In this document: positions 1-64,000 of the stretch, piece after piece
Layout: the number at the start of each line of letters is the position of its first letter
Position numbering within the stretch: position 1 is the first letter of the stretch
DNA from: an uncultured Pseudomonadales bacterium
GTDB lineage: Bacteria > Patescibacteriota > Microgenomatia > UBA1400 > PJMF01
Length of the DNA stretch: 64,000 nt
Assembly: GCA_964648715.1 (NCBI GenBank)
Contig: CAZYNM010000006.1
Span: 15,355 to 79,354, forward strand
Direction: 5' to 3'
Translations under genes and position numbers: made by a program
Notes under the pieces: model-generated
The model's database searches: none
The model's input: only the letters and a program-made list of their open reading frames with translations
Told to the model about the DNA's origin: nothing

Positions 1-690
1 TGAAGCTGGCTCAATAAAAATACTTAACGTGAATGGAAGTGCTGAGGTAAGCAATCTGAAAAAGATATACGGACTCAAGTATGCTGGAATATCTGCTAGG
101 TAATAAAACCTGCGGAGCTTGTCACCGACTTCTAGATACTTACTTGATTCCTTGAGGTACTCACTTTTATATGATTTATAATCATCTTTCTCTATTAGAA
201 GACCTTGATTATCGTTTTTGACAGTGAAAACAAAATTTTCTTTCTCTTTATCGAGTACATCTCTCTCATACTTTTTTAATTCTCGTTTAAACTTGATGTA
301 GTTCTTAATAAATCCAATAGGGTTGGTGCTTCTTACAAATTCAGGTTCTTTAAGATGTACTAGCTCGCTGGATACAAAGGGTTTGTTCTGAATAACTTCT
401 GCCTGAGCCTCTATAACATCCATTAATCGTTTGATTTCTGCCTTGAGGACTTCCACCACGCTATCATCTACATCTGGATATATAGAAAGTAATTGTTTTT
501 CTAATTTTTCGATATTTTCATTTTTTGCTCGTAAAAGATCACTTTCTCTTTTTAATTTTAAGAGTTCTTCTGCTTGTAGGTCACGTTCATAGAGCAATCT
601 ATTTACTTGATCATTTAAGGTATAGGTCAAACTAAAGTTTTTTATATTTTGAACTGTCACGGCGATGGAGGATTTAAGTTTCTGTATCAT
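1..690 (-). CDS. Partial CDS running off the window start. Start codon at 688-690 overlaps the stop of the upstream gene (ATGA). N-terminal ~190 aa are coiled-coil-like, followed by a segment (YLSPYIFFRLLTSALPFTLSIFIEP) resembling the N-terminal region of Gram-positive VirB4/TrsE-type ATPases. Probable 5' part of a VirB4-like T4SS ATPase gene.
   Basis: Own translation of the minus strand 690->1. ORF continues to the window edge. Sits directly after the VirB6-like gene and the 269-aa membrane gene. Confidence 0.3.
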   Translation of the reverse strand, partial: MIQKLKSSIAVTVQNIKNFSLTYTLNDQVNRLLYERDLQAEELLKLKRESDLLRAKNENIEKLEKQLLSIYPDVDDSVVEVLKAEIKRLMDVIEAQAEVIQNKPFVSSELVHLKEPEFVRSTNPIGFIKNYIKFKRELKKYERDVLDKEKENFVFTVKNDNQGLLIEKDDYKSYKSEYLKESSKYLEVGDKLRRFYYLADIPAYLSPYIFFRLLTSALPFTLSIFIEPAS

Positions 691-1496
691 CTGAGTGTCT
701 CCCTGGCAAAAATAACTAACTCTTCGTTGGATAGTGGTTTAATTGAGACATTGCAAAATGACAATCCAGATGCAAAGCGGAGCGCAAGATCATTCAGTTT
801 TTTCAATGCTTCCATCTTAGAGTGTGGATTATGTGTCTGGCACTGCACTGATAGCACAGCATAATGTCGGGTCATCATGAAATTATTTGATGTAATCACA
901 GTATTAAGCTCATTGGTGTACTGTTTAATGAGTGATTCACGTTTCTTGTCTGAGTTTTTATACAGAGAAAATATGTGCTTTGAAAAATCTGTTGTCTTGG
1001 CTTTTTCTTTTTTAACTATGAACTGTATTTGGGTGGGTAAGATATGAATTGTTTGTTTGAGCTTAACAAAAAAGTGTTCTCTATCTTGGTCATTGAGAAG
1101 TGCAATATCATGTGGCTCTATCTCATAAATTCGTGTCACGCTATTTTTACGAATAATGTGATTATCTTGTACTGAAAAATCTATGAAGTAGTTTTCCAGG
1201 TCAGTGTATCGTTTCTCCTTCTTGCTACTTTTGAAGGTAAAAGCTCTCGGTACTATCTTGTAGATAGGTTGGTTATCTATTTTTTGTGTAATAAATGAGA
1301 TAAAAAAGATTATGCCAACAAATAAAGCTGATAGGTAGTAACCCCAATTAAAAAAGTGTAGGCCATAAGTAAATACAGCATACAGTGCTAGAGCTATGAT
1401 GATGCTACCTGTCACCACAAGAACTGTGTCTGTAAAAAACAGACTTCTTAAAATGTGGGTTCTGATGTCGTCTTTATATATTCTTACGCTTTTCAT
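687..1496 (-). CDS. T4SS-associated membrane protein: two N-terminal TM helices followed by a soluble domain. Its position corresponds to VirB3/VirB8-like components.
   Basis: Hydrophobic segment at residues ~25-70. Translationally coupled to the downstream gene (overlapping ATGA). Embedded in the T4SS operon. Confidence 0.4.
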   Translation of the reverse strand: MKSVRIYKDDIRTHILRSLFFTDTVLVVTGSIIIALALYAVFTYGLHFFNWGYYLSALFVGIIFFISFITQKIDNQPIYKIVPRAFTFKSSKKEKRYTDLENYFIDFSVQDNHIIRKNSVTRIYEIEPHDIALLNDQDREHFFVKLKQTIHILPTQIQFIVKKEKAKTTDFSKHIFSLYKNSDKKRESLIKQYTNELNTVITSNNFMMTRHYAVLSVQCQTHNPHSKMEALKKLNDLALRFASGLSFCNVSIKPLSNEELVIFARETLR

Positions 1497-3249
1497 AGTT
1501 TTTATGTGAGTACATACGAATTATTGACTCACTGCCATTCTTAGCCTGGCGTTCTGCAATAACACCTTTAATACCATAGGCTTCATTTCTGGATTGTGAT
1601 AACTCAAGGAAGTTTTTAATCTTGAGTGGTGGACTCGATTTGTTGACGTATGCAAAATCAATTTCTTTACCTTCCTTTTGAGCTTTTTGCATTGCGTTAA
1701 ATGTGTGTGGGTTTGGATTAGTCTTATGAAAGGTGGAAAGATCAATGAAAGGTGCTTTTTCTAGGTTTACATGTTGCAACTTATCTTCAGGAATACCGTC
1801 TTGAACTCCCTCAGTCATTGTTGGGTAGTAGGTGGTTAATCCTGTGCGATTGTCTTCATATTTGTATGCACCGCCAGAGACAGACACGATTCCTTGTTTA
1901 GCGTTCTCGAGAGTTACACCAAAACCCTTGTTTGATAAGTTGGTAGCAAACTCAGAGTCAGGTTTTTTATTTCTAGCTGTATATATAGTAGATTCTTTAA
2001 CAGGCCTCATGTCTGGTAACTGGTCGAGAATGTCTGTTGATTTACTATCCTTTGCAGATGCAAAAAGATTTCTTGTCTTATTTCCCAAAGTTGCACTTAA
2101 ACTTTTACCAAATGCTGCATTCTTGAAGTCTTTGAAACTTGAGCTGATGGGTGTGCCAACTGCTCGAGATGATACTGCTGCAATCATATTGCCAGACATA
2201 GCCGTCCAGACATCACCAAATATCTTGGCTACCAACATATTTACACCACCAAGGAAGAACAAGAAGCCTGTATAGAAAAAAAGTAAGCCAACACTCGGGC
2301 CTTGAGCTTGTAGGATGCTAGCGAAAATATCAGTAGAGATTGCGAAACCAAGGGCAAAAGCTGGTTGTTGAATTAAGAATGTAAACCAGGTTTTAAAGTA
2401 TGTCTGTACGATGGTCTGGGTTCGTTCAGTCAATGCAAAGGGTATGACAATTGGGTAGATTACTCCTAAGAACAGCAAGGTTGCAAAGCGTATTACAAAT
2501 TGATATCCCAGGTATAAGAATCCACACAAGAGAAATAAGAAAGTGATTGCAAATAAGAATATCTGGACGATGAACTTACCGAGTGATCGGAAGATACCAC
2601 CTTGTAAGGCTACCTCAAAGGATGGAATACCAAATTTTTCTGAGTTTTCATTATTTGCGATAGCTTCCTGAGATTTATCAAAATAATCATTGAGAAAGCC
2701 AGTAAACTTCTGTGTTTCGGATATCTGCTTCACTAGTAGATTATTGAACTGAATAGTATAGGAAAGAACTGTTGGTACAGTGATAAATAAGGCTATGACA
2801 ACAATAAAACGAATGGCAAACGATTTAAGTTCATATGTATTGTCACTACCAATTTTTGTTACTGCAAAAACTGCTATAACGATGGCTAAGATTGGAATAG
2901 CTATCTGGTGAAATACGTTTCTATACTTTGTAACACCAGGTATGGTCGAGTCATCTTTTAATTTGATACTGTCAGCAAATGGGTCAGGTGTGTAGAAGAT
3001 AAAACCGCCAAGGAGTGAGTCAAAACCTTCAATAAAGCTTTTTAGTAGGATGATGATGGAAGATGGCTCATTATGTACTGAGAATTCATTACTATATTGA
3101 ACTTGAGGTGGAGGCGTGGGGGTAGGTGCTTCTTCTGCTAAAGCTATATGTGGGACAAATAAAAATGTAACGATGCTTATGAGCATCACAACGATTGTTT
3201 TCATAAAATCGCAGGAAACAATCGGTTGCCTTGATTTAGTTTGTGCCAC
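1474..3249 (-). CDS. VirB6/TrbL-like polytopic inner-membrane T4SS protein with signal peptide and Pro-rich N-terminus.
   Basis: Cleavable-looking signal (MKTIVVMLISIVTFLFVPHIALA), PTPTPPP linker, more than 6 predicted TM helices, 591 aa. Lies between the pilin-like gene and the VirB4-like gene. Confidence 0.55.
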   Translation of the reverse strand: MAQTKSRQPIVSCDFMKTIVVMLISIVTFLFVPHIALAEEAPTPTPPPQVQYSNEFSVHNEPSSIIILLKSFIEGFDSLLGGFIFYTPDPFADSIKLKDDSTIPGVTKYRNVFHQIAIPILAIVIAVFAVTKIGSDNTYELKSFAIRFIVVIALFITVPTVLSYTIQFNNLLVKQISETQKFTGFLNDYFDKSQEAIANNENSEKFGIPSFEVALQGGIFRSLGKFIVQIFLFAITFLFLLCGFLYLGYQFVIRFATLLFLGVIYPIVIPFALTERTQTIVQTYFKTWFTFLIQQPAFALGFAISTDIFASILQAQGPSVGLLFFYTGFLFFLGGVNMLVAKIFGDVWTAMSGNMIAAVSSRAVGTPISSSFKDFKNAAFGKSLSATLGNKTRNLFASAKDSKSTDILDQLPDMRPVKESTIYTARNKKPDSEFATNLSNKGFGVTLENAKQGIVSVSGGAYKYEDNRTGLTTYYPTMTEGVQDGIPEDKLQHVNLEKAPFIDLSTFHKTNPNPHTFNAMQKAQKEGKEIDFAYVNKSSPPLKIKNFLELSQSRNEAYGIKGVIAERQAKNGSESIIRMYSHKNYEKRKNI

Positions 3250-3520
3250 CTACGAATTGTTTTAATACACTGGCAATAGTTGCCGCTCCGAAAACTAAAA
3301 GACCACCGATCAAAATATTAAAAATCCAACCTTTAAGTCTTGATTTTCTTTCAGTATCATCACCGCTAGCGATAAGAGCGATACCAAGAGCTGCGATTGA
3401 AAGAGCCATTACTGGAAGAGAAAAATATTGCAGGGTTTTAACGATACCCCATAGCAGAGAATCTAAATTTGCAAACTGAATTGGTTGTGCACTGTCATAC
3501 CCTGGTATCTGTGTGTCCAT
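3236..3520 (-). CDS. Small two-TM VirB2/TrbC-like T4SS pilin-type protein.
   Basis: 94 aa with two hydrophobic helices separated by a short charged loop (GDDTERKSRLKG). First gene of the T4SS operon. Confidence 0.45.
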   Translation of the reverse strand: MDTQIPGYDSAQPIQFANLDSLLWGIVKTLQYFSLPVMALSIAALGIALIASGDDTERKSRLKGWIFNILIGGLLVFGAATIASVLKQFVGGTN

Positions 3521-3679
3521 ATTTATCTTTATGTACTAGTGGGCAGAACTTATAATATTAACTCTCGAAATTTATAAGAATTCTAATGAAGAAAACCCGA
3601 AAAGTCAATAGCATGTAGGAGAAATAAGCCCATTTACGGTTAGAAAATAGGCTTTAAATCTATAAGTAAGATCAGCATC

Positions 3680-4060
3680 TTAGTCAACAATATGTTGTTT
3701 TACTTTTTCCAATAACTGGTCAGGCGTTATATCCACTTTCACTATATACGATGACGCGCCCAGTCGCATCATGTCTTTGATGGTATTATCATTTACTAAA
3801 TTTGTTAGAAGCACAATTGGTGTTTTATTGAGCAACTTATGATCTTTAGATAAAGTAGTCATAACTTCATGACCGTCCATTTCAGGCATCATAATATCAA
3901 GAAGAATAAGATCATAACGACCAGCTTCGATTTTTTGTAAAGCATCTTTGCCGTTTGTGGCACAATCTACAACATACCCAGCATCAAGGAGTGTGGATTG
4001 ATACACTTCTCTAATTTCTTTCTCATCCTCTACAAGCAACAATATTTTTTTATTTTCCAT
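3680..4060 (-). CDS. Stand-alone response-regulator receiver (CheY-like) domain protein.
   Basis: KILLLVEDE...DLILLDIMMPEMDG...PIVLLT receiver motifs with conserved Asp pocket. 126 aa, no output domain. Confidence 0.85.
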   Translation of the reverse strand: MENKKILLLVEDEKEIREVYQSTLLDAGYVVDCATNGKDALQKIEAGRYDLILLDIMMPEMDGHEVMTTLSKDHKLLNKTPIVLLTNLVNDNTIKDMMRLGASSYIVKVDITPDQLLEKVKQHIVD

Positions 4061-4093
4061 AGTAAATGTTAAAAAAATAATTAACTAATAATG

Positions 4094-6997
4094 CTATTCA
4101 TATCGCAATGCATCCAAAGCCGATATCTTGGTGGCTCTTTTGGCAGGATAAATACCCGTTAAAAGTCCAACAATAACAGATATAGCTAAAATAAGAATAA
4201 CAAAGGTATATGGTATGAAGGTAATATCTAAAAAGCCGTAGCCTTTTGACAACGCATACGTAGAAAGGATAAACGAGGTCGCTTTGCCAGCAGCATAGCC
4301 AACAAATAAGCCACCAACACCACCCATGAAGCCCATGGTCATAGATTCAGTAAGGTAAAGATTTTCTACTTCTTGTGCTTTCATACCAATAGCTTTCATC
4401 ATGCCTACCTCATGTGTACGCTCAAGAAGTGAAACAGTCAAGGTATTTAGCATACCAAGTGCTGCAACTGCAAGAGCAACAACGCCCAAGACACCGAGTA
4501 AAAAGCGGAGAGTCGCAAATAGATTCTCGATTTGTGAGACAGTATCTACTACTGAGGTTGTTTTAAACCCTTGTAACTCAATCTGTTTTCTTGTTTGTGG
4601 TAATACCGACTGATCATTTACAACAATTTTTGCTTGTGAATAGGTTGAGATCCCCATTTGTTTAATATCGCGAAGCGGGACATATAGAATAGGTGTCTTT
4701 GTATCGGGAGTGACCCCAACGATTGTATATTCAATCGGCACTGATTCAATTTTCTTACCATCAGCAAGTAAATCTCCAGTGGCAATAAATGATATTTTAA
4801 ACTTTTTACCAACTCCTGCACTCTCTGCAATACCAAGCACTCTAAGCAAGGATTTATTGACAACAGCTTCACGAGTGATTGTATCTGGTAACTCAATCTT
4901 ACGTGTTGAACCCGTTGCAGATACACTACTTGAACCGTCAATGCTAGTAATATCTATAAATCCGGAGTCAGAGGTCTTTTGGCTTGCAGCAGCAGTTGCG
5001 ACATCTTCAGCGGTTAGTTCATTAGATATGGTAGCCTGTGCAAGTGTAGTAGAAACACCGAGTACCGATCCAGACCCATAGACTTCAGCCAAATTTATTG
5101 TTCGATCAACTTTCATATTCAATTCAGCAAAATATCCCTCTTCAGTTATTTGTTTACCATTACTATCTTTCTTCTCTTTGTATACCATTTTTCCCGACTC
5201 ATCGGTGGTGCGCTCCCAGAGAAGCACTTTACTTTGTAGCCACAAACCAAGTTCTTTGTTATCCGAAGTTTTACCTGCTGAACCAGCTTTATCATCAGGA
5301 TACGAATCTCCCCAATACTCCACTGCATCACTGACCCCTTCAACTCTTCTGGTATATCCAAGAACTTCTCCATTAACGGATGGTTTTGTACGTATACGAA
5401 CATACTCTTCGGGGTCAATAGTGTAGGTGACTTTACCAATTTCATCACCAGCAACGGCTGTTTTAAACTCACGCTGTGTAGAAACTCCAGCTACCATACC
5501 CCGATGTGTTGTGTCTGCATCAGTGATAGGAATGCCCAACTCATTACTAGAAAATATTTTCCCTTCGGCAGGTCGAATTGCTGATTCCAATAAATAATCA
5601 GCCATAACCCCGTACACAGCGACATCACTATTTGAGTTTTGGAAACTTATTTTCCCGACCACACCAACAACAGGTAGCACCTTTGATACACCGGAAATGT
5701 TGCTAAATGAAGCAACTGCTTCATCATTGAGTCTGATATTTGTTGCAACAGCGGGTGAGGCATCTATTTGTCTCATCTCTTCAAGACGTGCAACTCGAGA
5801 AATTACCAATTTTTCAAGACCATAGCCAATCGAAATTAAAAACACTATGGCTGCAACACCGATTGTCATACCGCCTACGGTTATAATGGTACGTGTTTTT
5901 TTCGCAAACATGTTCTTGAGTGATAAATCGATTAAGTCAACTCGTGAGATCGTTTTCTTATCTCGTGTTTCTAGCACTCTAATTAATTTGAAATAAAAGC
6001 TATCAACCACAGGCAAAAATTTTCGCTTTACCACATTCGGTACAAATTTTAATTTAAGTACTCCATCGCTTAATTTCTTGCCTAAATAAACAATCAGTAA
6101 TGATAAGAATCGAACTATCTGCCCAATGTTACTTAGTAAAAATGGTAAAGTTTTGCGAAGTCTAAATATATTGAGGAAAGAGAATAACCAATGAACCCGT
6201 GAAGTACGTTTTTCTTTCTTTTGTAAGCGCGTACCTGCAATACTCATTTCTTGTTTTAAAACAATTCGTTCAAGGAGTAATTGTTTTAATTCTGAAGCCG
6301 ATTTTCCAGCTGTTTCAATATTGCGAACAATGCGTCCATTAAACATTTGGATAATGCTTTTGGCATAATCCACATTGTCAATGTTATGGGTTACCATGAT
6401 GATGGTAGTACCTTTTTCATTCAATTTTCTGAAAAGCTCCATGAGCTCGATACCGCTTTGATAATCTAGATTACCCGTCGGCTCATCAGCAATAATTACT
6501 TTAGGATCAGTGACTAGCGCACGTGCCAAGGCTACTTTTTGCTGCTGACCTGAAGAAAGTTCTGTCGGGAAGTAATCTGCCCAATCGCTTAATCCAACAA
6601 TATGCAGGCAGTCATGCGCTTTAAGTATCGCTTTTTGTTTCTCAACACCCAGTAGTGATAGGGCAAATGCAACATTTTCAACAACGGTGAGCGATTTAAT
6701 CCAGTTCGGTTGCTGGTAAATCATACCTATATTTTTTTTACGAAACTCAGACCTGTCGTCTTCGCTATACACATACAAATTCCAATCAAAAAAACGAGCA
6801 TTACCACTAGTTGGTGCTTCCAACCCTAATATGACATGAAGCATAGTTGACTTACCACAACCAGAGGGACCAAAAACGATTGCAAAATCGCCATCATTAA
6901 TCTCAAGATCAACACCATGCAACACTACAACATCCTGATTTTTAACCTCAAAGGCTTTAACAATTTTTTGCAGTGTAATAATAACTCTTGGTTTCAT
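4094..6997 (-). CDS. MacB-type ABC transporter with ATPase fused to FtsX-like permease and a large extracytoplasmic domain.
   Basis: Walker A GPSGCGKST, signature LSGGQQQKVALARAL, Walker B IIADEPTGNLD at the N-terminus. C-terminal four-TM FtsX-type permease. Confidence 0.85.
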   Translation of the reverse strand: MKPRVIITLQKIVKAFEVKNQDVVVLHGVDLEINDGDFAIVFGPSGCGKSTMLHVILGLEAPTSGNARFFDWNLYVYSEDDRSEFRKKNIGMIYQQPNWIKSLTVVENVAFALSLLGVEKQKAILKAHDCLHIVGLSDWADYFPTELSSGQQQKVALARALVTDPKVIIADEPTGNLDYQSGIELMELFRKLNEKGTTIIMVTHNIDNVDYAKSIIQMFNGRIVRNIETAGKSASELKQLLLERIVLKQEMSIAGTRLQKKEKRTSRVHWLFSFLNIFRLRKTLPFLLSNIGQIVRFLSLLIVYLGKKLSDGVLKLKFVPNVVKRKFLPVVDSFYFKLIRVLETRDKKTISRVDLIDLSLKNMFAKKTRTIITVGGMTIGVAAIVFLISIGYGLEKLVISRVARLEEMRQIDASPAVATNIRLNDEAVASFSNISGVSKVLPVVGVVGKISFQNSNSDVAVYGVMADYLLESAIRPAEGKIFSSNELGIPITDADTTHRGMVAGVSTQREFKTAVAGDEIGKVTYTIDPEEYVRIRTKPSVNGEVLGYTRRVEGVSDAVEYWGDSYPDDKAGSAGKTSDNKELGLWLQSKVLLWERTTDESGKMVYKEKKDSNGKQITEEGYFAELNMKVDRTINLAEVYGSGSVLGVSTTLAQATISNELTAEDVATAAASQKTSDSGFIDITSIDGSSSVSATGSTRKIELPDTITREAVVNKSLLRVLGIAESAGVGKKFKISFIATGDLLADGKKIESVPIEYTIVGVTPDTKTPILYVPLRDIKQMGISTYSQAKIVVNDQSVLPQTRKQIELQGFKTTSVVDTVSQIENLFATLRFLLGVLGVVALAVAALGMLNTLTVSLLERTHEVGMMKAIGMKAQEVENLYLTESMTMGFMGGVGGLFVGYAAGKATSFILSTYALSKGYGFLDITFIPYTFVILILAISVIVGLLTGIYPAKRATKISALDALRYE

Positions 6998-7015
6998 TGT
7001 TGTATTAATATAAGG

Positions 7016-10000
7016 TTACTTTAAAATATCCAAAAATCCAAATATATCCGATAAATTACCAACAACCAAATCAAGTGCAGATTCAGTTGATTTTGGTGCA
7101 ATAGTAACGGTATCAATAGACTTACCTGAATTGCCTGCTTTGTCTTTTGAAAGAACTCGCAAGTGGTAGACCTTTGATGGTGTTAGGTCGGAAATTATAA
7201 CCAAATGATTCAAGGTCAAGTTGGTATCTTCTTGTGTTTTTTGAGGATAGTTTTCCCCCGTACCTTCGCCAAACTCAATCTGGGAACTGGCAGGCTCATC
7301 GGTATCCCAAGATACGATCAGTTGTGCACGGGCTTCTTGACCTGCACCAGATACAGGAGGGACTGTCGTTCCTTCAATCTTGAGATTAGATATCTGTGGA
7401 GGCCTGGTGTCTGTAGCCGTAGTAAATTTTTGGCTGTCTGATGAAGCTTCATTACCAATGGCATCTCGACCCTTAACAATCATCAAATAATCGGTTTCTG
7501 AACGTAGTCCTTTCACCAGTAATTTATGTTCACCTTTAACAAGCGCAATATTTACCTCATCACGGGCTGCACTCGTCTCACCTTGAGGATAATAGGTAAT
7601 GATAGAGGAAATCTCGGTATTAGACTGCCAAGTAACTAGTACGGTTGGTTGTGCAGTACCTCGGACTTCTTGGACACGAACATTAGAAATTTTTGGTCTT
7701 GGATAGGTTGTGAAATCAAGAATTGTACCTTCGTACTCTGAATTCTCACTATCGAAAGCATTAATTTTATAAAAATATTTAGTGCCGTCTTCAAGCCCTG
7801 TAAGCTCCATGGTATAGGTAGTTTCGCTGGTTGATGTAGCAATTTCTTTGACACCACCAAAACCGGTGGTTTTACCATAGTAAATCTTTACTTTGCTTGC
7901 ACCTTTGGAAGTGAGTTGAATGATTGCATTACTCAAACCAATATTTTTGGCAGCTACATCTTGCACCGTTGGGGAAGGACTTGTTTTGAATGTTTTTTCT
8001 TCACTTTGTCCCGTATTACCGTCTTCATCTGTCCACTTTGCACGATAATAATAGGTGGTACCCGGAGTAAGATTAGTTAAATTAATCGTATGATCCTTGG
8101 TTTGTGCTGAGTTTGATGGTTCTTCATCAAAATATGAACCAGATTTTGTACCATAGGCGATCTTGCTGTCAGAGTTCCTATCTGTCACCCAAGTGATTTT
8201 GGACTTTTTAGTAGTAATATCTGTTGCTGTTGGACCAGAAGATAATCCTGCGGCTTCAAAATACTTGCCTGTTGGCAAACCTGACACAGTGGATGACACG
8301 GCAGAACAGTTATTAGCACTATCACAAGCCTTTACACAATAATAATAATTCTGCTCGGAAAGACTCGTATCCGAATAGGATGTACCTGCAGTAGATCCTA
8401 TCTGTGTAAATGAAGAAGGCGAACCTGAACAACTTGCATTACTGGTTGATCTAAGTACTTTATAAGAACTAATACCAGCACCAATACTTTCTGGAGCATC
8501 CCATGAAATAGCCAGTTTCCAGTTTGAAGTCGCTTTGATTGAAATATCTGCCACATCTACATTGCGAGGAATACCAGGTGCAGAACCAGTATAGGCAAAA
8601 GTCACACTAGTATAAGTATCATAGTTTATATTTCCCGCTTCATCTTTTGCAACTAAATACAGGGTGTTTGTGCCGGGTTGAGTGGCAAACGCATCTTCTG
8701 CCAATGTATTGGCACCTGCTGCTGTATAGGTACAATTTGCAAGAGTAGGTACTGTGTTGATGGTATAACAGAAGCGTATGTTTCCTGCTTGGCCTGTAAA
8801 TGCTGAAGGATCATCCCAGCTAAAAGCATACGCATTGGTAGTACCATTCTCAGGCGTTACAACGAGATTGCGTGGTGCAGAAGGGGCAGTAGTATTGATT
8901 TTTAACGCATTTGAAACATAGGTATTTGATACATTGCCTGCAGCATCCCAGGTACGCAAATATACTAAGTTTGTACCCTCTGCGATGGCTGCATAGTCGG
9001 GTGTTTCCTGTGTAGCGTATGAACCATCATTCGTCAAAAGATCAGCTACGTCTTGTGTCCCTGTATGACTATCTCCGTACCAGGTACCACTTGTGCCGAT
9101 ACGATATTGCAAGCCTGCAACACCAGAATGGCTATCGCTTGGGCCATCACTGCCAGAGGATGGCCATAAAAAGGTCGTGCTTTCTGTAGCTATATAATCA
9201 CTTGGTACTGATAAAAAGGCAGGGTTAGCGGGGGCAGTATTATCAAATCTAAAATGGAAACTTGCGCTAGAACCTGCATATACATTTCCTGCACCATCTA
9301 TGGCTTTAACATTCAAATAATATGCATCATTGCTGGAAGTAAGCCACGGACTACCACGATATGAAAGTGTAGCAAAGTCTATAGAATTGGTACTTACAAT
9401 GAATTGACAGGTCGTACCAGTAGTTGAAACAGGAGAAGTGCCCAGTAGTCCCTTCGCAGTAGCAGGGTTCCCACTTTCGTCACTGCCCAAATACAAACAA
9501 TAACCAGAGATGCCAGAACCACCTACGTTATCCGCTCCTGCATCCCAAGAAAAATATGGTGCACTGCCATTTGTCCAACCATTGCTACTCATGCTTGCTC
9601 CACCTACTGTTTTTTTCATTATCACATTTGATGCATTGGTTGTTGGTGCAGTAGTATCAGTCGTGAGTCCAATTGCAATGCTCGTTATCGCAGGTAGATC
9701 CGTCCCACCAAATGCCATAATAGCCTTGACTGATATTTTTTGTGAGACGACTGGTAATGCCTGCATGGCTGTAGGAGTAAGCTCGGCTGCTGTGTTTACA
9801 TGCGTCGTGGTATTTGAGGCGGTTGCCCAAGCAGAGCCATCCCAATATTTCCATGCATTGCCACTTTGACAAGTTGCTCCATCATCTGTACAAATTTGAT
9901 ATTTCACCGAAGCATTCCCGCTGGCTGTGACATTGGCGGTAAAAGAATCCCAACTATTGACCTGACTATTACTATAGGCAGAAGTAGTATAGACGCTATA

Positions 10001-11608
10001 TGTACCAGCTTTTGAAAGGGTGAAATCATCAAGTTTGACGGTTTTACCTTGCTTGACCAATACACCATAGTCTCGTGATTCATTGGCTCCAGTAACGGTT
10101 CCTGATAGTTTCCACCAGCCAGAACCTATATTGGTGTATGTAGTAGAAACAACAGCCCCATTATAATACAACTGAGCAATAGAAGTGCTGACGGTACCGC
10201 CTTCGTTACCTGCTGTTGTGTCATACACAAAAACGGAAAAATCGAGCGAGTCGGCTGCGCCGACATTTATAGATTGTGTTACCTTAGCATCAGCTAAGCT
10301 ACCTACAGCTATGGTATTACCACCACCGTTTCTGCCAGATGAAGATGAGTAAGATTGAGAGATAGCTACGGAATCACTGGCGCACCTAAAACCGAAGTAA
10401 CTGCTCCGAGTTGCAGGTGTATAATTCAAAAAGAGTGAGAATGCTCCTGTATTTGAGGTATTACCCCAATCGCCACCGCGCAGGAAACCGTATAAAGTAG
10501 AAGCAGCAGAGCCGCTATTATGATAAATACGTCCCACACCATGGGTTGCATTATAGGTATTATTAGCAGGTCGGACTAAGTCATAAGAAAGGCTTCCATA
10601 GCTCGTTAAAGCTGTAAATTCCCGCCAGTTAAAACCACTCTGGCCACTCACATCAGGCTGATTAGCTTCCGTGATGGTGTCGCTGTTCCATTCCCAGACG
10701 TTTCCTGCTATATCCCAGATATATGCACCATTTGAGAGTGCTAGTACTCTTTTTTGATTACCAACACTTCCAGACGTATTGTTACTTGTATTTGTTGGAC
10801 AACCAGAAGGCGCCTCGGTACTGCCTCCTGAGTCGGTATAGGCACAAGCGTTGTTTCCTGTATCAGTAGAAGATGCCTGTAATGATTGTGCCGGTGAATT
10901 ATCGTTATGACCAGCAAACAAATAACCGCTTCCCACACTACCCCCTGTCCAGTTGCCTGTTTGTGCTTCTGCATTGCGTGCAATGGTCATCCATTCGGCA
11001 TTGGTGATAAGATGGTAGCCGCTACCAAGTGCAGAACAAGCCTCTATTGCATCAAAATCTGTATTGTTTTGTGAAATTCGCACCCATGGTCTTCCAGAAG
11101 GAATTGATCGTGCTTGATATCTAGTCTGTGAATTCGCGCCTGCCCAGCCATCGGCTGAGCCAGCACCTCCATCAGCCACTACACTATTGGTATTGGTATC
11201 CCATGCTTTTGCCTCGTACTTCATAACCAAGAAATTGGAAGTGCTGTAGGTGGCATTACCAGGAACCTCCACCCATCCTGTGGCAGGCACCGAAGAAACT
11301 GACCAGGAAGAATTGTCTGAGCTAAAAGATGGATTGGTAATTTTATTTGCTCCTGTGATTGGCCTTGCTCCAGAATTATCTACCGCAACAAGGGTATTGT
11401 CATAGGTATAACTACCAGCATTGGCAGTATTAAATGTCCAGGTTTTGGTAGTATCGTTGGCTGCAAAAATACTGGGTAAGTGAACAGTGGTAAGGTAGGT
11501 AGCACCTGCAAAACCGAAGATCATGAAAAGAATCGCAGCCAGATTAAACTGGAAACGCGAGTAATGATAGCGCTTTTCAAAAAAATATCTATATATGGTT
11601 TTATACAT
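7016..11608 (-). CDS. 1530-aa cell-surface protein: N-terminal signal anchor, FGE-sulfatase/C-type-lectin-fold domain (aa ~150-412) carrying the DGR variable repeat, then ~1100 aa of fibronectin-III/Ig-like repeats. This is the DGR target protein.
   Basis: Motifs IWDIAGNVWEWNSD and LRGGDWGN...GFRCAS typical of the FGE-sulfatase fold. Repetitive T/S/G-rich Fn3-like modules. VR at 10377-10488 lies in this ORF. Confidence 0.8.
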   Translation of the reverse strand: MYKTIYRYFFEKRYHYSRFQFNLAAILFMIFGFAGATYLTTVHLPSIFAANDTTKTWTFNTANAGSYTYDNTLVAVDNSGARPITGANKITNPSFSSDNSSWSVSSVPATGWVEVPGNATYSTSNFLVMKYEAKAWDTNTNSVVADGGAGSADGWAGANSQTRYQARSIPSGRPWVRISQNNTDFDAIEACSALGSGYHLITNAEWMTIARNAEAQTGNWTGGSVGSGYLFAGHNDNSPAQSLQASSTDTGNNACAYTDSGGSTEAPSGCPTNTSNNTSGSVGNQKRVLALSNGAYIWDIAGNVWEWNSDTITEANQPDVSGQSGFNWREFTALTSYGSLSYDLVRPANNTYNATHGVGRIYHNSGSAASTLYGFLRGGDWGNTSNTGAFSLFLNYTPATRSSYFGFRCASDSVAISQSYSSSSGRNGGGNTIAVGSLADAKVTQSINVGAADSLDFSVFVYDTTAGNEGGTVSTSIAQLYYNGAVVSTTYTNIGSGWWKLSGTVTGANESRDYGVLVKQGKTVKLDDFTLSKAGTYSVYTTSAYSNSQVNSWDSFTANVTASGNASVKYQICTDDGATCQSGNAWKYWDGSAWATASNTTTHVNTAAELTPTAMQALPVVSQKISVKAIMAFGGTDLPAITSIAIGLTTDTTAPTTNASNVIMKKTVGGASMSSNGWTNGSAPYFSWDAGADNVGGSGISGYCLYLGSDESGNPATAKGLLGTSPVSTTGTTCQFIVSTNSIDFATLSYRGSPWLTSSNDAYYLNVKAIDGAGNVYAGSSASFHFRFDNTAPANPAFLSVPSDYIATESTTFLWPSSGSDGPSDSHSGVAGLQYRIGTSGTWYGDSHTGTQDVADLLTNDGSYATQETPDYAAIAEGTNLVYLRTWDAAGNVSNTYVSNALKINTTAPSAPRNLVVTPENGTTNAYAFSWDDPSAFTGQAGNIRFCYTINTVPTLANCTYTAAGANTLAEDAFATQPGTNTLYLVAKDEAGNINYDTYTSVTFAYTGSAPGIPRNVDVADISIKATSNWKLAISWDAPESIGAGISSYKVLRSTSNASCSGSPSSFTQIGSTAGTSYSDTSLSEQNYYYCVKACDSANNCSAVSSTVSGLPTGKYFEAAGLSSGPTATDITTKKSKITWVTDRNSDSKIAYGTKSGSYFDEEPSNSAQTKDHTINLTNLTPGTTYYYRAKWTDEDGNTGQSEEKTFKTSPSPTVQDVAAKNIGLSNAIIQLTSKGASKVKIYYGKTTGFGGVKEIATSTSETTYTMELTGLEDGTKYFYKINAFDSENSEYEGTILDFTTYPRPKISNVRVQEVRGTAQPTVLVTWQSNTEISSIITYYPQGETSAARDEVNIALVKGEHKLLVKGLRSETDYLMIVKGRDAIGNEASSDSQKFTTATDTRPPQISNLKIEGTTVPPVSGAGQEARAQLIVSWDTDEPASSQIEFGEGTGENYPQKTQEDTNLTLNHLVIISDLTPSKVYHLRVLSKDKAGNSGKSIDTVTIAPKSTESALDLVVGNLSDIFGFLDILK
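10377..10488 (-). repeat. DGR variable repeat (VR), encoding aa ~374-411 (GFLRGGDWGNTSNTGAFSLFLNYTPATRSSYFGFRCAS) of the target protein.
   Basis: 112-bp match to 13692-13803 with 14 mismatches, every one at a TR adenine on the coding (minus) strand. TR AAC/AAT codons correspond to S/S/Y and other residues in the VR. Confidence 0.8.
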
Positions 11609-11775
11609 GACAGGTTTTCATAAATCCAATACACCAGCCCATTGGCTAGTCTACATATCCATAATACAGGAATCGTTCCTTACATTTCAACTGATAAAGT
11701 ATGTCAAATTTCGTATTCTAGAATTCGTATTCTAGAATGGAGTTTTATATTACATTTTGTTATACTAAACTTATT

Positions 11776-12069
11776 ATGAACATCAAAAGTATCCAAAATT
11801 TAGCTCTCCCCATACTAAGAAAATACAATGTAACTAAAGCAGCACTCTTTGGTTCTGCTGTCCGTGGAGAAATGAATGATCATAGTGACATTGACTTGTT
11901 AGTTGAATTGCCAACAGATGTTCATGGATTTGAGTATGTGGACTTAAAAGTTGGCTTACAAGAAGATTTAGAATCAACATTTGGGAAAAATGTGGATCTA
12001 GTCGAGTATAAACTTATTAAAGAATCACTTAAAAGCTATATTTTACCTGAACAGGTTAGAATTTTATAA
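11776..12069 (+). CDS. mnt: MNT-type nucleotidyltransferase antitoxin (minimal nucleotidyltransferase).
   Basis: LFGSAVRGEMNDHSDIDLLVEL nucleotidyltransferase motif. Directly followed by the HepT gene with a 1-nt gap. Likely start is MNIKS at 11776, not the upstream ATG at 11737. Confidence 0.75.
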   Translation: MNIKSIQNLALPILRKYNVTKAALFGSAVRGEMNDHSDIDLLVELPTDVHGFEYVDLKVGLQEDLESTFGKNVDLVEYKLIKESLKSYILPEQVRIL

Positions 12070-12417
12070 ATGGAAAAGAACCCTTTAATTTATTTAGATG
12101 ATATATTATTCTCTATTACCTTAATAGAAGGATATATCACTGATGTGGCACAAGAAGAATTCCTTGGCAGCTACGATATTCAAGATAAGGTCTTGAGAAG
12201 ACTAGAGATAATTGCAGAAGCGGCTAAGAAGCTTCCCATAGAAATAAGAAGCAATAATCCTCAAGTTCCATGGAAAAGTATAATCGGATTACGAAATATC
12301 ATAGCTCATACCTATGATGAAGTAAATTTAGAAGAGGTTTGGAGTATAGTAACATTGCACCTACCTAGAACTAAGATCGAGCTAGAAAAAATTAAGTCAG
12401 ATACATCAAAAAGGTAG
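12070..12417 (+). CDS. hepT: HepT/DUF86 HEPN-family RNase toxin.
   Basis: GLRNIIAHTYDEV matches the HEPN Rx4HxY motif. 115 aa. Paired with the MNT gene upstream. Confidence 0.75.
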   Translation: MEKNPLIYLDDILFSITLIEGYITDVAQEEFLGSYDIQDKVLRRLEIIAEAAKKLPIEIRSNNPQVPWKSIIGLRNIIAHTYDEVNLEEVWSIVTLHLPRTKIELEKIKSDTSKR

Positions 12418-13563
12418 TCTTAACTGCTCACATTTGATATCTTTTCTACGGATATTATCCAGCATTCGTTCACGCTTTTGCGAAAACAAAAAGCTTTGCA
12501 AATGATAAGCGTTGGCATGCTGAATGTGCCCCACGAATGAGTTGCAGGTCAACTGTAGTTTTTCTTTGGTAAACCTATCTTCACGTACCATGCGCTTTCT
12601 TTTTTCCATCCGCTTCTGAAATCTACGAAGCGTCTTACCTCGTATAAGGATATGATCATAAAAAATTCGATATCCCACAAATGGGACACCAAAGGATACA
12701 TTTTGAATAAAAACTTTTTCAGGGTGCAGTGTGAGCTTTAGGTTGTCTTCTAAAAATTGACCGAGGGTGTTTCTTACTTTAATCAAATGCTCTTTGTCAG
12801 GATGAATAATCAGAAAATCATCCATGTATCTTGCGTACCACTTTTCTTTGAGAGTATGTTTTACATACTGATCAAGCTCATTTAAATAGACATTGGCAAA
12901 AAGTTGGCTCGTGAGATTACCTATTGGAATGCCCTTTCTCTCTTGCAGATTTACGACGTGCTCAGGTAAATTTTTGAGTTGCCCATTGTTTTTATACACT
13001 TTGTGATTAGTGACTATGGTTGTAATAAGTTTTAAAATTTCTGGGTCAGTAATTTTCTCTTGTAAAATTGTAATGAGTACATCCCAAGAGATACTTTGAA
13101 AATACTTTCTAATATCACACTTTAAATAGTAGATTGGAGTTTGAGCACCATTTTTGCAACGAGCTGCCATCAAAAATTTTTTGACCCGTTGCAAACCAAA
13201 ATGAGTGCCTTTCCCCTTACGACACGCATACGAGTCATAAATGAAGTCTTTATCAAGTCTCGGTTCAATCAAGTTAACAAGTGAGCGGTGAACAATCCTA
13301 TCTCTAAAATTAGGAGCAGCTATATGCCTCTTCTTGGGATCAGTTACAACAAAATACATATATGGCTTTGGTATATATTTTCCTGACCGGAGAAGATATT
13401 GAAGGAGGCATATATGATCTTCCAAGTTAAAATCATAGGAAAGGGCAACTGGCTTAGAACGCTTACCTAAACGCACTTTGTTGTACGCCTTAAATAAAGA
13501 AGCTAAATTTGAAAACTGTATAAAATCTTTCATAAACCTATTTACCCTGCCTTGATTACTCAA
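12406..13563 (-). CDS. Diversity-generating-retroelement reverse transcriptase.
   Basis: RT motifs present, including YMDD (RYMDDFLII) and the motif-4 signature IGNLTSQ (GxxxSQ) characteristic of DGR RTs. Size ~380 aa. Adjacent TR and Avd. Confidence 0.85.
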   Translation of the reverse strand: MSNQGRVNRFMKDFIQFSNLASLFKAYNKVRLGKRSKPVALSYDFNLEDHICLLQYLLRSGKYIPKPYMYFVVTDPKKRHIAAPNFRDRIVHRSLVNLIEPRLDKDFIYDSYACRKGKGTHFGLQRVKKFLMAARCKNGAQTPIYYLKCDIRKYFQSISWDVLITILQEKITDPEILKLITTIVTNHKVYKNNGQLKNLPEHVVNLQERKGIPIGNLTSQLFANVYLNELDQYVKHTLKEKWYARYMDDFLIIHPDKEHLIKVRNTLGQFLEDNLKLTLHPEKVFIQNVSFGVPFVGYRIFYDHILIRGKTLRRFQKRMEKRKRMVREDRFTKEKLQLTCNSFVGHIQHANAYHLQSFLFSQKRERMLDNIRRKDIKCEQLRLPF

Positions 13564-13691
13564 GGCAGGAATACAGGTGTTTTGTTTGCCCGTCTGAAAA
13601 AAATAAAACGGGCAGGAAATGAATATTGTGATCTATGAATCCGGAATGCATGTCCGTAAACATGCACTGCTCATTCTGGCGTCATTGATCG

Positions 13692-13803
13692 CTGGCGCAC
13701 CTAAAACCGATGTTATTGTTCCGATTTGTAGGTGTATTATTCAAATTGAGTGTGAATGCTCCTGTATTTGATGTATTATTCCAATTGCCACCGCGCAGGA
13801 AAC
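13692..13803 (-). repeat. DGR template repeat (TR), located between avd and the RT gene.
   Basis: Cognate of the VR at 10377-10488. Adenine-rich on the coding strand with AAC/AAT codons. All mismatches to the VR fall at its adenines. Confidence 0.8.
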
Positions 13804-13846
13804 AGACAACCGTTCTATTCACTCCCCATATACACAGGCTATCATA

Positions 13847-14188
13847 TTACATAGCCTTCATCCAAGCTGTAAGCATTCGGCCGATTTCATTTACCTTTTC
13901 CGCAGCAAATGTGTATTGCTTGATGCTCATCAGTTTTACATCCTTAGTCAACCGTATAAGAATTCGCAAGGTATCAAGATCACGAGAAACTTTTAGTTGT
14001 AATTGTCTTCTAATTTGTAGATCTCGCTCTGTGTTTGCATGAATAATACCGATTAAAACCTGTAATGCTGTGGAGTGGATATGATGACCTAAAATTGGTC
14101 GATGATTGCGTGGGAGTCTGTTTAAGAGATGATAAAGCCAGACCACTAAATCATATGTCTTTTGAAAAATAAGTAGTTTTTCCTCCAT
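13847..14188 (-). CDS. avd: Avd-like accessory variability determinant (four-helix-bundle, 23S rRNA-IVS-protein family).
   Basis: 113 aa, basic, helical, with sequence KTYDLVVWLYHLLNRLPRNHRPILGHHIHSTALQVLIGIIHAN resembling the Avd family. Sits immediately 5' of TR-RT in the canonical avd-TR-RT order. Confidence 0.65.
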   Translation of the reverse strand: MEEKLLIFQKTYDLVVWLYHLLNRLPRNHRPILGHHIHSTALQVLIGIIHANTERDLQIRRQLQLKVSRDLDTLRILIRLTKDVKLMSIKQYTFAAEKVNEIGRMLTAWMKAM

Positions 14189-14450
14189 GAAGTTAAAAAA
14201 TATAAATATTCATTAATGACATCCTTACAATTCTCTTACATATCTTACTTGCTTTTCAAGCTTGAATGTTACTGCAATTTTTAGGCGGATAAACCCGCCT
14301 CTAATGCAAGGGTCAAGATGAACTCTCTCGATTACATCGAGATCGCCCTTGCATTATTCACCACCCCTTTTTAAATTCCCAGGTATGGGAAGCAGGCGAG
14401 CTGCTTCCCAACCAAAAAATTATTAATTTACAGCAGCTTGTCAAAATACT

Positions 14451-15233
14451 ATGAAGTTATCAGACAACGCACGAGCAAGTCTTGATCGAGTGATTGAAAG
14501 GTTCAAAAGCGGAGACCTTTCACCCATTACAAATATAGCTAGATTTGAGATCCCTGAGGATGCGCCATGTTTTAAATGGTCATTTTCAAATAAAGTACTG
14601 GCATATATCCAATCTGGTGAGCTTGATTGTAGAGGTTTTAATCAGTGGCAAGATGCAGGCCGAAAGGTCAAGAAAGGTAGTAAAGCCGTCTTTATCTTAA
14701 GACCGCGCACAATGAAGTTTGAAAAAGAAGGAGAAGAGCCACAAGTCATCTGTGTGGGTTTTGCACCAATACCAGTATTTGCAGCATCAGGTACAGAAGG
14801 TGAAGGCACTCTGGCAGTGTACCAGCCTAGAGAACTGCCCCCACTGTATGACGTTGCCCAGAGGTTAGGGGTAGAAGTGCGATATATGCCAGTATCCCCC
14901 GATAAGCTAGGAAGCTGTAAGCCAGACGGCACGCGTATTACTATCGGTACAGAAGCCCCAGAAGTGTTTTTTCATGAGCTAGCGCACGCCATACACGCCA
15001 AAATTGAAGGCACGTTAAAATCTGGTCAAGATACTACACAAGAAACCATAGCCGAGTTTACATCTTCCGTGCTAATGGATTTATACGGACTCAAGGACAC
15101 CAGCGGCAACACTTGGCAATATATCAAGATGTACGCAAGTGACCCACTTGAGGCAATAACCAAAGCAATGGCAACAGTCGAAAAAGTATTACAAGTTTTA
15201 CTTGCCCAAGAGAATACAGAGGCTACAGTATAA
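14451..15233 (+). CDS. ardC: ArdC-like antirestriction / zincin protein: N-terminal ssDNA-binding ArdC-N domain plus HExxH metallopeptidase domain.
   Basis: FNQWQDAGRKVKKGSKAVFIL matches the ArdC-N core motif. HELAHAIH is the zinc-binding HExxH motif. Typical conjugative-element gene. Confidence 0.65.
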   Translation: MKLSDNARASLDRVIERFKSGDLSPITNIARFEIPEDAPCFKWSFSNKVLAYIQSGELDCRGFNQWQDAGRKVKKGSKAVFILRPRTMKFEKEGEEPQVICVGFAPIPVFAASGTEGEGTLAVYQPRELPPLYDVAQRLGVEVRYMPVSPDKLGSCKPDGTRITIGTEAPEVFFHELAHAIHAKIEGTLKSGQDTTQETIAEFTSSVLMDLYGLKDTSGNTWQYIKMYASDPLEAITKAMATVEKVLQVLLAQENTEATV

Positions 15234-15420
15234 TAGTTACAGGAGATAAAAATATGTTAAATCCACGAATCACACACCCATTTGAAAATAAAATTCTTGA
15301 GCTGATTGATAATCAGGAAGACTACACCAGAAGTGACTTACAAGGAATAGTAACCGTACTTGTTAATGAGATTATGGAAAAGGGGCACGAAGTATTAAAA
15401 GACAAAGAATAGAGGTTTTT

Positions 15421-16173
15421 TTATTTTTTTGCCAAGTACCCTGCATCTACAATTAAATTGTGCCCTGTTACCATTTTGGATTGGTTCGAGCTTAAAAATA
15501 TAACAGCATTCGCTATATCGTCGGGTTCGACAATAGACTCAAGCAATGTGCCATTAATATTTTCTTCAAGTTCTTCTTGTGGTGCTGTAGCCCAGTATCC
15601 AGCTCTAACTGCACCAGGTGATACTGAATTTGCTCGCCCCCAAGGAGCCATTAATTTGGCATAAGCCTGAGTTGAATTTATTATTGCTGCTTTTGATGCA
15701 GCATAAGTTAACGCATCATGTTGTCCACTTAGTCCATGCCTAGATGCAATATTAACAATTACACCAGTGTTCCTTGACTGCATATGCGAAATGGCATACT
15801 TGCATACAGACATAGCAGAGATCAAATTTTGTTGCAGGCTTTTCATCCACAGATCCACTTCACCATCCCACACATCTCCATCCATGTACCTGCCAGCGTT
15901 GTTAACTACAATATCAATGTGTTCAAACTCTGAGGTAGTGAAATCAATGAGCCTTTTTGCTTCTTCATCCTTGGTTAAATCTACTTGAAATACTTTAATA
16001 TCTGACCCTGCTTGCCCCAGCTCAGTAACTACAGATTGAGCACCTTCCTGATTTGTTTTATATGAAAAACAAACCTTTGCGCCTTCATGGGCAAAAGCAG
16101 CAACAGTTGCTTTACCGATACCACTTGAGCCACCTGTTACAAGTACAACTTTATCTTTTAATCCTGTTTGCAT
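15421..16173 (-). CDS. Short-chain dehydrogenase/reductase (SDR) family oxidoreductase.
   Basis: VVLVTGGSSGIGKA Rossmann motif, NNAG motif, catalytic YxxxK (YAASK). Confidence 0.85.
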   Translation of the reverse strand: MQTGLKDKVVLVTGGSSGIGKATVAAFAHEGAKVCFSYKTNQEGAQSVVTELGQAGSDIKVFQVDLTKDEEAKRLIDFTTSEFEHIDIVVNNAGRYMDGDVWDGEVDLWMKSLQQNLISAMSVCKYAISHMQSRNTGVIVNIASRHGLSGQHDALTYAASKAAIINSTQAYAKLMAPWGRANSVSPGAVRAGYWATAPQEELEENINGTLLESIVEPDDIANAVIFLSSNQSKMVTGHNLIVDAGYLAKK

Positions 16174-16194
16174 ATGTCCATTCTATCAAAAATA

Positions 16195-17088
16195 TTACTT
16201 CGCGGTTATTAGAGTTAAACCAAGTACACCTATAAATGCCAATACTATCCCAACATATTTTCGTACTGATATTTTTTCTTTTAAAATTATACGAGAAAGA
16301 ATAACAGTGAGTGCTCCATTTGTTCCTGTTATTGGTGAAGCAATTGTTGCTGGGGCAAATGAGAAGCTCAACCATAAGAAACCTGTACCCATAATATTGA
16401 ATAGACCTCCAAGTAAAGCATGTCTGTAGTCTTTGAAATTTTTTACAACACCCTTTAATGCTTTTCCTATAGACTCTCTTTCAATTTTTAGATAGGTAAT
16501 GGCTACTGGTATTTGAATTATCCCGAGAGAGAATAGAAAACTAAAATCACCAGATCTATTTATATATCCTTTTGATACTGCGTCAGATAGACCAATTGCA
16601 ACAGCTGCAATAAAAGGCCAAAGGATTCCTTTAGTAACTTTCAACTCCTCGCTAGATATTTTGTCTGGAAGGCTAGCAATAATGCTACCTAAGATAGCAA
16701 AAGCTATAAACGAAAGACTTGTAGTGGTGACAATCTCACCATTAAATAGTAGAGAAAAAATAATGGTATATACAGGATATGTTGCTAGTACCGTAGTTGT
16801 TACAGCTAGCTCACCGTGAGAAAGTGCATAGAAGACTATTGCTTCAGATAAAATTGCAGAAATAAGAGCAAATAGCATTGCTTCTGACCAGCTTACTGTT
16901 TGAGAAATTCCCATAAAAAAAGCTAAGGGCAGCCAAATAACCAAGCCAAATAGCGCATCAAACAAAAATGCAACTGAAGGTTGCATATCTTTGTAACTTT
17001 TGCGTAATGAAAGTTGTGAGAAAGCAATCAGAACGCTACACAATATTGCAAAAATTATTCCCAACATAGATATATTATATTTGAACAA
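16195..17088 (-). CDS. EamA/DMT-superfamily transporter.
   Basis: ~10 TM helices in two repeated halves. 297 aa. Confidence 0.7.
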   Translation of the reverse strand: MFKYNISMLGIIFAILCSVLIAFSQLSLRKSYKDMQPSVAFLFDALFGLVIWLPLAFFMGISQTVSWSEAMLFALISAILSEAIVFYALSHGELAVTTTVLATYPVYTIIFSLLFNGEIVTTTSLSFIAFAILGSIIASLPDKISSEELKVTKGILWPFIAAVAIGLSDAVSKGYINRSGDFSFLFSLGIIQIPVAITYLKIERESIGKALKGVVKNFKDYRHALLGGLFNIMGTGFLWLSFSFAPATIASPITGTNGALTVILSRIILKEKISVRKYVGIVLAFIGVLGLTLITAK

Positions 17089-17096
17089 GGTATAAA

Positions 17097-17789
17097 TTAA
17101 TACCTTGGTATAGCCCTAACCACAAATTTAAGTTCGAGATCCTCTAAATCTAACAACTTCATTGCATACTTTTCTATATATTTTCGGAGCTTTTCAGTCT
17201 GGCAGTAAAAAATAATTGTTACAGTATCTTGATCTTTAAAAAATTCAAAGAACTTTTCTACCCTGGAGCGAATTGCAAACCTTGGCATACCATCTTTAAT
17301 AATTTCACAGCTGCACTGCTCAATCTGTCCGTTTTCTTCTCTGATGTATGCAAAGCTCGGTAATAAATCCCGAATGACCCCATTAACAGGGAAGTTGGTT
17401 TGAGTGTAGAATTTAAAGCCAGGCAGGTTTTGGCTTTCAAGATTTAAGTAAATATTTGCAATAGCGATACACTGATCAATAAATTGTTCTGATCTTCGAG
17501 TTTCTTGATACAGTTTTTTAATGTATTCAGATTCCAACCCCTCGGAGGATTTAAGAAACTTAATTCCATTTTTGGAGATAAAGTATATTGCTGGTTTGTT
17601 GATACCTGGTGTTTTCTCGAATATACGGACAATGTAATTTTTAGTAGTGAGGTCTTTAAGCCAGACATTAGTATTTTTAGGGTTTTTGTGTTTCAGGAGA
17701 GATTGTATCTGGATACGGTTTAGGAATCTGAATCTATAGAGAAGGAGAAGTATTTCTTTTTGTTTAGTAGTTATAGTAGGTAGTAGCAT
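17097..17789 (-). CDS. Replication-relaxation-family-like wHTH protein (plasmid/ICE maintenance).
   Basis: N-terminal LT.KQKEILLLLYRFRFLNRIQIQSLL pattern resembling the replication-relaxation family. Sits in the mobile-element context. Confidence 0.35.
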   Translation of the reverse strand: MLLPTITTKQKEILLLLYRFRFLNRIQIQSLLKHKNPKNTNVWLKDLTTKNYIVRIFEKTPGINKPAIYFISKNGIKFLKSSEGLESEYIKKLYQETRRSEQFIDQCIAIANIYLNLESQNLPGFKFYTQTNFPVNGVIRDLLPSFAYIREENGQIEQCSCEIIKDGMPRFAIRSRVEKFFEFFKDQDTVTIIFYCQTEKLRKYIEKYAMKLLDLEDLELKFVVRAIPRY

Positions 17790-18232
17790 GTTTTATAGAC
17801 CCACCTATATTCCTCCCTTACTCGTATGTATGGAGGAAATAAGTTTCTCTTCTTATTTATAAGAATAAAGAGACTAATAAATTATACTAAAATAACTTAT
17901 TTACAGGCTAAACAATTATATCAAATGCCATGGTCGGCTATGGTAATACTTTATGAATTAGTTACATATTTGTTACTTATTGCTGAAGCTGACTTGACAC
18001 AATATAATAACATCTCATTTAATTTAATCGGGTTTGATCTATTTCTGATCTATATTCGAAAAAATTAATGAAACATGCTCTTTAACTTACAACTACAAAA
18101 TTAAGCAGATAGCTTATTAACCATCTAACCACGGTGATTAGTAAGCTGTCTGCTTATCCGCAATTTGCAACAAAAGCAACAGTGCAGTAAAACCTTTAAT
18201 GTGAACGTCATAGTAACAAGGACAAGTGAAGA

Positions 18233-18688
18233 ATGTTCGAGAAGCTGTTTGAGAAGTTCAAGCCTCGCAAAAATGGAAAATTTGTGAGCGTGGGTATTGC
18301 CGTCGTCCTCCTGCTTTTGGTTGCCATCCCTGCCTTTGCTGCGTTTGACAACAACCAGGCAATTGAGATCGATAATGGTGGTTGGAATTCTTCAAAACCA
18401 ACCTTCACGCTCTCGTATGTCGGGTATGTTCAGGGCTGCCAGAAGGATCAGACTGACAAGGATTACAAGTACCGTATTAACTTTGGTAAGTACTACGGTC
18501 CTTTTAACCCTGATCGGTTCCGCCTGAAGGTCTCCTCGTCAACCGCAACCTGGGCAATCAACAAATATGGGAACGGCACTCTGAGCGGCTACAATCTCTT
18601 GGATCGTAACAGCGCATATCTGTGCATCGGCTCGAAGTCAAACTTGGCCGGCGCTAACCAGAACACTGTTAAGGTCTACGAGCAGTAG
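18233..18688 (+). CDS. Small secreted protein (signal peptide) with GC3-rich codon usage foreign to its surroundings.
   Basis: N-terminal signal KFVSVGIAVVLLLLVAIPAFAAF. ORF GC near 50% against ~30% GC flanks. Strong G/C third-position bias. Confidence 0.55.
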   Translation: MFEKLFEKFKPRKNGKFVSVGIAVVLLLLVAIPAFAAFDNNQAIEIDNGGWNSSKPTFTLSYVGYVQGCQKDQTDKDYKYRINFGKYYGPFNPDRFRLKVSSSTATWAINKYGNGTLSGYNLLDRNSAYLCIGSKSNLAGANQNTVKVYEQ

Positions 18689-18766
18689 TAAAAATGTAGT
18701 CGTAAGCTGAAATTAGCATTACGAGGGTAGAAGAAGGCTTTCCACCTTTTTCTACCCTTACTACAT

Positions 18767-19111
18767 ATGCTATTATCACACCAACCGCATATGAAAAAAA
18801 ATCTCAATTATAAAATGTATTTAGTATTTATAACTGCTGTTGCTCTATTCAGCACTTCAGTTCTTATATATAAATCAACCTCAGAAACATCTTCGACAAG
18901 CCTGGATTGTATGTCTTTAGCGAAGTCATATCTGGGATACGTGAGAGAAAATTACTCTGACAGAGAAGATTTTGATAGTGTTATCTGGCCTAGAGCTATT
19001 GATGTTGAAACTCACATGCATAATGTTTGTGTTGATAGTATCGAAAAGAATGGTTTGATTGATGGTAAAAGTATTCAAACTTACTTAACAACTTCTAAAC
19101 AACCAGAATAA
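18767..19111 (+). CDS. Hypothetical small membrane-anchored protein.
   Basis: One N-terminal TM helix. No recognisable motif. Confidence 0.35.
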   Translation: MLLSHQPHMKKNLNYKMYLVFITAVALFSTSVLIYKSTSETSSTSLDCMSLAKSYLGYVRENYSDREDFDSVIWPRAIDVETHMHNVCVDSIEKNGLIDGKSIQTYLTTSKQPE

Positions 19112-19113
19112 TA

Positions 19114-21702
19114 TTATCTTTCAACTTCAAAAATATTTTTAACCTTATCTTTTAAATGGATATTATCTCCTGAAATTGCTTGATCATTGTTTTTAAGAGC
19201 ATTTCCATATCTCTGACGTGAACAAGTAATTGTTGCATTTATGACATCAGCTGCTGGTTGTAGTTTAAAATTCTCAATCTCTCCACTAAACGTAGCCTGT
19301 GGCTGTAATGCATTGATCTTCATATAAAAATTATACGAAGGGATATTTGCCATCTGTCCTTTTTCTACTTCTGGAGCAAATACAGGCAGTAGCTTGGCTT
19401 CATCCTTTGGACTGGTGGTTCTAAAACAGATCAAAGTACCAGTATTACCGATGATTGTCTCAAGTAAGTCATTCTCTATCTGCACTGTATTTTGATGAGC
19501 CAATATCACACTCAATCTATACTTACGTGCTTCAGAAAGAATCTGTGCAAACGACATAGTAGCAAAGTTCTGAAACTCATCTATATATAAGTAAAAGTCA
19601 GCTCGCTTTTCTTCAAGTATATGTACTCTACGTAAAGCAGTAAGCTGAATTTTGGCAGTTAGAAGCCCTCCTAGGAAGTACGCTGTGTCTTCTCCTATCT
19701 TTCCTTTTGAGAGATTACAGATCAAGATTTTCTTTTCATTCATGATTGTTTCAAAATCAAGTTTGCTCTCAGTTTGATTGAGAATATTTCTAGTCATGCC
19801 TGTAGTAAGAAACCTGCCCAATTTATTGGTAATAGGTGATATCTGCTCTGCACGTTGAAATGAACCTTGCTTATCAAATTCATTCTTCCAGAAAGACTTC
19901 AAGATGTCGTCTTTTAGTAAGCTGGTTACTTTTTTGCGATAGTTGGTATTAGTCAGCAAGTCATAAATAGTAAATAGGGTGGGTTTTTCTTGCTCTAATG
20001 CCGTTAAGATCACGTTTCTCAAAATATGCTCCATTCTTGGTCCTGAATATCTTGGATCATAGAGTTTATGGAAAATTGAGATAAGCGTTGAAGTAATAAA
20101 ATCTTTCTCTCGCTGAAGTTCAACATCAGATAACCCTTTAGGAATCTCTAGTACGTTTAAGCCGATTGGGAACTCAATATCATACGGATTAAAGTAAACT
20201 ACATCTTTGACTCTCTCCTCTGGAATAACACCTAGTAAACGCTCTGCTAAATCGCCATGTGGATCAATAACAGCTAGTCCATTACCTTTTTGCATGTCTT
20301 GATGGATCATGTGCATGAGCAAGGTTGTTTTTCCCGTACCAGTTGCCCCAATGATATAGGCGTGTCTTCTTCGCTCCTCAAGGGTTAAGCCAATCTGTGT
20401 AGTAGTTTCTCCATAGGTATTGGTGGCAAAGGTAATATCTAGCTCAAGGTCATTTTTCTTGAGAGTAATAGGTGCAGGGAGCTTAGGACTTTTTACTTGT
20501 AGTAAGTCCTCTGTTTTAGTTGTTGCTGTATAAGGAAAATGGTACAAGGCAGAAAGCTCATCTACCGACAAGACCATATTATTAGTAAAAAATGGGAACC
20601 GAGTTTTAAATTGTGAGTAGTACAAGTTGTTCAGTGTTTTAGATCTAATAATCTTGGCTAAAGATCGTTTTATCTCAATACCTTGATGTGGTGTGTTAAA
20701 AGTATCGAATGAGGCAGTAATACCTTTGAGGCGTTCAACTGCTTTTTCTTGAGAATGTGTCTGGATATGAATTCTTGCTGTGGTTTCAAATAATGGCTGA
20801 GTGATCTTATTGGCTATACTATTATATAGTTCTGTTTTTGTTGCACCTAGGCCATTAGAAGTATACTTTGCCGTTGATCTGAATAACCAAACAGGAAAGG
20901 CTTCTTGAGTATTACTAACTAGCCATGAAATGACTGTCACAGGTGTTAAAGCAATGAATGCAACGGAACTTGCGAGTAAGTTCACTAGGTATCTACCACT
21001 GTGCGGTTCTATCAGGTCAGTAATGTCTTCATTATTGAGAAATTTTTTAGTGATCGCAGTAATAAAGCTGAGTGTCCCGGAGTGCGTGCTTTCATGAATT
21101 GATGAGCAAACGAACTGAAGGCTGATTACTTCATCAGCTTGTAGCTTGGTCATGTGGGCGGTGAGATATGCCAGTGGGTCATATTGATTTAAGGTTTCTT
21201 GTGAAGCAATCGGATATATAAACAACTTCTTTAACTGTAACTCTCGGATCAAGGAGTATAACTTGGGATTACTTTGTACATGGTCACTAACTTCTTTGAT
21301 CTCAATACCCGGTAAATATGCTAGTAAGGTCTTTCTAATGCTGGGGGTTTCTTCTAGTCCAACACGTAAGATAAATCGAATACCATCATTTTTATTTGAA
21401 ACCAGTTCATAACTAATACTCTTTGTTAAGCCAAGAAGTTTATCTCGCCAATGATGAGGCTTTTCAAGTGAGTGCAAGATCGTAAATAGTTGTGCTGTAG
21501 ATAGTGGTGATTTGAGTGTTCGAGCAGTTGGCTTGATTTCAAGGAATAAATACTTTCTGCTCAAGTATTTTTTAATACAGATGAGTTTGAGGGTGATCTT
21601 AGAGAGTAAATACCCCACCGCAATAGATAGCAAAATATAAATTGTTATTTCAGAGAATAAATAGGGCGGGAATATATTAGATATATCCACAGTATTTAGC
21701 AT
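19114..21702 (-). CDS. T4SS ATPase of the VirD4/TraG coupling-protein type (VirB4/VirD4 superfamily) with N-terminal membrane anchor.
   Basis: Two N-terminal TM helices. Walker A GATGTGKTT followed by VIDPHGDL (close to the coupling-protein DPKGE motif). Walker B YLYIDEFQNF. VILAHQNTVQ motif. Confidence 0.6.
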   Translation of the reverse strand: MLNTVDISNIFPPYLFSEITIYILLSIAVGYLLSKITLKLICIKKYLSRKYLFLEIKPTARTLKSPLSTAQLFTILHSLEKPHHWRDKLLGLTKSISYELVSNKNDGIRFILRVGLEETPSIRKTLLAYLPGIEIKEVSDHVQSNPKLYSLIRELQLKKLFIYPIASQETLNQYDPLAYLTAHMTKLQADEVISLQFVCSSIHESTHSGTLSFITAITKKFLNNEDITDLIEPHSGRYLVNLLASSVAFIALTPVTVISWLVSNTQEAFPVWLFRSTAKYTSNGLGATKTELYNSIANKITQPLFETTARIHIQTHSQEKAVERLKGITASFDTFNTPHQGIEIKRSLAKIIRSKTLNNLYYSQFKTRFPFFTNNMVLSVDELSALYHFPYTATTKTEDLLQVKSPKLPAPITLKKNDLELDITFATNTYGETTTQIGLTLEERRRHAYIIGATGTGKTTLLMHMIHQDMQKGNGLAVIDPHGDLAERLLGVIPEERVKDVVYFNPYDIEFPIGLNVLEIPKGLSDVELQREKDFITSTLISIFHKLYDPRYSGPRMEHILRNVILTALEQEKPTLFTIYDLLTNTNYRKKVTSLLKDDILKSFWKNEFDKQGSFQRAEQISPITNKLGRFLTTGMTRNILNQTESKLDFETIMNEKKILICNLSKGKIGEDTAYFLGGLLTAKIQLTALRRVHILEEKRADFYLYIDEFQNFATMSFAQILSEARKYRLSVILAHQNTVQIENDLLETIIGNTGTLICFRTTSPKDEAKLLPVFAPEVEKGQMANIPSYNFYMKINALQPQATFSGEIENFKLQPAADVINATITCSRQRYGNALKNNDQAISGDNIHLKDKVKNIFEVER

Positions 21703-21777
21703 GATTTATAAGATAATTTGAAACGAAGTATATCAAAATATATCTTGAAATGAAAGCAAAATAACAACAAAATACGG

Positions 21778-21808
21778 TTGACAACTATCTTCATCGAGAT
21801 ATATACTA
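21778..21808 (+). promoter_or_regulatory. Putative sigma70-like promoter (TTGACA, 16-18 nt spacer, TATATA/TATACT) with flanking ATCGAGATA-type palindromic repeats. Upstream of the small-ORF/recombinase operon.
   Basis: Read directly from the sequence. Divergent intergenic region between the coupling-protein gene and 21837. Confidence 0.35.
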
Positions 21809-21836
21809 TCTCTATCGAGATAGTTATTTTTTAGAT

Positions 21837-22166
21837 ATGTTAAGCCAAGAATTGACACTTTTTGATATACCAGAAACTAAGCTCCAGACTAAGAGTACTA
21901 CTTCTACTGCTAAAAGACCTGAAATATCTCATAAGCAGTACGCTTCTCTCGACAATGCACTTTCTGCAATCTTCCCAACTACTGAGCAGGATAATATCAT
22001 TACAAAAACTCGTCGTCATTTAGGTGATATAGGCAAAGAAATGTCAGATACAGAGATAAAAAATTTAGCTAGTGAATTTCAGTTTTTGATTGATAGTTGG
22101 TTAGACATGTTTGAAAAAGATACTTTTCAAGGCAAAACATTAAAAGAGATTATGGGAGGCAAATAA
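21837..22166 (+). CDS. Small hypothetical protein translationally coupled to the serine recombinase. Possible recombination directionality factor/regulator.
   Basis: Stop at 22166 and recombinase start at 22168. No recognisable motifs. Confidence 0.4.
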   Translation: MLSQELTLFDIPETKLQTKSTTSTAKRPEISHKQYASLDNALSAIFPTTEQDNIITKTRRHLGDIGKEMSDTEIKNLASEFQFLIDSWLDMFEKDTFQGKTLKEIMGGK

Positions 22167-22167
22167 T

Positions 22168-23739
22168 ATGAGTACAAATAATAATGAATCAGTAAAAACA
22201 GCGGTTATATATTTAAGAGTTTCTACTGAAGAACAGGTGGATAATTTTTCATTGGATACTCAAGAAGATATTTGTCAAAAGGAAGCTATTAAGCGCGGGA
22301 TTGAAGTTATCAAAGTTTTCAGAGAGGAAGGTAGATCAGCCAAAACAATCACAGGTCGTCCAGTATTGATTGAGATGCTAGAGTACTGTAGAAAAAACAA
22401 GAAAAAGATTGATGCAGTCATAGCGTATCGAGTAGATCGTATCTCACGCCAGACACAAGATTATTTAGCTATCCGAAGAAAGCTTACAGAGTGCGGTATA
22501 ACTTTGATATCTGCTACTGAACCCACTGGTAATAGCCCTACAGAAAAACTTGTTGAAACGATTCTGGCAGGTTTTGCACAACTAGATAATGATGTCAGAA
22601 GTGAACGCACAAAGAATGGAATGAGAGCAAGATTCCTGGCTGGTCTTCCAAATGGAAAAGTGCCTCTTGGATATCTAACTATAGATGGCTGTGCAGTCAA
22701 AGACCCAGAAAAATGGGATCTTGTAAAAAAAGCATGGGATTTAATGGAGACAGGTACGAAAACACTGAATGAAATTGCAGTACTTATGAATGATTGGGGT
22801 TTAAGGAATGTAATTGGAGGCAAAGAATGTATTTTCAGAGCTCAGACTGCAAGTAGACTATTTAAAAATAAGTTTTACGCAGGTGTGTTGACTTCACCAC
22901 GTTACCCCGATGAGGCTAAAGGTCAACACTTACAAATGATCTCAGAGGCTCAATACTATAAGGTGCAAGCCGTTATTGCTGGTAGAAATAACAGTATTAA
23001 TATTCCTGTTGTTAGAAGGAATAGAAACAACTCTGATTTTCCATTAAGAAGAATTATTAAGTGTGGTGGTTGTGGTGCACCATTTACAGGTGCATGGAGT
23101 AAGGGCAAGCGTGCAAAGCATGCTTATTATTTCTGTAGAAGTAGGTGTGGTAAACCATCTGTCAGAGCGTATGATGTTGATTTTTCAGTGGTTGAATTAC
23201 TCAGGAGAGTAACACCCAAGCAAGAAACACTAAATGCATTTATTGCCTTACTAAGAGCCAACTATTATAAAAGAGTTGCCAGTCTACAAAAGAAAAAAGA
23301 ACATGCTGATGTTGAACTAAAGAGACTACAATCCCTTAGAAAAGGATTAGTCGAGAAAAATCTATTAGGTATATATAGTGATGAAATATTTAAAGAACAA
23401 AATAAGATAATTGAAGAGCAAATCATAACCCTTGAGATAACAAAGGACGATGCTTTGCTTTCCAAATACAATCTCGAAGCAATAATTGCTTTTATGAAGG
23501 ATAAATTTGCTGATTTAGGAAAAACGTATCAAGAATCAGATATTGAGCAGATAAAAGTATTGTTGTGTTCGATATTTGACTCAGAACTCACTTGGGACTA
23601 TTCTGGCATTTCGAACACCCAAATTAATGCGGTATATCAATACATTTATGACTTTGAAAGTGTTGATATCGCAAATGGTGACCCCATGGAGAATCGAACT
23701 CCAATTACAGGGATGAAAACCCTGCGTCCTAACCGTTAG
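22168..23739 (+). CDS. Large serine recombinase (integrase).
   Basis: N-terminal resolvase domain with catalytic Ser in AVIYLRVSTEEQ and the YRVDRISR motif. Recombinase domain. Zinc-ribbon cysteines CGGCG...CRSRCG. Coiled-coil C-terminus. 3' end overlaps tRNA-Glu. Confidence 0.85.
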   Translation: MSTNNNESVKTAVIYLRVSTEEQVDNFSLDTQEDICQKEAIKRGIEVIKVFREEGRSAKTITGRPVLIEMLEYCRKNKKKIDAVIAYRVDRISRQTQDYLAIRRKLTECGITLISATEPTGNSPTEKLVETILAGFAQLDNDVRSERTKNGMRARFLAGLPNGKVPLGYLTIDGCAVKDPEKWDLVKKAWDLMETGTKTLNEIAVLMNDWGLRNVIGGKECIFRAQTASRLFKNKFYAGVLTSPRYPDEAKGQHLQMISEAQYYKVQAVIAGRNNSINIPVVRRNRNNSDFPLRRIIKCGGCGAPFTGAWSKGKRAKHAYYFCRSRCGKPSVRAYDVDFSVVELLRRVTPKQETLNAFIALLRANYYKRVASLQKKKEHADVELKRLQSLRKGLVEKNLLGIYSDEIFKEQNKIIEEQIITLEITKDDALLSKYNLEAIIAFMKDKFADLGKTYQESDIEQIKVLLCSIFDSELTWDYSGISNTQINAVYQYIYDFESVDIANGDPMENRTPITGMKTLRPNR

Positions 23740-23750
23740 ACGATGGGGCC
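23676..23750 (-). tRNA. tRNA-Glu (anticodon UUC), with encoded CCA.
   Basis: Hand-folded cloverleaf: acceptor GGCCCCA/TGGGGTC, anticodon stem CAGGG/CCCTG with loop TTTTCAT, T-loop TTCGATT, discriminator A, then CCA. Confidence 0.8.
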
Positions 23751-23786
23751 ATCGTACGGACAGTTTTGTATTATACCTCAGAAATA

Positions 23787-24185
23787 CTACCACGTCACGT
23801 TGCGGTAATGTTCTATGCCGCCAGGTACTATAGCAATCACATCAAAGCGGTACGCTCCCTGCCACTTCTTGTGCCGCAAGTAACGCACTGCTACCCGCTG
23901 CATACGATAGATTTTGCTTTTTGTTACCGCTTGGCTTGGGTCGCCAAAGGCAGCTGTGCTGCGAGTTTTTACTTCTACGAAAACTAGTTCATGCTGCGTT
24001 ATATCAAACGCCACAATATCTATCTCACAGCCACCAAAAGATACATTGGTATCATGGATATGAAAGGTGTGTTCTAAGAGAAATGCCCGAGCACGTTCTT
24101 CGCCCCGTTGCCCCAAAGCAGTATTATGCTGCTGGAGCTGTTTTGGTGACAGTTGCCTTTTCTTTAACTCTGCTTGCGGCTTTAC
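23787..24185 (-). CDS. yraN: YraN-family (UPF0102) endonuclease-like protein. Start codon uncertain.
   Basis: GEERARAFL...DIVAFD...LVFVEVKTR...YRFDVIAIV motifs. The 5' extension of the ORF overlaps rplS, so the true start is probably internal, perhaps GTG near 24185. Confidence 0.6.
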
Positions 24186-24477
24186 CGACACGATCTCGGA
24201 GGTAGTAGAGTTTAGCACGGCGAACGTCGCCTTTGGTTTTGACATCAATTTTCTTAAGACCTGGCATGTGAAGTGGGTAGATGCGTTCAACACCAATTCC
24301 ATTGGCGCCCATGCGACGAATAGTTATTGTTTTGCCCAAGCCAGCGTTCTTGACTGCGATAACCAAGCCTTCAAAAACTTGGACGCGAGACTTGTCGCCT
24401 TCTGCAATTTCTTGATGAACACGAACTGTGTCACCAACGTGTACTTGTGTTTCGTTAAATGTAAATGTGGATGCCAT
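24124..24477 (-). CDS. rplS: 50S ribosomal protein L19.
   Basis: Characteristic L19 sequence ([28 protein letters not shown]...). Confidence 0.9.
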
Positions 24478-24528
24478 ACAGACTGGATATTGTACTTGAT
24501 GTTACTCTAGGATGCAAGAGAGAACCCA

Positions 24529-26217
24529 TTACTGTTTGCTCTCCTCAGCAGCTTTGAGATACTCCACAAACAACGGATGTGGTTGTTCTGGGCGTGATTT
24601 ATACTCAGGGTGAGCTTGGGTGGCCACAAAGAAGGGATGCATTTCTTGAGGAAGCTCTATCATCTCTACAAAGAAATTATCCGGCGATGTCCCAGAAATC
24701 ACAAAGCCCTTATCTTCCAAAACAGAACGGTAATCATTATTAAACTCAAACCGGTGGCGGTGACGTTCGGAGATAAGATGTTTACTGGCATCCTTGTAGG
24801 CATTGTGCTTGGCATAGATACGGTCTACTAAACTCCCTGGTTTAAGGACACAGTCATATGCCCCGAGGCGCATACTGGCACCCTCCCCTTTAATTTTCTG
24901 GTACTTGCTGTCAAAAGGAATGCTGTGAATGATGGGGTTTTTGGTATCGGGACGGACTTCTGTAGTATGAGCATCAGCAAGACCACACACAGATCGTGCA
25001 TACTCAATACAAGCTAGCTGCATACCATAGCACAAGCCTAAGTATGGGACCTTGTGCTCACGAGCGTAGGTAATGGCCTTAATTTTGCCTTCTACTCCTC
25101 GCTCACCCCAACCAATAGGTACGATAATGCCATCGGCCTTTTTGAGCTCATTGAGCGTGTTCTCGTCACTCTTTTCCAGTGACTCAGCATTGAGGAACGT
25201 GATGTCTACACCAACATTGTTGTGCCAACTGGCAAAATTAAGTGACTCAATGAGAGAAACATAGGAATCTTTGAGCTCATAATCACCGGTAGCAATGTAC
25301 TTAGCAATGATTGCTATGGTAACGCGCTTGGCTTGTGGGGTGCGAATTTTGTCTACCAAAGTGCGCCAACTACGTAAGTCACTTGCTTTCGCTGGCAGTC
25401 CCAGTTTTTCAAGCACAAGCTCATCAAATTTTTGCTCGGCAAAGACAAGTGGTAGCTCGTAGACAGTATCGCAATCTGGGTTGGAGATAACGTGATTTTT
25501 GTCCATATTGCAGTAATAAGCCACTTTTTCTTTACGCTTTTCATCAATAGGAAGCTCTGCCCTACCCACAATAAAATCAGGTTGGATACCCATGCTGTTG
25601 AGAAGTTTGACTGAAAGCTGTGTTGGTTTTGACTTAAGCTCATTGATGTGTGCGGGCCGTGGAAAGTACGTTACATGGATGTGGAGTGTATTAGCAGGTT
25701 CTTGAAGTTTGAGAATACGATATGCCTCATAGTAGATCGCGTTTTGATATTCACCAGCGGTGCCACCCAGTTCAACCAAGATAATATCAAAGCCTTCCGC
25801 TGCTGTTTTAATGCGCTTGATGACTTCTTCGGGAATGTATGGAATAGCGTCCACGGTTTTGCCATTAAAGTGTAAATCTTGGGTTTTCTTGATGACACTA
25901 GTATAGACCTGGCCCATGGTGGTGAAATTTTTATGTCCTACTTCTTCAGATAAAAAGCGTTCATATGATCCTAGATCAAGATCTGCTTCTAACCCATCTT
26001 CACACAAAAAAACATCGCCATGTTCAGTGGGGTTGATATTGCCTGAGTCCAAGTTGAGATAGTTCTCACACTTGATGTTGGTGACGCTATAGCCTCGATT
26101 CTTGAGGAGGAAGCCGAGCGAAGCGGCAGTAATACCTTTGCCGAGTCCTGACAACACTCCGCCGGAGACGAAGACATACTTGGTAATTACTTTGGGGGAT
26201 GATCCATGCTCTTGCAT
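24529..26217 (-). CDS. pyrG: CTP synthase.
   Basis: N-terminal synthetase domain (YVFVSGGVLSGLGKG). C-terminal class-I glutamine amidotransferase with catalytic GLCYGMQ. Confidence 0.95.
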   Translation of the reverse strand: MQEHGSSPKVITKYVFVSGGVLSGLGKGITAASLGFLLKNRGYSVTNIKCENYLNLDSGNINPTEHGDVFLCEDGLEADLDLGSYERFLSEEVGHKNFTTMGQVYTSVIKKTQDLHFNGKTVDAIPYIPEEVIKRIKTAAEGFDIILVELGGTAGEYQNAIYYEAYRILKLQEPANTLHIHVTYFPRPAHINELKSKPTQLSVKLLNSMGIQPDFIVGRAELPIDEKRKEKVAYYCNMDKNHVISNPDCDTVYELPLVFAEQKFDELVLEKLGLPAKASDLRSWRTLVDKIRTPQAKRVTIAIIAKYIATGDYELKDSYVSLIESLNFASWHNNVGVDITFLNAESLEKSDENTLNELKKADGIIVPIGWGERGVEGKIKAITYAREHKVPYLGLCYGMQLACIEYARSVCGLADAHTTEVRPDTKNPIIHSIPFDSKYQKIKGEGASMRLGAYDCVLKPGSLVDRIYAKHNAYKDASKHLISERHRHRFEFNNDYRSVLEDKGFVISGTSPDNFFVEMIELPQEMHPFFVATQAHPEYKSRPEQPHPLFVEYLKAAEESKQ

Positions 26218-26279
26218 GGAATTACATTATACCATACTTGAAATGGTGAGAAGTGCCTAAATCGCTTTCCTTGAGAAAA

Positions 26280-29200
26280 TCACTGTAATAAGTCCTGAAT
26301 TTCTGCTTCTAGGAGGGGCGTCCATGCCACGGTATACGGTAGGAGCATTCGTTGCGGTGTTGCCCCATTGGGGATGAGGATCACAATACTCTCGTCGCCG
26401 GGATTTGATTTGAGAAGTTTACCCAATTTTTCCAATGTTTCCTTACTGGCATGACGAGGGATAAATAGCTCACGATCTGCCGTGTGGACTCCCGGACCTT
26501 CTTCTAGATCGCTTGGGATAGTAATTTTTTCAATTATGAGCTGCATCTCTTCTTCACGTACATCAACTTTGGCTTTTACCAACACCACTGAATCATTTTT
26601 GAATAAAGCCCCAAACTCGCCATATCCTCGGGGGAATAGTACCACAGGGATACTGCCTGTTTGGTCTTCTAGGGTGCCAAAAGCCATGGTGCTGTTGCTC
26701 TTCTTGGTCTGCACAGTACGAATGTTGGACAGTACGCCACCAAATAAGAAGACTTGCTCGCGGTGAATATCTGCATCAAGTTCTTCAACTGTTTTGTTGG
26801 CACGTTTTGCTACTGCGTTTAGTGCGTGTGCCATGGGATGATCTGTGAGATACAAACCGAGTAGTTCTTTTTCAAATGAAAGCAGCTCTTGTTTGGGATA
26901 CTCTGCAATAAGGGGAAAAGTATCCTTGAGTTCCCGTGCTGTTGTTTCACCGCTAAAGAGTGAGTCTTGGCCTTCAGTATCCGATTCAAGTTTGCTAGCT
27001 GTTTGGCGAATGCTTTCTAGGTTTTCCAGCATACTAGAGCGCGTGCCAAATGCGTCCATCGCACCCACTTTGATAAGGGTTTCGATAGTGGTTTTGTTGG
27101 CTTTGCGACCATCAGTTTCTGCCAAGAATTGGGTAAGTGACTGAAAGGAACCCAAGCGTTGGCGTGTCTCAAGTATTGAAGTAATAGCAGCCTCTCCTAC
27201 ATGTTTGATAGCATTGAGGCCAAAGCGTACACTGAGGCCTTCAAGAGATTTATCTGATGGCTCTAAAGAAAAATCTTGATTTGATTTATTAATATTGGGC
27301 GGCAACACAATGATACCCATTTGTTTGCAGGTTTCTACTGCTTGCGCCACTTTCACGTCACGCGTTTGGGCTCCAGATCCAGATTCCACACTCATAAGTG
27401 CAGTCATGTACTCTACGGGATAGTTGGCTTTAAGATACGCTGTTTGATAAGAAATCATAGCGTAACTTGTGGCATGCGCTTTGTTAAAACCATAGTTGGC
27501 AAATGCTTCAATAAAGCCCCACACTTTCTCTGCCACTTCTTGGCGATAGCCTTTTTCCACTGACTGTTCGATGAATCGTTTCTTGTTTTCATCAAGTAGC
27601 TTCTTCTTTTTCTTTCCAATTGCGCGGCGCAGAATGTCTGCTTCACCCAAAGAATACCCAGCCATTACATTGGCAATCTGCAGAATCTGCTCTTGATACA
27701 CCATCACTCCATACGTTTCTTCCAATATGGGGCGTAATGATTCATCTGGGTACTGGATTTTGTCTGGACTGTGTTTACCTTCAATAAACTGAGGAATAAG
27801 GTCCATTGGACCTGGCCGGAACAGTGCCACCATAGCGGTGATGTCGGAGAACTGGTTGGGGCGTAAGGTGCGGGCAACGCGTCGCATACCTGCCGATTCA
27901 AGTTGAAAAACCCCAAAGGTCTCACCACTAGAAAGAAGGTCAAAGGTTTTCTTGTCATCAAGTGGAAGCTTATCAAGATTGAGCTGCACTTGTTTGGTTT
28001 GTTGCAGCAAATCTAAAGTGGTTTGAATAATAGATAGGTTACGCAAACCCAAAAAGTCAAACTTAAGTAAACCAATAGCATCATCTGATACGTTGCAGTC
28101 AAGAGCATACATGTCGTACTGAGTGATGGTCTTACCTGTTTTGGAATCACGCTGAATGGGGGTGTATTCAACAATTGGTTTCTCGGTAATAACCAGTGCA
28201 GCCGCGTGGACAGAGGAGTGGCGGACAACACCTTCTACCTGTGAAGCGAGATCGATGAGTTCTTTGTACTTGGGTTGCTTATAGTACTCTGCGAGATCTG
28301 TGACGGTCTCAAGCGCTTGTTTAAGGGAGGTCTTTTTGCCTGGATCATTGGGAATGAGTTTAGCAATTTTATCGGGGTCTTCGTATGGTAACCCCAACAC
28401 GCGACCAATGTCTCGAATAGAAACACGAGCTTCCATACGCCCAAAGGTAATTACGTGACCTACGTGGTCATCTCCATATTTTTGGGCGACATATTCGATG
28501 ACTTTTTCTCTGGTAGTGTCGGCAAAGTCAATATCGATATCAGGAGGAGTGGGACGTTGTGGATTAAGAAAACGTTCAAACGCAAGGCCATGAGCAATGG
28601 GATCCACCGTCGTAATGTTGAGTGCATAAGACACGAGTGACCCTGCAGCCGAGCCGCGACCTGGACCCACGCTTACTTTGTGTGTCTTAGCCCAGTTTAC
28701 AAAGTCTTGAGTAATAAGGAAGTATGCGGCATAGCCTTTTTGGATAATGACATCCATTTCATACTCAAGCCGCTCCTTGAGCGCAGGCGTAACCTCGAGG
28801 TATTTTTTGCGCAACCCTTCCCAACTCATTTTTTGGAACATGGACTCGGTAGTTTCACCTTGTGGGAGTGGAAAATGTGGAAAAGTAAGTTTACCTGTGG
28901 GAATTTCAATAAAACATGACTCAGCGATTTTTACGGTGTTTTCTATAGCTTCTGGATACTCATGGAAGAGTTCCTTCATTTCTTGGGTTGTGCGTAAGTA
29001 ATAGTCTGGTGAGTCCATCATTGTCATCCGATGGGTATCGCTCATGAGCTTGCGCGTTTGCACGCACAAGAGGGCATCTTGGGCGCGGGCGTTTTTTTGT
29101 TCTACATAGTGCACATCATTGGTGGCCACCAACGGCAGATTATGTTTACGTGCCAGCTTAACTTGTAGTTTAGTGAGTTCAGCAAGTTCTTCAACGGCTG

Positions 29201-29738
29201 GGTGGATTTGGAGTTCCACGTAGTATCTATCTTTGAACACTGCTTTGTACCTGAGCAGTTCTGCTTCAGCCTGTTCAAGTTTGCCATCTCTGAGGTACTT
29301 ATTGAACCAACTGTTCATACAGCCAGTGGTGGCAATAACTCCCTCACTATGTTCAGCCAACAGCTCGAAATCAATGCGTGGTTTGTAGGAAAATCCCTCC
29401 AGATTACCTGCAGAAACAAGAAACATAAGGTTCTGGTATCCGGCAAAATTTTGCGCCAGCAACGTGAGGTGTGCTTGGTCCCCGCCCATCTTGGTTTGTT
29501 TGTCAAAGCGGGATTTTTCGGCAATGTATGCCTCTACTCCAATGATTGGTTTAATTTCTTGTTTTCGGCATTCATTGTAAAAATGCAGTGCTCCATACAT
29601 GCCGCCGTGGTCGGTGAGCGCTAAAGCTGTCTGACCTAGCTCTTTGGCTTTGCTTACCAGAGGGCCCAACTTACACAGGCCATCGAGCATGGAATACTCA
29701 CTATGCACATGCAAGTGGACAAAATCGGCGTTTGACAT
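26280..29738 (-). CDS. dnaE: DNA polymerase III alpha subunit.
   Basis: PHP domain (FVHLHVHSEYSMLDG), polymerase core and OB-fold. 1152 aa. Confidence 0.95.
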   Translation of the reverse strand: MSNADFVHLHVHSEYSMLDGLCKLGPLVSKAKELGQTALALTDHGGMYGALHFYNECRKQEIKPIIGVEAYIAEKSRFDKQTKMGGDQAHLTLLAQNFAGYQNLMFLVSAGNLEGFSYKPRIDFELLAEHSEGVIATTGCMNSWFNKYLRDGKLEQAEAELLRYKAVFKDRYYVELQIHPAVEELAELTKLQVKLARKHNLPLVATNDVHYVEQKNARAQDALLCVQTRKLMSDTHRMTMMDSPDYYLRTTQEMKELFHEYPEAIENTVKIAESCFIEIPTGKLTFPHFPLPQGETTESMFQKMSWEGLRKKYLEVTPALKERLEYEMDVIIQKGYAAYFLITQDFVNWAKTHKVSVGPGRGSAAGSLVSYALNITTVDPIAHGLAFERFLNPQRPTPPDIDIDFADTTREKVIEYVAQKYGDDHVGHVITFGRMEARVSIRDIGRVLGLPYEDPDKIAKLIPNDPGKKTSLKQALETVTDLAEYYKQPKYKELIDLASQVEGVVRHSSVHAAALVITEKPIVEYTPIQRDSKTGKTITQYDMYALDCNVSDDAIGLLKFDFLGLRNLSIIQTTLDLLQQTKQVQLNLDKLPLDDKKTFDLLSSGETFGVFQLESAGMRRVARTLRPNQFSDITAMVALFRPGPMDLIPQFIEGKHSPDKIQYPDESLRPILEETYGVMVYQEQILQIANVMAGYSLGEADILRRAIGKKKKKLLDENKKRFIEQSVEKGYRQEVAEKVWGFIEAFANYGFNKAHATSYAMISYQTAYLKANYPVEYMTALMSVESGSGAQTRDVKVAQAVETCKQMGIIVLPPNINKSNQDFSLEPSDKSLEGLSVRFGLNAIKHVGEAAITSILETRQRLGSFQSLTQFLAETDGRKANKTTIETLIKVGAMDAFGTRSSMLENLESIRQTASKLESDTEGQDSLFSGETTARELKDTFPLIAEYPKQELLSFEKELLGLYLTDHPMAHALNAVAKRANKTVEELDADIHREQVFLFGGVLSNIRTVQTKKSNSTMAFGTLEDQTGSIPVVLFPRGYGEFGALFKNDSVVLVKAKVDVREEEMQLIIEKITIPSDLEEGPGVHTADRELFIPRHASKETLEKLGKLLKSNPGDESIVILIPNGATPQRMLLPYTVAWTPLLEAEIQDLLQ

Positions 29739-29750
29739 CTGGGAACTATC

Positions 29751-31088
29751 CTACCGTGTGGCAAGCACTTTGCCAATGGCATCTCTGAGAGTTGTTTGAT
29801 CTGGCTTTGCTCCCGAAAGTGCGCGCATGGTTTGGCCAATGATAAAGCCCATCACTTGTACCTGACCAGCCTTATACTTGGCTACTACATCAGGATTGGC
29901 ATCAAGAACTGTGATAATTGCTTTTTCTAGGGTATCAGAACTAACCATGTCTGTGTGTTGAGTGTCAGCAAATGCTTTTAGAACTGTCTCTATTGGCAGT
30001 GAAACATCAAAAGGAATGCGCTTGTTGTGGATGCTACTGGCCACTTTGTTTACATCAACTTTGGCTTTTGCCGCCTCTGCAAATACTTGTTCAAGTATAT
30101 CTGCCTCTGCTTTTTCTGCAGCCAATGGTTCAGCAAAGCGCCCTTCGATGCCGTAGCTTGTGTGCCAACGTGCTGCACGAGCATCAGGCAGTTCTGGCAG
30201 CTCAGAACGCCAGGCTTCTATTTGTTCAGCCGAGAATGCCAATGGAGGAATGTCTGGGTCTGGGAAGTAACGATAATCTGCGGCATCTTCTTTCGTGCGC
30301 TGAGAGAATGTTTCTCCCTTGGTGGCATTGAATCCTCGCGTTTCTTGCGGGATTATTTGAGCGGAATCCAAGAGCTCCGCTTGGCGTTTAATCTCAAATT
30401 CAATTCCTTGTTCAAGATAGCGGAATGAGTTGATGTTCTTGAGCTCTACTTTATATGCTGGGTATCCTGTTGTACCCTGCTCTCTAAGTGAGATGTTTGC
30501 TTCCAGACGCATCCCGCCCTGCTCCATGTCACATTCAGCAATGCCCAGCGTGCGGATAATTTGTCTTAACTTTTTGGTATATTCCTTAGCCTGTGCTGCA
30601 GAAATGATGTCTGGCTCGGTGACAATTTCAATGAGCGGCACACTGCTTCTATTGAAATCTATCAAGGAAACCTTGTGACCATCTATTGTTTTGTGCAGGA
30701 GTTTCCCTGTATCCTCTTCAAGATGAATGCGACGAATACGCACCACACCCTGGGAGGTAGTGATACTACCATCGTAGCAAAACGGCAAATCATACTGACT
30801 AATCTGGTAGCCTTTGGGGAGATCAGGATAGAAATAGTGCTTGCGATCAAATTTAGAAAAAAGATTGATTTTACAGCCTAGGGCCAATCCAAGTTTTATT
30901 GTCCACTCAATGGCTGTTTTATTAGCTACTGGTAGTGCTCCAGGCATGCCCAAACACACAGGACAGGTGTAACAGTTGGGGTGTGGTGCATGAAATGGAT
31001 CATTTTTACAACTACAAAACATTTTGCTTTGTGTTGCAAGTTCGGCATGAACTTCCATGCCACAGACGAGCTCGTAGTTCTTATGCAT
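29751..31088 (-). CDS. gatB: Asp-tRNA(Asn)/Glu-tRNA(Gln) amidotransferase subunit B.
   Basis: YELVCGMEVHAELATQSKMFCSC GatB N-terminus. True start is the M at 31088, overlapping the gatA stop. The longer ORF-track extension was rejected. Confidence 0.9.
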   Translation of the reverse strand: MHKNYELVCGMEVHAELATQSKMFCSCKNDPFHAPHPNCYTCPVCLGMPGALPVANKTAIEWTIKLGLALGCKINLFSKFDRKHYFYPDLPKGYQISQYDLPFCYDGSITTSQGVVRIRRIHLEEDTGKLLHKTIDGHKVSLIDFNRSSVPLIEIVTEPDIISAAQAKEYTKKLRQIIRTLGIAECDMEQGGMRLEANISLREQGTTGYPAYKVELKNINSFRYLEQGIEFEIKRQAELLDSAQIIPQETRGFNATKGETFSQRTKEDAADYRYFPDPDIPPLAFSAEQIEAWRSELPELPDARAARWHTSYGIEGRFAEPLAAEKAEADILEQVFAEAAKAKVDVNKVASSIHNKRIPFDVSLPIETVLKAFADTQHTDMVSSDTLEKAIITVLDANPDVVAKYKAGQVQVMGFIIGQTMRALSGAKPDQTTLRDAIGKVLATR

Positions 31089-32463
31089 GTGTCCTCCAGG
31101 TATTCCAGGGCGTTGCACGTTCATATGCATCTGCAACTTGAATGATGACGTCTTCACGGAAAAACGGTGCCATGATGTTGAGTCCCAAAAATAGATTGGT
31201 GTGCTCATCTCGATAACAAGGCACAGAAATACCCGGTAAACCCGTAATAGAACTTGGCTCTACCAGCATGTCCTCTAGTTCACCAAACATAGCGGCACCT
31301 TCTGTTGCACCAAGCTTTTTGGCAAATGAGGGAGATGTTGCACTAATTAAACAATCATACCTTTCAAACAATCGTGAGAAGTCCTCACGGTAGAGTGTGC
31401 GTACCTTTTGAGCAGTAGTATAGTAGGCATCTGCATAACCCTTAGACAATGTGAAAGTACCCAGCATAATGCGTCGACGTGCTTCATCACCAAACTGAGA
31501 ACGATCTGCTCCATAGCGAATTCCGTCAAATCGTGCAAGATTACTAGAAACTTCTCCACGCTGTATGATGGTGTATACGCTGATAGCATAGTGTGGGTCT
31601 AATGCTTTCACGTTTTCCACGTGAGCACCTAGGTCGCTGAGCACTTGAGCTGCAGTAGCAATCTTGGCTGCTGTGTCTTCCATACCTTCTAAGTCGTTAT
31701 ACAAAATCCCAATCTTGAGACCTGCAATACTTTTCCCCAGTGTGGCGGTGTAGTCAGGTACAGGAGCTGACGAGGTTGTTCCATCCAATGGGTCATGTCC
31801 AGCCAGATGATTGAGCAGAACTGCAGCATCTTCCACTGTCTTGGTGATTGGTCCAGGTGAATCTGTTGAGGATGCCATAGCGATGATACCGTTTCGGCTG
31901 ACTCGTCCATAGGTTGGTTTGAGTCCGACAGTTCCACACCAAGCAGCTGGTTGACGAATTGATCCAGCAGTTTCTGTACCAATTGCAGCAATGCAGGTAT
32001 CTGCCGCAATAGCAGCTGCACTTCCTCCCGATGAACCTCCCGGTAGATATTCACTGTTACGAGGATTGAGTGTACGTCCATATTGAGATGTCTCAGTAGA
32101 AGAGCCATGTGCCCAAGCATCCATATTTGTTTTCCCGATACAACTGCCACCAGCATGGCGAATTTTCTTTATAATTGTCGCATCATATGCGGGAACAAAG
32201 GTATCAAGTACTGTGGATGCTGCTGTCGTGCGTGTTCCTTGAGTACACACGTTGTCTTTGATGGCAAGTGGTGCACCGGCTAGCGGTGTGTCTTGATTTA
32301 CCTGTACATTACTGTCTGTGCGAGTAAGGTAGATGTTACACTCTTTTGTTTGTTCATGTGTTTCTTCAAGTGCAGTAACAACTTCATCACGGCTAAAGGT
32401 CTTTGTGCTAATACCGTCTATATATTGCTTGAGGGTGAGGTGAGCGAGACTACTCATTATCAA
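31081..32463 (-). CDS. gatA: Glu-tRNA(Gln) amidotransferase subunit A (amidase signature).
   Basis: GGSSGGSAAAIA amidase-signature region. 460 aa. In the gatCAB order. Confidence 0.9.
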   Translation of the reverse strand: MIMSSLAHLTLKQYIDGISTKTFSRDEVVTALEETHEQTKECNIYLTRTDSNVQVNQDTPLAGAPLAIKDNVCTQGTRTTAASTVLDTFVPAYDATIIKKIRHAGGSCIGKTNMDAWAHGSSTETSQYGRTLNPRNSEYLPGGSSGGSAAAIAADTCIAAIGTETAGSIRQPAAWCGTVGLKPTYGRVSRNGIIAMASSTDSPGPITKTVEDAAVLLNHLAGHDPLDGTTSSAPVPDYTATLGKSIAGLKIGILYNDLEGMEDTAAKIATAAQVLSDLGAHVENVKALDPHYAISVYTIIQRGEVSSNLARFDGIRYGADRSQFGDEARRRIMLGTFTLSKGYADAYYTTAQKVRTLYREDFSRLFERYDCLISATSPSFAKKLGATEGAAMFGELEDMLVEPSSITGLPGISVPCYRDEHTNLFLGLNIMAPFFREDVIIQVADAYERATPWNTWRTHA

Positions 32464-32758
32464 GTACCCTTTCTACAACAAAATAGCCTTGATGTGTATG
32501 CTGTGCATTGGCAAGAGCTTGTTCTTGTGAAAATGAATAACCCTGTGGTGCACTGTCCTCACGCAAAATATTAGTAAGGCCAGTTACCTGATGCGTTGGC
32601 TCAACTTTTGAGATATCAAGTTCTTTGAGGTTTTCGATGACAGCTAACGTGTCTTCAAAAGCTGATTGTAGCTTTTGAACTTGGCTTTCTTGAAGAGGCA
32701 GTGCAGCCAAGGTAGCAACTTTCTCTACTAGGGTTGTGGTAAATGTATGCTGTTTCAT
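32450..32758 (-). CDS. gatC: Asp/Glu-tRNA amidotransferase subunit C.
   Basis: ~100-aa protein from the MKQHTF start, overlapping the gatA start. The ORF-track N-terminal extension overlaps htpX and was rejected. Confidence 0.7.
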   Translation of the reverse strand: MKQHTFTTTLVEKVATLAALPLQESQVQKLQSAFEDTLAVIENLKELDISKVEPTHQVTGLTNILREDSAPQGYSFSQEQALANAQHTHQGYFVVERVLDNE

Positions 32759-33672
32759 ACGTTTCTTGCTATTCCTCTTAATGCTGCAATACGTTCTGCG
32801 ATGGGCGGATGTGTGGCAAACAGCCCTGCAAACCAACCGATGGTATCATGACGGTTCTTGAGGGGATTTGCAATATACAGGTGAGCAGTAGCTTTGTTGG
32901 CAGCTTCAAGTGGCTCGCGGTCGCTACTTATTTTTTCTAAGGCGCGTGCCAATCCTTCTGGATTTTTGGTCATCGCCACACCAGTTGCATCGGCCAGAAA
33001 TTCACGACGTCGTGAAACAGCGAGCTGTATAAGCTGGGCAACTATTGGCGACACGAGTGCTAAGATCAATCCTACAACAAACAGCAATGCTCTTATTTGA
33101 TCTGGCCCTCGATCATCATCTCGAGAATTGCGCCCAAACGCGCTCATACGCAACACCCAGTCTGCAAGGAGTGCAATCATGCCAACTAAGACGGTCACAA
33201 TGGACATCAGACGAATATCGTAATTTTTAACATGTGCTAATTCGTGGGCCACTACACCTTCAAGTTCATGCCGTGAAAGGCGTGAAATGATACCCGTGGT
33301 AGCAACGACTGCAGCATGCTGTGGGTCCCGACCTGTGGCAAAAGCGTTGAGTGCGGTGTCATCGATCACATAGAGTTTGGGAACAGGAAGCTGCTGGCTG
33401 GTAGCCAAGTTCTCTGCAACAGTGTAGAAGTCAAAAAATTCTTCTCGGGTAGCTGGACGAGCATTTGAAACAGACAAAATAATTTTGTCAGACCACCAGT
33501 AGGAAGCAAATGACATCACAACCGAACCAATAAGTGCCATTGTCACTACATCTGGCCCGTAGCCAAAGCTATACACCATGATTGTTGAAGCAGTGGCAAT
33601 GAAAAGGACAAACCCACTCACAACGAGCCAGGATTTCCAGATGTTACTCGAAACCAACTGATAGTGTGTCAT
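32755..33672 (-). CDS. htpX: HtpX-family (M48) zinc metalloprotease.
   Basis: HELAHVKNYD HExxH motif. TM helices at the N-terminus and in the middle. Confidence 0.85.
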   Translation of the reverse strand: MTHYQLVSSNIWKSWLVVSGFVLFIATASTIMVYSFGYGPDVVTMALIGSVVMSFASYWWSDKIILSVSNARPATREEFFDFYTVAENLATSQQLPVPKLYVIDDTALNAFATGRDPQHAAVVATTGIISRLSRHELEGVVAHELAHVKNYDIRLMSIVTVLVGMIALLADWVLRMSAFGRNSRDDDRGPDQIRALLFVVGLILALVSPIVAQLIQLAVSRRREFLADATGVAMTKNPEGLARALEKISSDREPLEAANKATAHLYIANPLKNRHDTIGWFAGLFATHPPIAERIAALRGIARNV

Positions 33673-33678
33673 GCTAGG

Positions 33679-34311
33679 TTACAGATTTACTTTAACATCT
33701 TTCATCTCATCTTCTGAGACAGAAAGATGTGTTCCTGCAGCTGGCAGTGTTAAACCAGTTTCTTTAGTAAAGCCAAAGAGGCCAGCAATGATATTAGACG
33801 GGAAAACGACGAGTTTTTCATTGTAGCTTTGGGTCAAATCAATGACAGTGCGACGTGCATACATTAACTTGTCGGCAGTATCGGATAATTCTGACATGAA
33901 TTTTGTGACAGTTGCATCACCTTTGATCTCTGGGTTATCTTCAACTGCAACAGCAATTTTAGGAATAACTGACTGAATTCTATTGATAGCCTCATCGATA
34001 TCATGCACGTTTCCTGATTCAGCAGCTTGTGTTGCAGATGTTCGTGCTGCGGTCAGCATTTTAAAGATATCTTTTTCATGTTTGAGGTATCCTTTAACGG
34101 ATGACTCCAGATTGGGAATAAGGGAAGCTTGACGCTTGAGTTGATTGCCAATTTCTTGAATTGCTGCACTGATCTGAGTCTTAAGACGCTGTAAAAAGTT
34201 ATAAACACCAACCACATACATACCTATGGCAAAGATGATCCCGAGAGTTACAAGAAGCATAATGGGCATAGGTTCCTTTCGTTCTGGTGTGAGAATATGC
34301 CTAGTATACAC
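33679..34311 (-). CDS. lemA: LemA-family membrane protein.
   Basis: N-terminal TM plus LemA-like helical domain. Immediately upstream of htpX, a common pairing. Confidence 0.75.
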   Translation of the reverse strand: MYTRHILTPERKEPMPIMLLVTLGIIFAIGMYVVGVYNFLQRLKTQISAAIQEIGNQLKRQASLIPNLESSVKGYLKHEKDIFKMLTAARTSATQAAESGNVHDIDEAINRIQSVIPKIAVAVEDNPEIKGDATVTKFMSELSDTADKLMYARRTVIDLTQSYNEKLVVFPSNIIAGLFGFTKETGLTLPAAGTHLSVSEDEMKDVKVNL

Positions 34312-34515
34312 TATATCTTTCTTATGTCACCTAAGAACGTTTGTATCTATGATTTTCACATTTTTCACATGTCCTATAGCAATATGTTTCTTCAATAAGT
34401 GCTCATGTATTACAGGACTTTATTGGCATTTTTGTACAGGAGTTGGCTAGAGATTCTTGGGCTTGGCAAAGCAGAGTGGGCTTTGTATAATCTATCCGCA
34501 CATTTGAAGTGCAAT

Positions 34516-34591
34516 GGCCTCGTGGTGTAGTGGTTAACATGCTTCCCTGTCACGGAAGAGATCGCCGGTTCGACTCCGGTCGAGGTCGCCA
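34516..34591 (+). tRNA. tRNA-Asp (GUC).
   Basis: Acceptor GGCCTCG/CGAGGTC, anticodon loop CTGTCAC, discriminator G, CCA encoded. Confidence 0.85.
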
Positions 34592-34651
34592 AAAGTGCAG
34601 TGAGTTTTTTGCACACCTTTACGTTGGTTAGCTTGCCCCCTACACAATACA

Positions 34652-35362
34652 GTGAATATGGAAAAAGACAGACTTATTGCCGTTCTCACCTTCTTTTACT
34701 TAGCGCGAGTTACCTTGCTTTGGCTGTTTGTTGGGCTTGTGCTTGTTGGCAGTGGTATGTGGTTGGTGCATGGTGAATGGTGGTCTTCTCGATCACAGAT
34801 TACCGACCAGGCTGCATCCACAGAAGTTGCACGTCAATCAGGTGAACTTATCCAACCTGTCCATGAAATACCCGTAGTCAATACTCCTCTCCCAACACTG
34901 TCAACTCCTGTACTCTCTCCACAGGCTGCTGATTTAGCGGGAAAGCGTACGGTGATCGTACATGCTGGAGATAGTCTGTGGGCAATTGCAGAACGAGAGT
35001 ATGGAGATGGAAGTAAGTATACGGCACTCGCACACCTAAACGGTATTGATAATCCACGTCAATTAACAATTGGAAGAGAACTGCAGTTGCCAGAAAAGGT
35101 TGGTACAACTACTCCTGAGAGTGGCAGAAATCTTTCTTCAGAGTTTGAAAATAACTCTATAATCCATACAAATCACACAGTTCAACCTGGGGAGTGTTTG
35201 TGGACCATTGCCCAGGAACAGCTAGGTGATCCGTATCGTTGGCAAGAAATATATGAAGTCAATAGGTTTCTGATTGGCACAGATCCGAATGTAATTTATC
35301 CTACTACCATACTTGTATTACCACAGCCTCAGTCTGCTACAATGCAAGAAGTGCGGAAATAG
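34652..35362 (+). CDS. Membrane-anchored protein with two LysM peptidoglycan-binding domains.
   Basis: Two LysM repeats (HAGDSLWAIAEREYGDGSKYTALAHLNG and QPGECLWTIAQEQLGDPYRWQEIYEVN). N-terminal TM. Stop codon lies inside tRNA-Gly. Confidence 0.75.
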   Translation: MNMEKDRLIAVLTFFYLARVTLLWLFVGLVLVGSGMWLVHGEWWSSRSQITDQAASTEVARQSGELIQPVHEIPVVNTPLPTLSTPVLSPQAADLAGKRTVIVHAGDSLWAIAEREYGDGSKYTALAHLNGIDNPRQLTIGRELQLPEKVGTTTPESGRNLSSEFENNSIIHTNHTVQPGECLWTIAQEQLGDPYRWQEIYEVNRFLIGTDPNVIYPTTILVLPQPQSATMQEVRK

Positions 35363-35425
35363 CTCAGTTGGTAGAGCGTCTGCTTCCCAAGCAGAAGGTC
35401 GCGGGTTCGAGCCCCGTTTTCCGCT
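35353..35425 (+). tRNA. tRNA-Gly (CCC).
   Basis: Acceptor GCGGAAA/TTTCCGC, anticodon loop TTCCCAA, T-loop TTCGAGC, discriminator U. Confidence 0.8.
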
Positions 35426-35574
35426 CAGCAGAGTAAATGGTGTCGTACTTTCACCTACACAGATTGGGTGCAGGAAAAATTAAAGCGGGATTGTAACGAA
35501 AAGATATTCTTTAACGAAATAAAACAAGAAGTTACAAGCCGTTATGAGATGTTTTTGGATGTGTCTGGCCGCAC

Positions 35575-35934
35575 CTAGAAACCCTGTAGTTGGTTTTGGT
35601 CACCGCTGGAAACGTCTTGGAACCAGTCTTGAGTACTCAAAAAATCAGTGTGTAGTACCCGCAGTTGTTCTGGTGTAAGGGCTGTTTTTATCAGTCCAAA
35701 TACTGTAACAGTCAAGGGAAGTTTGACCGTAGCAAATACCTCGGGGCGTGTCTTCATGAATAGCTCAATAAGTGTTGCCTTTTGTTGATACGCATCCATA
35801 AGAAAAATGTGTTTCTCTCCTCTATCCATGCTGGTAGGTGTATCTACCGGAATTACTTGGATAAGCACACCTACTGGAGTCATGGCTTCTTGCATTGCTT
35901 CCCAAGCAGCCATTTCGCTTTCTGGATATTTCAT
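35575..35934 (-). CDS. Hypothetical protein.
   Basis: ORF with no recognisable motif. Confidence 0.35.
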   Translation of the reverse strand: MKYPESEMAAWEAMQEAMTPVGVLIQVIPVDTPTSMDRGEKHIFLMDAYQQKATLIELFMKTRPEVFATVKLPLTVTVFGLIKTALTPEQLRVLHTDFLSTQDWFQDVSSGDQNQLQGF

Positions 35935-35958
35935 ATGTAGGTAGTATACTCCCTCTCT

Positions 35959-36627
35959 TCAACTCGTGTGAAGTTTAAGCTGCGCAAGCTCAAGCATCAG
36001 TCTTTGTATGATGCGCGCAGTATACGTACTACCCACAGTGCCAAGTACAAGATCAAGGTAGATACTGTATTCTTGTTCAATAGGTAGCTGTGGTTGTACT
36101 ACTTGCGGGATGATTCCCCACTGACTCCAGCGAAAACGTGAAGTGTCTGCTTTGTCTATATCGTAGAAAGTATCAACAACTGACCTGTTGGCATACCTCT
36201 TTTCTCTCCCTAAGCTATGTTGTGCTATTGCATCAAGCGCTTTGGTAAGGATAGGTGGACGTACATAGAGGTGCAGGAGTCGTTCCGTTTCCACAGCAGA
36301 GGCGTATGCAGGTGAACTCTCGTCGTAGCGAATCACATCATGAAAAAGTGCTGCTAGAGAGAGTGCGGCATACGTCTCAACATCACTGCCTTTTGTATGT
36401 GCAAGATTATTGAGATGAAATACTACAGCTTGGATATGTGGCCAACCATGATCACGGTCTCCTGCAGGATAGAGTGGCTCTATTACTTTGGTGAGTGCAT
36501 GTATGCCCGGCGCTGTTTCAAGATCTGGTTTTGTATGAGCAAGCCAGTACCCTACTCTTTCAAGACCAAGCTGTGGTACGTGAGTACAATCTGGAGCACT
36601 CAGGTATTCTGAAAGCTTCTCACACAT
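35959..36627 (-). CDS. HD-domain phosphohydrolase-like protein.
   Basis: H...HD metal-binding pattern (WPHIQAV...ALFHDVIRYDE). Confidence 0.55.
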   Translation of the reverse strand: MCEKLSEYLSAPDCTHVPQLGLERVGYWLAHTKPDLETAPGIHALTKVIEPLYPAGDRDHGWPHIQAVVFHLNNLAHTKGSDVETYAALSLAALFHDVIRYDESSPAYASAVETERLLHLYVRPPILTKALDAIAQHSLGREKRYANRSVVDTFYDIDKADTSRFRWSQWGIIPQVVQPQLPIEQEYSIYLDLVLGTVGSTYTARIIQRLMLELAQLKLHTS

Positions 36628-36680
36628 AGGTGCGTACTATACCTCAGGAAACATATTTTGTATAATCAGGACGTTATCAA

Positions 36681-36756
36681 GCCGAGATAGCTCAGCTGGT
36701 AGAGCAGCGGTATCGTAAACCGCAGGTCAGGGGTTCGAATCCCCTTCTCGGCTCCA
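36681..36756 (+). tRNA. tRNA-Thr (CGU).
   Basis: Acceptor GCCGAGA/TCTCGGC, anticodon loop ATCGTAA, CCA encoded. Confidence 0.8.
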
Positions 36757-36782
36757 GAGGGAAAAAGAAAAGTAGCTGGGGT

Positions 36783-37454
36783 ATGTCTTCGCCTTTACAA
36801 TTCCATTTAGTGAGTGATTTAGATGGCGTGCTCGCACACAGCCAGCCTGCTATTATCGAAACTTGTAACAATCGCTGTGGTACCCAGTACCGGTATGAAG
36901 ACTGGAAGTACTACGAATTTATCAGTGATGAGGCTATGAAACATACTGGTCAGACAGCGGCAGAGGTGGCATCTTGGCTGTATTCATCCGAAGTACTGCT
37001 ACGTGCTGTTCCTTCTCCAGGTGCTGAACAAGTGGTAAAAGAGGTGATTGGCAGTGGTGGCTTAGTTTCTATTGTCACCAGTCGGTCACCTGGTCAGCGA
37101 AGAGAGACAGAAGCGTGGGTTCACTCTAGATTCTTGAACTCATTGTCTGTCAATGTTCGTCATCCAGACGAGTCACCTGAATCAGGAATTGCCTACAAAG
37201 TACGCATGGCAGAAAAAATGGGCGCAACACACTATGTAGATGATGATCCAGCAGTTATCAATTTGGTAGCTGAACGCAAAGCAGCAGGTGGTTTTCCCGT
37301 ATTACAGCAAGTATTCCTCGTAGATCATCCCTGGAACCAACTGGTTGAATTGCCCTATGCTGTAGTGCGAGTTGGTGACTGGAAGCACCAATCATATGGG
37401 TGGGAACATATCGCACAGTCTGCTCACAGGTATATAGAGGAGATGGTATACTAA
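36783..37454 (+). CDS. HAD-superfamily 5'(3')-deoxyribonucleotidase-like (NT5C-type) protein.
   Basis: N-terminal DLDGVL HAD motif I. Size ~220 aa. Confidence 0.5.
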   Translation: MSSPLQFHLVSDLDGVLAHSQPAIIETCNNRCGTQYRYEDWKYYEFISDEAMKHTGQTAAEVASWLYSSEVLLRAVPSPGAEQVVKEVIGSGGLVSIVTSRSPGQRRETEAWVHSRFLNSLSVNVRHPDESPESGIAYKVRMAEKMGATHYVDDDPAVINLVAERKAAGGFPVLQQVFLVDHPWNQLVELPYAVVRVGDWKHQSYGWEHIAQSAHRYIEEMVY

Positions 37455-37458
37455 ATCC

Positions 37459-38178
37459 ATGTCAACACTACCCGTCTCATCTCGATTGATCCGCAAAGAA
37501 CGCAACAAACTTATGCGACAGACGTTCTGGTATGTGGTCACTGCTATAATAATTGTGGGTGTGTTTTTGTTGCTGGTGCTCCCCAACTTTGCACGTATCA
37601 TGGATCTCGTGCTTAATACAGATACCACGACTACTGTCGCGAGTGATCAGCGTGAAGTAATTCAACCTCCCATCTTATCTGCACCAGTCCCAGCAACGAA
37701 TAGCGCACAGCTCCGTATTGAAGGCAATACCCTTCCTGATACAGAAGTTAAGATACTCTTCAATGGCGAACAGTTAGGTAGTGTAACTCCTTCGGCAGAA
37801 GGCATCTTTTCCTACCTGCTCACTCTCCAAGATGGCGACAATACTATTTCGGCATTTAGTGTCACGCGGGGTGGTGTGGAATCAAAAGTAAGTAAAGAAT
37901 ATACGGTATTTTATGATCGAGAACGACCACTCCTGGAAATTACAGGACCCGTTGATAAAACAACATTTAGTGCCAAAGAAAAAACAATTTCAATCACTGG
38001 CAAAACTGACAGTGACGCCAAGCTACGTATCAATGGGCGCTTTGTATACCCTAGAGCTGATGGAACTTTCTCTGCCCCATACACACTTGCCGAGGGCGAA
38101 AACAAAATAGAGGTGACTGCCCTTGATGAAGCTGGCAATGAGACCACCCAATTACTTACCTTTACGTATCATCCGTAG
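37459..38178 (+). CDS. Membrane-anchored secreted protein with Ig-like beta domains.
   Basis: N-terminal TM. Repeated beta-rich modules (ISITGKTD..., KIEVTALDEAGNET). Confidence 0.45.
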   Translation: MSTLPVSSRLIRKERNKLMRQTFWYVVTAIIIVGVFLLLVLPNFARIMDLVLNTDTTTTVASDQREVIQPPILSAPVPATNSAQLRIEGNTLPDTEVKILFNGEQLGSVTPSAEGIFSYLLTLQDGDNTISAFSVTRGGVESKVSKEYTVFYDRERPLLEITGPVDKTTFSAKEKTISITGKTDSDAKLRINGRFVYPRADGTFSAPYTLAEGENKIEVTALDEAGNETTQLLTFTYHP

Positions 38179-39313
38179 CGAGTATCCACACTAGGTACAG
38201 TAACACGAATGGCTGAAAAACTGTGTTGTTGAACTGTGCATGGACGAGTACTGCAGTAAGTGTTGTTTGTGAAAGAAGGTGGTGTCTACCTAGTTTGTTG
38301 TAATATGCAAAAAACGCCAAAGTCCACAGGACAAACCCCGGAAGACCAGTCTGAATGATGAACAACAAAATAATATTGTCTGGGAAATGTGCTGTTGTGT
38401 GAGGTAGCATGGGGTTTTCGGGAGATGTATAGCGCGTAAAAAGGCCAGTGCCCGTAATAAGAGTGTGCCACTTTATATTCCGTATGCTTAAAGCAGCTAT
38501 CTCAAGCCGCGCTTGAATGGACGTTGTCCGTAGCAGATCCACCCCTTCACCACCTGGCTTTGGAATAATCCACCAAATCGATATAAGAATGGTTAGGACA
38601 CCGATACTTGCTAACAATGCAGAGCGACTGCGCATGCGGATAGTAACTAGCACTGCCACTAGCGCTGCAAGGTAGCTAGCGCGAGAAAAAGTAAGGAGAA
38701 CCGTAGTAGCCAAAAAGAGCATGACAGGCCAGCGCTTCCATTGTTCATGCACATACTGATGCCATATGAAGATAGCAGTGAGTATGGCTAGGATGCCCGT
38801 AAAGGCAGGGTCAAAGAGTGTTCCAATTACTCGGTAGTAGTGATCATCCCATCCCTGTACCCACAAAAAACGCATGTCAGGCATCCAAATATAGAGAAGA
38901 ACTGCAAGTGCTTGGTACACCAAACCAGCCACAGCGACAAAAGGTGTCCGGACCTTGGAGGGAAGAGCTTTTACAAGGGTCCAGCCTCCCACGATGTACA
39001 TAAGCACCCGAATCGCATAGAGCAAAGGCACCAAACTGGGTTGCCGGATGCTAGTCAACACGAAACCAAGAGCTGTCCATCCAATGAGCAGCCATTGCAG
39101 TGGTGTAAAACGAACGGCTAGTGTATGCCATTCATGTCTGTGTGTAAAACCATATATACTCAACCAGACTAGCAGCAATAGATCATGAGGATAGACGGCA
39201 AGAGTGCCATTACTCATGCGCAGCAAATTCCCCAACGGGAAACTGCACAGCAAGATTGCTGCACAGATGATGGCGCTGTTACTGACGATACTGGGCTTCA
39301 TAGGCATAGGCAC
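38162..39313 (-). CDS. O-antigen-ligase (Wzy_C)-family polytopic membrane protein.
   Basis: ~10 TM helices with a TFSRASYLA motif resembling the O-antigen ligase signature. Confidence 0.5.
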   Translation of the reverse strand: MPMPMKPSIVSNSAIICAAILLCSFPLGNLLRMSNGTLAVYPHDLLLLVWLSIYGFTHRHEWHTLAVRFTPLQWLLIGWTALGFVLTSIRQPSLVPLLYAIRVLMYIVGGWTLVKALPSKVRTPFVAVAGLVYQALAVLLYIWMPDMRFLWVQGWDDHYYRVIGTLFDPAFTGILAILTAIFIWHQYVHEQWKRWPVMLFLATTVLLTFSRASYLAALVAVLVTIRMRSRSALLASIGVLTILISIWWIIPKPGGEGVDLLRTTSIQARLEIAALSIRNIKWHTLITGTGLFTRYTSPENPMLPHTTAHFPDNIILLFIIQTGLPGFVLWTLAFFAYYNKLGRHHLLSQTTLTAVLVHAQFNNTVFQPFVLLYLVWILATDDT

Positions 39314-40031
39314 GAACCAGGAGTGAATGCAGACTCATACAAGCGGCGTACACTATACCACGCCATCCATCAAAAAACCCACCTTGCACAAAAACACCAT
39401 AGAAAAATTTACCAACTGGAAAACATATGAGCTCAAATATGAGCTGCTTTTGTGGAGTTCTTTTCTGTAGACCAATCATTTGAGCATACGTGGAAATAGT
39501 ATCTATAAACTCGCTAATAGAAGTGTGAGAATAGTGATATAGCTGTATGGTAGATTGATATACTTTACCTCTCACCACTGCACGTTCATGAATTGAGTGC
39601 TCAAAATGACAAAAGTGTTTGTTGCATAGTCGGATAACTGGCTGTTTTCCGGCCTCACCATATTGCAGCTCTACGCCATAGAAGATGTCGCTGCGTATTA
39701 CACTCACAGCATGTGCCGTAGGCGCATCAAGAAAGCGTTCCAGCTCTCGGTGTGAGCTAAGCGACATTACTTCATCACTATCAAGAAAAAGTACCCAATC
39801 GTTTTTAGCCTGTGCTAGTGCATCGTTGCGTACTGCAGCGAAATCTGTAATAGGCTCAGAGATGGAGTGTACCACGAGGTGAGCAACATCCTTGAAGGCA
39901 GACCAATCGATGCCGCTCCCATTATCAATAATTAAAATTTCACTTGCTGCGTAGGCTGATTCAAGTGCTTTGCGCATACGCTCATCTGCTCTATTGGTGA
40001 GAATGCAAAGGGTGAATGGTAGTTTTTTCAT
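39279..40031 (-). CDS. Family-2 glycosyltransferase.
   Basis: GT-A fold with DxD (LDSDEV). ~250 aa. Confidence 0.7.
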   Translation of the reverse strand: MKKLPFTLCILTNRADERMRKALESAYAASEILIIDNGSGIDWSAFKDVAHLVVHSISEPITDFAAVRNDALAQAKNDWVLFLDSDEVMSLSSHRELERFLDAPTAHAVSVIRSDIFYGVELQYGEAGKQPVIRLCNKHFCHFEHSIHERAVVRGKVYQSTIQLYHYSHTSISEFIDTISTYAQMIGLQKRTPQKQLIFELICFPVGKFFYGVFVQGGFFDGWRGIVYAACMSLHSLLVRAYAYEAQYRQ

Positions 40032-41302
40032 TTTTGTGCCACCTTATATGCCATAAAGAGAGCTGGAGGCAGTAAGACTAGCCGGCTCACAAGTAGTGCC
40101 GCTCCTATACCTAGTACACCATATTTGGGAGCTAAAATCCATGAGAGCACTGTGAAGAGCAGCAACACACAGATACGATGTATGTTCATGGAGAAGTAGG
40201 CTTTTTTGGCGATGCAGACAGTATATGTTGTTGTGAATAGACCATGCATAATACCGGCCACAGCCAGCCATGGAACAAGACTAGCCAGGTAAACCCATTG
40301 GGGTCCGTACACAATGCGTACCACTAGTGATGGAAAAATAATAAAGGGAAGACTCAGTATGCTGAGCAAGGCAGCTAGCGAAATCAATGACTTGAGATAT
40401 GCGCGTTTTAAACGATCTTTTTCTGAAGCAACTTTGGCAAAAACAGGCAGCGAGCTATGACTGAAAGCATAGGCAATATTGTAGGTAAATTTGTGACTCA
40501 GTGCGTATGCATTTTGATAGCCACCAAGGACTGAAACTCCTAGTAATTTACCAACAATCACATTATCAAGATTATCGGCTAAGTAGCTCAAGATAGCACC
40601 TATACTGAGTCCAGTAGCGTTGTTTAGGATATCTTTTCCCTTGGAAGCTGTATAGACAAACCGTGGATGAGGTCTACACACCATCCATGACAGAATTACT
40701 TCAACGCAAGCTGCTACCAGCATCCCAGCGACAAATGCCCAGACGCTTGGAGTATAAAATAGAACGATTGCAACTGTCACCATAGCTTCTACGAGCAAGT
40801 TCGTAAGTTTGTAGAAGCTGTCAGCTCGAAAATTGAGATTCTTTTGAAACTGGACGATGGATGGATTAATGAATCCCTTTATAAGTGGCACGAATGCAGC
40901 TGCGACACCAAGAACCTGCAAACTTGGTTCATGATACAGCAAACTAAAAAGAAGCCCCAACACTGCGACCAATGCTGCAATAAGTGCGCCTCTTATAATG
41001 GCAATAACCCAAGCTGTATCAACATAATAACTCACCGGTCGCTGTGATTGGATAAATGTCACGTTGACACCTGTCTGGGTAAAAGACTCTGTTATGCCAA
41101 TGGCAATAATAATAAGGGATGCAAGACCAAAGTCGTGCGGCACCAGAAAACGAGCAAGAATTGCAAGTTTTGCTGCAGTAATTAACCCAGATCCTAATTG
41201 ATGCAGAGAACTCCAACCAAAACCAAACACTGCTGATCGCGTGTATCCCATGTCTCCCATTATGTCCATTTCCTGCTTGAAACTCCAGCAGAGAAACTCC
41301 AT
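40028..41302 (-). CDS. Wzx-like oligosaccharide flippase (MOP superfamily).
   Basis: ~12 TM helices. Genomic context with GT2 and ligase-like genes. Confidence 0.6.
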   Translation of the reverse strand: MEFLCWSFKQEMDIMGDMGYTRSAVFGFGWSSLHQLGSGLITAAKLAILARFLVPHDFGLASLIIIAIGITESFTQTGVNVTFIQSQRPVSYYVDTAWVIAIIRGALIAALVAVLGLLFSLLYHEPSLQVLGVAAAFVPLIKGFINPSIVQFQKNLNFRADSFYKLTNLLVEAMVTVAIVLFYTPSVWAFVAGMLVAACVEVILSWMVCRPHPRFVYTASKGKDILNNATGLSIGAILSYLADNLDNVIVGKLLGVSVLGGYQNAYALSHKFTYNIAYAFSHSSLPVFAKVASEKDRLKRAYLKSLISLAALLSILSLPFIIFPSLVVRIVYGPQWVYLASLVPWLAVAGIMHGLFTTTYTVCIAKKAYFSMNIHRICVLLLFTVLSWILAPKYGVLGIGAALLVSRLVLLPPALFMAYKVAQK

Positions 41303-41314
41303 ACTACGTGAGCT

Positions 41315-41896
41315 ATGAACGTCTTTAGTTTTATAAGTTCAATGTTTCTTGATCTTATTGAAACATTTGTGATTGGGTTATCTATTTTTCTGGTGGTCTA
41401 TCTCTTCTTGTTGCAACCACATCAAGTGAGTGGTCAGTCTATGGAACCCAACTTTCAAACAGCTGACTATGTGCTTACTGACAAGGTAAGTTATCGCATT
41501 GGCGTTCCTCAACGTGGAGATGTGGTAGTGTTCCATGCGCCAGCTCGGGCAAATTGTCCTTCTGGAACGGGATGCGATTACATTAAAAGGGTTATTGGCT
41601 TACCGGGAGAAACAGTTGAAGTTAAAGATACTGATGGCATCTACATTAACAGTAAAAAACTTATTGAACCATATATTCCAGCTGATTATGTTACCCTTGC
41701 TGGTCAATATACTCGTGGTCAGATTATTACGCTGAGTCAGAATGAATACTTCGTAGTTGGAGATAATAGAATGCACTCAAGCGACTCTCGTGCTTGGGGT
41801 CCTATTACTAAATCTGAGATTGTGGGGAAAGCCTTTTTCCGCTATTGGCCACTCACCAAGACTCACATAGTGCCGTCAGTCAAGTATTCGCTGTAA
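41315..41896 (+). CDS. lepB: Signal peptidase I.
   Basis: Catalytic GQSMEPN (SMxP) motif and GDNRMHSSDSRAWG box. Confidence 0.85.
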   Translation: MNVFSFISSMFLDLIETFVIGLSIFLVVYLFLLQPHQVSGQSMEPNFQTADYVLTDKVSYRIGVPQRGDVVVFHAPARANCPSGTGCDYIKRVIGLPGETVEVKDTDGIYINSKKLIEPYIPADYVTLAGQYTRGQIITLSQNEYFVVGDNRMHSSDSRAWGPITKSEIVGKAFFRYWPLTKTHIVPSVKYSL

Positions 41897-41900
41897 AGTG

Positions 41901-42767
41901 TTAACTTTTTTGTATAGTTTCTGAGAATGCCATGAGTTTTTCGAGATCTTTTTGTGTTTCTTCTGGATCACCAACCAAGGTGATTACTAGTCGTGTCTGT
42001 TTTTGCGAACGGGTGAGGTCAACCTTTGATTGACTTTTTAAGAGATCTTTAAGACGTGCCTCCCACATCTTGACTCGCATATCAGTAACACGTGTGGTGG
42101 TTGGTCTAAGACGTTGCAGTGGAGAGGTTGAGTGCTGCTGGCGATAGTTGCGAGCCATTTCCTCTGCTCTACGGACTGATGCACTTTCTTTGAGTATCTG
42201 CTTGTACAGTTCAATCATAATGTGAGGCTCTTCAATGCCCGCTATGGCTTTTGCGTGCCCCTCTGTGATGAGCCCACCAGATAGACCATCTTTGATGGCA
42301 TCAGGGAGCTGGAGAAGCTTCATACAGTTGCTCACGTAACCAGGTGATTTGCTTACTCGTTCTGCAACTTGGTTTACACTGTAGCCAAAATCACGCATCA
42401 GTTGTTGAAACGCAGCCGCGCGCTCCAGAGGGCCCAGGTCTGTTCGCTGAACATTTTCAATAATAGCGAGTTCAAGCATCTCTCTGGGGGTAACCTTTTT
42501 GATCACAACGGGAACTTCGGTGAGTCCTGCTAGTTGTGCAGCCCTCCAGCGGCGTTCTCCTGCAATGATCTGAAAACCCGCTGGTGTTTCTGCTATAACC
42601 AGTGGTTCTAAGATGCCGTAGCGCTTAATGCTTTCCGCAAGTTCTTCAACGTCTTCCTTTTTAATTTTATCGCGTGGCTGGAACGGATTTGGTTGTAAGA
42701 GTTCTATCTGGAGATGGCGGAGATTGGAGTCTGTCATACGTACTGTAAAGATATACCAGAGCAAGGT
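41901..42767 (-). CDS. parB: ParB/Spo0J partition protein.
   Basis: ParB box IIAGERRWRAA and HTH region. The likely start MTDSNL is internal to the ORF-track call. Confidence 0.75.
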   Translation of the reverse strand, partial: TLLWYIFTVRMTDSNLRHLQIELLQPNPFQPRDKIKKEDVEELAESIKRYGILEPLVIAETPAGFQIIAGERRWRAAQLAGLTEVPVVIKKVTPREMLELAIIENVQRTDLGPLERAAAFQQLMRDFGYSVNQVAERVSKSPGYVSNCMKLLQLPDAIKDGLSGGLITEGHAKAIAGIEEPHIMIELYKQILKESASVRRAEEMARNYRQQHSTSPLQRLRPTTTRVTDMRVKMWEARLKDLLKSQSKVDLTRSQKQTRLVITLVGDPEETQKDLEKLMAFSETIQKS

Positions 42768-42807
42768 AGTTTTTCTAGTGGCAGAATGCCGACTGTGAGC
42801 TAAAAAC

Positions 42808-44361
42808 GTGTATACTGAGTGCATGCACTCTATCTTCAAGTACTGGGAGAAACATCGAGCTATTCTTGTGCTTGTAGCTGTGTTTTTGGTAACACGCCTC
42901 ATTGCAGTCACACTGCTGCCTCCGTTCAATGATGAGTCAGTGCATATAGATTGGGGCTATAAAGAGTTACATGGCAAAGGGCTTTTTTTCTCATTGTATG
43001 ATGCCAAGCAACCGCTGCTCATGTGGTTGTTTGGTCTCAGTCAGTCTATTTTTACTGATCCACTTTTTGCAGGACGACTGGTAAGTGTCTTATTTGGCGT
43101 AGCAACACTGCTGGGGCTCTATGAGCTTGGATCAAAGGTACTTTCTCCCAAAGGAGGCTGGTATGCTGCTACCATATACATGGTTACTCCTCTTTTTTTC
43201 TTTTTTGATCGTCAGGCACTTATGGAGGGACCATTGGCCGCGTGTGCGGTGTGGATCATCAACTTGTACCTGCGGCTTCACAAACAACAGAGGATGTCTA
43301 CTGCGGTCATACTTGGATGTGTGCTAGGTGGTGCTTTTTTTATTAAAACAACTGCGGTATTTTTTCTTGTTGCCCTACTTGCTGTGTATGCTGCTGAGAA
43401 GTGGGTGTTTAAAGTTGCACATGGAGCCCCCTTTCCAGCTCTTCTTATTCTAGCTGGCACAGTAAGTCAGCTGGTTGTCATGCCACTGTACTTTCAACCT
43501 CTGTTTTGGCAGACACTTGGACGAACCGCGGAACGCTCGTTGAGCTTTCGGGAAGTACTGGCCTTTCCCATTGGTCAATGGACAACAACTGCCCTATCTG
43601 TGAGTGCCATTGCGTGGTGGCACTATACTCCTGTGCTTATCATATTGGGTTGTATCGGTATTTTTGCGCTCAGCAAGAACCACGTGAGCTCATTAAAGGC
43701 AATACGCTCAACTGGGGTGTATGCGGGTATGCTTGTCTTGCTCTATGTCCTCTCTGCTCGCTCTACTCCAGTCCGGTATGTTGTACCTATTATTTGGTGG
43801 TGGCCATTGTGCGTTGCTGCTGGTTTCATTTTGCTCGAACACTGGCGTTGGTTATGGCGGCTTGCCACTATCTCTATGTGTATCCCCTTGGCTTTGATAG
43901 CATTGTTACTCTACGATCCACCAAGTTATTTTATGACTCTAGCCCGTTTTACTGCATATGCCCAAAAAGATGAGTACCTCACGCAATGGCCAGCTGGATA
44001 TGGAACTCGAGAAGCCTTGGAGATAGTTCGCGCAGAACTCAAGGGCGTGCATGGTGTCGTAGCTGTTCGTGCCGATGCTGGCAATCCAGAAAGTACCATG
44101 TTTATGTACCTCAATGCTAATAAACAGATTCAGCCACTCTTTCTGGATACTACAGTAGCCCCTCTGCTTGCCAACTATCAGTGTGTTGCCACGTCACGAC
44201 CATTGTTTTTTGTGAGTCGTGACTCTCAACTAGGGGGATTAGAGCAATTTATGATAGAAAAGGTGCGCATACAAAAGCCAGAAAATAAAAGCTCCGTGGG
44301 TATATATACCCTTAAGCCATGCCTGGTTACACAAAAAGTGTTAACACTAGATTTTGAATAG
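42808..44361 (+). CDS. GT-C-fold ArnT/PMT-like membrane glycosyltransferase.
   Basis: More than 10 TM helices. N-terminal region resembles 4-amino-arabinose/mannosyl-transferase-type GT83/GT39 proteins. Confidence 0.5.
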   Translation: MYTECMHSIFKYWEKHRAILVLVAVFLVTRLIAVTLLPPFNDESVHIDWGYKELHGKGLFFSLYDAKQPLLMWLFGLSQSIFTDPLFAGRLVSVLFGVATLLGLYELGSKVLSPKGGWYAATIYMVTPLFFFFDRQALMEGPLAACAVWIINLYLRLHKQQRMSTAVILGCVLGGAFFIKTTAVFFLVALLAVYAAEKWVFKVAHGAPFPALLILAGTVSQLVVMPLYFQPLFWQTLGRTAERSLSFREVLAFPIGQWTTTALSVSAIAWWHYTPVLIILGCIGIFALSKNHVSSLKAIRSTGVYAGMLVLLYVLSARSTPVRYVVPIIWWWPLCVAAGFILLEHWRWLWRLATISMCIPLALIALLLYDPPSYFMTLARFTAYAQKDEYLTQWPAGYGTREALEIVRAELKGVHGVVAVRADAGNPESTMFMYLNANKQIQPLFLDTTVAPLLANYQCVATSRPLFFVSRDSQLGGLEQFMIEKVRIQKPENKSSVGIYTLKPCLVTQKVLTLDFE

Positions 44362-44367
44362 GAAAAG

Positions 44368-44625
44368 TTATTGAGCGATAACGTTGACCACAGTTTTGCC
44401 GAAACGCTTGCCATAGGCAACAATACCAGCTGCCATAGAAAAGATGGTGTGATCTTTGCCCATACCAACATTTTTGCCAGCTTTGTACTTGGCACCACGT
44501 TGGCGAACGATAATCATACCAGTGTGAACTGCTTCACCACCAAATTTTTTAAGTCCGAGACTTTTACTCTTGCGCTTACCTTGTTTGTGTTGTCTAACTG
44601 AGCCTGATGCTTTGACGTGTGACAT
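44368..44625 (-). CDS. rpmA: 50S ribosomal protein L27.
   Basis: L27 signature (GGEAVHTGMIIVRQRGAKYKAGKNVGMGKDHTIFS). Confidence 0.9.
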   Translation of the reverse strand: MSHVKASGSVRQHKQGKRKSKSLGLKKFGGEAVHTGMIIVRQRGAKYKAGKNVGMGKDHTIFSMAAGIVAYGKRFGKTVVNVIAQ

Positions 44626-44628
44626 ACC

Positions 44629-45792
44629 TTATTTTTCTGTTGTATACGTAAACTGATATATTTCGCGTGAAATCACTGCTTGTGGGCGATGATACACAAC
44701 GGTTTCAGAAGTTGTAGTGTACCCAATTTCCGCCAACTTGTCAATTAACTTGTGCAAGTGTACGTCTGGATATCCTGGAGTGTGTGATTTTTGAATACAG
44801 GGGAAAATACATACTACTCGAGCTCCAGGAACTAGCATGCTGCGCCAGTGTTTAAATGCACCCATGTACATTTTTTCTAGTCCTTTGAAAATACCCGACA
44901 GTTGGTCTGGCTGAGGTGTTTGTTTTCCCAAAAATGGCTCGGTAACCAGGTAGGTGATCTTTTCTCGAATAGGGAGAACTGCTCTAGAAACATCAGATTG
45001 GAAAACATGTGCGGGTATAGCTAAGTCCAACTCTTGTTTGAACCAGTCCGTGTTTTGACGAGCGCCTGCAACACTTTCTCCGTCCATATCAGAACCAATC
45101 ACTGATATACCACTTTCAAGTGCTTCAATAAGTATTGTGCCTGTGCCACAGAACGGATCATACAGGTAGGCTCCCTCCTGTGGTGCTCCACCTGTAGCAA
45201 GATTGACCATAATGCGAGCTAATTTGGGAGGTAGCATGCCTTTCTTGCGATTGGCGAAGGGTTTACTGCGATCTTTAAACGTCCATGTATCAATATTTTG
45301 TACTGCAATAGTGCGAGTGAGGTAGATACCAGCAGATGTTTGTATAACTGCGTACTCTAAAACTTTCTTATGCGAAAGAACCGCACTGGAAAGTCCATGG
45401 CGTGAGCCTTCTACATACCGCACCTTGAGACCAGAAGCGATAAGCTCATTTTTAACAGTAGCAAGTTCCAAGGCAGGAAGATGGTCCCTGCCTAGTTCTG
45501 CTAGTGCGAAAGTAACTTTGTTGGTTTTGTCTCGTGCACATTCATCAAGAATCGTGTCGTGAAGCTCTGTGACAAATGATGCTGGCTGATTGGTATACTT
45601 TTTTAAAACAGTAAAGATTTTGACAGTTCCACCCAATGCATCTATGGTTGATGAAGTCAGAACTTGATCCGTGACCATCTTGAGAATGGTCTCATGTTCT
45701 TGAATAAGATCAGCCTGAGAAAAAACAGCTCTAATCTCTGCGACAGAAAGTGCTGGTGTGTTACCAAGAAGGAAAAGATACTCGTTTGTCAT
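44629..45792 (-). CDS. THUMP-type class-I SAM-dependent RNA methyltransferase (RlmL/Trm11-like).
   Basis: SAM motif I LYDPFCGTGTILIEA and motif IV-like region. N-terminal THUMP-like domain. Confidence 0.5.
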   Translation of the reverse strand: MTNEYLFLLGNTPALSVAEIRAVFSQADLIQEHETILKMVTDQVLTSSTIDALGGTVKIFTVLKKYTNQPASFVTELHDTILDECARDKTNKVTFALAELGRDHLPALELATVKNELIASGLKVRYVEGSRHGLSSAVLSHKKVLEYAVIQTSAGIYLTRTIAVQNIDTWTFKDRSKPFANRKKGMLPPKLARIMVNLATGGAPQEGAYLYDPFCGTGTILIEALESGISVIGSDMDGESVAGARQNTDWFKQELDLAIPAHVFQSDVSRAVLPIREKITYLVTEPFLGKQTPQPDQLSGIFKGLEKMYMGAFKHWRSMLVPGARVVCIFPCIQKSHTPGYPDVHLHKLIDKLAEIGYTTTSETVVYHRPQAVISREIYQFTYTTEK

Positions 45793-45812
45793 GTGCGCTG
45801 ACAGCGTACACG

Positions 45813-46127
45813 TTATGCTTTAATAGCAGTAACCGTCACCTCTGTCTGGTGTTGTCTGTGACCGTGTGTTTTGCGGTAGCGTGACTTTGATTTGTACTTG
45901 AAAACTCTGATTTTTTCACCTTTAAAATGGCGTTCAACTTTGAGCGTTACGGAAGCACCAGCAACAGTGGGGGTACCTACTTTAGTTGTGCTATCATCAG
46001 CAACGAGTAAAACATCAGAAACGACGAGGTCTGTACCTTCTTCTGTGTCCAAGCGATCAATGATCAGCTTCTCATCTGCTGCTACTTTGTATTGTTTCCC
46101 TTGTAGTTGAATGATTGCGTATGACAT
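45813..46127 (-). CDS. rplU: 50S ribosomal protein L21.
   Basis: MSYAIIQLQGKQYKV L21 N-terminus. Confidence 0.9.
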   Translation of the reverse strand: MSYAIIQLQGKQYKVAADEKLIIDRLDTEEGTDLVVSDVLLVADDSTTKVGTPTVAGASVTLKVERHFKGEKIRVFKYKSKSRYRKTHGHRQHQTEVTVTAIKA

Positions 46128-46219
46128 AACGAATCGTAATTATACCATTATTTTTTGAGATGTGCAGGGTTACTTTTTGTAGGGTATGCAGAAGCAGGAC
46201 TACTCCACTCATGCAGCCT

Positions 46220-47275
46220 TTAATGAATATAGACTCCTACCTTTCTGTCTGAAGTTCGTACAAGCTGTTGGACAACACCAAGTGTAGCAGCAAGAGCCAG
46301 CACAGAGCTCCCGCCATAGGACATAAATGGCAAGGTGACTCCCGTGATGGGAAGCAAGCCAAGATTCATGTGGATATTAATACTGGCCTGAATCAAGAAA
46401 ACAAGAGCAGTAGTATGGATAAATAATTTGCCAGCTACTGTTGGTACATATGCTGCTATGTACCATAAAAACAAAAGGAGTGCGGCATAACTCCCTATGA
46501 GTACACTGGCGCCCACAAATCCAAACTCTTCGGCGTACGAAGCAAACACAAAATCTGTCTGACGTTCTGGTAAAAACCGTAAGTGAGACTGAACGCCTTT
46601 GCCTACTCCTCTACCCAATAGCTGGCCAGAACCTACCGCTATCAAAGCTTGGTGCGTATTGTAATTTTCTTCTCTCTTACCCTCCATAAAGGTAAGCAAG
46701 CGGGTCTTTTGATATGGCTCCAAAAGAAAGAGCCATGCTCCAACTGCCACCAGCACAGCTGCACCTGCAAATGGCAGTAGCCTATACCATTTAATTCGCA
46801 CAAAAAGTAGCGGGCTCAAAACTCCTACTGCTACTAGTGCCGCACTCCCTAAATCGGGAGCAGCAAAGACCAATCCAATGGGAACGCTGGCCAGGAGTAA
46901 GATTTTTGTGAGTACTTTTATGGTGATCTCCGCGGAGCTTGTAAGAGAAATGATAATTACCAGCACACTGAGGAGTGCCGCAGTTTGTGATGGTTGATAG
47001 GTTAGTGGGCCAAGCTCAATCCAGCGGTGGGTATTCCGCGTGGAGGCAAATGCGAATAAAGGCAGCAACAAAAGAAGTATATTACCTATATACAACACCC
47101 AACGTAGTCTCAGCAGTAAACTGAACTGAATACGCGATAACCCAATGAGCAGCCCTCCACCAATAACAAAAGAGATAAGTTGTTTTTGTGCTAGGCTAGG
47201 GGCTACGCTACTCAGCGTCAGGCAACTAAGTACGCCAAAAAAACAGTACAGTGCAGGCAAAAACCAATACCGCAT
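46220..47275 (-). CDS. SEDS-family peptidoglycan glycosyltransferase (RodA/FtsW-type).
   Basis: 10 TM helices. C-terminal LPFMSYGGSSVLA motif. Confidence 0.8.
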   Translation of the reverse strand: MRYWFLPALYCFFGVLSCLTLSSVAPSLAQKQLISFVIGGGLLIGLSRIQFSLLLRLRWVLYIGNILLLLLPLFAFASTRNTHRWIELGPLTYQPSQTAALLSVLVIIISLTSSAEITIKVLTKILLLASVPIGLVFAAPDLGSAALVAVGVLSPLLFVRIKWYRLLPFAGAAVLVAVGAWLFLLEPYQKTRLLTFMEGKREENYNTHQALIAVGSGQLLGRGVGKGVQSHLRFLPERQTDFVFASYAEEFGFVGASVLIGSYAALLLFLWYIAAYVPTVAGKLFIHTTALVFLIQASINIHMNLGLLPITGVTLPFMSYGGSSVLALAATLGVVQQLVRTSDRKVGVYIH

Positions 47276-47566
47276 ATAGCACTAACCGTACACTACAAGC
47301 ACGAGCTTGTCACTATGCTTGCCGCAATAGGAAGGTATCTTAACGTGCTTGGTACATGAGCCCCAGATAGAATGCCAGTATGGGCAATGCAATGAAAAGG
47401 AGCATTGCTAGTCCTTTACTGAGTGGTGTCACCGTAAACAGCGCTTTGTGAAGTGTTTTATTTTTCATAATACATTCACTATAGCAAACTTTTAAACTCA
47501 TTATCTAGTGAGCAAAAATGAGCAATGGTATCAGCTTGTAGCTGATGCTGCGATAATTCTGTACAA

Positions 47567-48019
47567 TTGAGTTTAGTATTCAGTAAAAGGAAAAAAGTCA
47601 TGGCGTTATCACAGATAGGTATTGTTGGGGCAGCATCGGTAGCACAGTTTGTGATGGGTGCTGTTTGGTATACTCCGTTATTTGGAAAGCTGTGGGGAAA
47701 AATTCATGGTTTTGACAAACTGGATGCCAAAACTCAGCAGGCAATGATGCGCAAAATGGGCCCTTTATTTGCAGGACAGTTTGCGGTGACCGTGCTCACG
47801 TCAGTTGTCATGGTTGCCATGCAAATGCTACTTCCTACTATCTCTCTGTCGCTGCTCGTCGCACTTATATGGGTTGGTTTTGTGGTTCCTGCACAAGTGG
47901 GTGGTGTGCTCTTTGGTGGCACCAAGCCACAGTGGATGTTTGCCAAAATGCTCGTTCAAGCTGGTGGTTCACTGGCCTGCTTATATGTAGGTGCATATGT
48001 GATAACAGCTTTGAGTTAA
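47567..48019 (+). CDS. Small polytopic membrane protein (DUF-type).
   Basis: Four hydrophobic helices. 150 aa. Confidence 0.45.
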   Translation: MSLVFSKRKKVMALSQIGIVGAASVAQFVMGAVWYTPLFGKLWGKIHGFDKLDAKTQQAMMRKMGPLFAGQFAVTVLTSVVMVAMQMLLPTISLSLLVALIWVGFVVPAQVGGVLFGGTKPQWMFAKMLVQAGGSLACLYVGAYVITALS

Positions 48020-48022
48020 TGA

Positions 48023-48406
48023 TTACTTGAGCCACTGCTGCAGTTCCCAGATGTGCCCATCTGGATCGGTAAAGTATGCAGTTCGTTGTCCCCAAGGTTG
48101 GGTGGTGGGAGCTGCAATGAAAGGGACGCCTTTTGCCAGAAGTGCAGTGTAGTCTGCATCAATATCTCTGCTATCGGAAAATGAATAAACCGCTCCCCCA
48201 CTCTGTTTCAGAACCCCAGGAGGGAATAGTTTCTCAAGGTGAGAACGTCCATAAATTGCAAGGAAACAATTGACAAGACCAAACTGACAGAACTCTTCTG
48301 AAGCTACTTCACGCACAATAGGAAATCCTAAAGTGTCCGCGTAAAAACTACGCGCGTTTGAATAGTCGTCGGTGGTAAGAATAATCCAACGTACTGCATG
48401 ATCCAT
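48023..48406 (-). CDS. VOC-family (glyoxalase/bleomycin-resistance fold) protein.
   Basis: FYADTLGFPIV... fold pattern. 127 aa. Confidence 0.65.
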   Translation of the reverse strand: MDHAVRWIILTTDDYSNARSFYADTLGFPIVREVASEEFCQFGLVNCFLAIYGRSHLEKLFPPGVLKQSGGAVYSFSDSRDIDADYTALLAKGVPFIAAPTTQPWGQRTAYFTDPDGHIWELQQWLK

Positions 48407-48478
48407 AGTACTACTTTACCAAGTATTCTCCAATATAGTAGCACACGTACATACTTACGTAATCATCTAGGGAAGAAT

Positions 48479-48838
48479 TTAAGGATACCTCTGGAGCTTA
48501 TATACAAAGAAATATCCTGGGAGCACCGCTTGCACGTCAAAAGGTGCTTCACCAGTGACATTGATTCTTGAAGCTTGTTGTACAGCTTGTGTCTTTACTT
48601 CAGCTGCGTTCTTCCCAGGGTTAATGGCGTCAGCAACGGCCTGGAGCTCTGTGTTGTTTAGTGAAGAAATTTTAGCGAGGAAATCTGTTTTGTCTCCCAG
48701 CAGCTGTGCCAATTCCTCTGCAGTAATACTGAGGGCACCCCCTTGCTCATTCAAGGGTAACGTTGGCATGCGAGGAATGTCTAGCACAGGTGCTTTTATT
48801 TCTTGTGAATGTTCAATTTGAGATGCAGCTTCATTCAT
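48479..48838 (-). CDS. Hypothetical protein.
   Basis: ORF only. Confidence 0.35.
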   Translation of the reverse strand: MNEAASQIEHSQEIKAPVLDIPRMPTLPLNEQGGALSITAEELAQLLGDKTDFLAKISSLNNTELQAVADAINPGKNAAEVKTQAVQQASRINVTGEAPFDVQAVLPGYFFVYKLQRYP

Positions 48839-49233
48839 ATAAAGTCCTTTATATTTTTCACTGTAGCAGACGTGGTGCTCTAAGTAAAACAGGAAATTGT
48901 GTCTAGAAATAACAGAACTATGTAAATTTGCAGTATTTTTCTTACTACCATACTCTACGCTGTCACCGACAGGTTTCTGTTGAGTAAAGTGGGATGAGTG
49001 ATCTGGGTGTGATTAAAGAAAACCAAGGTGAGTACGATGTTATTCATTTTGTGTATGCACAAGAGGATGTGACGGGTGTTCCAAAGCTTTGTGAGCCTGA
49101 GAAGTGTGAGCGTTGGGAGTGGCTGAGTCCTGGTGAGATTGATGAGCGAATGGTACGCGGGCACTTGCTTGCTCTTGAGATGCATCACGAAGGGAAAAGT
49201 TGTATTGATTGGGTGGGTGTTGAAAAATGATCG

Positions 49234-51153
49234 TTATTCCACCATCTGCATTGACCAAAACTTGTCATAGAGATTGCCTGGTTCTGCAATCAGGTTAGCG
49301 TGTGTCCCCTGCTGGACAATTTTGCCGGCATCGATCACGTATATATAGTCTGCTTTGCGAGCAACACTCATCCGGTGAGTAATAAAAAGTATGCCTGCAT
49401 TCTCTTTGTACTTTTGGAGCTGCTTGAGAACTAAGAACTCTTTTTCTGCATCCAACTGACTACTGCCTTCGTCAAAAATAAGGAACGGTCGGCGCTGAAT
49501 AAGTGAACGTGCCAAGGCGAGCAACTGCCGTTGACCTCCAGAAAACGAGGTATCTTCATCTACTACTGTTTCCAGTTTTTTAGGAAGCTCTGCAATCAGT
49601 TTCTCCAATTCCAGATCGTGCAGTACTTCTTTCATTCTTTGTTCGGCATCTTTGATATGTTCTGAACCCATCAGTAAGTTTGCTGCAAGTGATTGGCGTT
49701 CCATGATGAATGGTTGTTGCGTGAGCCAGCTAAAGAGTTGAATAACTTGATCTGGCTTATATTCATATATTGGTGTGCCATCAAGCAGCACTGAGCCAGC
49801 TGTAGGCTCGTAGTGATGCTGAAGCAAGTGAGTGATTGTAGTCTTTCCGGAACCGTTTCTACCCACGAGCGCCACAATTTTTCCTTTTTCTAAGGAAAGA
49901 GATACATCTTTGAGGACTTCTTGTGGCTTGGAAGTATCTTGAAGTACTGCTTGGATCTCGGCCATTTCGCGGCTGCGATTGCCATTATTTTCTTGAATGA
50001 ATTTCTTAATTCGATTGGTTAAGAACTCTAAATATGCACGTTCATCTTCAGTGTGACTTGGGTATGAAAAGTAAACGTTTTGTAACGTAACTGCAGAAAT
50101 TGAATCTGGAAGTGCCACGGGATTTTCAACTGATTTAATACGTGACTGCATTGAAAAGTAAAACCCCAATTTAGTAAATGAAAAATCTATATCTTCCCAA
50201 TCTGAGATAGAGCTAATAATGCTAGTAAAGAAGTTATTGATCTGCTGAGTATAGGAAACTACCAGCATGAAAGTACCAATACTTATCTGTCCTTGCATGA
50301 CTTGATAGCCAATGAAGATGTTGGTAATCAGTAGCAAGCTGTTATCAAGCACCCATCTGATCCCAATCAGCTGCGTTCGTGCAGCATCACGCTCCAGTGA
50401 TGCTGTGTCAGATTCATCTTTAATTTTTTCATACTTATCAATCAGTAAGTCAACATTTCCCATCATTCTAATTTCATAGAACTGTTCCATTAATAAATCT
50501 TGAATCCTGTATAACTTGTCATTTATTCTTGACTCAGTAATACTGTACTCTTCACTTTGTGATCTGAGGTACTTTGAAATAATCATCTGGCCGATTGCCA
50601 CAACTAAAATTAATACTAAAAGCTTCCAGCTGACTAATGCCAGAAGTGGAAGAATTGCCAAGAAATTTACTACATTTGAAAAGCGTTCAGTTACAAATCG
50701 AAATGCTGCAACTACCGTGTCGGAAGCATACAAAGCATCGGAAAACATTTTCTTGTTCCGTTTACTTTGAAAGAATCCTGCATCAAGCACAGTAAGTTTC
50801 CCCCAAATTAGCTTTTGGGTTGTTATGCTTATTTTTGTACGAAGTTGTGTCAAGAATTTATACTCAAAAAGAGAGAGTGCATGGCTTGTAATGAACTGTA
50901 GTCCCAATGGGATTATCAGCAAAATGATAAAAAGCACCAGAGGATTGGCGTGCACAAAATAAAGAACGGATTGCTGTTTTTCAAGTTGGTCTACCTGCAG
51001 TTTAAGAAAAAACGGAATAACCGCAGCAAGCATCGCTCCGATGGTGCTGACGACAAAGTAGCCCACTAAGTACGATTTGTGTTGCTGAAGAATGGAAAGA
51101 ATGAAGCGGAGCTTGTCTCTGAACGTTTTCAACGATACGTTGCTTGAGTTCAT
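49234..51153 (-). CDS. ABC exporter with fused permease and ATPase.
   Basis: Six-TM ABC_membrane domain. Walker A LVGRNGSGKTT, signature FSGGQRQLLALARSL, Walker B LIFDEGSS. Confidence 0.85.
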   Translation of the reverse strand: MNSSNVSLKTFRDKLRFILSILQQHKSYLVGYFVVSTIGAMLAAVIPFFLKLQVDQLEKQQSVLYFVHANPLVLFIILLIIPLGLQFITSHALSLFEYKFLTQLRTKISITTQKLIWGKLTVLDAGFFQSKRNKKMFSDALYASDTVVAAFRFVTERFSNVVNFLAILPLLALVSWKLLVLILVVAIGQMIISKYLRSQSEEYSITESRINDKLYRIQDLLMEQFYEIRMMGNVDLLIDKYEKIKDESDTASLERDAARTQLIGIRWVLDNSLLLITNIFIGYQVMQGQISIGTFMLVVSYTQQINNFFTSIISSISDWEDIDFSFTKLGFYFSMQSRIKSVENPVALPDSISAVTLQNVYFSYPSHTEDERAYLEFLTNRIKKFIQENNGNRSREMAEIQAVLQDTSKPQEVLKDVSLSLEKGKIVALVGRNGSGKTTITHLLQHHYEPTAGSVLLDGTPIYEYKPDQVIQLFSWLTQQPFIMERQSLAANLLMGSEHIKDAEQRMKEVLHDLELEKLIAELPKKLETVVDEDTSFSGGQRQLLALARSLIQRRPFLIFDEGSSQLDAEKEFLVLKQLQKYKENAGILFITHRMSVARKADYIYVIDAGKIVQQGTHANLIAEPGNLYDKFWSMQMVE

Positions 51154-51341
51154 AGCTTGTATTATACATCAGCGTTAAAAAACTCTCTCAAGAGAGCAAT
51201 GGCAGAGTCTGAATAGTCTGTGATGAGTGTGGTGAGTTCTTGTGCGCTGATGCCGTAGTCACCAAACCACTTGCGGTCTAGGGCGACGGCAGTGGGGATG
51301 ATGTGCGTGGTAAGTGGAGTCGGGTGGGGCATGAAACTAGA

Positions 51342-52595
51342 TTAAACTTTGTTTAAAATACCTTCCATTTTCTTCAATCCACTTAAGATAAAATGAAAGC
51401 GATTAGCAAAATAAAGATTTAAATAGTATTCAGCAATTTTTACAGGATACAAAGTACTTACTTTTTCAGAACTATATTTGCCTGTTATTACACTGATTCT
51501 TTCTTGACCATGTACGATCCTGTTCCTAAATCGATACAAGTCTTCGATGATTTTCTCAATACTATTTGCTTGCAAACTATCTTTTGCAATTTGATTAGAA
51601 ATTAGCACAGCCTTATTCTCTTTGGTGTCTGTCTCTCCTTTTAAGGGTGACAGTGCGTCAAAAGCAGTGGTCAAAAATACAGCCTTTGTATGAATTTGCT
51701 CGGATTTACTTGCTTCATAAAGCCAGTAGCTCGCACTCAAAATGCTTGCTTGTTGTTCTTGAGCTCGAGCTAATGTTTTTTTACTACGAGTTAGTTTTTT
51801 AAGTAGAATCATTATGCCATTATTTATTTCTTCTAAGTAGCTGATATTTTGTTTAGTTAAATTAAACTTAAGCTTATTAAGCAATATGTTGTCCTCCTGT
51901 GATTTATTAAATTGTTTAATTTCATCAGTATCTTGAAAAGCAAAACAATTAAATATCTGATTTGAAAAATGTGATGGGTCACTAGTTATAATAAGAATCT
52001 TCATTGCTAAATAAATACCAAGCACGCATTTATAAATATATAGAGGATCAGTAATATTTAAATTAATTACATCACCAAATTCTCCAATATAACCACTCCC
52101 AGATATTTTTAAAATAATGTCACCAGGCTTAAATATGTTTGTATGTTTTCTTTTAATTAGGGTGGTTAGATACTCATCTCTTGAGTTATCTGGAAAGTAT
52201 TTGTTTATCCATGCTTCATCTATAGTAAATATTTCTATATTCCAAGCTAGTTTGGCAGTAAGTTTAATAGGGGATTCAGGCAATAAAAAAAGAAAATCAT
52301 AGCTGAGTGGCAGAGTATTTAAAAACTTATCAATTTCATTTGTGATTTCTTCAAGATTGAGTTTAGTTACTTCAGCCATTTTCCTACTACCAGAATACAA
52401 ATGAGACGGCAGACCTAATATACACTTAAAACATTTTCCCGTTATATAAGAAAAAATAGTTTTCTCATCAACTCCATTTTTGTATTTAGATGCTAGTTCT
52501 TGAACTAACTTATCATCTAAACTATTCATTTCAGGAATTCCATTTGTAAAGACAAAATTTGATATAAGGTTTTTAATAATGCTAGTGTTAGACAT
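51342..52595 (-). CDS. Orphan 417-aa protein in a very AT-rich island. C-terminal HEPN-like motif (LYRFRNRIVHGQE, Rx4HG). Candidate defence/abortive-infection-type gene.
   Basis: Local GC near 30%, against ~50% flanks. Rx4H motif followed by G near the C-terminus. No other recognisable domain. Confidence 0.45.
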   Translation of the reverse strand: MSNTSIIKNLISNFVFTNGIPEMNSLDDKLVQELASKYKNGVDEKTIFSYITGKCFKCILGLPSHLYSGSRKMAEVTKLNLEEITNEIDKFLNTLPLSYDFLFLLPESPIKLTAKLAWNIEIFTIDEAWINKYFPDNSRDEYLTTLIKRKHTNIFKPGDIILKISGSGYIGEFGDVINLNITDPLYIYKCVLGIYLAMKILIITSDPSHFSNQIFNCFAFQDTDEIKQFNKSQEDNILLNKLKFNLTKQNISYLEEINNGIMILLKKLTRSKKTLARAQEQQASILSASYWLYEASKSEQIHTKAVFLTTAFDALSPLKGETDTKENKAVLISNQIAKDSLQANSIEKIIEDLYRFRNRIVHGQERISVITGKYSSEKVSTLYPVKIAEYYLNLYFANRFHFILSGLKKMEGILNKV

Positions 52596-52614
52596 ACATA
52601 AAATTATTTTGAAA

Positions 52615-55458
52615 TCAACTTAATTTTAACTCACTCCCTTGCTCCAACTTACTATTCGTCTTCTGCTCCACCCACTGCTGCCACTCAGCACTCGGCATGG
52701 TTGGCACACTCACAGTGGCCGTGTCACTCAGTGACATGCCCGCTGCTTTGCGTAGGTTTTGAATGCTGCGGACGAGTTCGCGCGCCGTGCCTTCTTCCTT
52801 CAGCTCAGGGGTCAAGTTGGTGTCCAGCGTGACAGTAGTTTCACTGCCCTTTTCCCAGACCACTGCTTTGACGTTGACTTCAGAAAGCAAGACTTCCAGT
52901 ACCGCATCACTTGGTTTTTCATACTGTGACTTCACCGTTACAGTGGCCAGTGGCTGGCGGACTTTGACACCACTCTCTTGTCGTTGTGCCAGGGTTTTCT
53001 CCACTACTTCACGTACCACGGTCATACTCTCTTCTAGTTTTGCATCAGTATTTTTTGCCAAGTCTGCTGGCCAGTCAGTATGATGAATACTCGTACTTTC
53101 ATCCACTAACGTCTGCCAGACAAAATCACTAAAGAACGGTGTGAACGGTGCAGCCAATTGTGCCAAACGCACCAGCACCACGCCATAGAGATGCAGTGAG
53201 TCAGCTTTGCCTGCTCCATCGCGCATCTGGTCTCGTGAGCGGCGGACGTACCAGTTGGACAGATCAGAGATAAAGCCCATGATGGCACGAGAAGCCCGCA
53301 CCACATCATAGTTATCCATGGCGGTGGTGACTTCACCAGTCAGTGTGCCCAAACGGCTCCAGATCCAGCGATCCATCTCAGTGGCAGGTGTGGGCTCACG
53401 ATTCAGGTCAACTGCCAGTTCACCAGCATTGAGTTTGTAGAACGAAATACAGTTCCACCAGATCACAAAGATTTTTTTCCTGATTTCATTGACTTCTGTT
53501 TCAGAAAAGTTGAGGTTTTCGCCACGCATCACTGGTGAGCTCATCAAGTACAAGCGCAAACTATCGCTGCCGATTTCGTTGATGATCTTCATCGGATCAG
53601 GATAGTTTTTCTTGGACTTAGACATTTTATTGCCATCTTCCGCGAGCACTGTTCCAGTCGTGAGCGTGTTTTCTACCGCCAGCTTGCCAAAGACACCCAC
53701 AGACATGACGTGCATGGTGTAGAACCAAGCGCGGGTCTGGGCGATGTACTCAGAGACAAACTGTGCAGGATAGGTGGACTCAAACAACTCTTTGTTTTCA
53801 AATGGATAGTGCTTGGAGGCAAATGGCATTGAGCCAGACTCCACCCAACAGTCAAAGACTTCTTTGGTGCGGCGGCCTTTGATGGTGCGCTCGTCGTCTA
53901 CCCAGACTTCGATATGATCCAAGAATTCACGGTGAATGTCGGTCAGGCCTTCTACTTGGGATGGATCAACTGCCCATTTTTTGAACTCTTCAATACTGCC
54001 AACGATGCGGCGTTTCTTGGCAGGTTTGCCTTTTTCGTCCACTGCCTCGGCTTCCCAGATTGGCATTGGCGTGCCCCAGTAGCGTGAGCGGGAGATGTTC
54101 CAGTCTGGAGCGGTTTCCAGCCCTTTGCCAAAACGGCCATGTTTGAGATGTTCTGGGTACCAGTTCATGAACTCATTTTGGGCGATTAATTGTGACTTTA
54201 GTTTTTGCACATCGATAAACCAAGCTGGCAGCGGTGCATAGTACAAGCGGGTACTACAGCGGTAACACTCAGCCACACTGTGGGTGTGCGGATCTTCTCG
54301 GTACATCAGTCCGCGCTCTGCTAAATCTGTATTGATCAGTGGATTGGCTTTGAGGATAAACATGCCAGCCCAAGGCGTCACTTCTGCTTTCAGCTTGCCT
54401 TCTTCATCCACATGTTCCACCATCTGGATGTTCTGCTCTTGCATGACTTTAAAGTCTTCTTCGCCGTAAACAGCCAGAGTGACAACGCCAGTGCCTTCTT
54501 CTGCAGTGACGAATGGATCGGCCACGATCACGCCTGCGCGCTTGCCTTCACGATCTGGGTAAAAGTCGTAGTGTAGTTCAAACTCAAACTGCTCCAGCTC
54601 ACTGCCTTGGTAGGTAGCCACAACTTCGTATGGCGCGTCGGTGAGCATCTTTAAAGCAGTTTCAGCCAAGATATAAAACTCATTATTTTGTTTGACTTTG
54701 ACGTAGGTCAGTTCTGGATTTACAGCGAGAGCTGGGGTGGCTAGTTTGTTCCAAGGTGTGGTGGACCAAGCTAGGATGAAGGTGGGCTCGTTGGCGGGCG
54801 CATTCTTGATTTTATATTTATAGGTATTGGAAGGTTCTGTCACTTCGCGGTAACTGTTGTCCATCGCAATCTCAAAGTTGGAAAGCGGTGTGGCACAGCG
54901 TGGACAGTACAAAATCACTTTGCGGCCTTCATAGACCAAACCTTTTTCCCAGAGTTGTTGGAAACCCCACCAGACACTTTCCATGAAGGTAGTGTCCATG
55001 GTTTTGTAGTTGTGTTCAAAGTCTGCCCAACGACCAAGGCGGCCGATGATCTTTTCCCACTCTTTGTCCAAGCGCAGTACTTCTGCACGGCAAGCGGCGT
55101 TGAACGTATCGATGCCCAGGGCTTCAATACCTTTTTTGCCTCCTTTTATATCAAGTTGTTTCTCGATCATGTTTTCGATTGGTAAACCGTGACAGTCCCA
55201 TCCCCAAATTCTTTCAACGCGGTAGCCTTTCATCGTCCAGTACCGTGGAATGACATCTTTACTAGTAGAACCCAGCAAGTGGCCATAGTGTGGCATACCT
55301 GTCGCAAAGGGAGGCCCATCGTAGAACACATACTGTTTGTCGGCAGGGCGCATCTCCACTGATTTTTCAAAAGCTTTGGTGTCTATCCAGAACTGCAAGA
55401 CTTCCTCTTCCACTGCGGGGAGGTTGACTGATTTTGGTAATGCTTTAACTTTGTTCAT
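52615..55458 (-). CDS. ileS: Isoleucine-tRNA ligase, type 2 (archaeal/eukaryote-like).
   Basis: FYDGPPFATGMPHYGHLL (HIGH region of type-2 IleRS) and a KMSKS motif. CP1 editing and anticodon-binding regions. 947 aa. Confidence 0.8.
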   Translation of the reverse strand: MNKVKALPKSVNLPAVEEEVLQFWIDTKAFEKSVEMRPADKQYVFYDGPPFATGMPHYGHLLGSTSKDVIPRYWTMKGYRVERIWGWDCHGLPIENMIEKQLDIKGGKKGIEALGIDTFNAACRAEVLRLDKEWEKIIGRLGRWADFEHNYKTMDTTFMESVWWGFQQLWEKGLVYEGRKVILYCPRCATPLSNFEIAMDNSYREVTEPSNTYKYKIKNAPANEPTFILAWSTTPWNKLATPALAVNPELTYVKVKQNNEFYILAETALKMLTDAPYEVVATYQGSELEQFEFELHYDFYPDREGKRAGVIVADPFVTAEEGTGVVTLAVYGEEDFKVMQEQNIQMVEHVDEEGKLKAEVTPWAGMFILKANPLINTDLAERGLMYREDPHTHSVAECYRCSTRLYYAPLPAWFIDVQKLKSQLIAQNEFMNWYPEHLKHGRFGKGLETAPDWNISRSRYWGTPMPIWEAEAVDEKGKPAKKRRIVGSIEEFKKWAVDPSQVEGLTDIHREFLDHIEVWVDDERTIKGRRTKEVFDCWVESGSMPFASKHYPFENKELFESTYPAQFVSEYIAQTRAWFYTMHVMSVGVFGKLAVENTLTTGTVLAEDGNKMSKSKKNYPDPMKIINEIGSDSLRLYLMSSPVMRGENLNFSETEVNEIRKKIFVIWWNCISFYKLNAGELAVDLNREPTPATEMDRWIWSRLGTLTGEVTTAMDNYDVVRASRAIMGFISDLSNWYVRRSRDQMRDGAGKADSLHLYGVVLVRLAQLAAPFTPFFSDFVWQTLVDESTSIHHTDWPADLAKNTDAKLEESMTVVREVVEKTLAQRQESGVKVRQPLATVTVKSQYEKPSDAVLEVLLSEVNVKAVVWEKGSETTVTLDTNLTPELKEEGTARELVRSIQNLRKAAGMSLSDTATVSVPTMPSAEWQQWVEQKTNSKLEQGSELKLS

Positions 55459-55464
55459 AGTTTC

Positions 55465-55680
55465 CTTTAGTTTTTTTGAGGTACTAAAAAACCCTCATTC
55501 AACCACGAAAATCGTGATCAAATGAGGGTTCTCTACAAACGGTACCACCTCTGTATTTACTTAATTCCTGCTGTTACGGGCTTACCCGGTACGGTCTACT
55601 TTAGTTCTTCGTACAGCGTGCAGATACTGCGTCCCAGTGATAGCTAAGACATCGCTCTATGGAGTATTCTCTCGTACTCT
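55465..55680 (-). promoter_or_regulatory. T-box riboswitch leader upstream of ileS, including a terminator/antiterminator.
   Basis: On the minus strand: an AGAGA-type stem-I box; a T-box sequence AAATACAGAGGTGGTACCG (core GGTGGNACCG); then a terminator hairpin AACCCTCATT...AATGAGGGTT followed by TTTTTT, ~35 nt before the ileS ATG. Confidence 0.6.
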
Positions 55681-56523
55681 GGGGTGTCTGTCAATCAAGA
55701 GCGGAGCTTGGGTTTTTTTTTCATTATCTTTGGTTAAGTCATAGTAGGTTAACTCTTCGGGATCCATCCATATTTGCGAGGGATTATCTGGATATGGCGC
55801 GTCAGCACGACTGAGGACGAATAGTTGCGCATTCCTCCGTTCAATCTTGTGGGAAAGAATAAATGGTATTTTAAGATTCTGCATATTGGCAGCATCAAAC
55901 CATTCTTGGGGTGAGCGAGGAAAAGTCTGGACACCCATAGACAATCGTCCTCTCACTGTGTGCCACAACTTTGCCAGCTTGCCAGGAGTTTCTACCACAG
56001 ACATGAGCGCTACACCATCAGGTGCTAGCACTGTGGACAGTCCAGCAAAAAATGACGCGAGTGTCTCTTCATCCATGAACTCGGTAACAAAGTCAAGAAC
56101 AATGAATTTAATACTCCCTGGTTTAAAGATGATTTCTCCCTGCTCATTGGTAGCAGTAGCAATATCTCTGAGATTGATCTGGTGAAAGCGACCTGCTTCT
56201 GACTCATTTAAAATCTTGATAGGTGCTACATTAAAGTCCACGTACACACACTGTTCTTGTGGCAAGTTATTCTGGGCAGCAAGGTCATGAAAGCTGTCAA
56301 TATTGCGTCTGTTGGGGAAAAACCCACCAAGTACACAAACACTGTCTGGTGTTACTTGCGTAAACTCAGGATGTGCGGCGCGTACCAGCTTATCCGTTAC
56401 AAAGCGGTACACAAGAGCATTTTGTGCAAAAAGATGCATATCTGCATCTTTTACTTCATAGTACTTCCGTGATCCCTCAATGATATGCTGAGTTGCTGGG
56501 ACTTGTGCCGAGTTTTCGTGCAT
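55657..56523 (-). CDS. Hypothetical protein, possibly with a class-I methyltransferase-like fold.
   Basis: ORF. Weak resemblance to SAM-MTase topology (VCVLGGFF...VLDFV). Confidence 0.35.
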   Translation of the reverse strand: MHENSAQVPATQHIIEGSRKYYEVKDADMHLFAQNALVYRFVTDKLVRAAHPEFTQVTPDSVCVLGGFFPNRRNIDSFHDLAAQNNLPQEQCVYVDFNVAPIKILNESEAGRFHQINLRDIATATNEQGEIIFKPGSIKFIVLDFVTEFMDEETLASFFAGLSTVLAPDGVALMSVVETPGKLAKLWHTVRGRLSMGVQTFPRSPQEWFDAANMQNLKIPFILSHKIERRNAQLFVLSRADAPYPDNPSQIWMDPEELTYYDLTKDNEKKTQAPLLIDRHPRVRENTP

Positions 56524-56653
56524 AGAAAAAGATATACCCAGTGTAGCATGAAAATGAAGTGAAAGGTGTGAAACTCTCGGCCGTGGTTGCCCATGACCGA
56601 GAGCGAATTCACAAGGTACTACTTACAAAAACTAAAATGCTGTTCTGTGCCGC

Positions 56654-58042
56654 TTAGCGCTCAATGAGAGGGATCATGACCCGGTTGCCCCACACATCAA
56701 TCAGAATGCTCACATACGTGAATGCTTCGGGGTTGAGGCTCAAAAAGGCACGCATTGGGAAGACACCGGCCTGATTGGGGATGAGGTGTAGGCGGAATTG
56801 ATGGTAGCCCTTGTCTAGGATGCACAATGTTCTTGTGTCATCCCAGTCAAAGCAGATGTTCTCTTGCTGAGGCGTAAGCACGTGCTTTCCATCGGAAACG
56901 AGGACCGCGCGTTTTTCACCTGTCGGGTGGCTGAAAAAGCCCACCTGGCCACAATCGCCAAATGCTGACATGTCAACCCACAGCATTGTGTCCACAACGG
57001 CCGGGAAGCTGTGTGCTAAGCTCATGGAGCAGATGGGGATGATGGGGTCGTCGCCGGGCGTGCCATCATTGGGATCCAAGAAGTCGGGGACGCCGTCATT
57101 GTCGGTGTCCTGGCATGGGAGTGATGGGCATTCAGTCGCATCGGGTTTACCATCGCCGTCGCTGTCCAGGTCGTTGCTATTAGGCGCGCCGTCACCATCA
57201 GTGTCGGTATTCCCTTCATATTGATCAGGAATGCCGTCGCCGTCGGTATCGTCAATGGGCCAGACTGTACTAATGGCGCCGCTGACTTGGCTACCCATGT
57301 ACAGGTAATCTTGGCGATCCTGTGTCGTTGAATCCAGCGTGGAGACGACAATTTTGATCTTATCCACGCCAGGCTTCAAGCCCTGGATATCCCAGGACTT
57401 GAGATCAAGCGTCTGCGTATACTCAACACTTGCTGGTCGTACGATATCAACGCGCGGTGTTGGTTCGTTGTTGACGAAGACGCGGTAGCTAATCGGCGCA
57501 GGTGAGGCCGTGTTGTATGCGCCAAACCAGCAGCCCTTCACTTCCGCGCCAATGACAAAAAACTCTTCTTCGTACTGCTCTACTCGGCTTTTGAAGGCGG
57601 GATCGCCCAAGGCAACTGGGTGAAACCGCGTAGCGGCGCCACTTGTTGTCCACAGCATCCACAAACTGTCGGGGCCGGTGCTGGTGCTGACGGCAATTTG
57701 TTTGGTGCCACTGATTTGCGGCGCAGACCAAACATTCGCGGTTGCATACGCAGTTTTGGTGATGCTTTGGCCGTTAATGACGATAGTCATATCATCATCT
57801 CCAGCCAAGATCGCCCCTGCATCCTTGGCGCTTTGTGCAATCTGCATCGTAAACTGCTGGTCATCGTCGTAATTCGATGGCAGCACGGCTCCCTTAACAG
57901 CAGCGTTGGCTGTCGCGCAGTCACGCACCGCCAATGGCGGCACTTCAACGAGCGGATCAGCATGCGCAATAGTTGAGAAAAACGCTATGCCGCAGAAGAT
58001 AGCGATCATAGCCAGAACAGTGAGTCTTTTTGTGTGACTCAT
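56654..58042 (-). CDS. Secreted calcium-binding protein with thrombospondin-type-3-like Asp-rich repeats.
   Basis: Signal peptide from MSHTKR... Repeats DTDGDGIPD / DTDGDGAPN / DSDGDGKPD / DTDNDGVPD. Confidence 0.6.
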   Translation of the reverse strand: MSHTKRLTVLAMIAIFCGIAFFSTIAHADPLVEVPPLAVRDCATANAAVKGAVLPSNYDDDQQFTMQIAQSAKDAGAILAGDDDMTIVINGQSITKTAYATANVWSAPQISGTKQIAVSTSTGPDSLWMLWTTSGAATRFHPVALGDPAFKSRVEQYEEEFFVIGAEVKGCWFGAYNTASPAPISYRVFVNNEPTPRVDIVRPASVEYTQTLDLKSWDIQGLKPGVDKIKIVVSTLDSTTQDRQDYLYMGSQVSGAISTVWPIDDTDGDGIPDQYEGNTDTDGDGAPNSNDLDSDGDGKPDATECPSLPCQDTDNDGVPDFLDPNDGTPGDDPIIPICSMSLAHSFPAVVDTMLWVDMSAFGDCGQVGFFSHPTGEKRAVLVSDGKHVLTPQQENICFDWDDTRTLCILDKGYHQFRLHLIPNQAGVFPMRAFLSLNPEAFTYVSILIDVWGNRVMIPLIER

Positions 58043-58225
58043 AGAAGACCTACTTTCTTGGAACAAAAAACAAACAGATATATTTGTAAAATCCTCAACA
58101 AGGATGATCAAAGTTTTTGTAGTACCTTGTTAAAGATCCCCCTGTGAGCGCCAGATAGAGGCGAGTTGCCTGTGCGGCGCTACACAAGAGATGTGTAGTA
58201 TAAGATGTAAAGGAAAAAATGAAAA

Positions 58226-59497
58226 CTAGCGCTTTTTACGTAAAAATGCGGGTACTTCAAACTCATCTTCAAATGTAACATCAGCAGTCGGCGTGGGTTG
58301 AGGTGCTGCCTTTTCTTCTGCTGGCTCATCTGCAAGGTTCAGTTGTTTCATGAAAGTGTGCTGGACTGGTTGCATAGGAACCGCCTGGGTCATGACTGGT
58401 TGAGTAAATCCTTGTGGAGCTCGGTCAATAACGGGCGGTTGAGGCTCGGTTGGTTCTTGGCGTTGTTGCGTACCAAGGCGACGCTGTGAATCCCTGCTAA
58501 ATGCACCAAACATGCCGCGAGAACTGCCATACCCCATTTGTGTTTCGTTGAATCCTGTAGCAATCACACTAATCTTGATTTTTGAACCCATCTCTTCGTT
58601 GATAGTGGCACCAAAGATGATGTTAGCATCGGGGTCTGCGGCTGCTGCGATGATGCTTGAGGCATCAGAGACTTCCGACATCGTCATGTCTGGCCCACCA
58701 ATAATGTTGAAGAGAATACCTTTGGCTCCGTCTATAGAAACTTCTAGGAGTGGTGATGCAACAGCTAAGCGTGCTGCTGTTGCTGCTCTGTTCTCACCAC
58801 TTGCTTCACCAATTCCCATGAGCGCTGAACCAGAATCACTCATGATGGTTTTGACATCGGCAAAATCCACATTGATAAGCCCAGGGACGGTGATGAGATC
58901 TGAGATACCTTGTACACCTTGACCCAGCACGTTGTCCGCCAGTCGGAAGGCATCGAGGAGCGTCATTTTCTTGTCAATGACATCCATCAAGCGTTGGTTA
59001 GGAATAACAATGAGAGTATCAACGTAGTCTTTAAGACCTGCAATGCCTTCTTCTGCGGCACGCATGCGGCGCATACCTTCAAAAATGAACGGTTTGGTAA
59101 CAACTGCTACCGTAAGTGCTCCAGACTCTTTGGCAATTTGCGCAATAATGGGAGAAGCGCCTGTCCCAGTACCACCACCCATACCAGCAGTAATAAAGAC
59201 CATATCTGTGTCAAAAAGTAACTCTTTGATCTTTTCAACTGATTCCTCGGCAGCAGCTCGACCTACTTCTGGATCTGCACCAGAACCAAGACCACGCGTG
59301 AAGTTGCTTCCAATTTGTAGTTTTGTGTCTGCTTTTGAAGTTAAGAGTGCCTGTGCATCAGTATTAACTGCAATGAACTCAACGCCTTGAATTTGATTAG
59401 ACGTGATCATGGAGTTAACTGCATTACCACCACCACCACCCACACCAATTACTTTGATTTTGGCAAATGTCGTATTTGATGGTTTGACCAAGGCCAT
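58226..59497 (-). CDS. ftsZ: Cell division GTPase FtsZ.
   Basis: Tubulin signature GGGTGTG and T7 loop. Disordered C-terminal linker with conserved terminal peptide. Confidence 0.95.
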
Positions 59498-59562
59498 AGG
59501 TTCTTTCCGGTTAAAGCGAGTGTACCACGTCTTTTTTGAGAATCAACATGAGGGAACGTGCT

Positions 59563-60867
59563 TCACGGCATCATTGACTTAATAAACTGTATACCTTTTT
59601 GGACTACTTTGCTCAGTGATGCACCCTTGAACAGCGATGCAACGGAGAAATGAGCCTGTGTTACTTCTCCACCCTGCTCTCTCCCATACTGCAGTAAACC
59701 AATACTGGTGGCAAATGATGGTTTATGAATATCACCCGTCAAGCCTAGAAGCTCAATGGGAACACCAAGACGTGCTGGAAGTTTGAGCTCATGCTTTGCA
59801 ACTTCTAAGATTTCTGCCGTTTCTGCTCCACCGCCGGTTAATACCACACCAGCTGGAATATTTTTGAGAATATCATGTGCACTTAGTTTTTCGGCAACCA
59901 GTGAGAATATTTCTTGCATACGGGGGACCATAATGCCATCGACAACTGTTCTCTTGGACAGTACTTCTGAACTTTGACCATTGGTAAACTCTTCAAGTTT
60001 AAGTTCATCAGCTTTTTTACGACGTTCATTAAATTCAACCTTTGTTTCTCCAGGTTGCGCTTTGAGTGCTTCAGGCTTTTCGTGCGAGAGGGCAACTTTT
60101 ACTTTCTCCGCAACATCAATACTTACTCTGCAGCCAAGTGCAATGTCCTGGGTGATGTGACGCGCACCAATAGGAAGTGAAGCAGAATATTTAAGTGCGC
60201 CATCAACATATGCTGAGACAGACGTAGTGCCTGCCCCAATGTCTATGAGTGCGACACCAAGTTCTTTTTCGGTATCGGAAAGAGTGACTTTCGCAGCTGC
60301 TAAACCAGAAAAGACAAAGCCACTTACTGTGAGCCCAATGTCCTCAATACATTTTTGAATGTTGCGTAAGGCTGTGGACATACCAGTAATAATGTGTGCC
60401 TCAGCCTCTAGGCGCACGCCTGTCATACCCACAGGGTCCTTAATACCTTCTTGCGAATCCACCTTGTAAAAATTGGGAATCACGTGGATAAGTTCTTTAT
60501 CTGAAGGAAGTGAGATGGCGCGAGCAGCCTCAATAACTCTGCTAACATCAGTGGGCATGATCTCTTGATCTGGGGAAGCCACTGCCACAACTCCTTTTGA
60601 GTTGAGTGAGGCTATATGTGAACCAGAAACGGAGACATACACAGAAGTTACCTCAATCCCAGCCATGCGTTCTGCACCATCCACACTCTCGGTAATTGTC
60701 TCCAGCACTTGCTCAAGATCAATGATAAGACTTTTCTTCATGCCTCGAGAAGGAACGGCAGATACACCTAAGACTTTGAGTTTTTTTGTATCTTTGTCTT
60801 CTTTGGCAATAAGGGTGACACACTTGTCTGTCCCTAGATCAATAGCCGTTACAATAGTTTCTGCCAT
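59563..60867 (-). CDS. ftsA: Cell division protein FtsA (actin-like ATPase).
   Basis: Actin-fold phosphate motifs (AIDLGTDK, DIGAGTT). Position upstream of ftsZ. Confidence 0.9.
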   Translation of the reverse strand: MAETIVTAIDLGTDKCVTLIAKEDKDTKKLKVLGVSAVPSRGMKKSLIIDLEQVLETITESVDGAERMAGIEVTSVYVSVSGSHIASLNSKGVVAVASPDQEIMPTDVSRVIEAARAISLPSDKELIHVIPNFYKVDSQEGIKDPVGMTGVRLEAEAHIITGMSTALRNIQKCIEDIGLTVSGFVFSGLAAAKVTLSDTEKELGVALIDIGAGTTSVSAYVDGALKYSASLPIGARHITQDIALGCRVSIDVAEKVKVALSHEKPEALKAQPGETKVEFNERRKKADELKLEEFTNGQSSEVLSKRTVVDGIMVPRMQEIFSLVAEKLSAHDILKNIPAGVVLTGGGAETAEILEVAKHELKLPARLGVPIELLGLTGDIHKPSFATSIGLLQYGREQGGEVTQAHFSVASLFKGASLSKVVQKGIQFIKSMMP

Positions 60868-60891
60868 AGGTCTATCCTTAGGATAGCAAAC

Positions 60892-61596
60892 TTACTGCTT
60901 CTTGCGTAGTACCGGGAGCTTGAAGCGGACATCAATTTCTTGGTAGCGTGTGCTCACCTCTCGATATTCTGCAGAACTGAGGATTTGCTGTAACTCAGCA
61001 AGGTGTATCGCCGTTTCTTGAATAGGAAGAAGTACGCGTGCTCCATCTTTCATGCTAACGCTGATTGTTTCATTGTCAAGCAACTCAATCTGAGTTGCTT
61101 GATTTGGCAGAGTGCTTTGCGCGAGTGTCCGCAGTGCAGTATGTAGTGCAGGTTGGAGAGTGGTGGGTGTGTGGATCAACTGGCTTGGTGCAAGTGCTGT
61201 ACTGATGCGTACCTCCGATTGACCTGTTGCCGCAAAGAGCATGCCGGAATCATTTACATCCCAACTCTGCTCTGAACTAATAAGTGTATATCGAATGGGT
61301 ACAGACTCTAGGTGGATAGTCACAGATCGTGGGAAGTGCTTCTGAATACTGGTAACAATAACTGAATGAGTTGCAAGCAGCTCTTGTGCTCTCTCCTGTA
61401 TATCAACAGCAATTAATGAACTACCACGCAGTGGTGATAGTGCATCATGCATACTAGCTAGGCAGGTAGCACCATCGTAGGTGCAGTCAATACGGGACAC
61501 TTGTAGTGTATACCAGCTCAATATGAGCATGATTGCCGCAAAGATGGTATATCCAAGACTGAGCCTGCGTGTATGGTGAACGGTATGCAGTTTCAT
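60892..61596 (-). CDS. ftsQ: FtsQ/DivIB-like division protein.
   Basis: Single N-terminal TM plus POTRA-like region. Position between murG and ftsA. Confidence 0.5.
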   Translation of the reverse strand: MKLHTVHHTRRLSLGYTIFAAIMLILSWYTLQVSRIDCTYDGATCLASMHDALSPLRGSSLIAVDIQERAQELLATHSVIVTSIQKHFPRSVTIHLESVPIRYTLISSEQSWDVNDSGMLFAATGQSEVRISTALAPSQLIHTPTTLQPALHTALRTLAQSTLPNQATQIELLDNETISVSMKDGARVLLPIQETAIHLAELQQILSSAEYREVSTRYQEIDVRFKLPVLRKKQ

Positions 61597-62717
61597 TGAG
61601 GTGCTGTTATGTGTTCTAGTGCAGCAAGAACCGTCGCCGGTGCTTCTGTGGGTACTTCAAGATCTTTGAGTCTTCTACGATAAGCCTTATGCTTACTTGC
61701 TACAAGGCCTATCTTATCAAGGAGTAGCTCTGCAGTTAGGTCTTTTTGTTCAATGATTTCTGCACCACCACTTTCTTTAAGCCATGCGGCATTCAAAAAT
61801 TGTTCATTATGATGGGAGAATGGTAAGGGAATAAGGATACTGGGTACTTGAAAGCTGGCTAGTTCTTGAACGGTGTTTGCCCCAGACCTTCCCACCACAA
61901 CAGTGGCATGATCATAGAGCCATCCCAATTCGTCGGCAGAAATCCACTCTTGAATAACATAGCGGTTTTGGTGCGAACGAGGTAAGCCTGCGCGAACTTG
62001 AGCTAGCTCAGAGGAATAACTGCGCAGTTGTGAGCTGCTCCCACACTGATGAATCACGACCCATTCCTTTACAAGTTTGGTAATTAATCGAGATACACAG
62101 GTATTAATAACTTCTGAGCCCTGACTCCCCCCAGTGATATAAAGAACTGGTAAGTTTTGTGGATTGTGGTACCAGCTGGGGGCAGAATCAGAGTGTTCCG
62201 TTAAGGAAGATCGGATAAGATTGCCCACAACTTCTGTTTTATGTTCTGGTAATTGACTTGCTGATTCCGGAAAAGACACAAAAATTCGTTTCGCGATAGG
62301 CGCTAAAGCTTTGGTGGCAAAGCCAATGCTACGTGTTTGTTCATGAGTAACTACGGGAATGCCCAGTACCCATGCCGCATAGCCCAGGGGAACCGCAAGA
62401 TAACTGCCAAAGGAAAGATAAATAGTTGGTTTTTCTTGTACAAAGTAATAGAGTGCGCGTACAAATGCAGTTACTGTATGCAGCGCCACAAAGAGCAGTT
62501 CAACTGGATTATATGAAGTAACTTTACCAGCACTAAATGGTATGAATGGGACTCCTCTTGCTTGTACTTCTTCAAGCTCGTGTGACGGTTGCCCAGTGAC
62601 TAGCTGTGCATGTTCTCGTCCAAAAAAAATACAAGAATGTGGTGCTTTCTGTTCTCGTAGATAATCAATAAATGCTAGTGCTGGAGTGAGGTGTCCTCCG
62701 GAAAGTGCAATTTTCAT
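61593..62717 (-). CDS. murG: MurG, the lipid II glycosyltransferase (UDP-N-acetylglucosamine--N-acetylmuramyl-(pentapeptide) pyrophosphoryl-undecaprenol N-acetylglucosamine transferase).
   Basis: GT28 N- and C-terminal domains (MKIALSGGHLTPALA, ITGGSQGS). Confidence 0.9.
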   Translation of the reverse strand: MKIALSGGHLTPALAFIDYLREQKAPHSCIFFGREHAQLVTGQPSHELEEVQARGVPFIPFSAGKVTSYNPVELLFVALHTVTAFVRALYYFVQEKPTIYLSFGSYLAVPLGYAAWVLGIPVVTHEQTRSIGFATKALAPIAKRIFVSFPESASQLPEHKTEVVGNLIRSSLTEHSDSAPSWYHNPQNLPVLYITGGSQGSEVINTCVSRLITKLVKEWVVIHQCGSSSQLRSYSSELAQVRAGLPRSHQNRYVIQEWISADELGWLYDHATVVVGRSGANTVQELASFQVPSILIPLPFSHHNEQFLNAAWLKESGGAEIIEQKDLTAELLLDKIGLVASKHKAYRRRLKDLEVPTEAPATVLAALEHITAPQ

Positions 62718-63796
62718 GGTTTTCGAGCAAGTCTAAACAGTATACCTGCGGCACAGAGTATCATGATGAGCGATGATCTTCCATAGGAGAAAAACGGCAG
62801 TGGCACACCGGTAAGTGGAACAAGACCGGTCACTGAACCAAGGTTGAGGAGTATCTGTACAAACAGCCAACTGCAGATTCCAACTGCCAAGAGCTTGAGT
62901 CCGAGGTCATCTTGTTTTTCTACTGTATGCCAGTAGGCATAGCTGCAGTAACCAACGAGGATTACAATAAGTACCGTTGATCCTACAAAACCCAGCTCTT
63001 CTGCTATGATCGCAAAGATAGAGTCAGTGCTTGCTTCAGGAATGTAGGCAAACTTTTGGCTCGAGTTACCCAAACCTTGACCAAACCAACCACCTCTGGC
63101 TAATGCGAGTGTAATCTGGTGCATATGAAAACTTGCGCCTAATGGGTCAGAATCTGGATTAAAAAAGGTTAAGAACCGCTCACGTCGATACGGTGACACA
63201 AGGATGAGGAGGAGCAGCAGTGGTATGCCTACAGCTCCAAGAGTAAAGAGCGCCTTAATCTGCCCGCCTGCAGCAAAATACACAGACAAAGCAATTCCTA
63301 CCAAAAGCAAAAACGAGCCAAGGTCTGGTTGCAACATAACCAGGATGCAGGGCAGAATGAGGGTGCCAATGAGTGACGCAAGTCGTTGGTGCGCTTGTAA
63401 CCATTGAGACAGGTATGCCACTATTCCCAATTTCATCAACTCAACTGGTTGGATGACTATTCCACCTAGAGAAAGCCAGCGGCGTGCGCCATTGAACTCC
63501 ATTCCAATGCCAGGAATAAGCACAATGACTAAACAAAAGAGCGCGGCCATATATAAGAGGTGCCCATATTTGACAATGTATTTGGGGGGGATATATGCGG
63601 CCACAGCAAATGCTACAAAGCCCAGTCCAGCTCCAATAAGTTGTTTCTTAAACAGAAAGAATTGATCACCAAAAGTAGTAAGACTTTCAGCACTTGAAGC
63701 TTCCAAAACAAAGACGCTGCCTACGAGTACTAAAAACAGTGTCCAGACTAACAACAGTACTGGATAGCCAGGTTTACTCAATAGAGGTGTTTTCAT
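62714..63796 (-). CDS. ftsW: FtsW (SEDS family).
   Basis: SEDS topology with C-terminal PLPFFSYGRSS motif. Start MKTPLL at 63796 overlaps the upstream stop (ATGA). Sits in the division/cell-wall cluster. Confidence 0.85.
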   Translation of the reverse strand: MKTPLLSKPGYPVLLLVWTLFLVLVGSVFVLEASSAESLTTFGDQFFLFKKQLIGAGLGFVAFAVAAYIPPKYIVKYGHLLYMAALFCLVIVLIPGIGMEFNGARRWLSLGGIVIQPVELMKLGIVAYLSQWLQAHQRLASLIGTLILPCILVMLQPDLGSFLLLVGIALSVYFAAGGQIKALFTLGAVGIPLLLLLILVSPYRRERFLTFFNPDSDPLGASFHMHQITLALARGGWFGQGLGNSSQKFAYIPEASTDSIFAIIAEELGFVGSTVLIVILVGYCSYAYWHTVEKQDDLGLKLLAVGICSWLFVQILLNLGSVTGLVPLTGVPLPFFSYGRSSLIMILCAAGILFRLARKP

Positions 63797-64000
63797 CGCA
63801 AAGCTGTTAACCACACACCAAAGAGCGTGAGCAGAATCTGCACCAGCCAAGCACGTTGCACGATCTTAGGCTCTTCCCAGCCGTTTCGTTGCAAAGTGAG
63901 GTGTAACGGTGCGGCGGGAATAAGCTTACGGCCCAAGAAGCGTTTGCTCATAAGTTGTAAAAATGAAGTCGCGATTTCAATCACGAAGATGAATCCAATG
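63793..64000 (-). CDS. 3' end of an upstream gene truncated by the window end, possibly murD-like.
   Basis: Open frame to the window end. Stop overlaps the ftsW start. Weak resemblance to MurD C-terminal residues. Confidence 0.25.
   Translation of the reverse strand, partial: IGFIFVIEIATSFLQLMSKRFLGRKLIPAAPLHLTLQRNGWEEPKIVQRAWLVQILLTLFGVWLTALR

Follow-up and report, generated by a model that had tools for sequence, protein, structure and literature searches.

The common view is that serine integrases avoid tRNA genes. In the stretch of DNA analysed here (64,000 nucleotides, hereafter the window), the reading frame of a large serine recombinase (LSR) runs, from the 3′ side, into a tRNA-Glu gene on the opposite strand, at a step in GC content. 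The locus raises the question of whether this junction is an attachment site made by the recombinase itself and, if so, how an enzyme of this class could use a tRNA gene. The TIGER survey of Mageeney et al. 2020 described t(m)RNA gene use by a serine integrase as unreported and in need of proof (14/297 candidates; PMC7192596), while tRNA goes unmentioned in Durrant et al. 2022. A literature search on serine recombinases and tRNA genes in the candidate phyla radiation (CPR), or on attP inside a serine integrase gene, covering a minority of the subscription-journal papers, returned no description of the family reported below.

The genes at the junction were examined with domain and RNA models. 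The preliminary description had reported a serine recombinase ORF overlapping a minus-strand tRNA-Glu(UUC), and both genes stand. ARAGORN called the tRNA, and the Rfam tRNA model matched at 23679–23750 with 60.2 bits (gathering score 29). The ORF encodes the catalytic domain of a large serine recombinase (PF00239 Resolvase, 1.6e-32, residues 12–157) followed by the C-terminal domains of this class (PF07508 Recombinase, 2.5e-8; PF13408 Zn_ribbon_recom, 8.4e-9), all of them before residue ~500, and its nucleophile motif RVS (R17, S19) is invariant in an alignment of 37 sequences. The ORF lies antisense to 64/75 nt of the tRNA, reaching from the 3′ end as far as nt 12 and so further than the 3′ half first reported. 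The GC content rises at the tRNA as claimed, from 0.381 (1–23675) to 0.449 (23751–50000), or from 0.354 to 0.453 in the 1-kb windows on either side, reaching about 45% and not the 50% given earlier. To the right of the tRNA lie genes for YraN/UPF0102, ribosomal protein L19, CTP synthase and DnaE, the first three of which had been named as core genes.

The same layout was found repeatedly. In 67 of 80 related loci, mostly from Patescibacteria MAGs, the LSR ORF runs into an antisense tRNA from its 3′ end. Seven loci lie on contigs that break off at the 3′ end of the LSR, and in four of these the break is inside the 3′ part of a tRNA. The other six have no called tRNA, among them one whose contig also ends inside a tRNA 3′ part (L070). 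Two further loci retain a tRNA 3′ fragment only. Because the layout recurs in 67/80 loci, the overlap in the window is not a matter of chance. The 72 junctions that could be mapped, which include four fetched separately from the 80 loci, span 23 anticodons, representing 10 amino acids, and LSRs at least 90% identical use tRNA-Glu or tRNA-Lys. Judged from these loci, the LSR belongs to a large family with at least 1260 homologues, mostly of CPR bacteria, whose members consistently lie at tRNA 3′ ends. The host of the window is probably itself a member of the Patescibacteria.

Relatives without the element provide the unoccupied state of the site. The order pyrG–rplS–yraN–tRNA-Glu was found in ~55 related metagenome loci, and only one of these (L101) has the LSR; the empty tRNA-Glu sites that had been proposed as a comparison therefore exist, in about 50 genomes. 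None of the genes downstream of tRNA-Glu in these relatives is homologous to the element genes at 1–23600. Most empty tRNA genes end in ..GGGGTCAC followed by A, and the four occupied ones end in ..GGGGTCAC followed by CA and the antisense LSR. The closest host relatives have a PyrG identity of at most 77%, and the fetched loci held no same-species empty site for the window or for loci L003 and L064. Together with the 98%-identical contig L174 described below, these relatives place the element at lower coordinates, as had been expected.

The point of exchange was located by comparing closely related elements in different hosts. Up to the tRNA, the window is 96% identical to L092, an element from a different host whose LSR is 94% identical to that of the window; inside the tRNA the identity falls to ~77%, with a compensated acceptor-stem change. 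In L181, an element of the same 90% LSR cluster that sits at a tRNA-Lys, homology to the window ends at ..AATGGTGA, and it is at this point that nucleotide identity to the window collapses in elements with LSRs at least 90% identical. On these alignments, the tRNA body up to nt ~70 belongs to the host and is not element DNA that restores the gene. The window/L092/L181 alignment sets the left bound of the crossover at T71, while the end of attL/attR identity in L064, L023 and L025 sets the right bound at C74; by this mapping the crossover falls within nt 71–74 (TCAC, window 23678–23681). The centre of the att dyad falls on C74 in the junction logo, where C is found in 72/72 junctions, and the crossover is probably at A73–C74. 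Nucleotides 1 to ~74 of the tRNA-Glu are of host origin, with C75–A76 and a new 3′ trailer supplied by the element. Since the element adds nothing else, the tRNA stays intact. On this computational evidence, we consider it most probable that 23652–23704 is the attL of an integrated conjugative element, inserted by its own LSR at the extreme 3′ end of tRNA-Glu(UUC), in keeping with the earlier suggestion of an att site at this junction. The coordinates of the features are collected in Table 1.

Table 1. Features of the window at the tRNA-Glu junction and in the integrated element.
Feature	Position	Strand	Remarks
tRNA-Glu(UUC)	23676–23750	-	Intact; integration target; ARAGORN call tRNA-Glu(ttc) and Rfam tRNA model
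LSR ORF, integrated form	22168–23739	+	523 aa
Partner ORF	21837–22166	+	109 aa; directly upstream of LSR, conserved
Probable attL	23652–23704	-	T-loop-anchored logo of 72 junctions
Probable attL, B arm	23679–23704	-	tRNA acceptor 3′ strand and T-arm; T-loop GTTCGAT at 23693–23699
Probable attL, P′ arm	23652–23677	-	Antisense LSR 3′ end; TCAAA at 23653–23657
Putative crossover dinucleotide A73–C74	23678–23679	-	Bounds T71–C74
12-nt core GGGTCACCATTT (tRNA orientation)	23673–23684	-	Common to far-end site
Element part inside window	1–23677	.	Continues past position 1; Pfam scans, GC 0.381 vs host 0.449
TraC-like	687–1496		Pfam scan
VirB6/TrbL	1474–3249		Pfam scan
VirB2 (TrbC/VirB2) pilin	3236–3520		Pfam scan
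Response regulator	3680–4060		Pfam scan
MacB ABC	4094–6997		Pfam scan
DGR target	7016–11608		Pfam scan
MNT/HepT	11737–12417		Pfam scan
RT	12406–13563		Pfam scan
Avd	13847–14188		Pfam scan
ArdC-like	14451–15233		Pfam scan
SDR and EamA cargo	15421–17088		Pfam scan
Replic_Relax	17097–17789		Pfam scan, 1.4e-7
VirD4-like	19114–21702		Pfam scan

The far end of the element had been predicted to lie beyond position 1, marked by a 20–50-nt repeat of the tRNA 3′ segment. The position was correct: the far end is known from L174, a contig of another sample that is 98.2% identical to window 1–10394 and runs 6.1 kb further, past window position 1, and not from the window's own 80.4-kb NCBI contig (the source of LSR protein P0174). 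The long repeat, which belongs to the logic of tyrosine integrases and not to that of the serine recombinase encoded here, was absent. The 27-mer of the tRNA suggested as a probe matched nothing but the tRNA itself in the window when up to 3 mismatches were allowed, and blastn-short gave no extended copy in the 6.1-kb extension. What attL and the far end have in common is only 10–12 nt, GGGTCACCAT[TT]. L174 has an exact copy of GGGTCACCATTT in the same orientation at its positions 16239–16250, and a 10-nt copy at 14521–14530. It contains two copies of the P arm, one fused to a decayed LSR C-terminus in an attP-like arrangement and the other followed by unrelated DNA; the 270 nt past this outer P arm are AT-rich (GC 0.32) and of unproven host origin. 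The element is likely to be ~27.8 kb long, with a 1.7-kb remnant of an earlier element beyond it, in which case ..GTTCGAAACAAAGTGCAAAAGGGTCACCAT.. would be the sequence expected to the left of window position 1 on its own contig.

Short att identity is general in the family. Identity between attL and attR amounted to 12, 11, 10, 6, 5 and 5 nt in six elements (5–11 nt in the five other than the window's), as is usual for serine integrases. When the target tRNA was compared with its own locus by blastn-short at 68 loci, no upstream repeat of the 3′ part was seen within 10 kb; the matches were repeats of 5′ segments alone, caused by unrelated small insertions. The P arm itself imitates the tRNA 3′ end, with GTTCGA(A/T), 15 nt and GTCAC. 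It was found at nine sites in seven elements. The distance from GTTCRAW to the 5-nt core is 10 nt in the tRNA and 15 nt in 9/9 P arms, which is the 5-bp offset of the zinc-ribbon domain (ZD) motif between attB and attP in the model of Rutherford et al. 2013 (PMC3783163). On the other side of the centre, TCAAA at +21..+25 of the P′ arm mirrors the P-arm GTTCGA at −26..−21. The P′ arm is also LSR coding sequence, which confounds its conservation. No conserved motif was discerned in the B′ arms, which is unusual for the attB of a serine integrase. In IMG/VR one close relative was found, integrated and with no episomal attP there, and the contigs of P0001 and P0002 both end inside the element.

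Because the crossover and P-arm mapping place it there, attP lies inside the LSR gene. The reconstructed attP falls within the LSR reading frame, and simulated excision was in frame in 6/6 elements, with the rejoined ends giving an LSR of ~546–554 aa (522 aa in L064). In the integrated form found in the window, residues 1 to ~503 come from the element and the final ~20 codons (..GDPMENRTPITGMKTLRPNR, then stop) are those of the antisense host tRNA-Glu. Integration thus appears, from the reconstructed sites, to swap a conserved tail of 46–49 aa, GDPxALxFE(P/H)FLPWIxx(I/L)MxAYP...YYxKK(I/V)N, for antisense-tRNA codons. The detached tail is left as an orphan ORF of 49–87 aa at attR, and 47 database clusters of such orphan ORFs were found. 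In L179 and L071, junctions in the attP configuration occur with LSRs that are complete or nearly so. An influence of the tail swap on LSR activity or directionality is speculative.

Several other explanations of these observations were weighed. In a classical tRNA island, an element copy of the tRNA 3′ half replaces that of the host by crossover in the T-loop or anticodon loop, leaving a 20–50-nt repeat. Most islands inserted in tRNA genes are of this kind (Williams 2002, as cited in PMC12884075), and the intact tRNA, its coverage by the ORF over most of its length, and the T-loop-like and acceptor-like motifs of the P arm could all be expected from it. We nevertheless regard it as very unlikely in view of the 5–12-nt attL/attR repeats and the single copy of the 27-mer. 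Where LSRs are at least 90% identical, the adjoining tRNA bodies differ inward from nt ~70, with compensatory stem changes and a different tRNA species among the differences, and the 5 nt of additional spacer mean that the P arm is not a tRNA fragment. No tyrosine recombinase (Phage_integrase) domain was found among the element ORFs scanned. Less credible still is that tRNA-Glu is cargo of the element or a chance neighbour, that the boundary lies elsewhere and that the ORF overlap is a read-through artefact. Mobile elements do sometimes carry tRNAs, the ORF lists are mechanical, and those codons of the tail that fall within the tRNA serve no conserved function of their own. However, the same tRNA-Glu stands beside yraN in ~50 related genomes that lack the LSR, the GC step is at the tRNA, homology between related elements stops at tRNA nt 71, and neither the recurrence of the layout (67/80 loci) nor its spread over 23 anticodons in 72 junctions fits a chance neighbour.

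If insertion by the LSR at the tRNA 3′ end is accepted, doubt may still attach to the far end and to the tail. The far-end sites could be relics of older, unrelated insertions, with the element of the window ending elsewhere and the 12-nt match arising by chance. L174 does come from a different sample, and the 12-mer alone has a blastn-short E-value of 0.1; against this, the match crosses the junction in the right orientation (estimated prior chance ~0.005–0.01), and ahead of the site stand the conserved P-arm sequence and the tail ORF that are known at eight other sites. A PLDc_2 gene adjoins the P arm in three independent elements (L174, L003 and L071), and five elements of 5.9–11.3 kb have both ends in one locus, so that we consider the relic explanation improbable. 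A larger, though still minority, share of our belief goes to the possibility that the tail is irrelevant to the enzyme, being conserved as a P-arm DNA site or as a separate small gene, with the integrated LSR fully functional and the split having no regulatory meaning. This would agree with the position of all recognised LSR domains upstream of residue ~500, with the variable length of the tail (27–49 aa, truncated in some cases such as L064, L071 and L179), and with the coincidence of its first ~9 codons with the P-arm half-site. It agrees less well with conservation that runs well past this half-site to the common C-terminus YYxKK(I/V)N, with dN < dS in 16/16 computable pairs, a comparison limited to the 13 codons of the tail that lie outside the P arm, and with the frame being kept across the crossover in 6/6 elements.

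The preferred explanation, integration by the LSR at the tRNA 3′ end, suggests a mechanism. The zinc-ribbon domain of the LSR would read the universally conserved T-loop, at the attB spacing in the tRNA and at the attP spacing in the element, while the recombinase domain and the central dinucleotide would use the acceptor end and A73–C74. Reading of the T-loop would allow one LSR clade to use many different tRNAs. We put forward tentatively, and with more doubt than confidence, the full proposal that this large clade, centred on Patescibacteria, turned the T-loop and acceptor end into attB, with an attP that mimics them at +5 bp, which would allow nearly identical enzymes to move between different tRNA genes, that the tail swap is a built-in switch of activity, stability or directionality, and that the LSR is the first bacterial serine-family counterpart of the archaeal ‘suicidal’ integrases. 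If the family works as its sequences suggest, it would be an example of the modular DNA-binding scheme of serine integrases built on a universal RNA-gene motif, which would account for the ease of switching between tRNA targets and for the build-up of elements at the ends of tRNA genes in small CPR genomes. It would also provide a natural set of integrases with an attB in every genome, of practical interest for genome engineering, and a case in which the remodelling of an integrase C-terminus by integration could be tested.

The proposed scheme can be set beside known systems. CcrB was among the best NCBIfam matches of the LSR (1.3e-24). In SCCmec, the large serine recombinases CcrA, CcrB and CcrC direct insertion into the 3′ end of a conserved host gene, rlmH/orfX, which is not inactivated, and they build tandem composite arrays. 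Assignment of the LSR to the Ccr recombinases was rejected, the CcrB score being 86.8 bits against a cut-off of 900 and the target a tRNA and not rlmH. Unlike SCCmec, the element is conjugative (T4SS) and has a single LSR with a 109-aa partner in place of the CcrA/CcrB pair. No locus had a second LSR of the family within 10 kb to the left or right, and no complete tandem array was seen; such arrays imply attP × attL or attP × attR pairings, which canonical serine integrases avoid. In mycobacteriophages with integration-dependent immunity, attP lies in the repressor gene, the integrase is a tyrosine recombinase, and the altered C-terminus acts as a switch. The likeness is that attP lies in a coding sequence and integration alters the C-terminus of the protein, although here the affected gene is that of the integrase itself rather than a repressor, and a switch role is speculative. 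In archaeal SSV-type ‘suicidal’ tyrosine integrases, as here, the att site lies in the integrase's own gene and integration partitions that gene; integrases that disrupt themselves in this way are described as confined to archaea (PMC8371274). The present enzyme is neither a tyrosine recombinase nor from an archaeal host: it is a bacterial serine recombinase, and loses just the 46–49-aa C-terminal tail with all recognised domains kept.

[quoted passage not shown] The enzyme family and chemistry differ, and there is no long tRNA 3′ repeat. Here exchange probably takes place at the discriminator/C74, and not in the T-loop or the anticodon loop as in those islands, with the element supplying C75–A76 alone. 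Assignment to this class was rejected, the adjacent gene being an LSR and a tRNA 3′ repeat of at least 15–20 nt being absent (5–12 nt found). With the serine integrases of phiC31, Bxb1 and Listeria A118 (LI integrase), the LSR has in common the Resolvase, Recombinase and zinc-ribbon domains and short att sites with little attP/attB identity (5–12 nt here), and, as in the LI integrase model (PMC3783163), an outer motif 5 bp nearer the centre in attB than in attP. Characterised serine integrases target protein-coding or intergenic sites, whereas this clade targets tRNA 3′ ends; its outer motif is the T-loop, its attP is inside the integrase ORF, and its B′ arm has no conserved motif.

The genes of the element are consistent with conjugative transfer. 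The L174 extension adds a VirB4 (TraG P-loop/AAA_10, 702 aa), an M23 peptidase, an HTH protein and PLDc_2 before the P arm. The type IV secretion genes of an integrative conjugative element were thus found, with a VirB4-type ATPase (from L174), a VirD4-like protein, a pilin and VirB6. As for a relaxase and oriT, only the Replic_Relax-domain protein (1.4e-7) was found, with no canonical MOB relaxase or oriT identified. LSR insertion may be a main route by which conjugative elements, here one with a diversity-generating retroelement, enter Patescibacteria chromosomes. Among the ~81 LSR loci whose upstream sequence was long enough, 80 have a homologue of the 109-aa partner, in 78 of them immediately before the LSR and on the same strand, and 12 homologues were retrieved. 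The partner had no Pfam or NCBIfam match, and its AlphaFold model (pLDDT 66) gave no PDB fold match with an E-value below 8. The model is helical, and the partner is a candidate accessory or directionality factor.

The tRNA-Glu that the preliminary description placed at the end of the recombinase reading frame was recovered by ARAGORN and the Rfam tRNA model (60.2 bits). The overlap of the two genes is real and larger than the 3′ half claimed for it: the open reading frame of the large serine recombinase (LSR) spans 64 nt of the 75-nt tRNA, the final ~20 codons being antisense tRNA. The GC content does step up at the tRNA, from 0.381 over 1–23675 to 0.449 over 23751–50000, reaching ~45% and not the 50% given before. 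On the right lie the expected core genes (YraN, L19, CTP synthase) and DnaE; on the left lie genes for a VirD4-like coupling protein, Replic_Relax, an ArdC-like protein, VirB2 pilin, VirB6 and cargo. A second patch of low GC (0.368, versus 0.45–0.47 around it) at 50001–53000 contains an ABC exporter and an ORF without a Pfam family, and may be another island.

Coordinates of features in the window and in related loci (L handles)
Feature	Position	Strand	Remarks
tRNA-Glu(ttc)	23676–23750	−	
LSR ORF	22168–23739	+	523 aa; Resolvase, Recombinase, Zn_ribbon_recom domains
Partner ORF	21837–22166	+	109 aa
DGR region	7016–14188		
DGR variable repeat	10373–10488		within 1530-aa FGE-sulfatase/fn3 surface-protein gene
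MNT/HepT pair	11737–12417		
Reverse transcriptase (RT)	12406–13563	−	
DGR template repeat	13688–13803		
bAvd	13847–14188	−	
SDR/EamA block	15403–17178		
ABC exporter	49237–51168		
ORF in low-GC patch	51345–52619		425 aa
Inner P-arm copy, L174	14484–14530		
Outer P-arm copy, L174	16201–16250		
tRNA 3′ fragment junction, L004	~11510–11545		
tRNA 3′ fragment junction, L041	~11495–11530		
Minimal element, L027	9177–11576		~2.2 kb
SMODS/SLATT genes, L071	9077–10535		
tRNA 5′-segment repeat, L010	11585–11921		
tRNA 5′-segment repeat, L017	11592–11715		
tRNA 5′-segment repeat, L024	11607–11776		
tRNA 5′-segment repeat, L032	11565–11656		
tRNA 5′-segment repeat, L075	3352–3685		

A metagenome scan with the window PyrG as query gave 80 loci of related hosts, in which identity does not exceed 77%. 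The order pyrG-rplS-yraN-tRNA-Glu(ttc) is kept in ~55 of them, and an LSR follows the tRNA in only one of these syntenic loci (L101), so that related genomes with an empty tRNA-Glu site, as had been anticipated, were found. None of the genes that follow the empty sites has a counterpart in window 1–23600. At most empty sites the tRNA ends ..GGGGTCAC|A, in many cases with a terminator hairpin after it. Occupied sites number four (the window, L101 and the fetched loci L092 and L093); they read ..GGGGTCAC|CA and then the antisense LSR 3′ end. The evidence in this analysis is computational throughout; judged by its sequence, the window junction is an insertion. Neither an empty site of the same species nor a circular form was seen among the fetched loci.

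The LSR of L092 is 94% identical to that of the window and adjoins the tRNA-Glu of a different host. Over the 100 nt ahead of the tRNA the two loci are 96% identical in nucleotides, versus ~77% within it; because one of the differences inside the tRNA is a compensated change in the acceptor stem, the tRNA body is of host origin. L181 carries a conjugative element of the same type, with an LSR in the window's 90% cluster, but its target is tRNA-Lys(ttt). All three are near-identical through ..GATATCGC(A/G)AATGGTGA and divergent beyond, the common part in tRNA orientation being the element plus TCACCA (nt 71–76); this limit sets the left crossover bound at T71. In three elements (L064, L023 and L025), identity between attL, the tRNA/LSR junction, and attR, the far element end, stops after C74, which sets the right bound and thus confines the crossover to TCAC (nt 71–74). 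Our best guess at the crossover dinucleotide is A73-C74, because it is the only non-palindromic one common to the Glu, Pro and Leu cases. With the logo anchored on the T-loop, a C occupies position C74 in 72/72 junctions, and TCAAA at +21..+25 of the P′ arm (LSR 3′ end) mirrors the P-arm GTTCGA at −26..−21 about C74; conservation of the P′ arm is entangled with the LSR coding constraint. C75-A76 of the occupied tRNA is supplied by the element, in keeping with the excess of CCA endings in target tRNAs (43/71, versus 28/93 for other tRNAs of the same loci).

The far boundary, correctly predicted beyond position 1, was read in L174, a 16.5-kb proxy contig from another sample and not the window's own contig. 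L174 is 98.2% identical to window 1–10394 and runs 6.1 kb past position 1, with genes for VirB4, an M23 peptidase, an HTH protein and PLDc_2, and its far end holds two copies of one P-arm sequence. Beyond the inner copy (CAAGGCAAAAGGTGTTCGAAACAAAGTGCAAAAGGGTCACCAT) lies what is left, in antisense, of a decayed LSR C-terminus. The outer copy ends GGGTCACCATTT, which matches the attL junction exactly over 12 nt; the DNA past it is unrelated, and this flank is short and AT-rich. We read this as a tandem array of tRNA, window element (~27.8 kb), older decayed element (P arm-core-P′, 1.7 kb, with an AAA_14/DUF4143 gene) and P arm-core-flank. Further P arms were recognised by core match and tail homology in L003, L064 (two), L023, L017, L025 and L179, and five of these elements, of 5.9–11.3 kb, have both ends within one locus. 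PLDc_2 adjoins the P arm in L174, L003 and L071. The predicted 20–50-nt repeat of the tRNA 3′ end was not borne out, as attL and attR share just 5–12 nt. In 9/9 P arms GTTC(G/A)A(A/T) stands 15 nt from a 5-nt core (GTCAC, CCGAC or GGCAC); for the T-loop GTTCRAN of the cognate tRNA, the distance to the same core is only 10 nt. This is the 5-bp shift of the serine integrase model of Rutherford et al. (2013; PMC3783163), in which the zinc-ribbon-domain motif lies 5 bp nearer the centre in attB.

When each LSR was joined in simulation to its own P arm at the core, an uninterrupted ORF resulted in 6/6 elements, of 546–554 aa (522 aa in L064). All six share a homologous new tail (GDPxALxFE(P/H)FLPWIxx(I/L)MxAYP ... 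YYxKK(I/V)N), with conservation reaching well past the 26-bp half-site; over the 13 codons just outside it, dN < dS in 16/16 computable pairs (median dN 0.37, dS 1.12). The 47 database clusters matched by the tail profile consist entirely of short orphan ORFs of 49–87 aa, several of which start with the LSR's own ..MFE.. end, indicating an attP-type junction in a tandem array. An intact 546-aa LSR continues through an attP-type junction into an HTH-gene end in L179, and the LSR of L071 likewise crosses one to enter the PLD/T4SS end of a conjugative element. Joined ORFs, orphan tails and these two loci together indicate that the LSR gene is complete only across attP (P + P′). In the chromosomal form the tail is replaced by 4–80 residues of antisense tRNA.

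At least 1260 LSR homologues were found at E ≤ 1e-20; the best 120 are 56–94% identical, and nearly all of these carry G.RT, the antisense T-loop, in their C-terminal tails. The survey covered 80 loci of species-representative genomes, Patescibacteria/CPR MAGs for the most part; in 67, the LSR ORF enters an antisense tRNA, the tRNA 3′ end lying 1480–1510 nt past the LSR start. Going by this distribution of the LSR family, the window's host probably belongs to Patescibacteria. The contig ends at the LSR 3′ end in seven, four of them within the 3′ part of a tRNA; in L070, where no tRNA was called, the contig end falls within tRNA-Gly. L002 and L071 appear attP-like, and L036 is ambiguous. In L004 and L041 the LSR adjoins a ~30-nt tRNA 3′ fragment and no full tRNA; the rest of the gene may have been displaced by later insertion. 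The 72 mapped junctions (survey loci plus the separately fetched L081, L092, L093 and L181) use 23 anticodons of 10 amino acids, Glu(ttc) being the most frequent (17). Homologues of the partner ORF (100–115 aa) are present in 80 of ~81 loci; in 78 they sit immediately upstream of the LSR and on its strand. The 109-aa partner showed no recognisable family or fold. The minimal element in L027 consists of an XRE-type HTH gene, a 115-aa partner and the LSR, apparently wedged between convergent tRNA-Asn and tRNA-Leu(gag). On the tRNA 5′ side of five loci, the first 16–22 nt (plus flank in some) are repeated 50–330 nt further out, which suggests that the 5′ ends of tRNA genes have taken up small insertions; one of these, the 320-nt insert of L010, carries a gene for a GIY-YIG protein (Pfam 1.6e-14).

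The window enzyme is a genuine large serine recombinase, as its domains, the geometry of its att sites and the short core show. Its scores against the Ccr and XisF families fall far under their cut-offs, so it is an equivalog of neither. Unlike characterised serine integrases, which have a different target class, this family uses tRNA genes and has attP inside its own gene. Mageeney et al. (2020; PMC7192596) describe the use of t(m)RNA genes by serine integrases as previously unreported and list only 14 candidates out of 297; tRNA goes unmentioned in Durrant et al. (2022). [quoted passage not shown] Our literature search, incomplete in coverage, found no description of the present family.

The sequences show an insertion with a host-derived tRNA body, a short identity core and an in-frame split of the LSR gene; they also show that the P arm imitates the end of the tRNA, offset by +5 bp. 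In the proposed mechanism, the zinc-ribbon domain would read the T-loop sequence, strand exchange would occur at A73-C74, and tolerance of the acceptor stem would let near-identical enzymes use tRNA-Glu and tRNA-Lys. Requirements at the distal half-site are probably relaxed, because the B′ arm is unconserved and tandem arrays occur; such relaxation recalls SCC elements. More speculatively, directionality might be controlled by the tail swap or by the conserved 109-aa partner.

The conjugative element in the window contains a diversity-generating retroelement (DGR), in which adenines of the coding strand account for 14 of the 15 differences between the repeats. Between its target gene and its RT sits a toxin-antitoxin pair, MNT (nucleotidyltransferase)/HepT. 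A cargo block of an SDR dehydrogenase and an EamA transporter is missing from the L001 element, which is otherwise 90–96% identical. The distal part of the related conjugative element in L071 carries a SMODS nucleotidyltransferase paired with a SLATT effector, a CBASS-like arrangement.

Follow-up and report, generated by a model that had tools for sequence, protein, structure and literature searches.

What does the solitary, very AT-rich gene directly behind ileS encode, and is it a horizontally acquired defence gene, as the first-pass annotation of this locus proposed? The gene, here named ORF417, starts with an ATG, occupies 51342..52595 on the reverse strand of the window (the whole 64,000-nucleotide stretch analysed) and encodes a 417-aa HEPN-family protein, which is identical to database protein P0001. 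As described at first pass, it is located between ileS (52615-55458) and an ABC exporter gene (49234-51153, reverse strand; ABC_tran and ABC_membrane domains).

Composition and Boundaries of the Low-GC Islet

The GC content of ORF417 (29.7%) is the minimum over all 1254-bp stretches of the window (0.08th percentile), and its GC3 is 22.7% versus 54.7% in ileS. The sharp contrast noted previously, about 30% GC against a core of about 50%, is therefore real on the side of the islet, while the core value was overstated: the window has a mean of 42.5% (sd 4.4%), the ABC exporter gene 40.2% and positions 1-24000 only 33-40%, and the 50% figure fits ileS alone (49.4%).

The interval 51154-52614 was also said to encode a single 417-aa protein. 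The 417-aa ORF is present, but it is not the sole one, since a 56-codon ORF (orf56, 51162..51332, reverse strand, 51.5% GC) forms the right junction of the islet; ORF417 is followed by 9 nt, orf56, 8 nt and the ABC exporter gene. In tblastn searches, orf56 corresponded to residues 1-49 of a 182-aa protein (65% identity) whose gene is intact in the related genome L008 (14788-15336). The remainder of this gene is missing from the window, so that orf56 is a truncated remnant and, judged by this alignment, a pseudogene marking a rearrangement breakpoint. Because the remnant is unrelated and GC-rich, the low-GC islet proper is confined to 51342-52614.

A Rare Protein Family Outside the Curated Libraries

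No significant match to ORF417 was found in Pfam, NCBIfam, PADLOC or PHROGs; the defence-protein models of PADLOC-DB v2 gave 0 families at E<=1, NCBIfam returned nothing for the family consensus or other members either, and searches of PDB sequences with the single protein and with a profile gave nothing meaningful. A word-indexed search of 5.8 billion proteins recovered the identical sequence only, and just one more member when the alignment was used as query. Exhaustive HMMER scanning of 1.84 billion representatives, by contrast, detected 67 proteins at E<=0.001, namely ORF417 and 66 others (including a repetitive protein of 2972 aa that is probably a spurious match), with 49 matches at E<=1e-10 and the best at 33-35% identity (E=1e-49). 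The homologues are mostly 400-450 aa long and align with ORF417 from end to end. The description "orphan" thus applies to ORF417 as a solitary gene, but not with respect to homologues, of which there are 66 cluster representatives. Family members occur in clusters of 1-2 sequences labelled "hypothetical protein", and the only organism label found is that of a member from Candidatus Saccharibacteria. Phage genomes (tblastn) and viral contigs contained no homologue of the family, and the metagenome scan was run with 18 closer sequences. The ORF417 family is rare, uncatalogued and outside every curated library tested.

In the 54-sequence family alignment, G168, W291, R357 and H362 are invariant, and P96, Y99, P106, P184, E294, D313 (90%), N358 (94%) and G363 (98%) are conserved in at least 90% of the sequences, which gives the family signature N-x-x-[YF]-W-[YF]-[YF]-E ... 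T-[AS]-x-D-[SA] ... L-Y-x-x-R-N-x-[IV]-[IV]-H-G.

HEPN Domain and N-Terminal Domain

The motif peptide reported at first pass, LYRFRNRIVHGQE, was read directly at residues 353-365, and its Rx4HG motif (R357, N358, H362, G363) is encoded at 51507..51527 on the reverse strand. The Rx4-6H motif alone proves nothing, because its bare form arises in 36% of shuffles of the ORF417 protein, while R[NDH]xxxHG arises in 0.055% of them; the significance of the motif rests on conservation and fold. R357 and H362, on whose conservation in homologues the first-pass annotation had made its reading depend, are identical in all 54 sequences.

The structure prediction that had been suggested as a check revealed a HEPN fold. 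The AlphaFold model of ORF417 (pLDDT 91.6, pTM 0.91; pLDDT 37 when modelled from the single sequence) contains a four-helix up-down bundle similar to solved HEPN domains, with fold and motif as in the HepT toxins 7ae2 and 5yep, although a Foldseek search of the whole model against PDB and BFVD gave no match at E<=0.001. The C-terminal HEPN domain (residues ~248-416; 51348..51854, reverse strand) consists of helix 1 (residues 272-297, carrying W291 and E294), helix 2 (301-315, carrying D313), an insert helix (325-336), helix 3 (340-361, with R357...H362 at its end) and helix 4 (376-416). According to the motif definition used here for helix 3 and its R and H (PMC3710099), ORF417 has the features of the superfamily, including an N/D/H residue straight after the arginine (N358), an acidic residue in helix 2 (D313) and an insert between helices 2 and 3.

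The N-terminal alpha/beta domain (residues ~1-245; 51861..52595, reverse strand) is family-specific and has no known relative. Its conserved positions (P96, Y99, P106, G168, D183, P184) are of a structural rather than a catalytic type, and the domain may be a sensor or regulatory module.

Could ORF417 nevertheless be a chance long ORF in AT-rich DNA and no real gene, given that no annotation or family model covers it? AT-rich DNA is rich in stop codons, so the low GC content lends little support to this idea, and the idea is refuted by the homologues (66 at 22-35% identity and of conserved length), the invariant residues and the confident fold prediction; we regard its probability as negligible.

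Relation to Known HEPN Families

PF18735 (HEPN_RiboL-PSP) is the sole curated model with a signal, matching 14 of the 54 members at E<=0.01 (best 2e-4) and the C-terminal domain of the consensus at E=0.004 (profile positions 58-171). The Rx4-6H motif is conserved in both families. Since the consensus reaches 17.5 bits against a gathering cutoff of 28.4 bits, the ORF417 family is a distant relative of PF18735 and not a member, and ORF417 itself gave no match. The L-PSP endoRNase fusion of PF18735 is absent from the N-terminal half of the ORF417 family, whose N-terminal domain is unrelated, and none of the contexts examined showed a ParB gene next to the family member. A previous study placed RiboL-PSP-HEPN in the Abi2/Swt1 group, with "distantly related AbiF and AbiD" (PMC3710099).

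A weak tblastn match on a Martelella plasmid led to a proteobacterial family of ~430-470 aa, annotated as "HEPN domain-containing protein" by NCBI and in some cases as "Apea-like HEPN" by JGI (e.g. WP_155122297.1, pMM259). The two families are similar in size, each has a C-terminal HEPN domain, and hhalign aligned them over 91 columns covering helices 1-3 (probability 96.5%, E=8.8e-10), pairing W291 with W314, D313 with the invariant E336, R357 with R381 and H362 with H386. They differ in the motif (R-S-x3-H in the proteobacterial family, R-N-x3-H in the ORF417 family), in their hosts (Proteobacteria and plasmids versus CPR-like contigs) and in the N-terminal half, which shows no alignment to that of ORF417. 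The proteobacterial family is likewise outside Pfam. The picture suggested by these alignments is one HEPN core joined to differing N-terminal modules.

HEPN RNases are metal-independent and usually act as dimers that unite two Rx4-6H motifs, and single-protein HEPN defences exist. One of these is HepS of the Gifsy-1 prophage, an abortive-infection anticodon nuclease that is, like ORF417, a single HEPN protein without a partner gene, and is borne on a mobile element. HepS is kept as an inactive tetramer, which a phage tail-tip protein opens, whereupon it cleaves tRNA anticodon loops (PMC13043305); this trigger-induced repositioning of Rx4-6H motifs serves as the mechanistic template for ORF417. 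The lactococcal systems AbiF/AbiD and AbiV, which belong to type III toxin-antitoxin (TA) systems, are held in check by ncRNA antitoxins (PMC13064643), and AbiV lacks the canonical R (PMC3710099). ORF417, by comparison, gave no evidence of an ncRNA antitoxin and no Abi_2 or AbiV match in Pfam or PADLOC. The HepT toxin of HEPN/MNT modules has ~130 aa, so that ORF417 is about three times larger, and no nucleotidyltransferase (MNT) occurs in any context listing, the neighbours of ORF417 being ileS, the remnant and the ABC exporter gene. Unlike Csm6/Csx1, ORF417 has no detected CARF domain, and the window contains no CRISPR array.

Genomic Contexts of the Family

Approximately 17 distinct contexts of family members were examined in addition to the window. 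No neighbouring gene recurs between them, which argues that the family gene functions alone, and no conserved candidate for a protein antitoxin was found among them. The ~298/299-aa genes downstream of the members in L077 and L078 were considered as partners and rejected, as they are unrelated. A large serine recombinase is encoded within a few kilobases of the family gene in five contexts (L002, L077, L079/L080, L087/L088 and L091/L092), and these recombinases are mutually homologous; an XRE-type HTH gene lies near the member in five (L077, L079, L083, L087, L091), and a TerS-like gene is present in L083 and, weakly, in L077. In L091:4972-11173 (and in L092), the family gene is part of a compact integrated element adjoining a ribosomal-protein operon. 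The element also encodes a SocA_Panacea-domain protein, an XRE HTH protein, a function-unassigned 273-aa protein and a large serine recombinase, and the stop codon of its XRE HTH gene overlaps the family gene's start. Two members are associated with restriction genes: the C-terminus of a type I HsdR (EcoEI_R_C, E=9e-16) is encoded 47 nt upstream of P0005, and P0036 is located a few kilobases downstream of type I HsdR and GmrSD type IV genes, with several unannotated genes between (L089:1-4862), a region that is probably a defence island. Other members are singletons among housekeeping genes. Where measured, the GC content of members is usually below that of their neighbours.

The 19-nt spacer between the ileS stop codon (TGA, 52617-52615) and the ORF417 start (52596..52614, reverse strand) is also the left junction of the islet, at which similarity to relatives ends in the junction alignment. 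This gap is too short for a conventional promoter plus leader, and no Shine-Dalgarno-like sequence is present in it. A -10-like AATAAT (52603-52608, reverse strand) located 7 nt before the ATG is a candidate promoter, which the consensus promoter scan did not call. The arrangement suggests leaderless mRNAs and a promoter that may travel with the gene. In several other members (L002, L003, L085, L006/L086), a TATAAT-like box likewise precedes the start codon by 6-12 nt. Inside the remnant orf56, the consensus scan alone picked out a terminator-like hairpin with a T-run (51182..51197, reverse strand), a possible end of the ileS/ORF417 transcript, in a region where the count of such sites is no higher than the shuffled expectation.

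Horizontal Acquisition and the Post-ileS Site

In the species-level genome collection, the genomes closest to the window by ileS identity are L010 (96%), L027 (92%), L007 (90%) and L008 (89%), while the ileS genes of records titled Patescibacteria, Woesebacteria and Pacebacteria are 58-66% identical. Because the four closest genomes carry mutually inconsistent titles, the host label Patescibacteria is probable but not certain. Among L007-L046, with ileS 56-96% identical, the titles conflict (Methylococcaceae, Limisphaerales, dozens of "uncultured Pseudomonadales", Patescibacteria, Woesebacteria, Pacebacteria), and one "Pseudomonadales" isolate bears the name HK-STAS-PATE-16. It seems that many of these MAGs are mislabelled in public records, Patescibacteria being the most likely lineage.

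ORF417 is missing from all 70 ileS loci examined. The variable presence that had been proposed as a check was seen in L007, L008 and L010, the three close relatives whose sequence extends beyond ileS; they lack the gene at the conserved site, and the DNA similarity between genomes breaks off within the last ileS codons. The position after ileS is taken by a 242-aa gene in L010 (12843-13571, 33.5% GC), by a 216-aa gene in L007 (7117-7767, 35.9% GC), directly next to which lies a glyoxalase-family gene homologous to window 48023-48406, and by a 283-aa gene (12913-13764) and a 312-aa gene (13850-14788) in L008 (31-33% GC), followed there by the GC-rich 182-aa gene, more genes and the glyoxalase gene. 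These cargo genes are unrelated, function-unassigned and of 31-36% GC, and none has a Pfam or PADLOC match. On the grounds of the breakpoint, the truncated orf56 and the differing content in relatives, positions 48407..52614, between the anchors ileS and the glyoxalase-family gene (48023-48406), constitute a variable segment in which ORF417 is one alternative cargo. The comparison thus points to a cargo hotspot behind ileS, and the genes found there are candidates for further accessory or defence functions. In L007 and L008, the corresponding interval lacks the ABC exporter gene, the 5' half of which has only 36-37% GC in the window; this gene may be a second acquired gene, whose insertion may have truncated the 182-aa gene.

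The earlier proposal that ORF417 was acquired horizontally is accordingly supported by its deviant GC content (29.7% vs 42.5%) and its absence from close relatives. A search for repeats flanking ORF417 (att sites, target duplications) gave only 12-13-nt matches at chance level. No mobility genes are present at the islet, the nearest recombinase being 28 kb away.

That recombinase belongs to another part of the window. Positions 1-24000 have 33-40% GC, compared with 43-55% in the remainder, and a large serine recombinase of 523 aa (22168-23739, forward strand) is located at the GC boundary, abutting a tRNA gene (23679-23750, reverse strand). It is homologous to the recombinases beside family members (E=1e-53 to the neighbour of P0002). 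Among the proteins encoded in positions 1-24000 are one of 862 aa, part of which resembles TrwB/VirD4-like coupling proteins (E=1.6e-8), one of 1530 aa for which the PDB offers no relative, and a MacB-like ABC protein; the ORFs of this segment include 19114-21702 and 4094-6997 (reverse strand). The segment is probably a large integrative element, possibly a conjugative one.

Proposed Function and Alternative Explanations

The most probable function of ORF417 is that of a suicide RNase acting alone against phages, of a familiar kind but from a new family. For this protein we infer an RNase activity, oligomerisation, a sensor role of the N-terminal domain, a trigger, an RNA target and a defence phenotype. 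By analogy with characterised HEPN defence proteins, resting ORF417 would be an inactive homo-oligomer, in which the family-specific N-terminal alpha/beta domain would serve as sensor or autoinhibitor. A phage-derived cue received through this domain would shift two HEPN domains relative to one another and bring their Rx4H motifs face to face, forming a metal-independent endoribonuclease site from R357, N358, H362, the helix-2 residue D313 and possibly E294. The activated protein would then cut an essential RNA (tRNA, rRNA or mRNA), translation would stop and the infection would be aborted. We consider the chances slightly better than even that ORF417 is such an acquired, solitary two-domain effector, in which the HEPN RNase is licensed once the N-terminal domain detects an infection cue; active RNase chemistry as such is likelier than this model as a whole, and the defence role is less certain. 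The earlier reading of ORF417 as a horizontally acquired candidate defence gene with a HEPN fold and a conserved R and H is supported, its defence function being putative.

The same fold and motif occur in HepT toxins (7ae2, 5yep), and ORF417 could instead stabilise mobile elements as a toxin or addiction module, or act as a selfish toxin that has no part in defence, with the N-terminal domain acting as an antitoxin in cis or with an unrecognised antitoxin. The family gene is often carried on integrative elements, one of which has a gene with the SocA_Panacea antitoxin domain, and in one case the family gene and an XRE HTH gene overlap. Against this, no small adjoining gene is conserved across contexts, no MNT partner was seen and the window gene is not on a recognisable element, so that we judge this explanation unlikely; its distinction from abortive infection is partly semantic. 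If the antitoxin were instead a small ncRNA beside the gene that blocks the HEPN site, ORF417 would resemble the AbiF/AbiD/AbiV-like type III TA systems, and it is true that its only Pfam relative, PF18735, has been placed near AbiD/AbiF (PMC3710099) and that AbiF and AbiV use such RNAs (PMC13064643). There is, however, hardly room for one in the window, where the gaps are just 19 nt upstream and 9 nt downstream of ORF417, and across the family the upstream gap varies between -4 and 256 nt, with no upstream DNA in common. Tandem repeats and an Rfam match were lacking, and Pfam gave no Abi_2 hit even at E<=1. An ncRNA antitoxin for ORF417 is thus disfavoured by the sequences, a novel RNA overlapping the coding sequence being possible, and a type III system appears very improbable. 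Because the ncRNA variant is disfavoured and no conserved protein antitoxin is available, the autoinhibited two-domain model is the most economical.

RNA processing and inactive scaffolding are further roles of HEPN domains (PMC3710099; AbiA, PMC13064643), some family members stand among housekeeping genes, and ORF417 lies directly behind ileS, with which it may be co-transcribed. A non-defence role, either as an RNA-processing or regulatory factor or as a binding or dimerisation module without catalytic activity that serves the host or a carrier element, would agree with these observations. The full catalytic constellation is nevertheless invariant, and the patchy distribution, rarity, foreign composition and absence from close relatives make a core function unlikely; we consider such a role quite unlikely, although less so than the type III system and somewhat more so than an addiction module.

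Significance of the ORF417 Family

HEPN RNases rank with the most frequent effectors in bacterial immunity, and one more would be unsurprising by itself, while the phage defence of candidate-phyla-radiation (CPR) genomes is, to our knowledge, poorly charted. What is new here is a HEPN effector family whose N-terminal domain is unmatched and which CPR-like genomes carry as solitary cargo. Should the activity and trigger of this family become established, it would add a new sensor domain to the defence repertoire and provide a marker for defence hotspots in CPR genomes, such as the ileS-glyoxalase interval. A broader proposal, which we put forward only tentatively and consider rather doubtful as a whole, is that the family represents a hitherto undescribed single-protein abortive-infection system mainly of Patescibacteria (CPR), borne on serine-recombinase integrative elements, in which a new type of N-terminal sensor, lacking relatives in sequence or fold, gates the HEPN RNase, and that the post-ileS hotspot holds further defence genes. 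If so, ORF417 and its homologues would be among the first dedicated anti-phage effectors defined for an ultra-small, episymbiotic lineage, and the 216-, 242-, 283- and 312-aa genes of the hotspot would be further defence genes.
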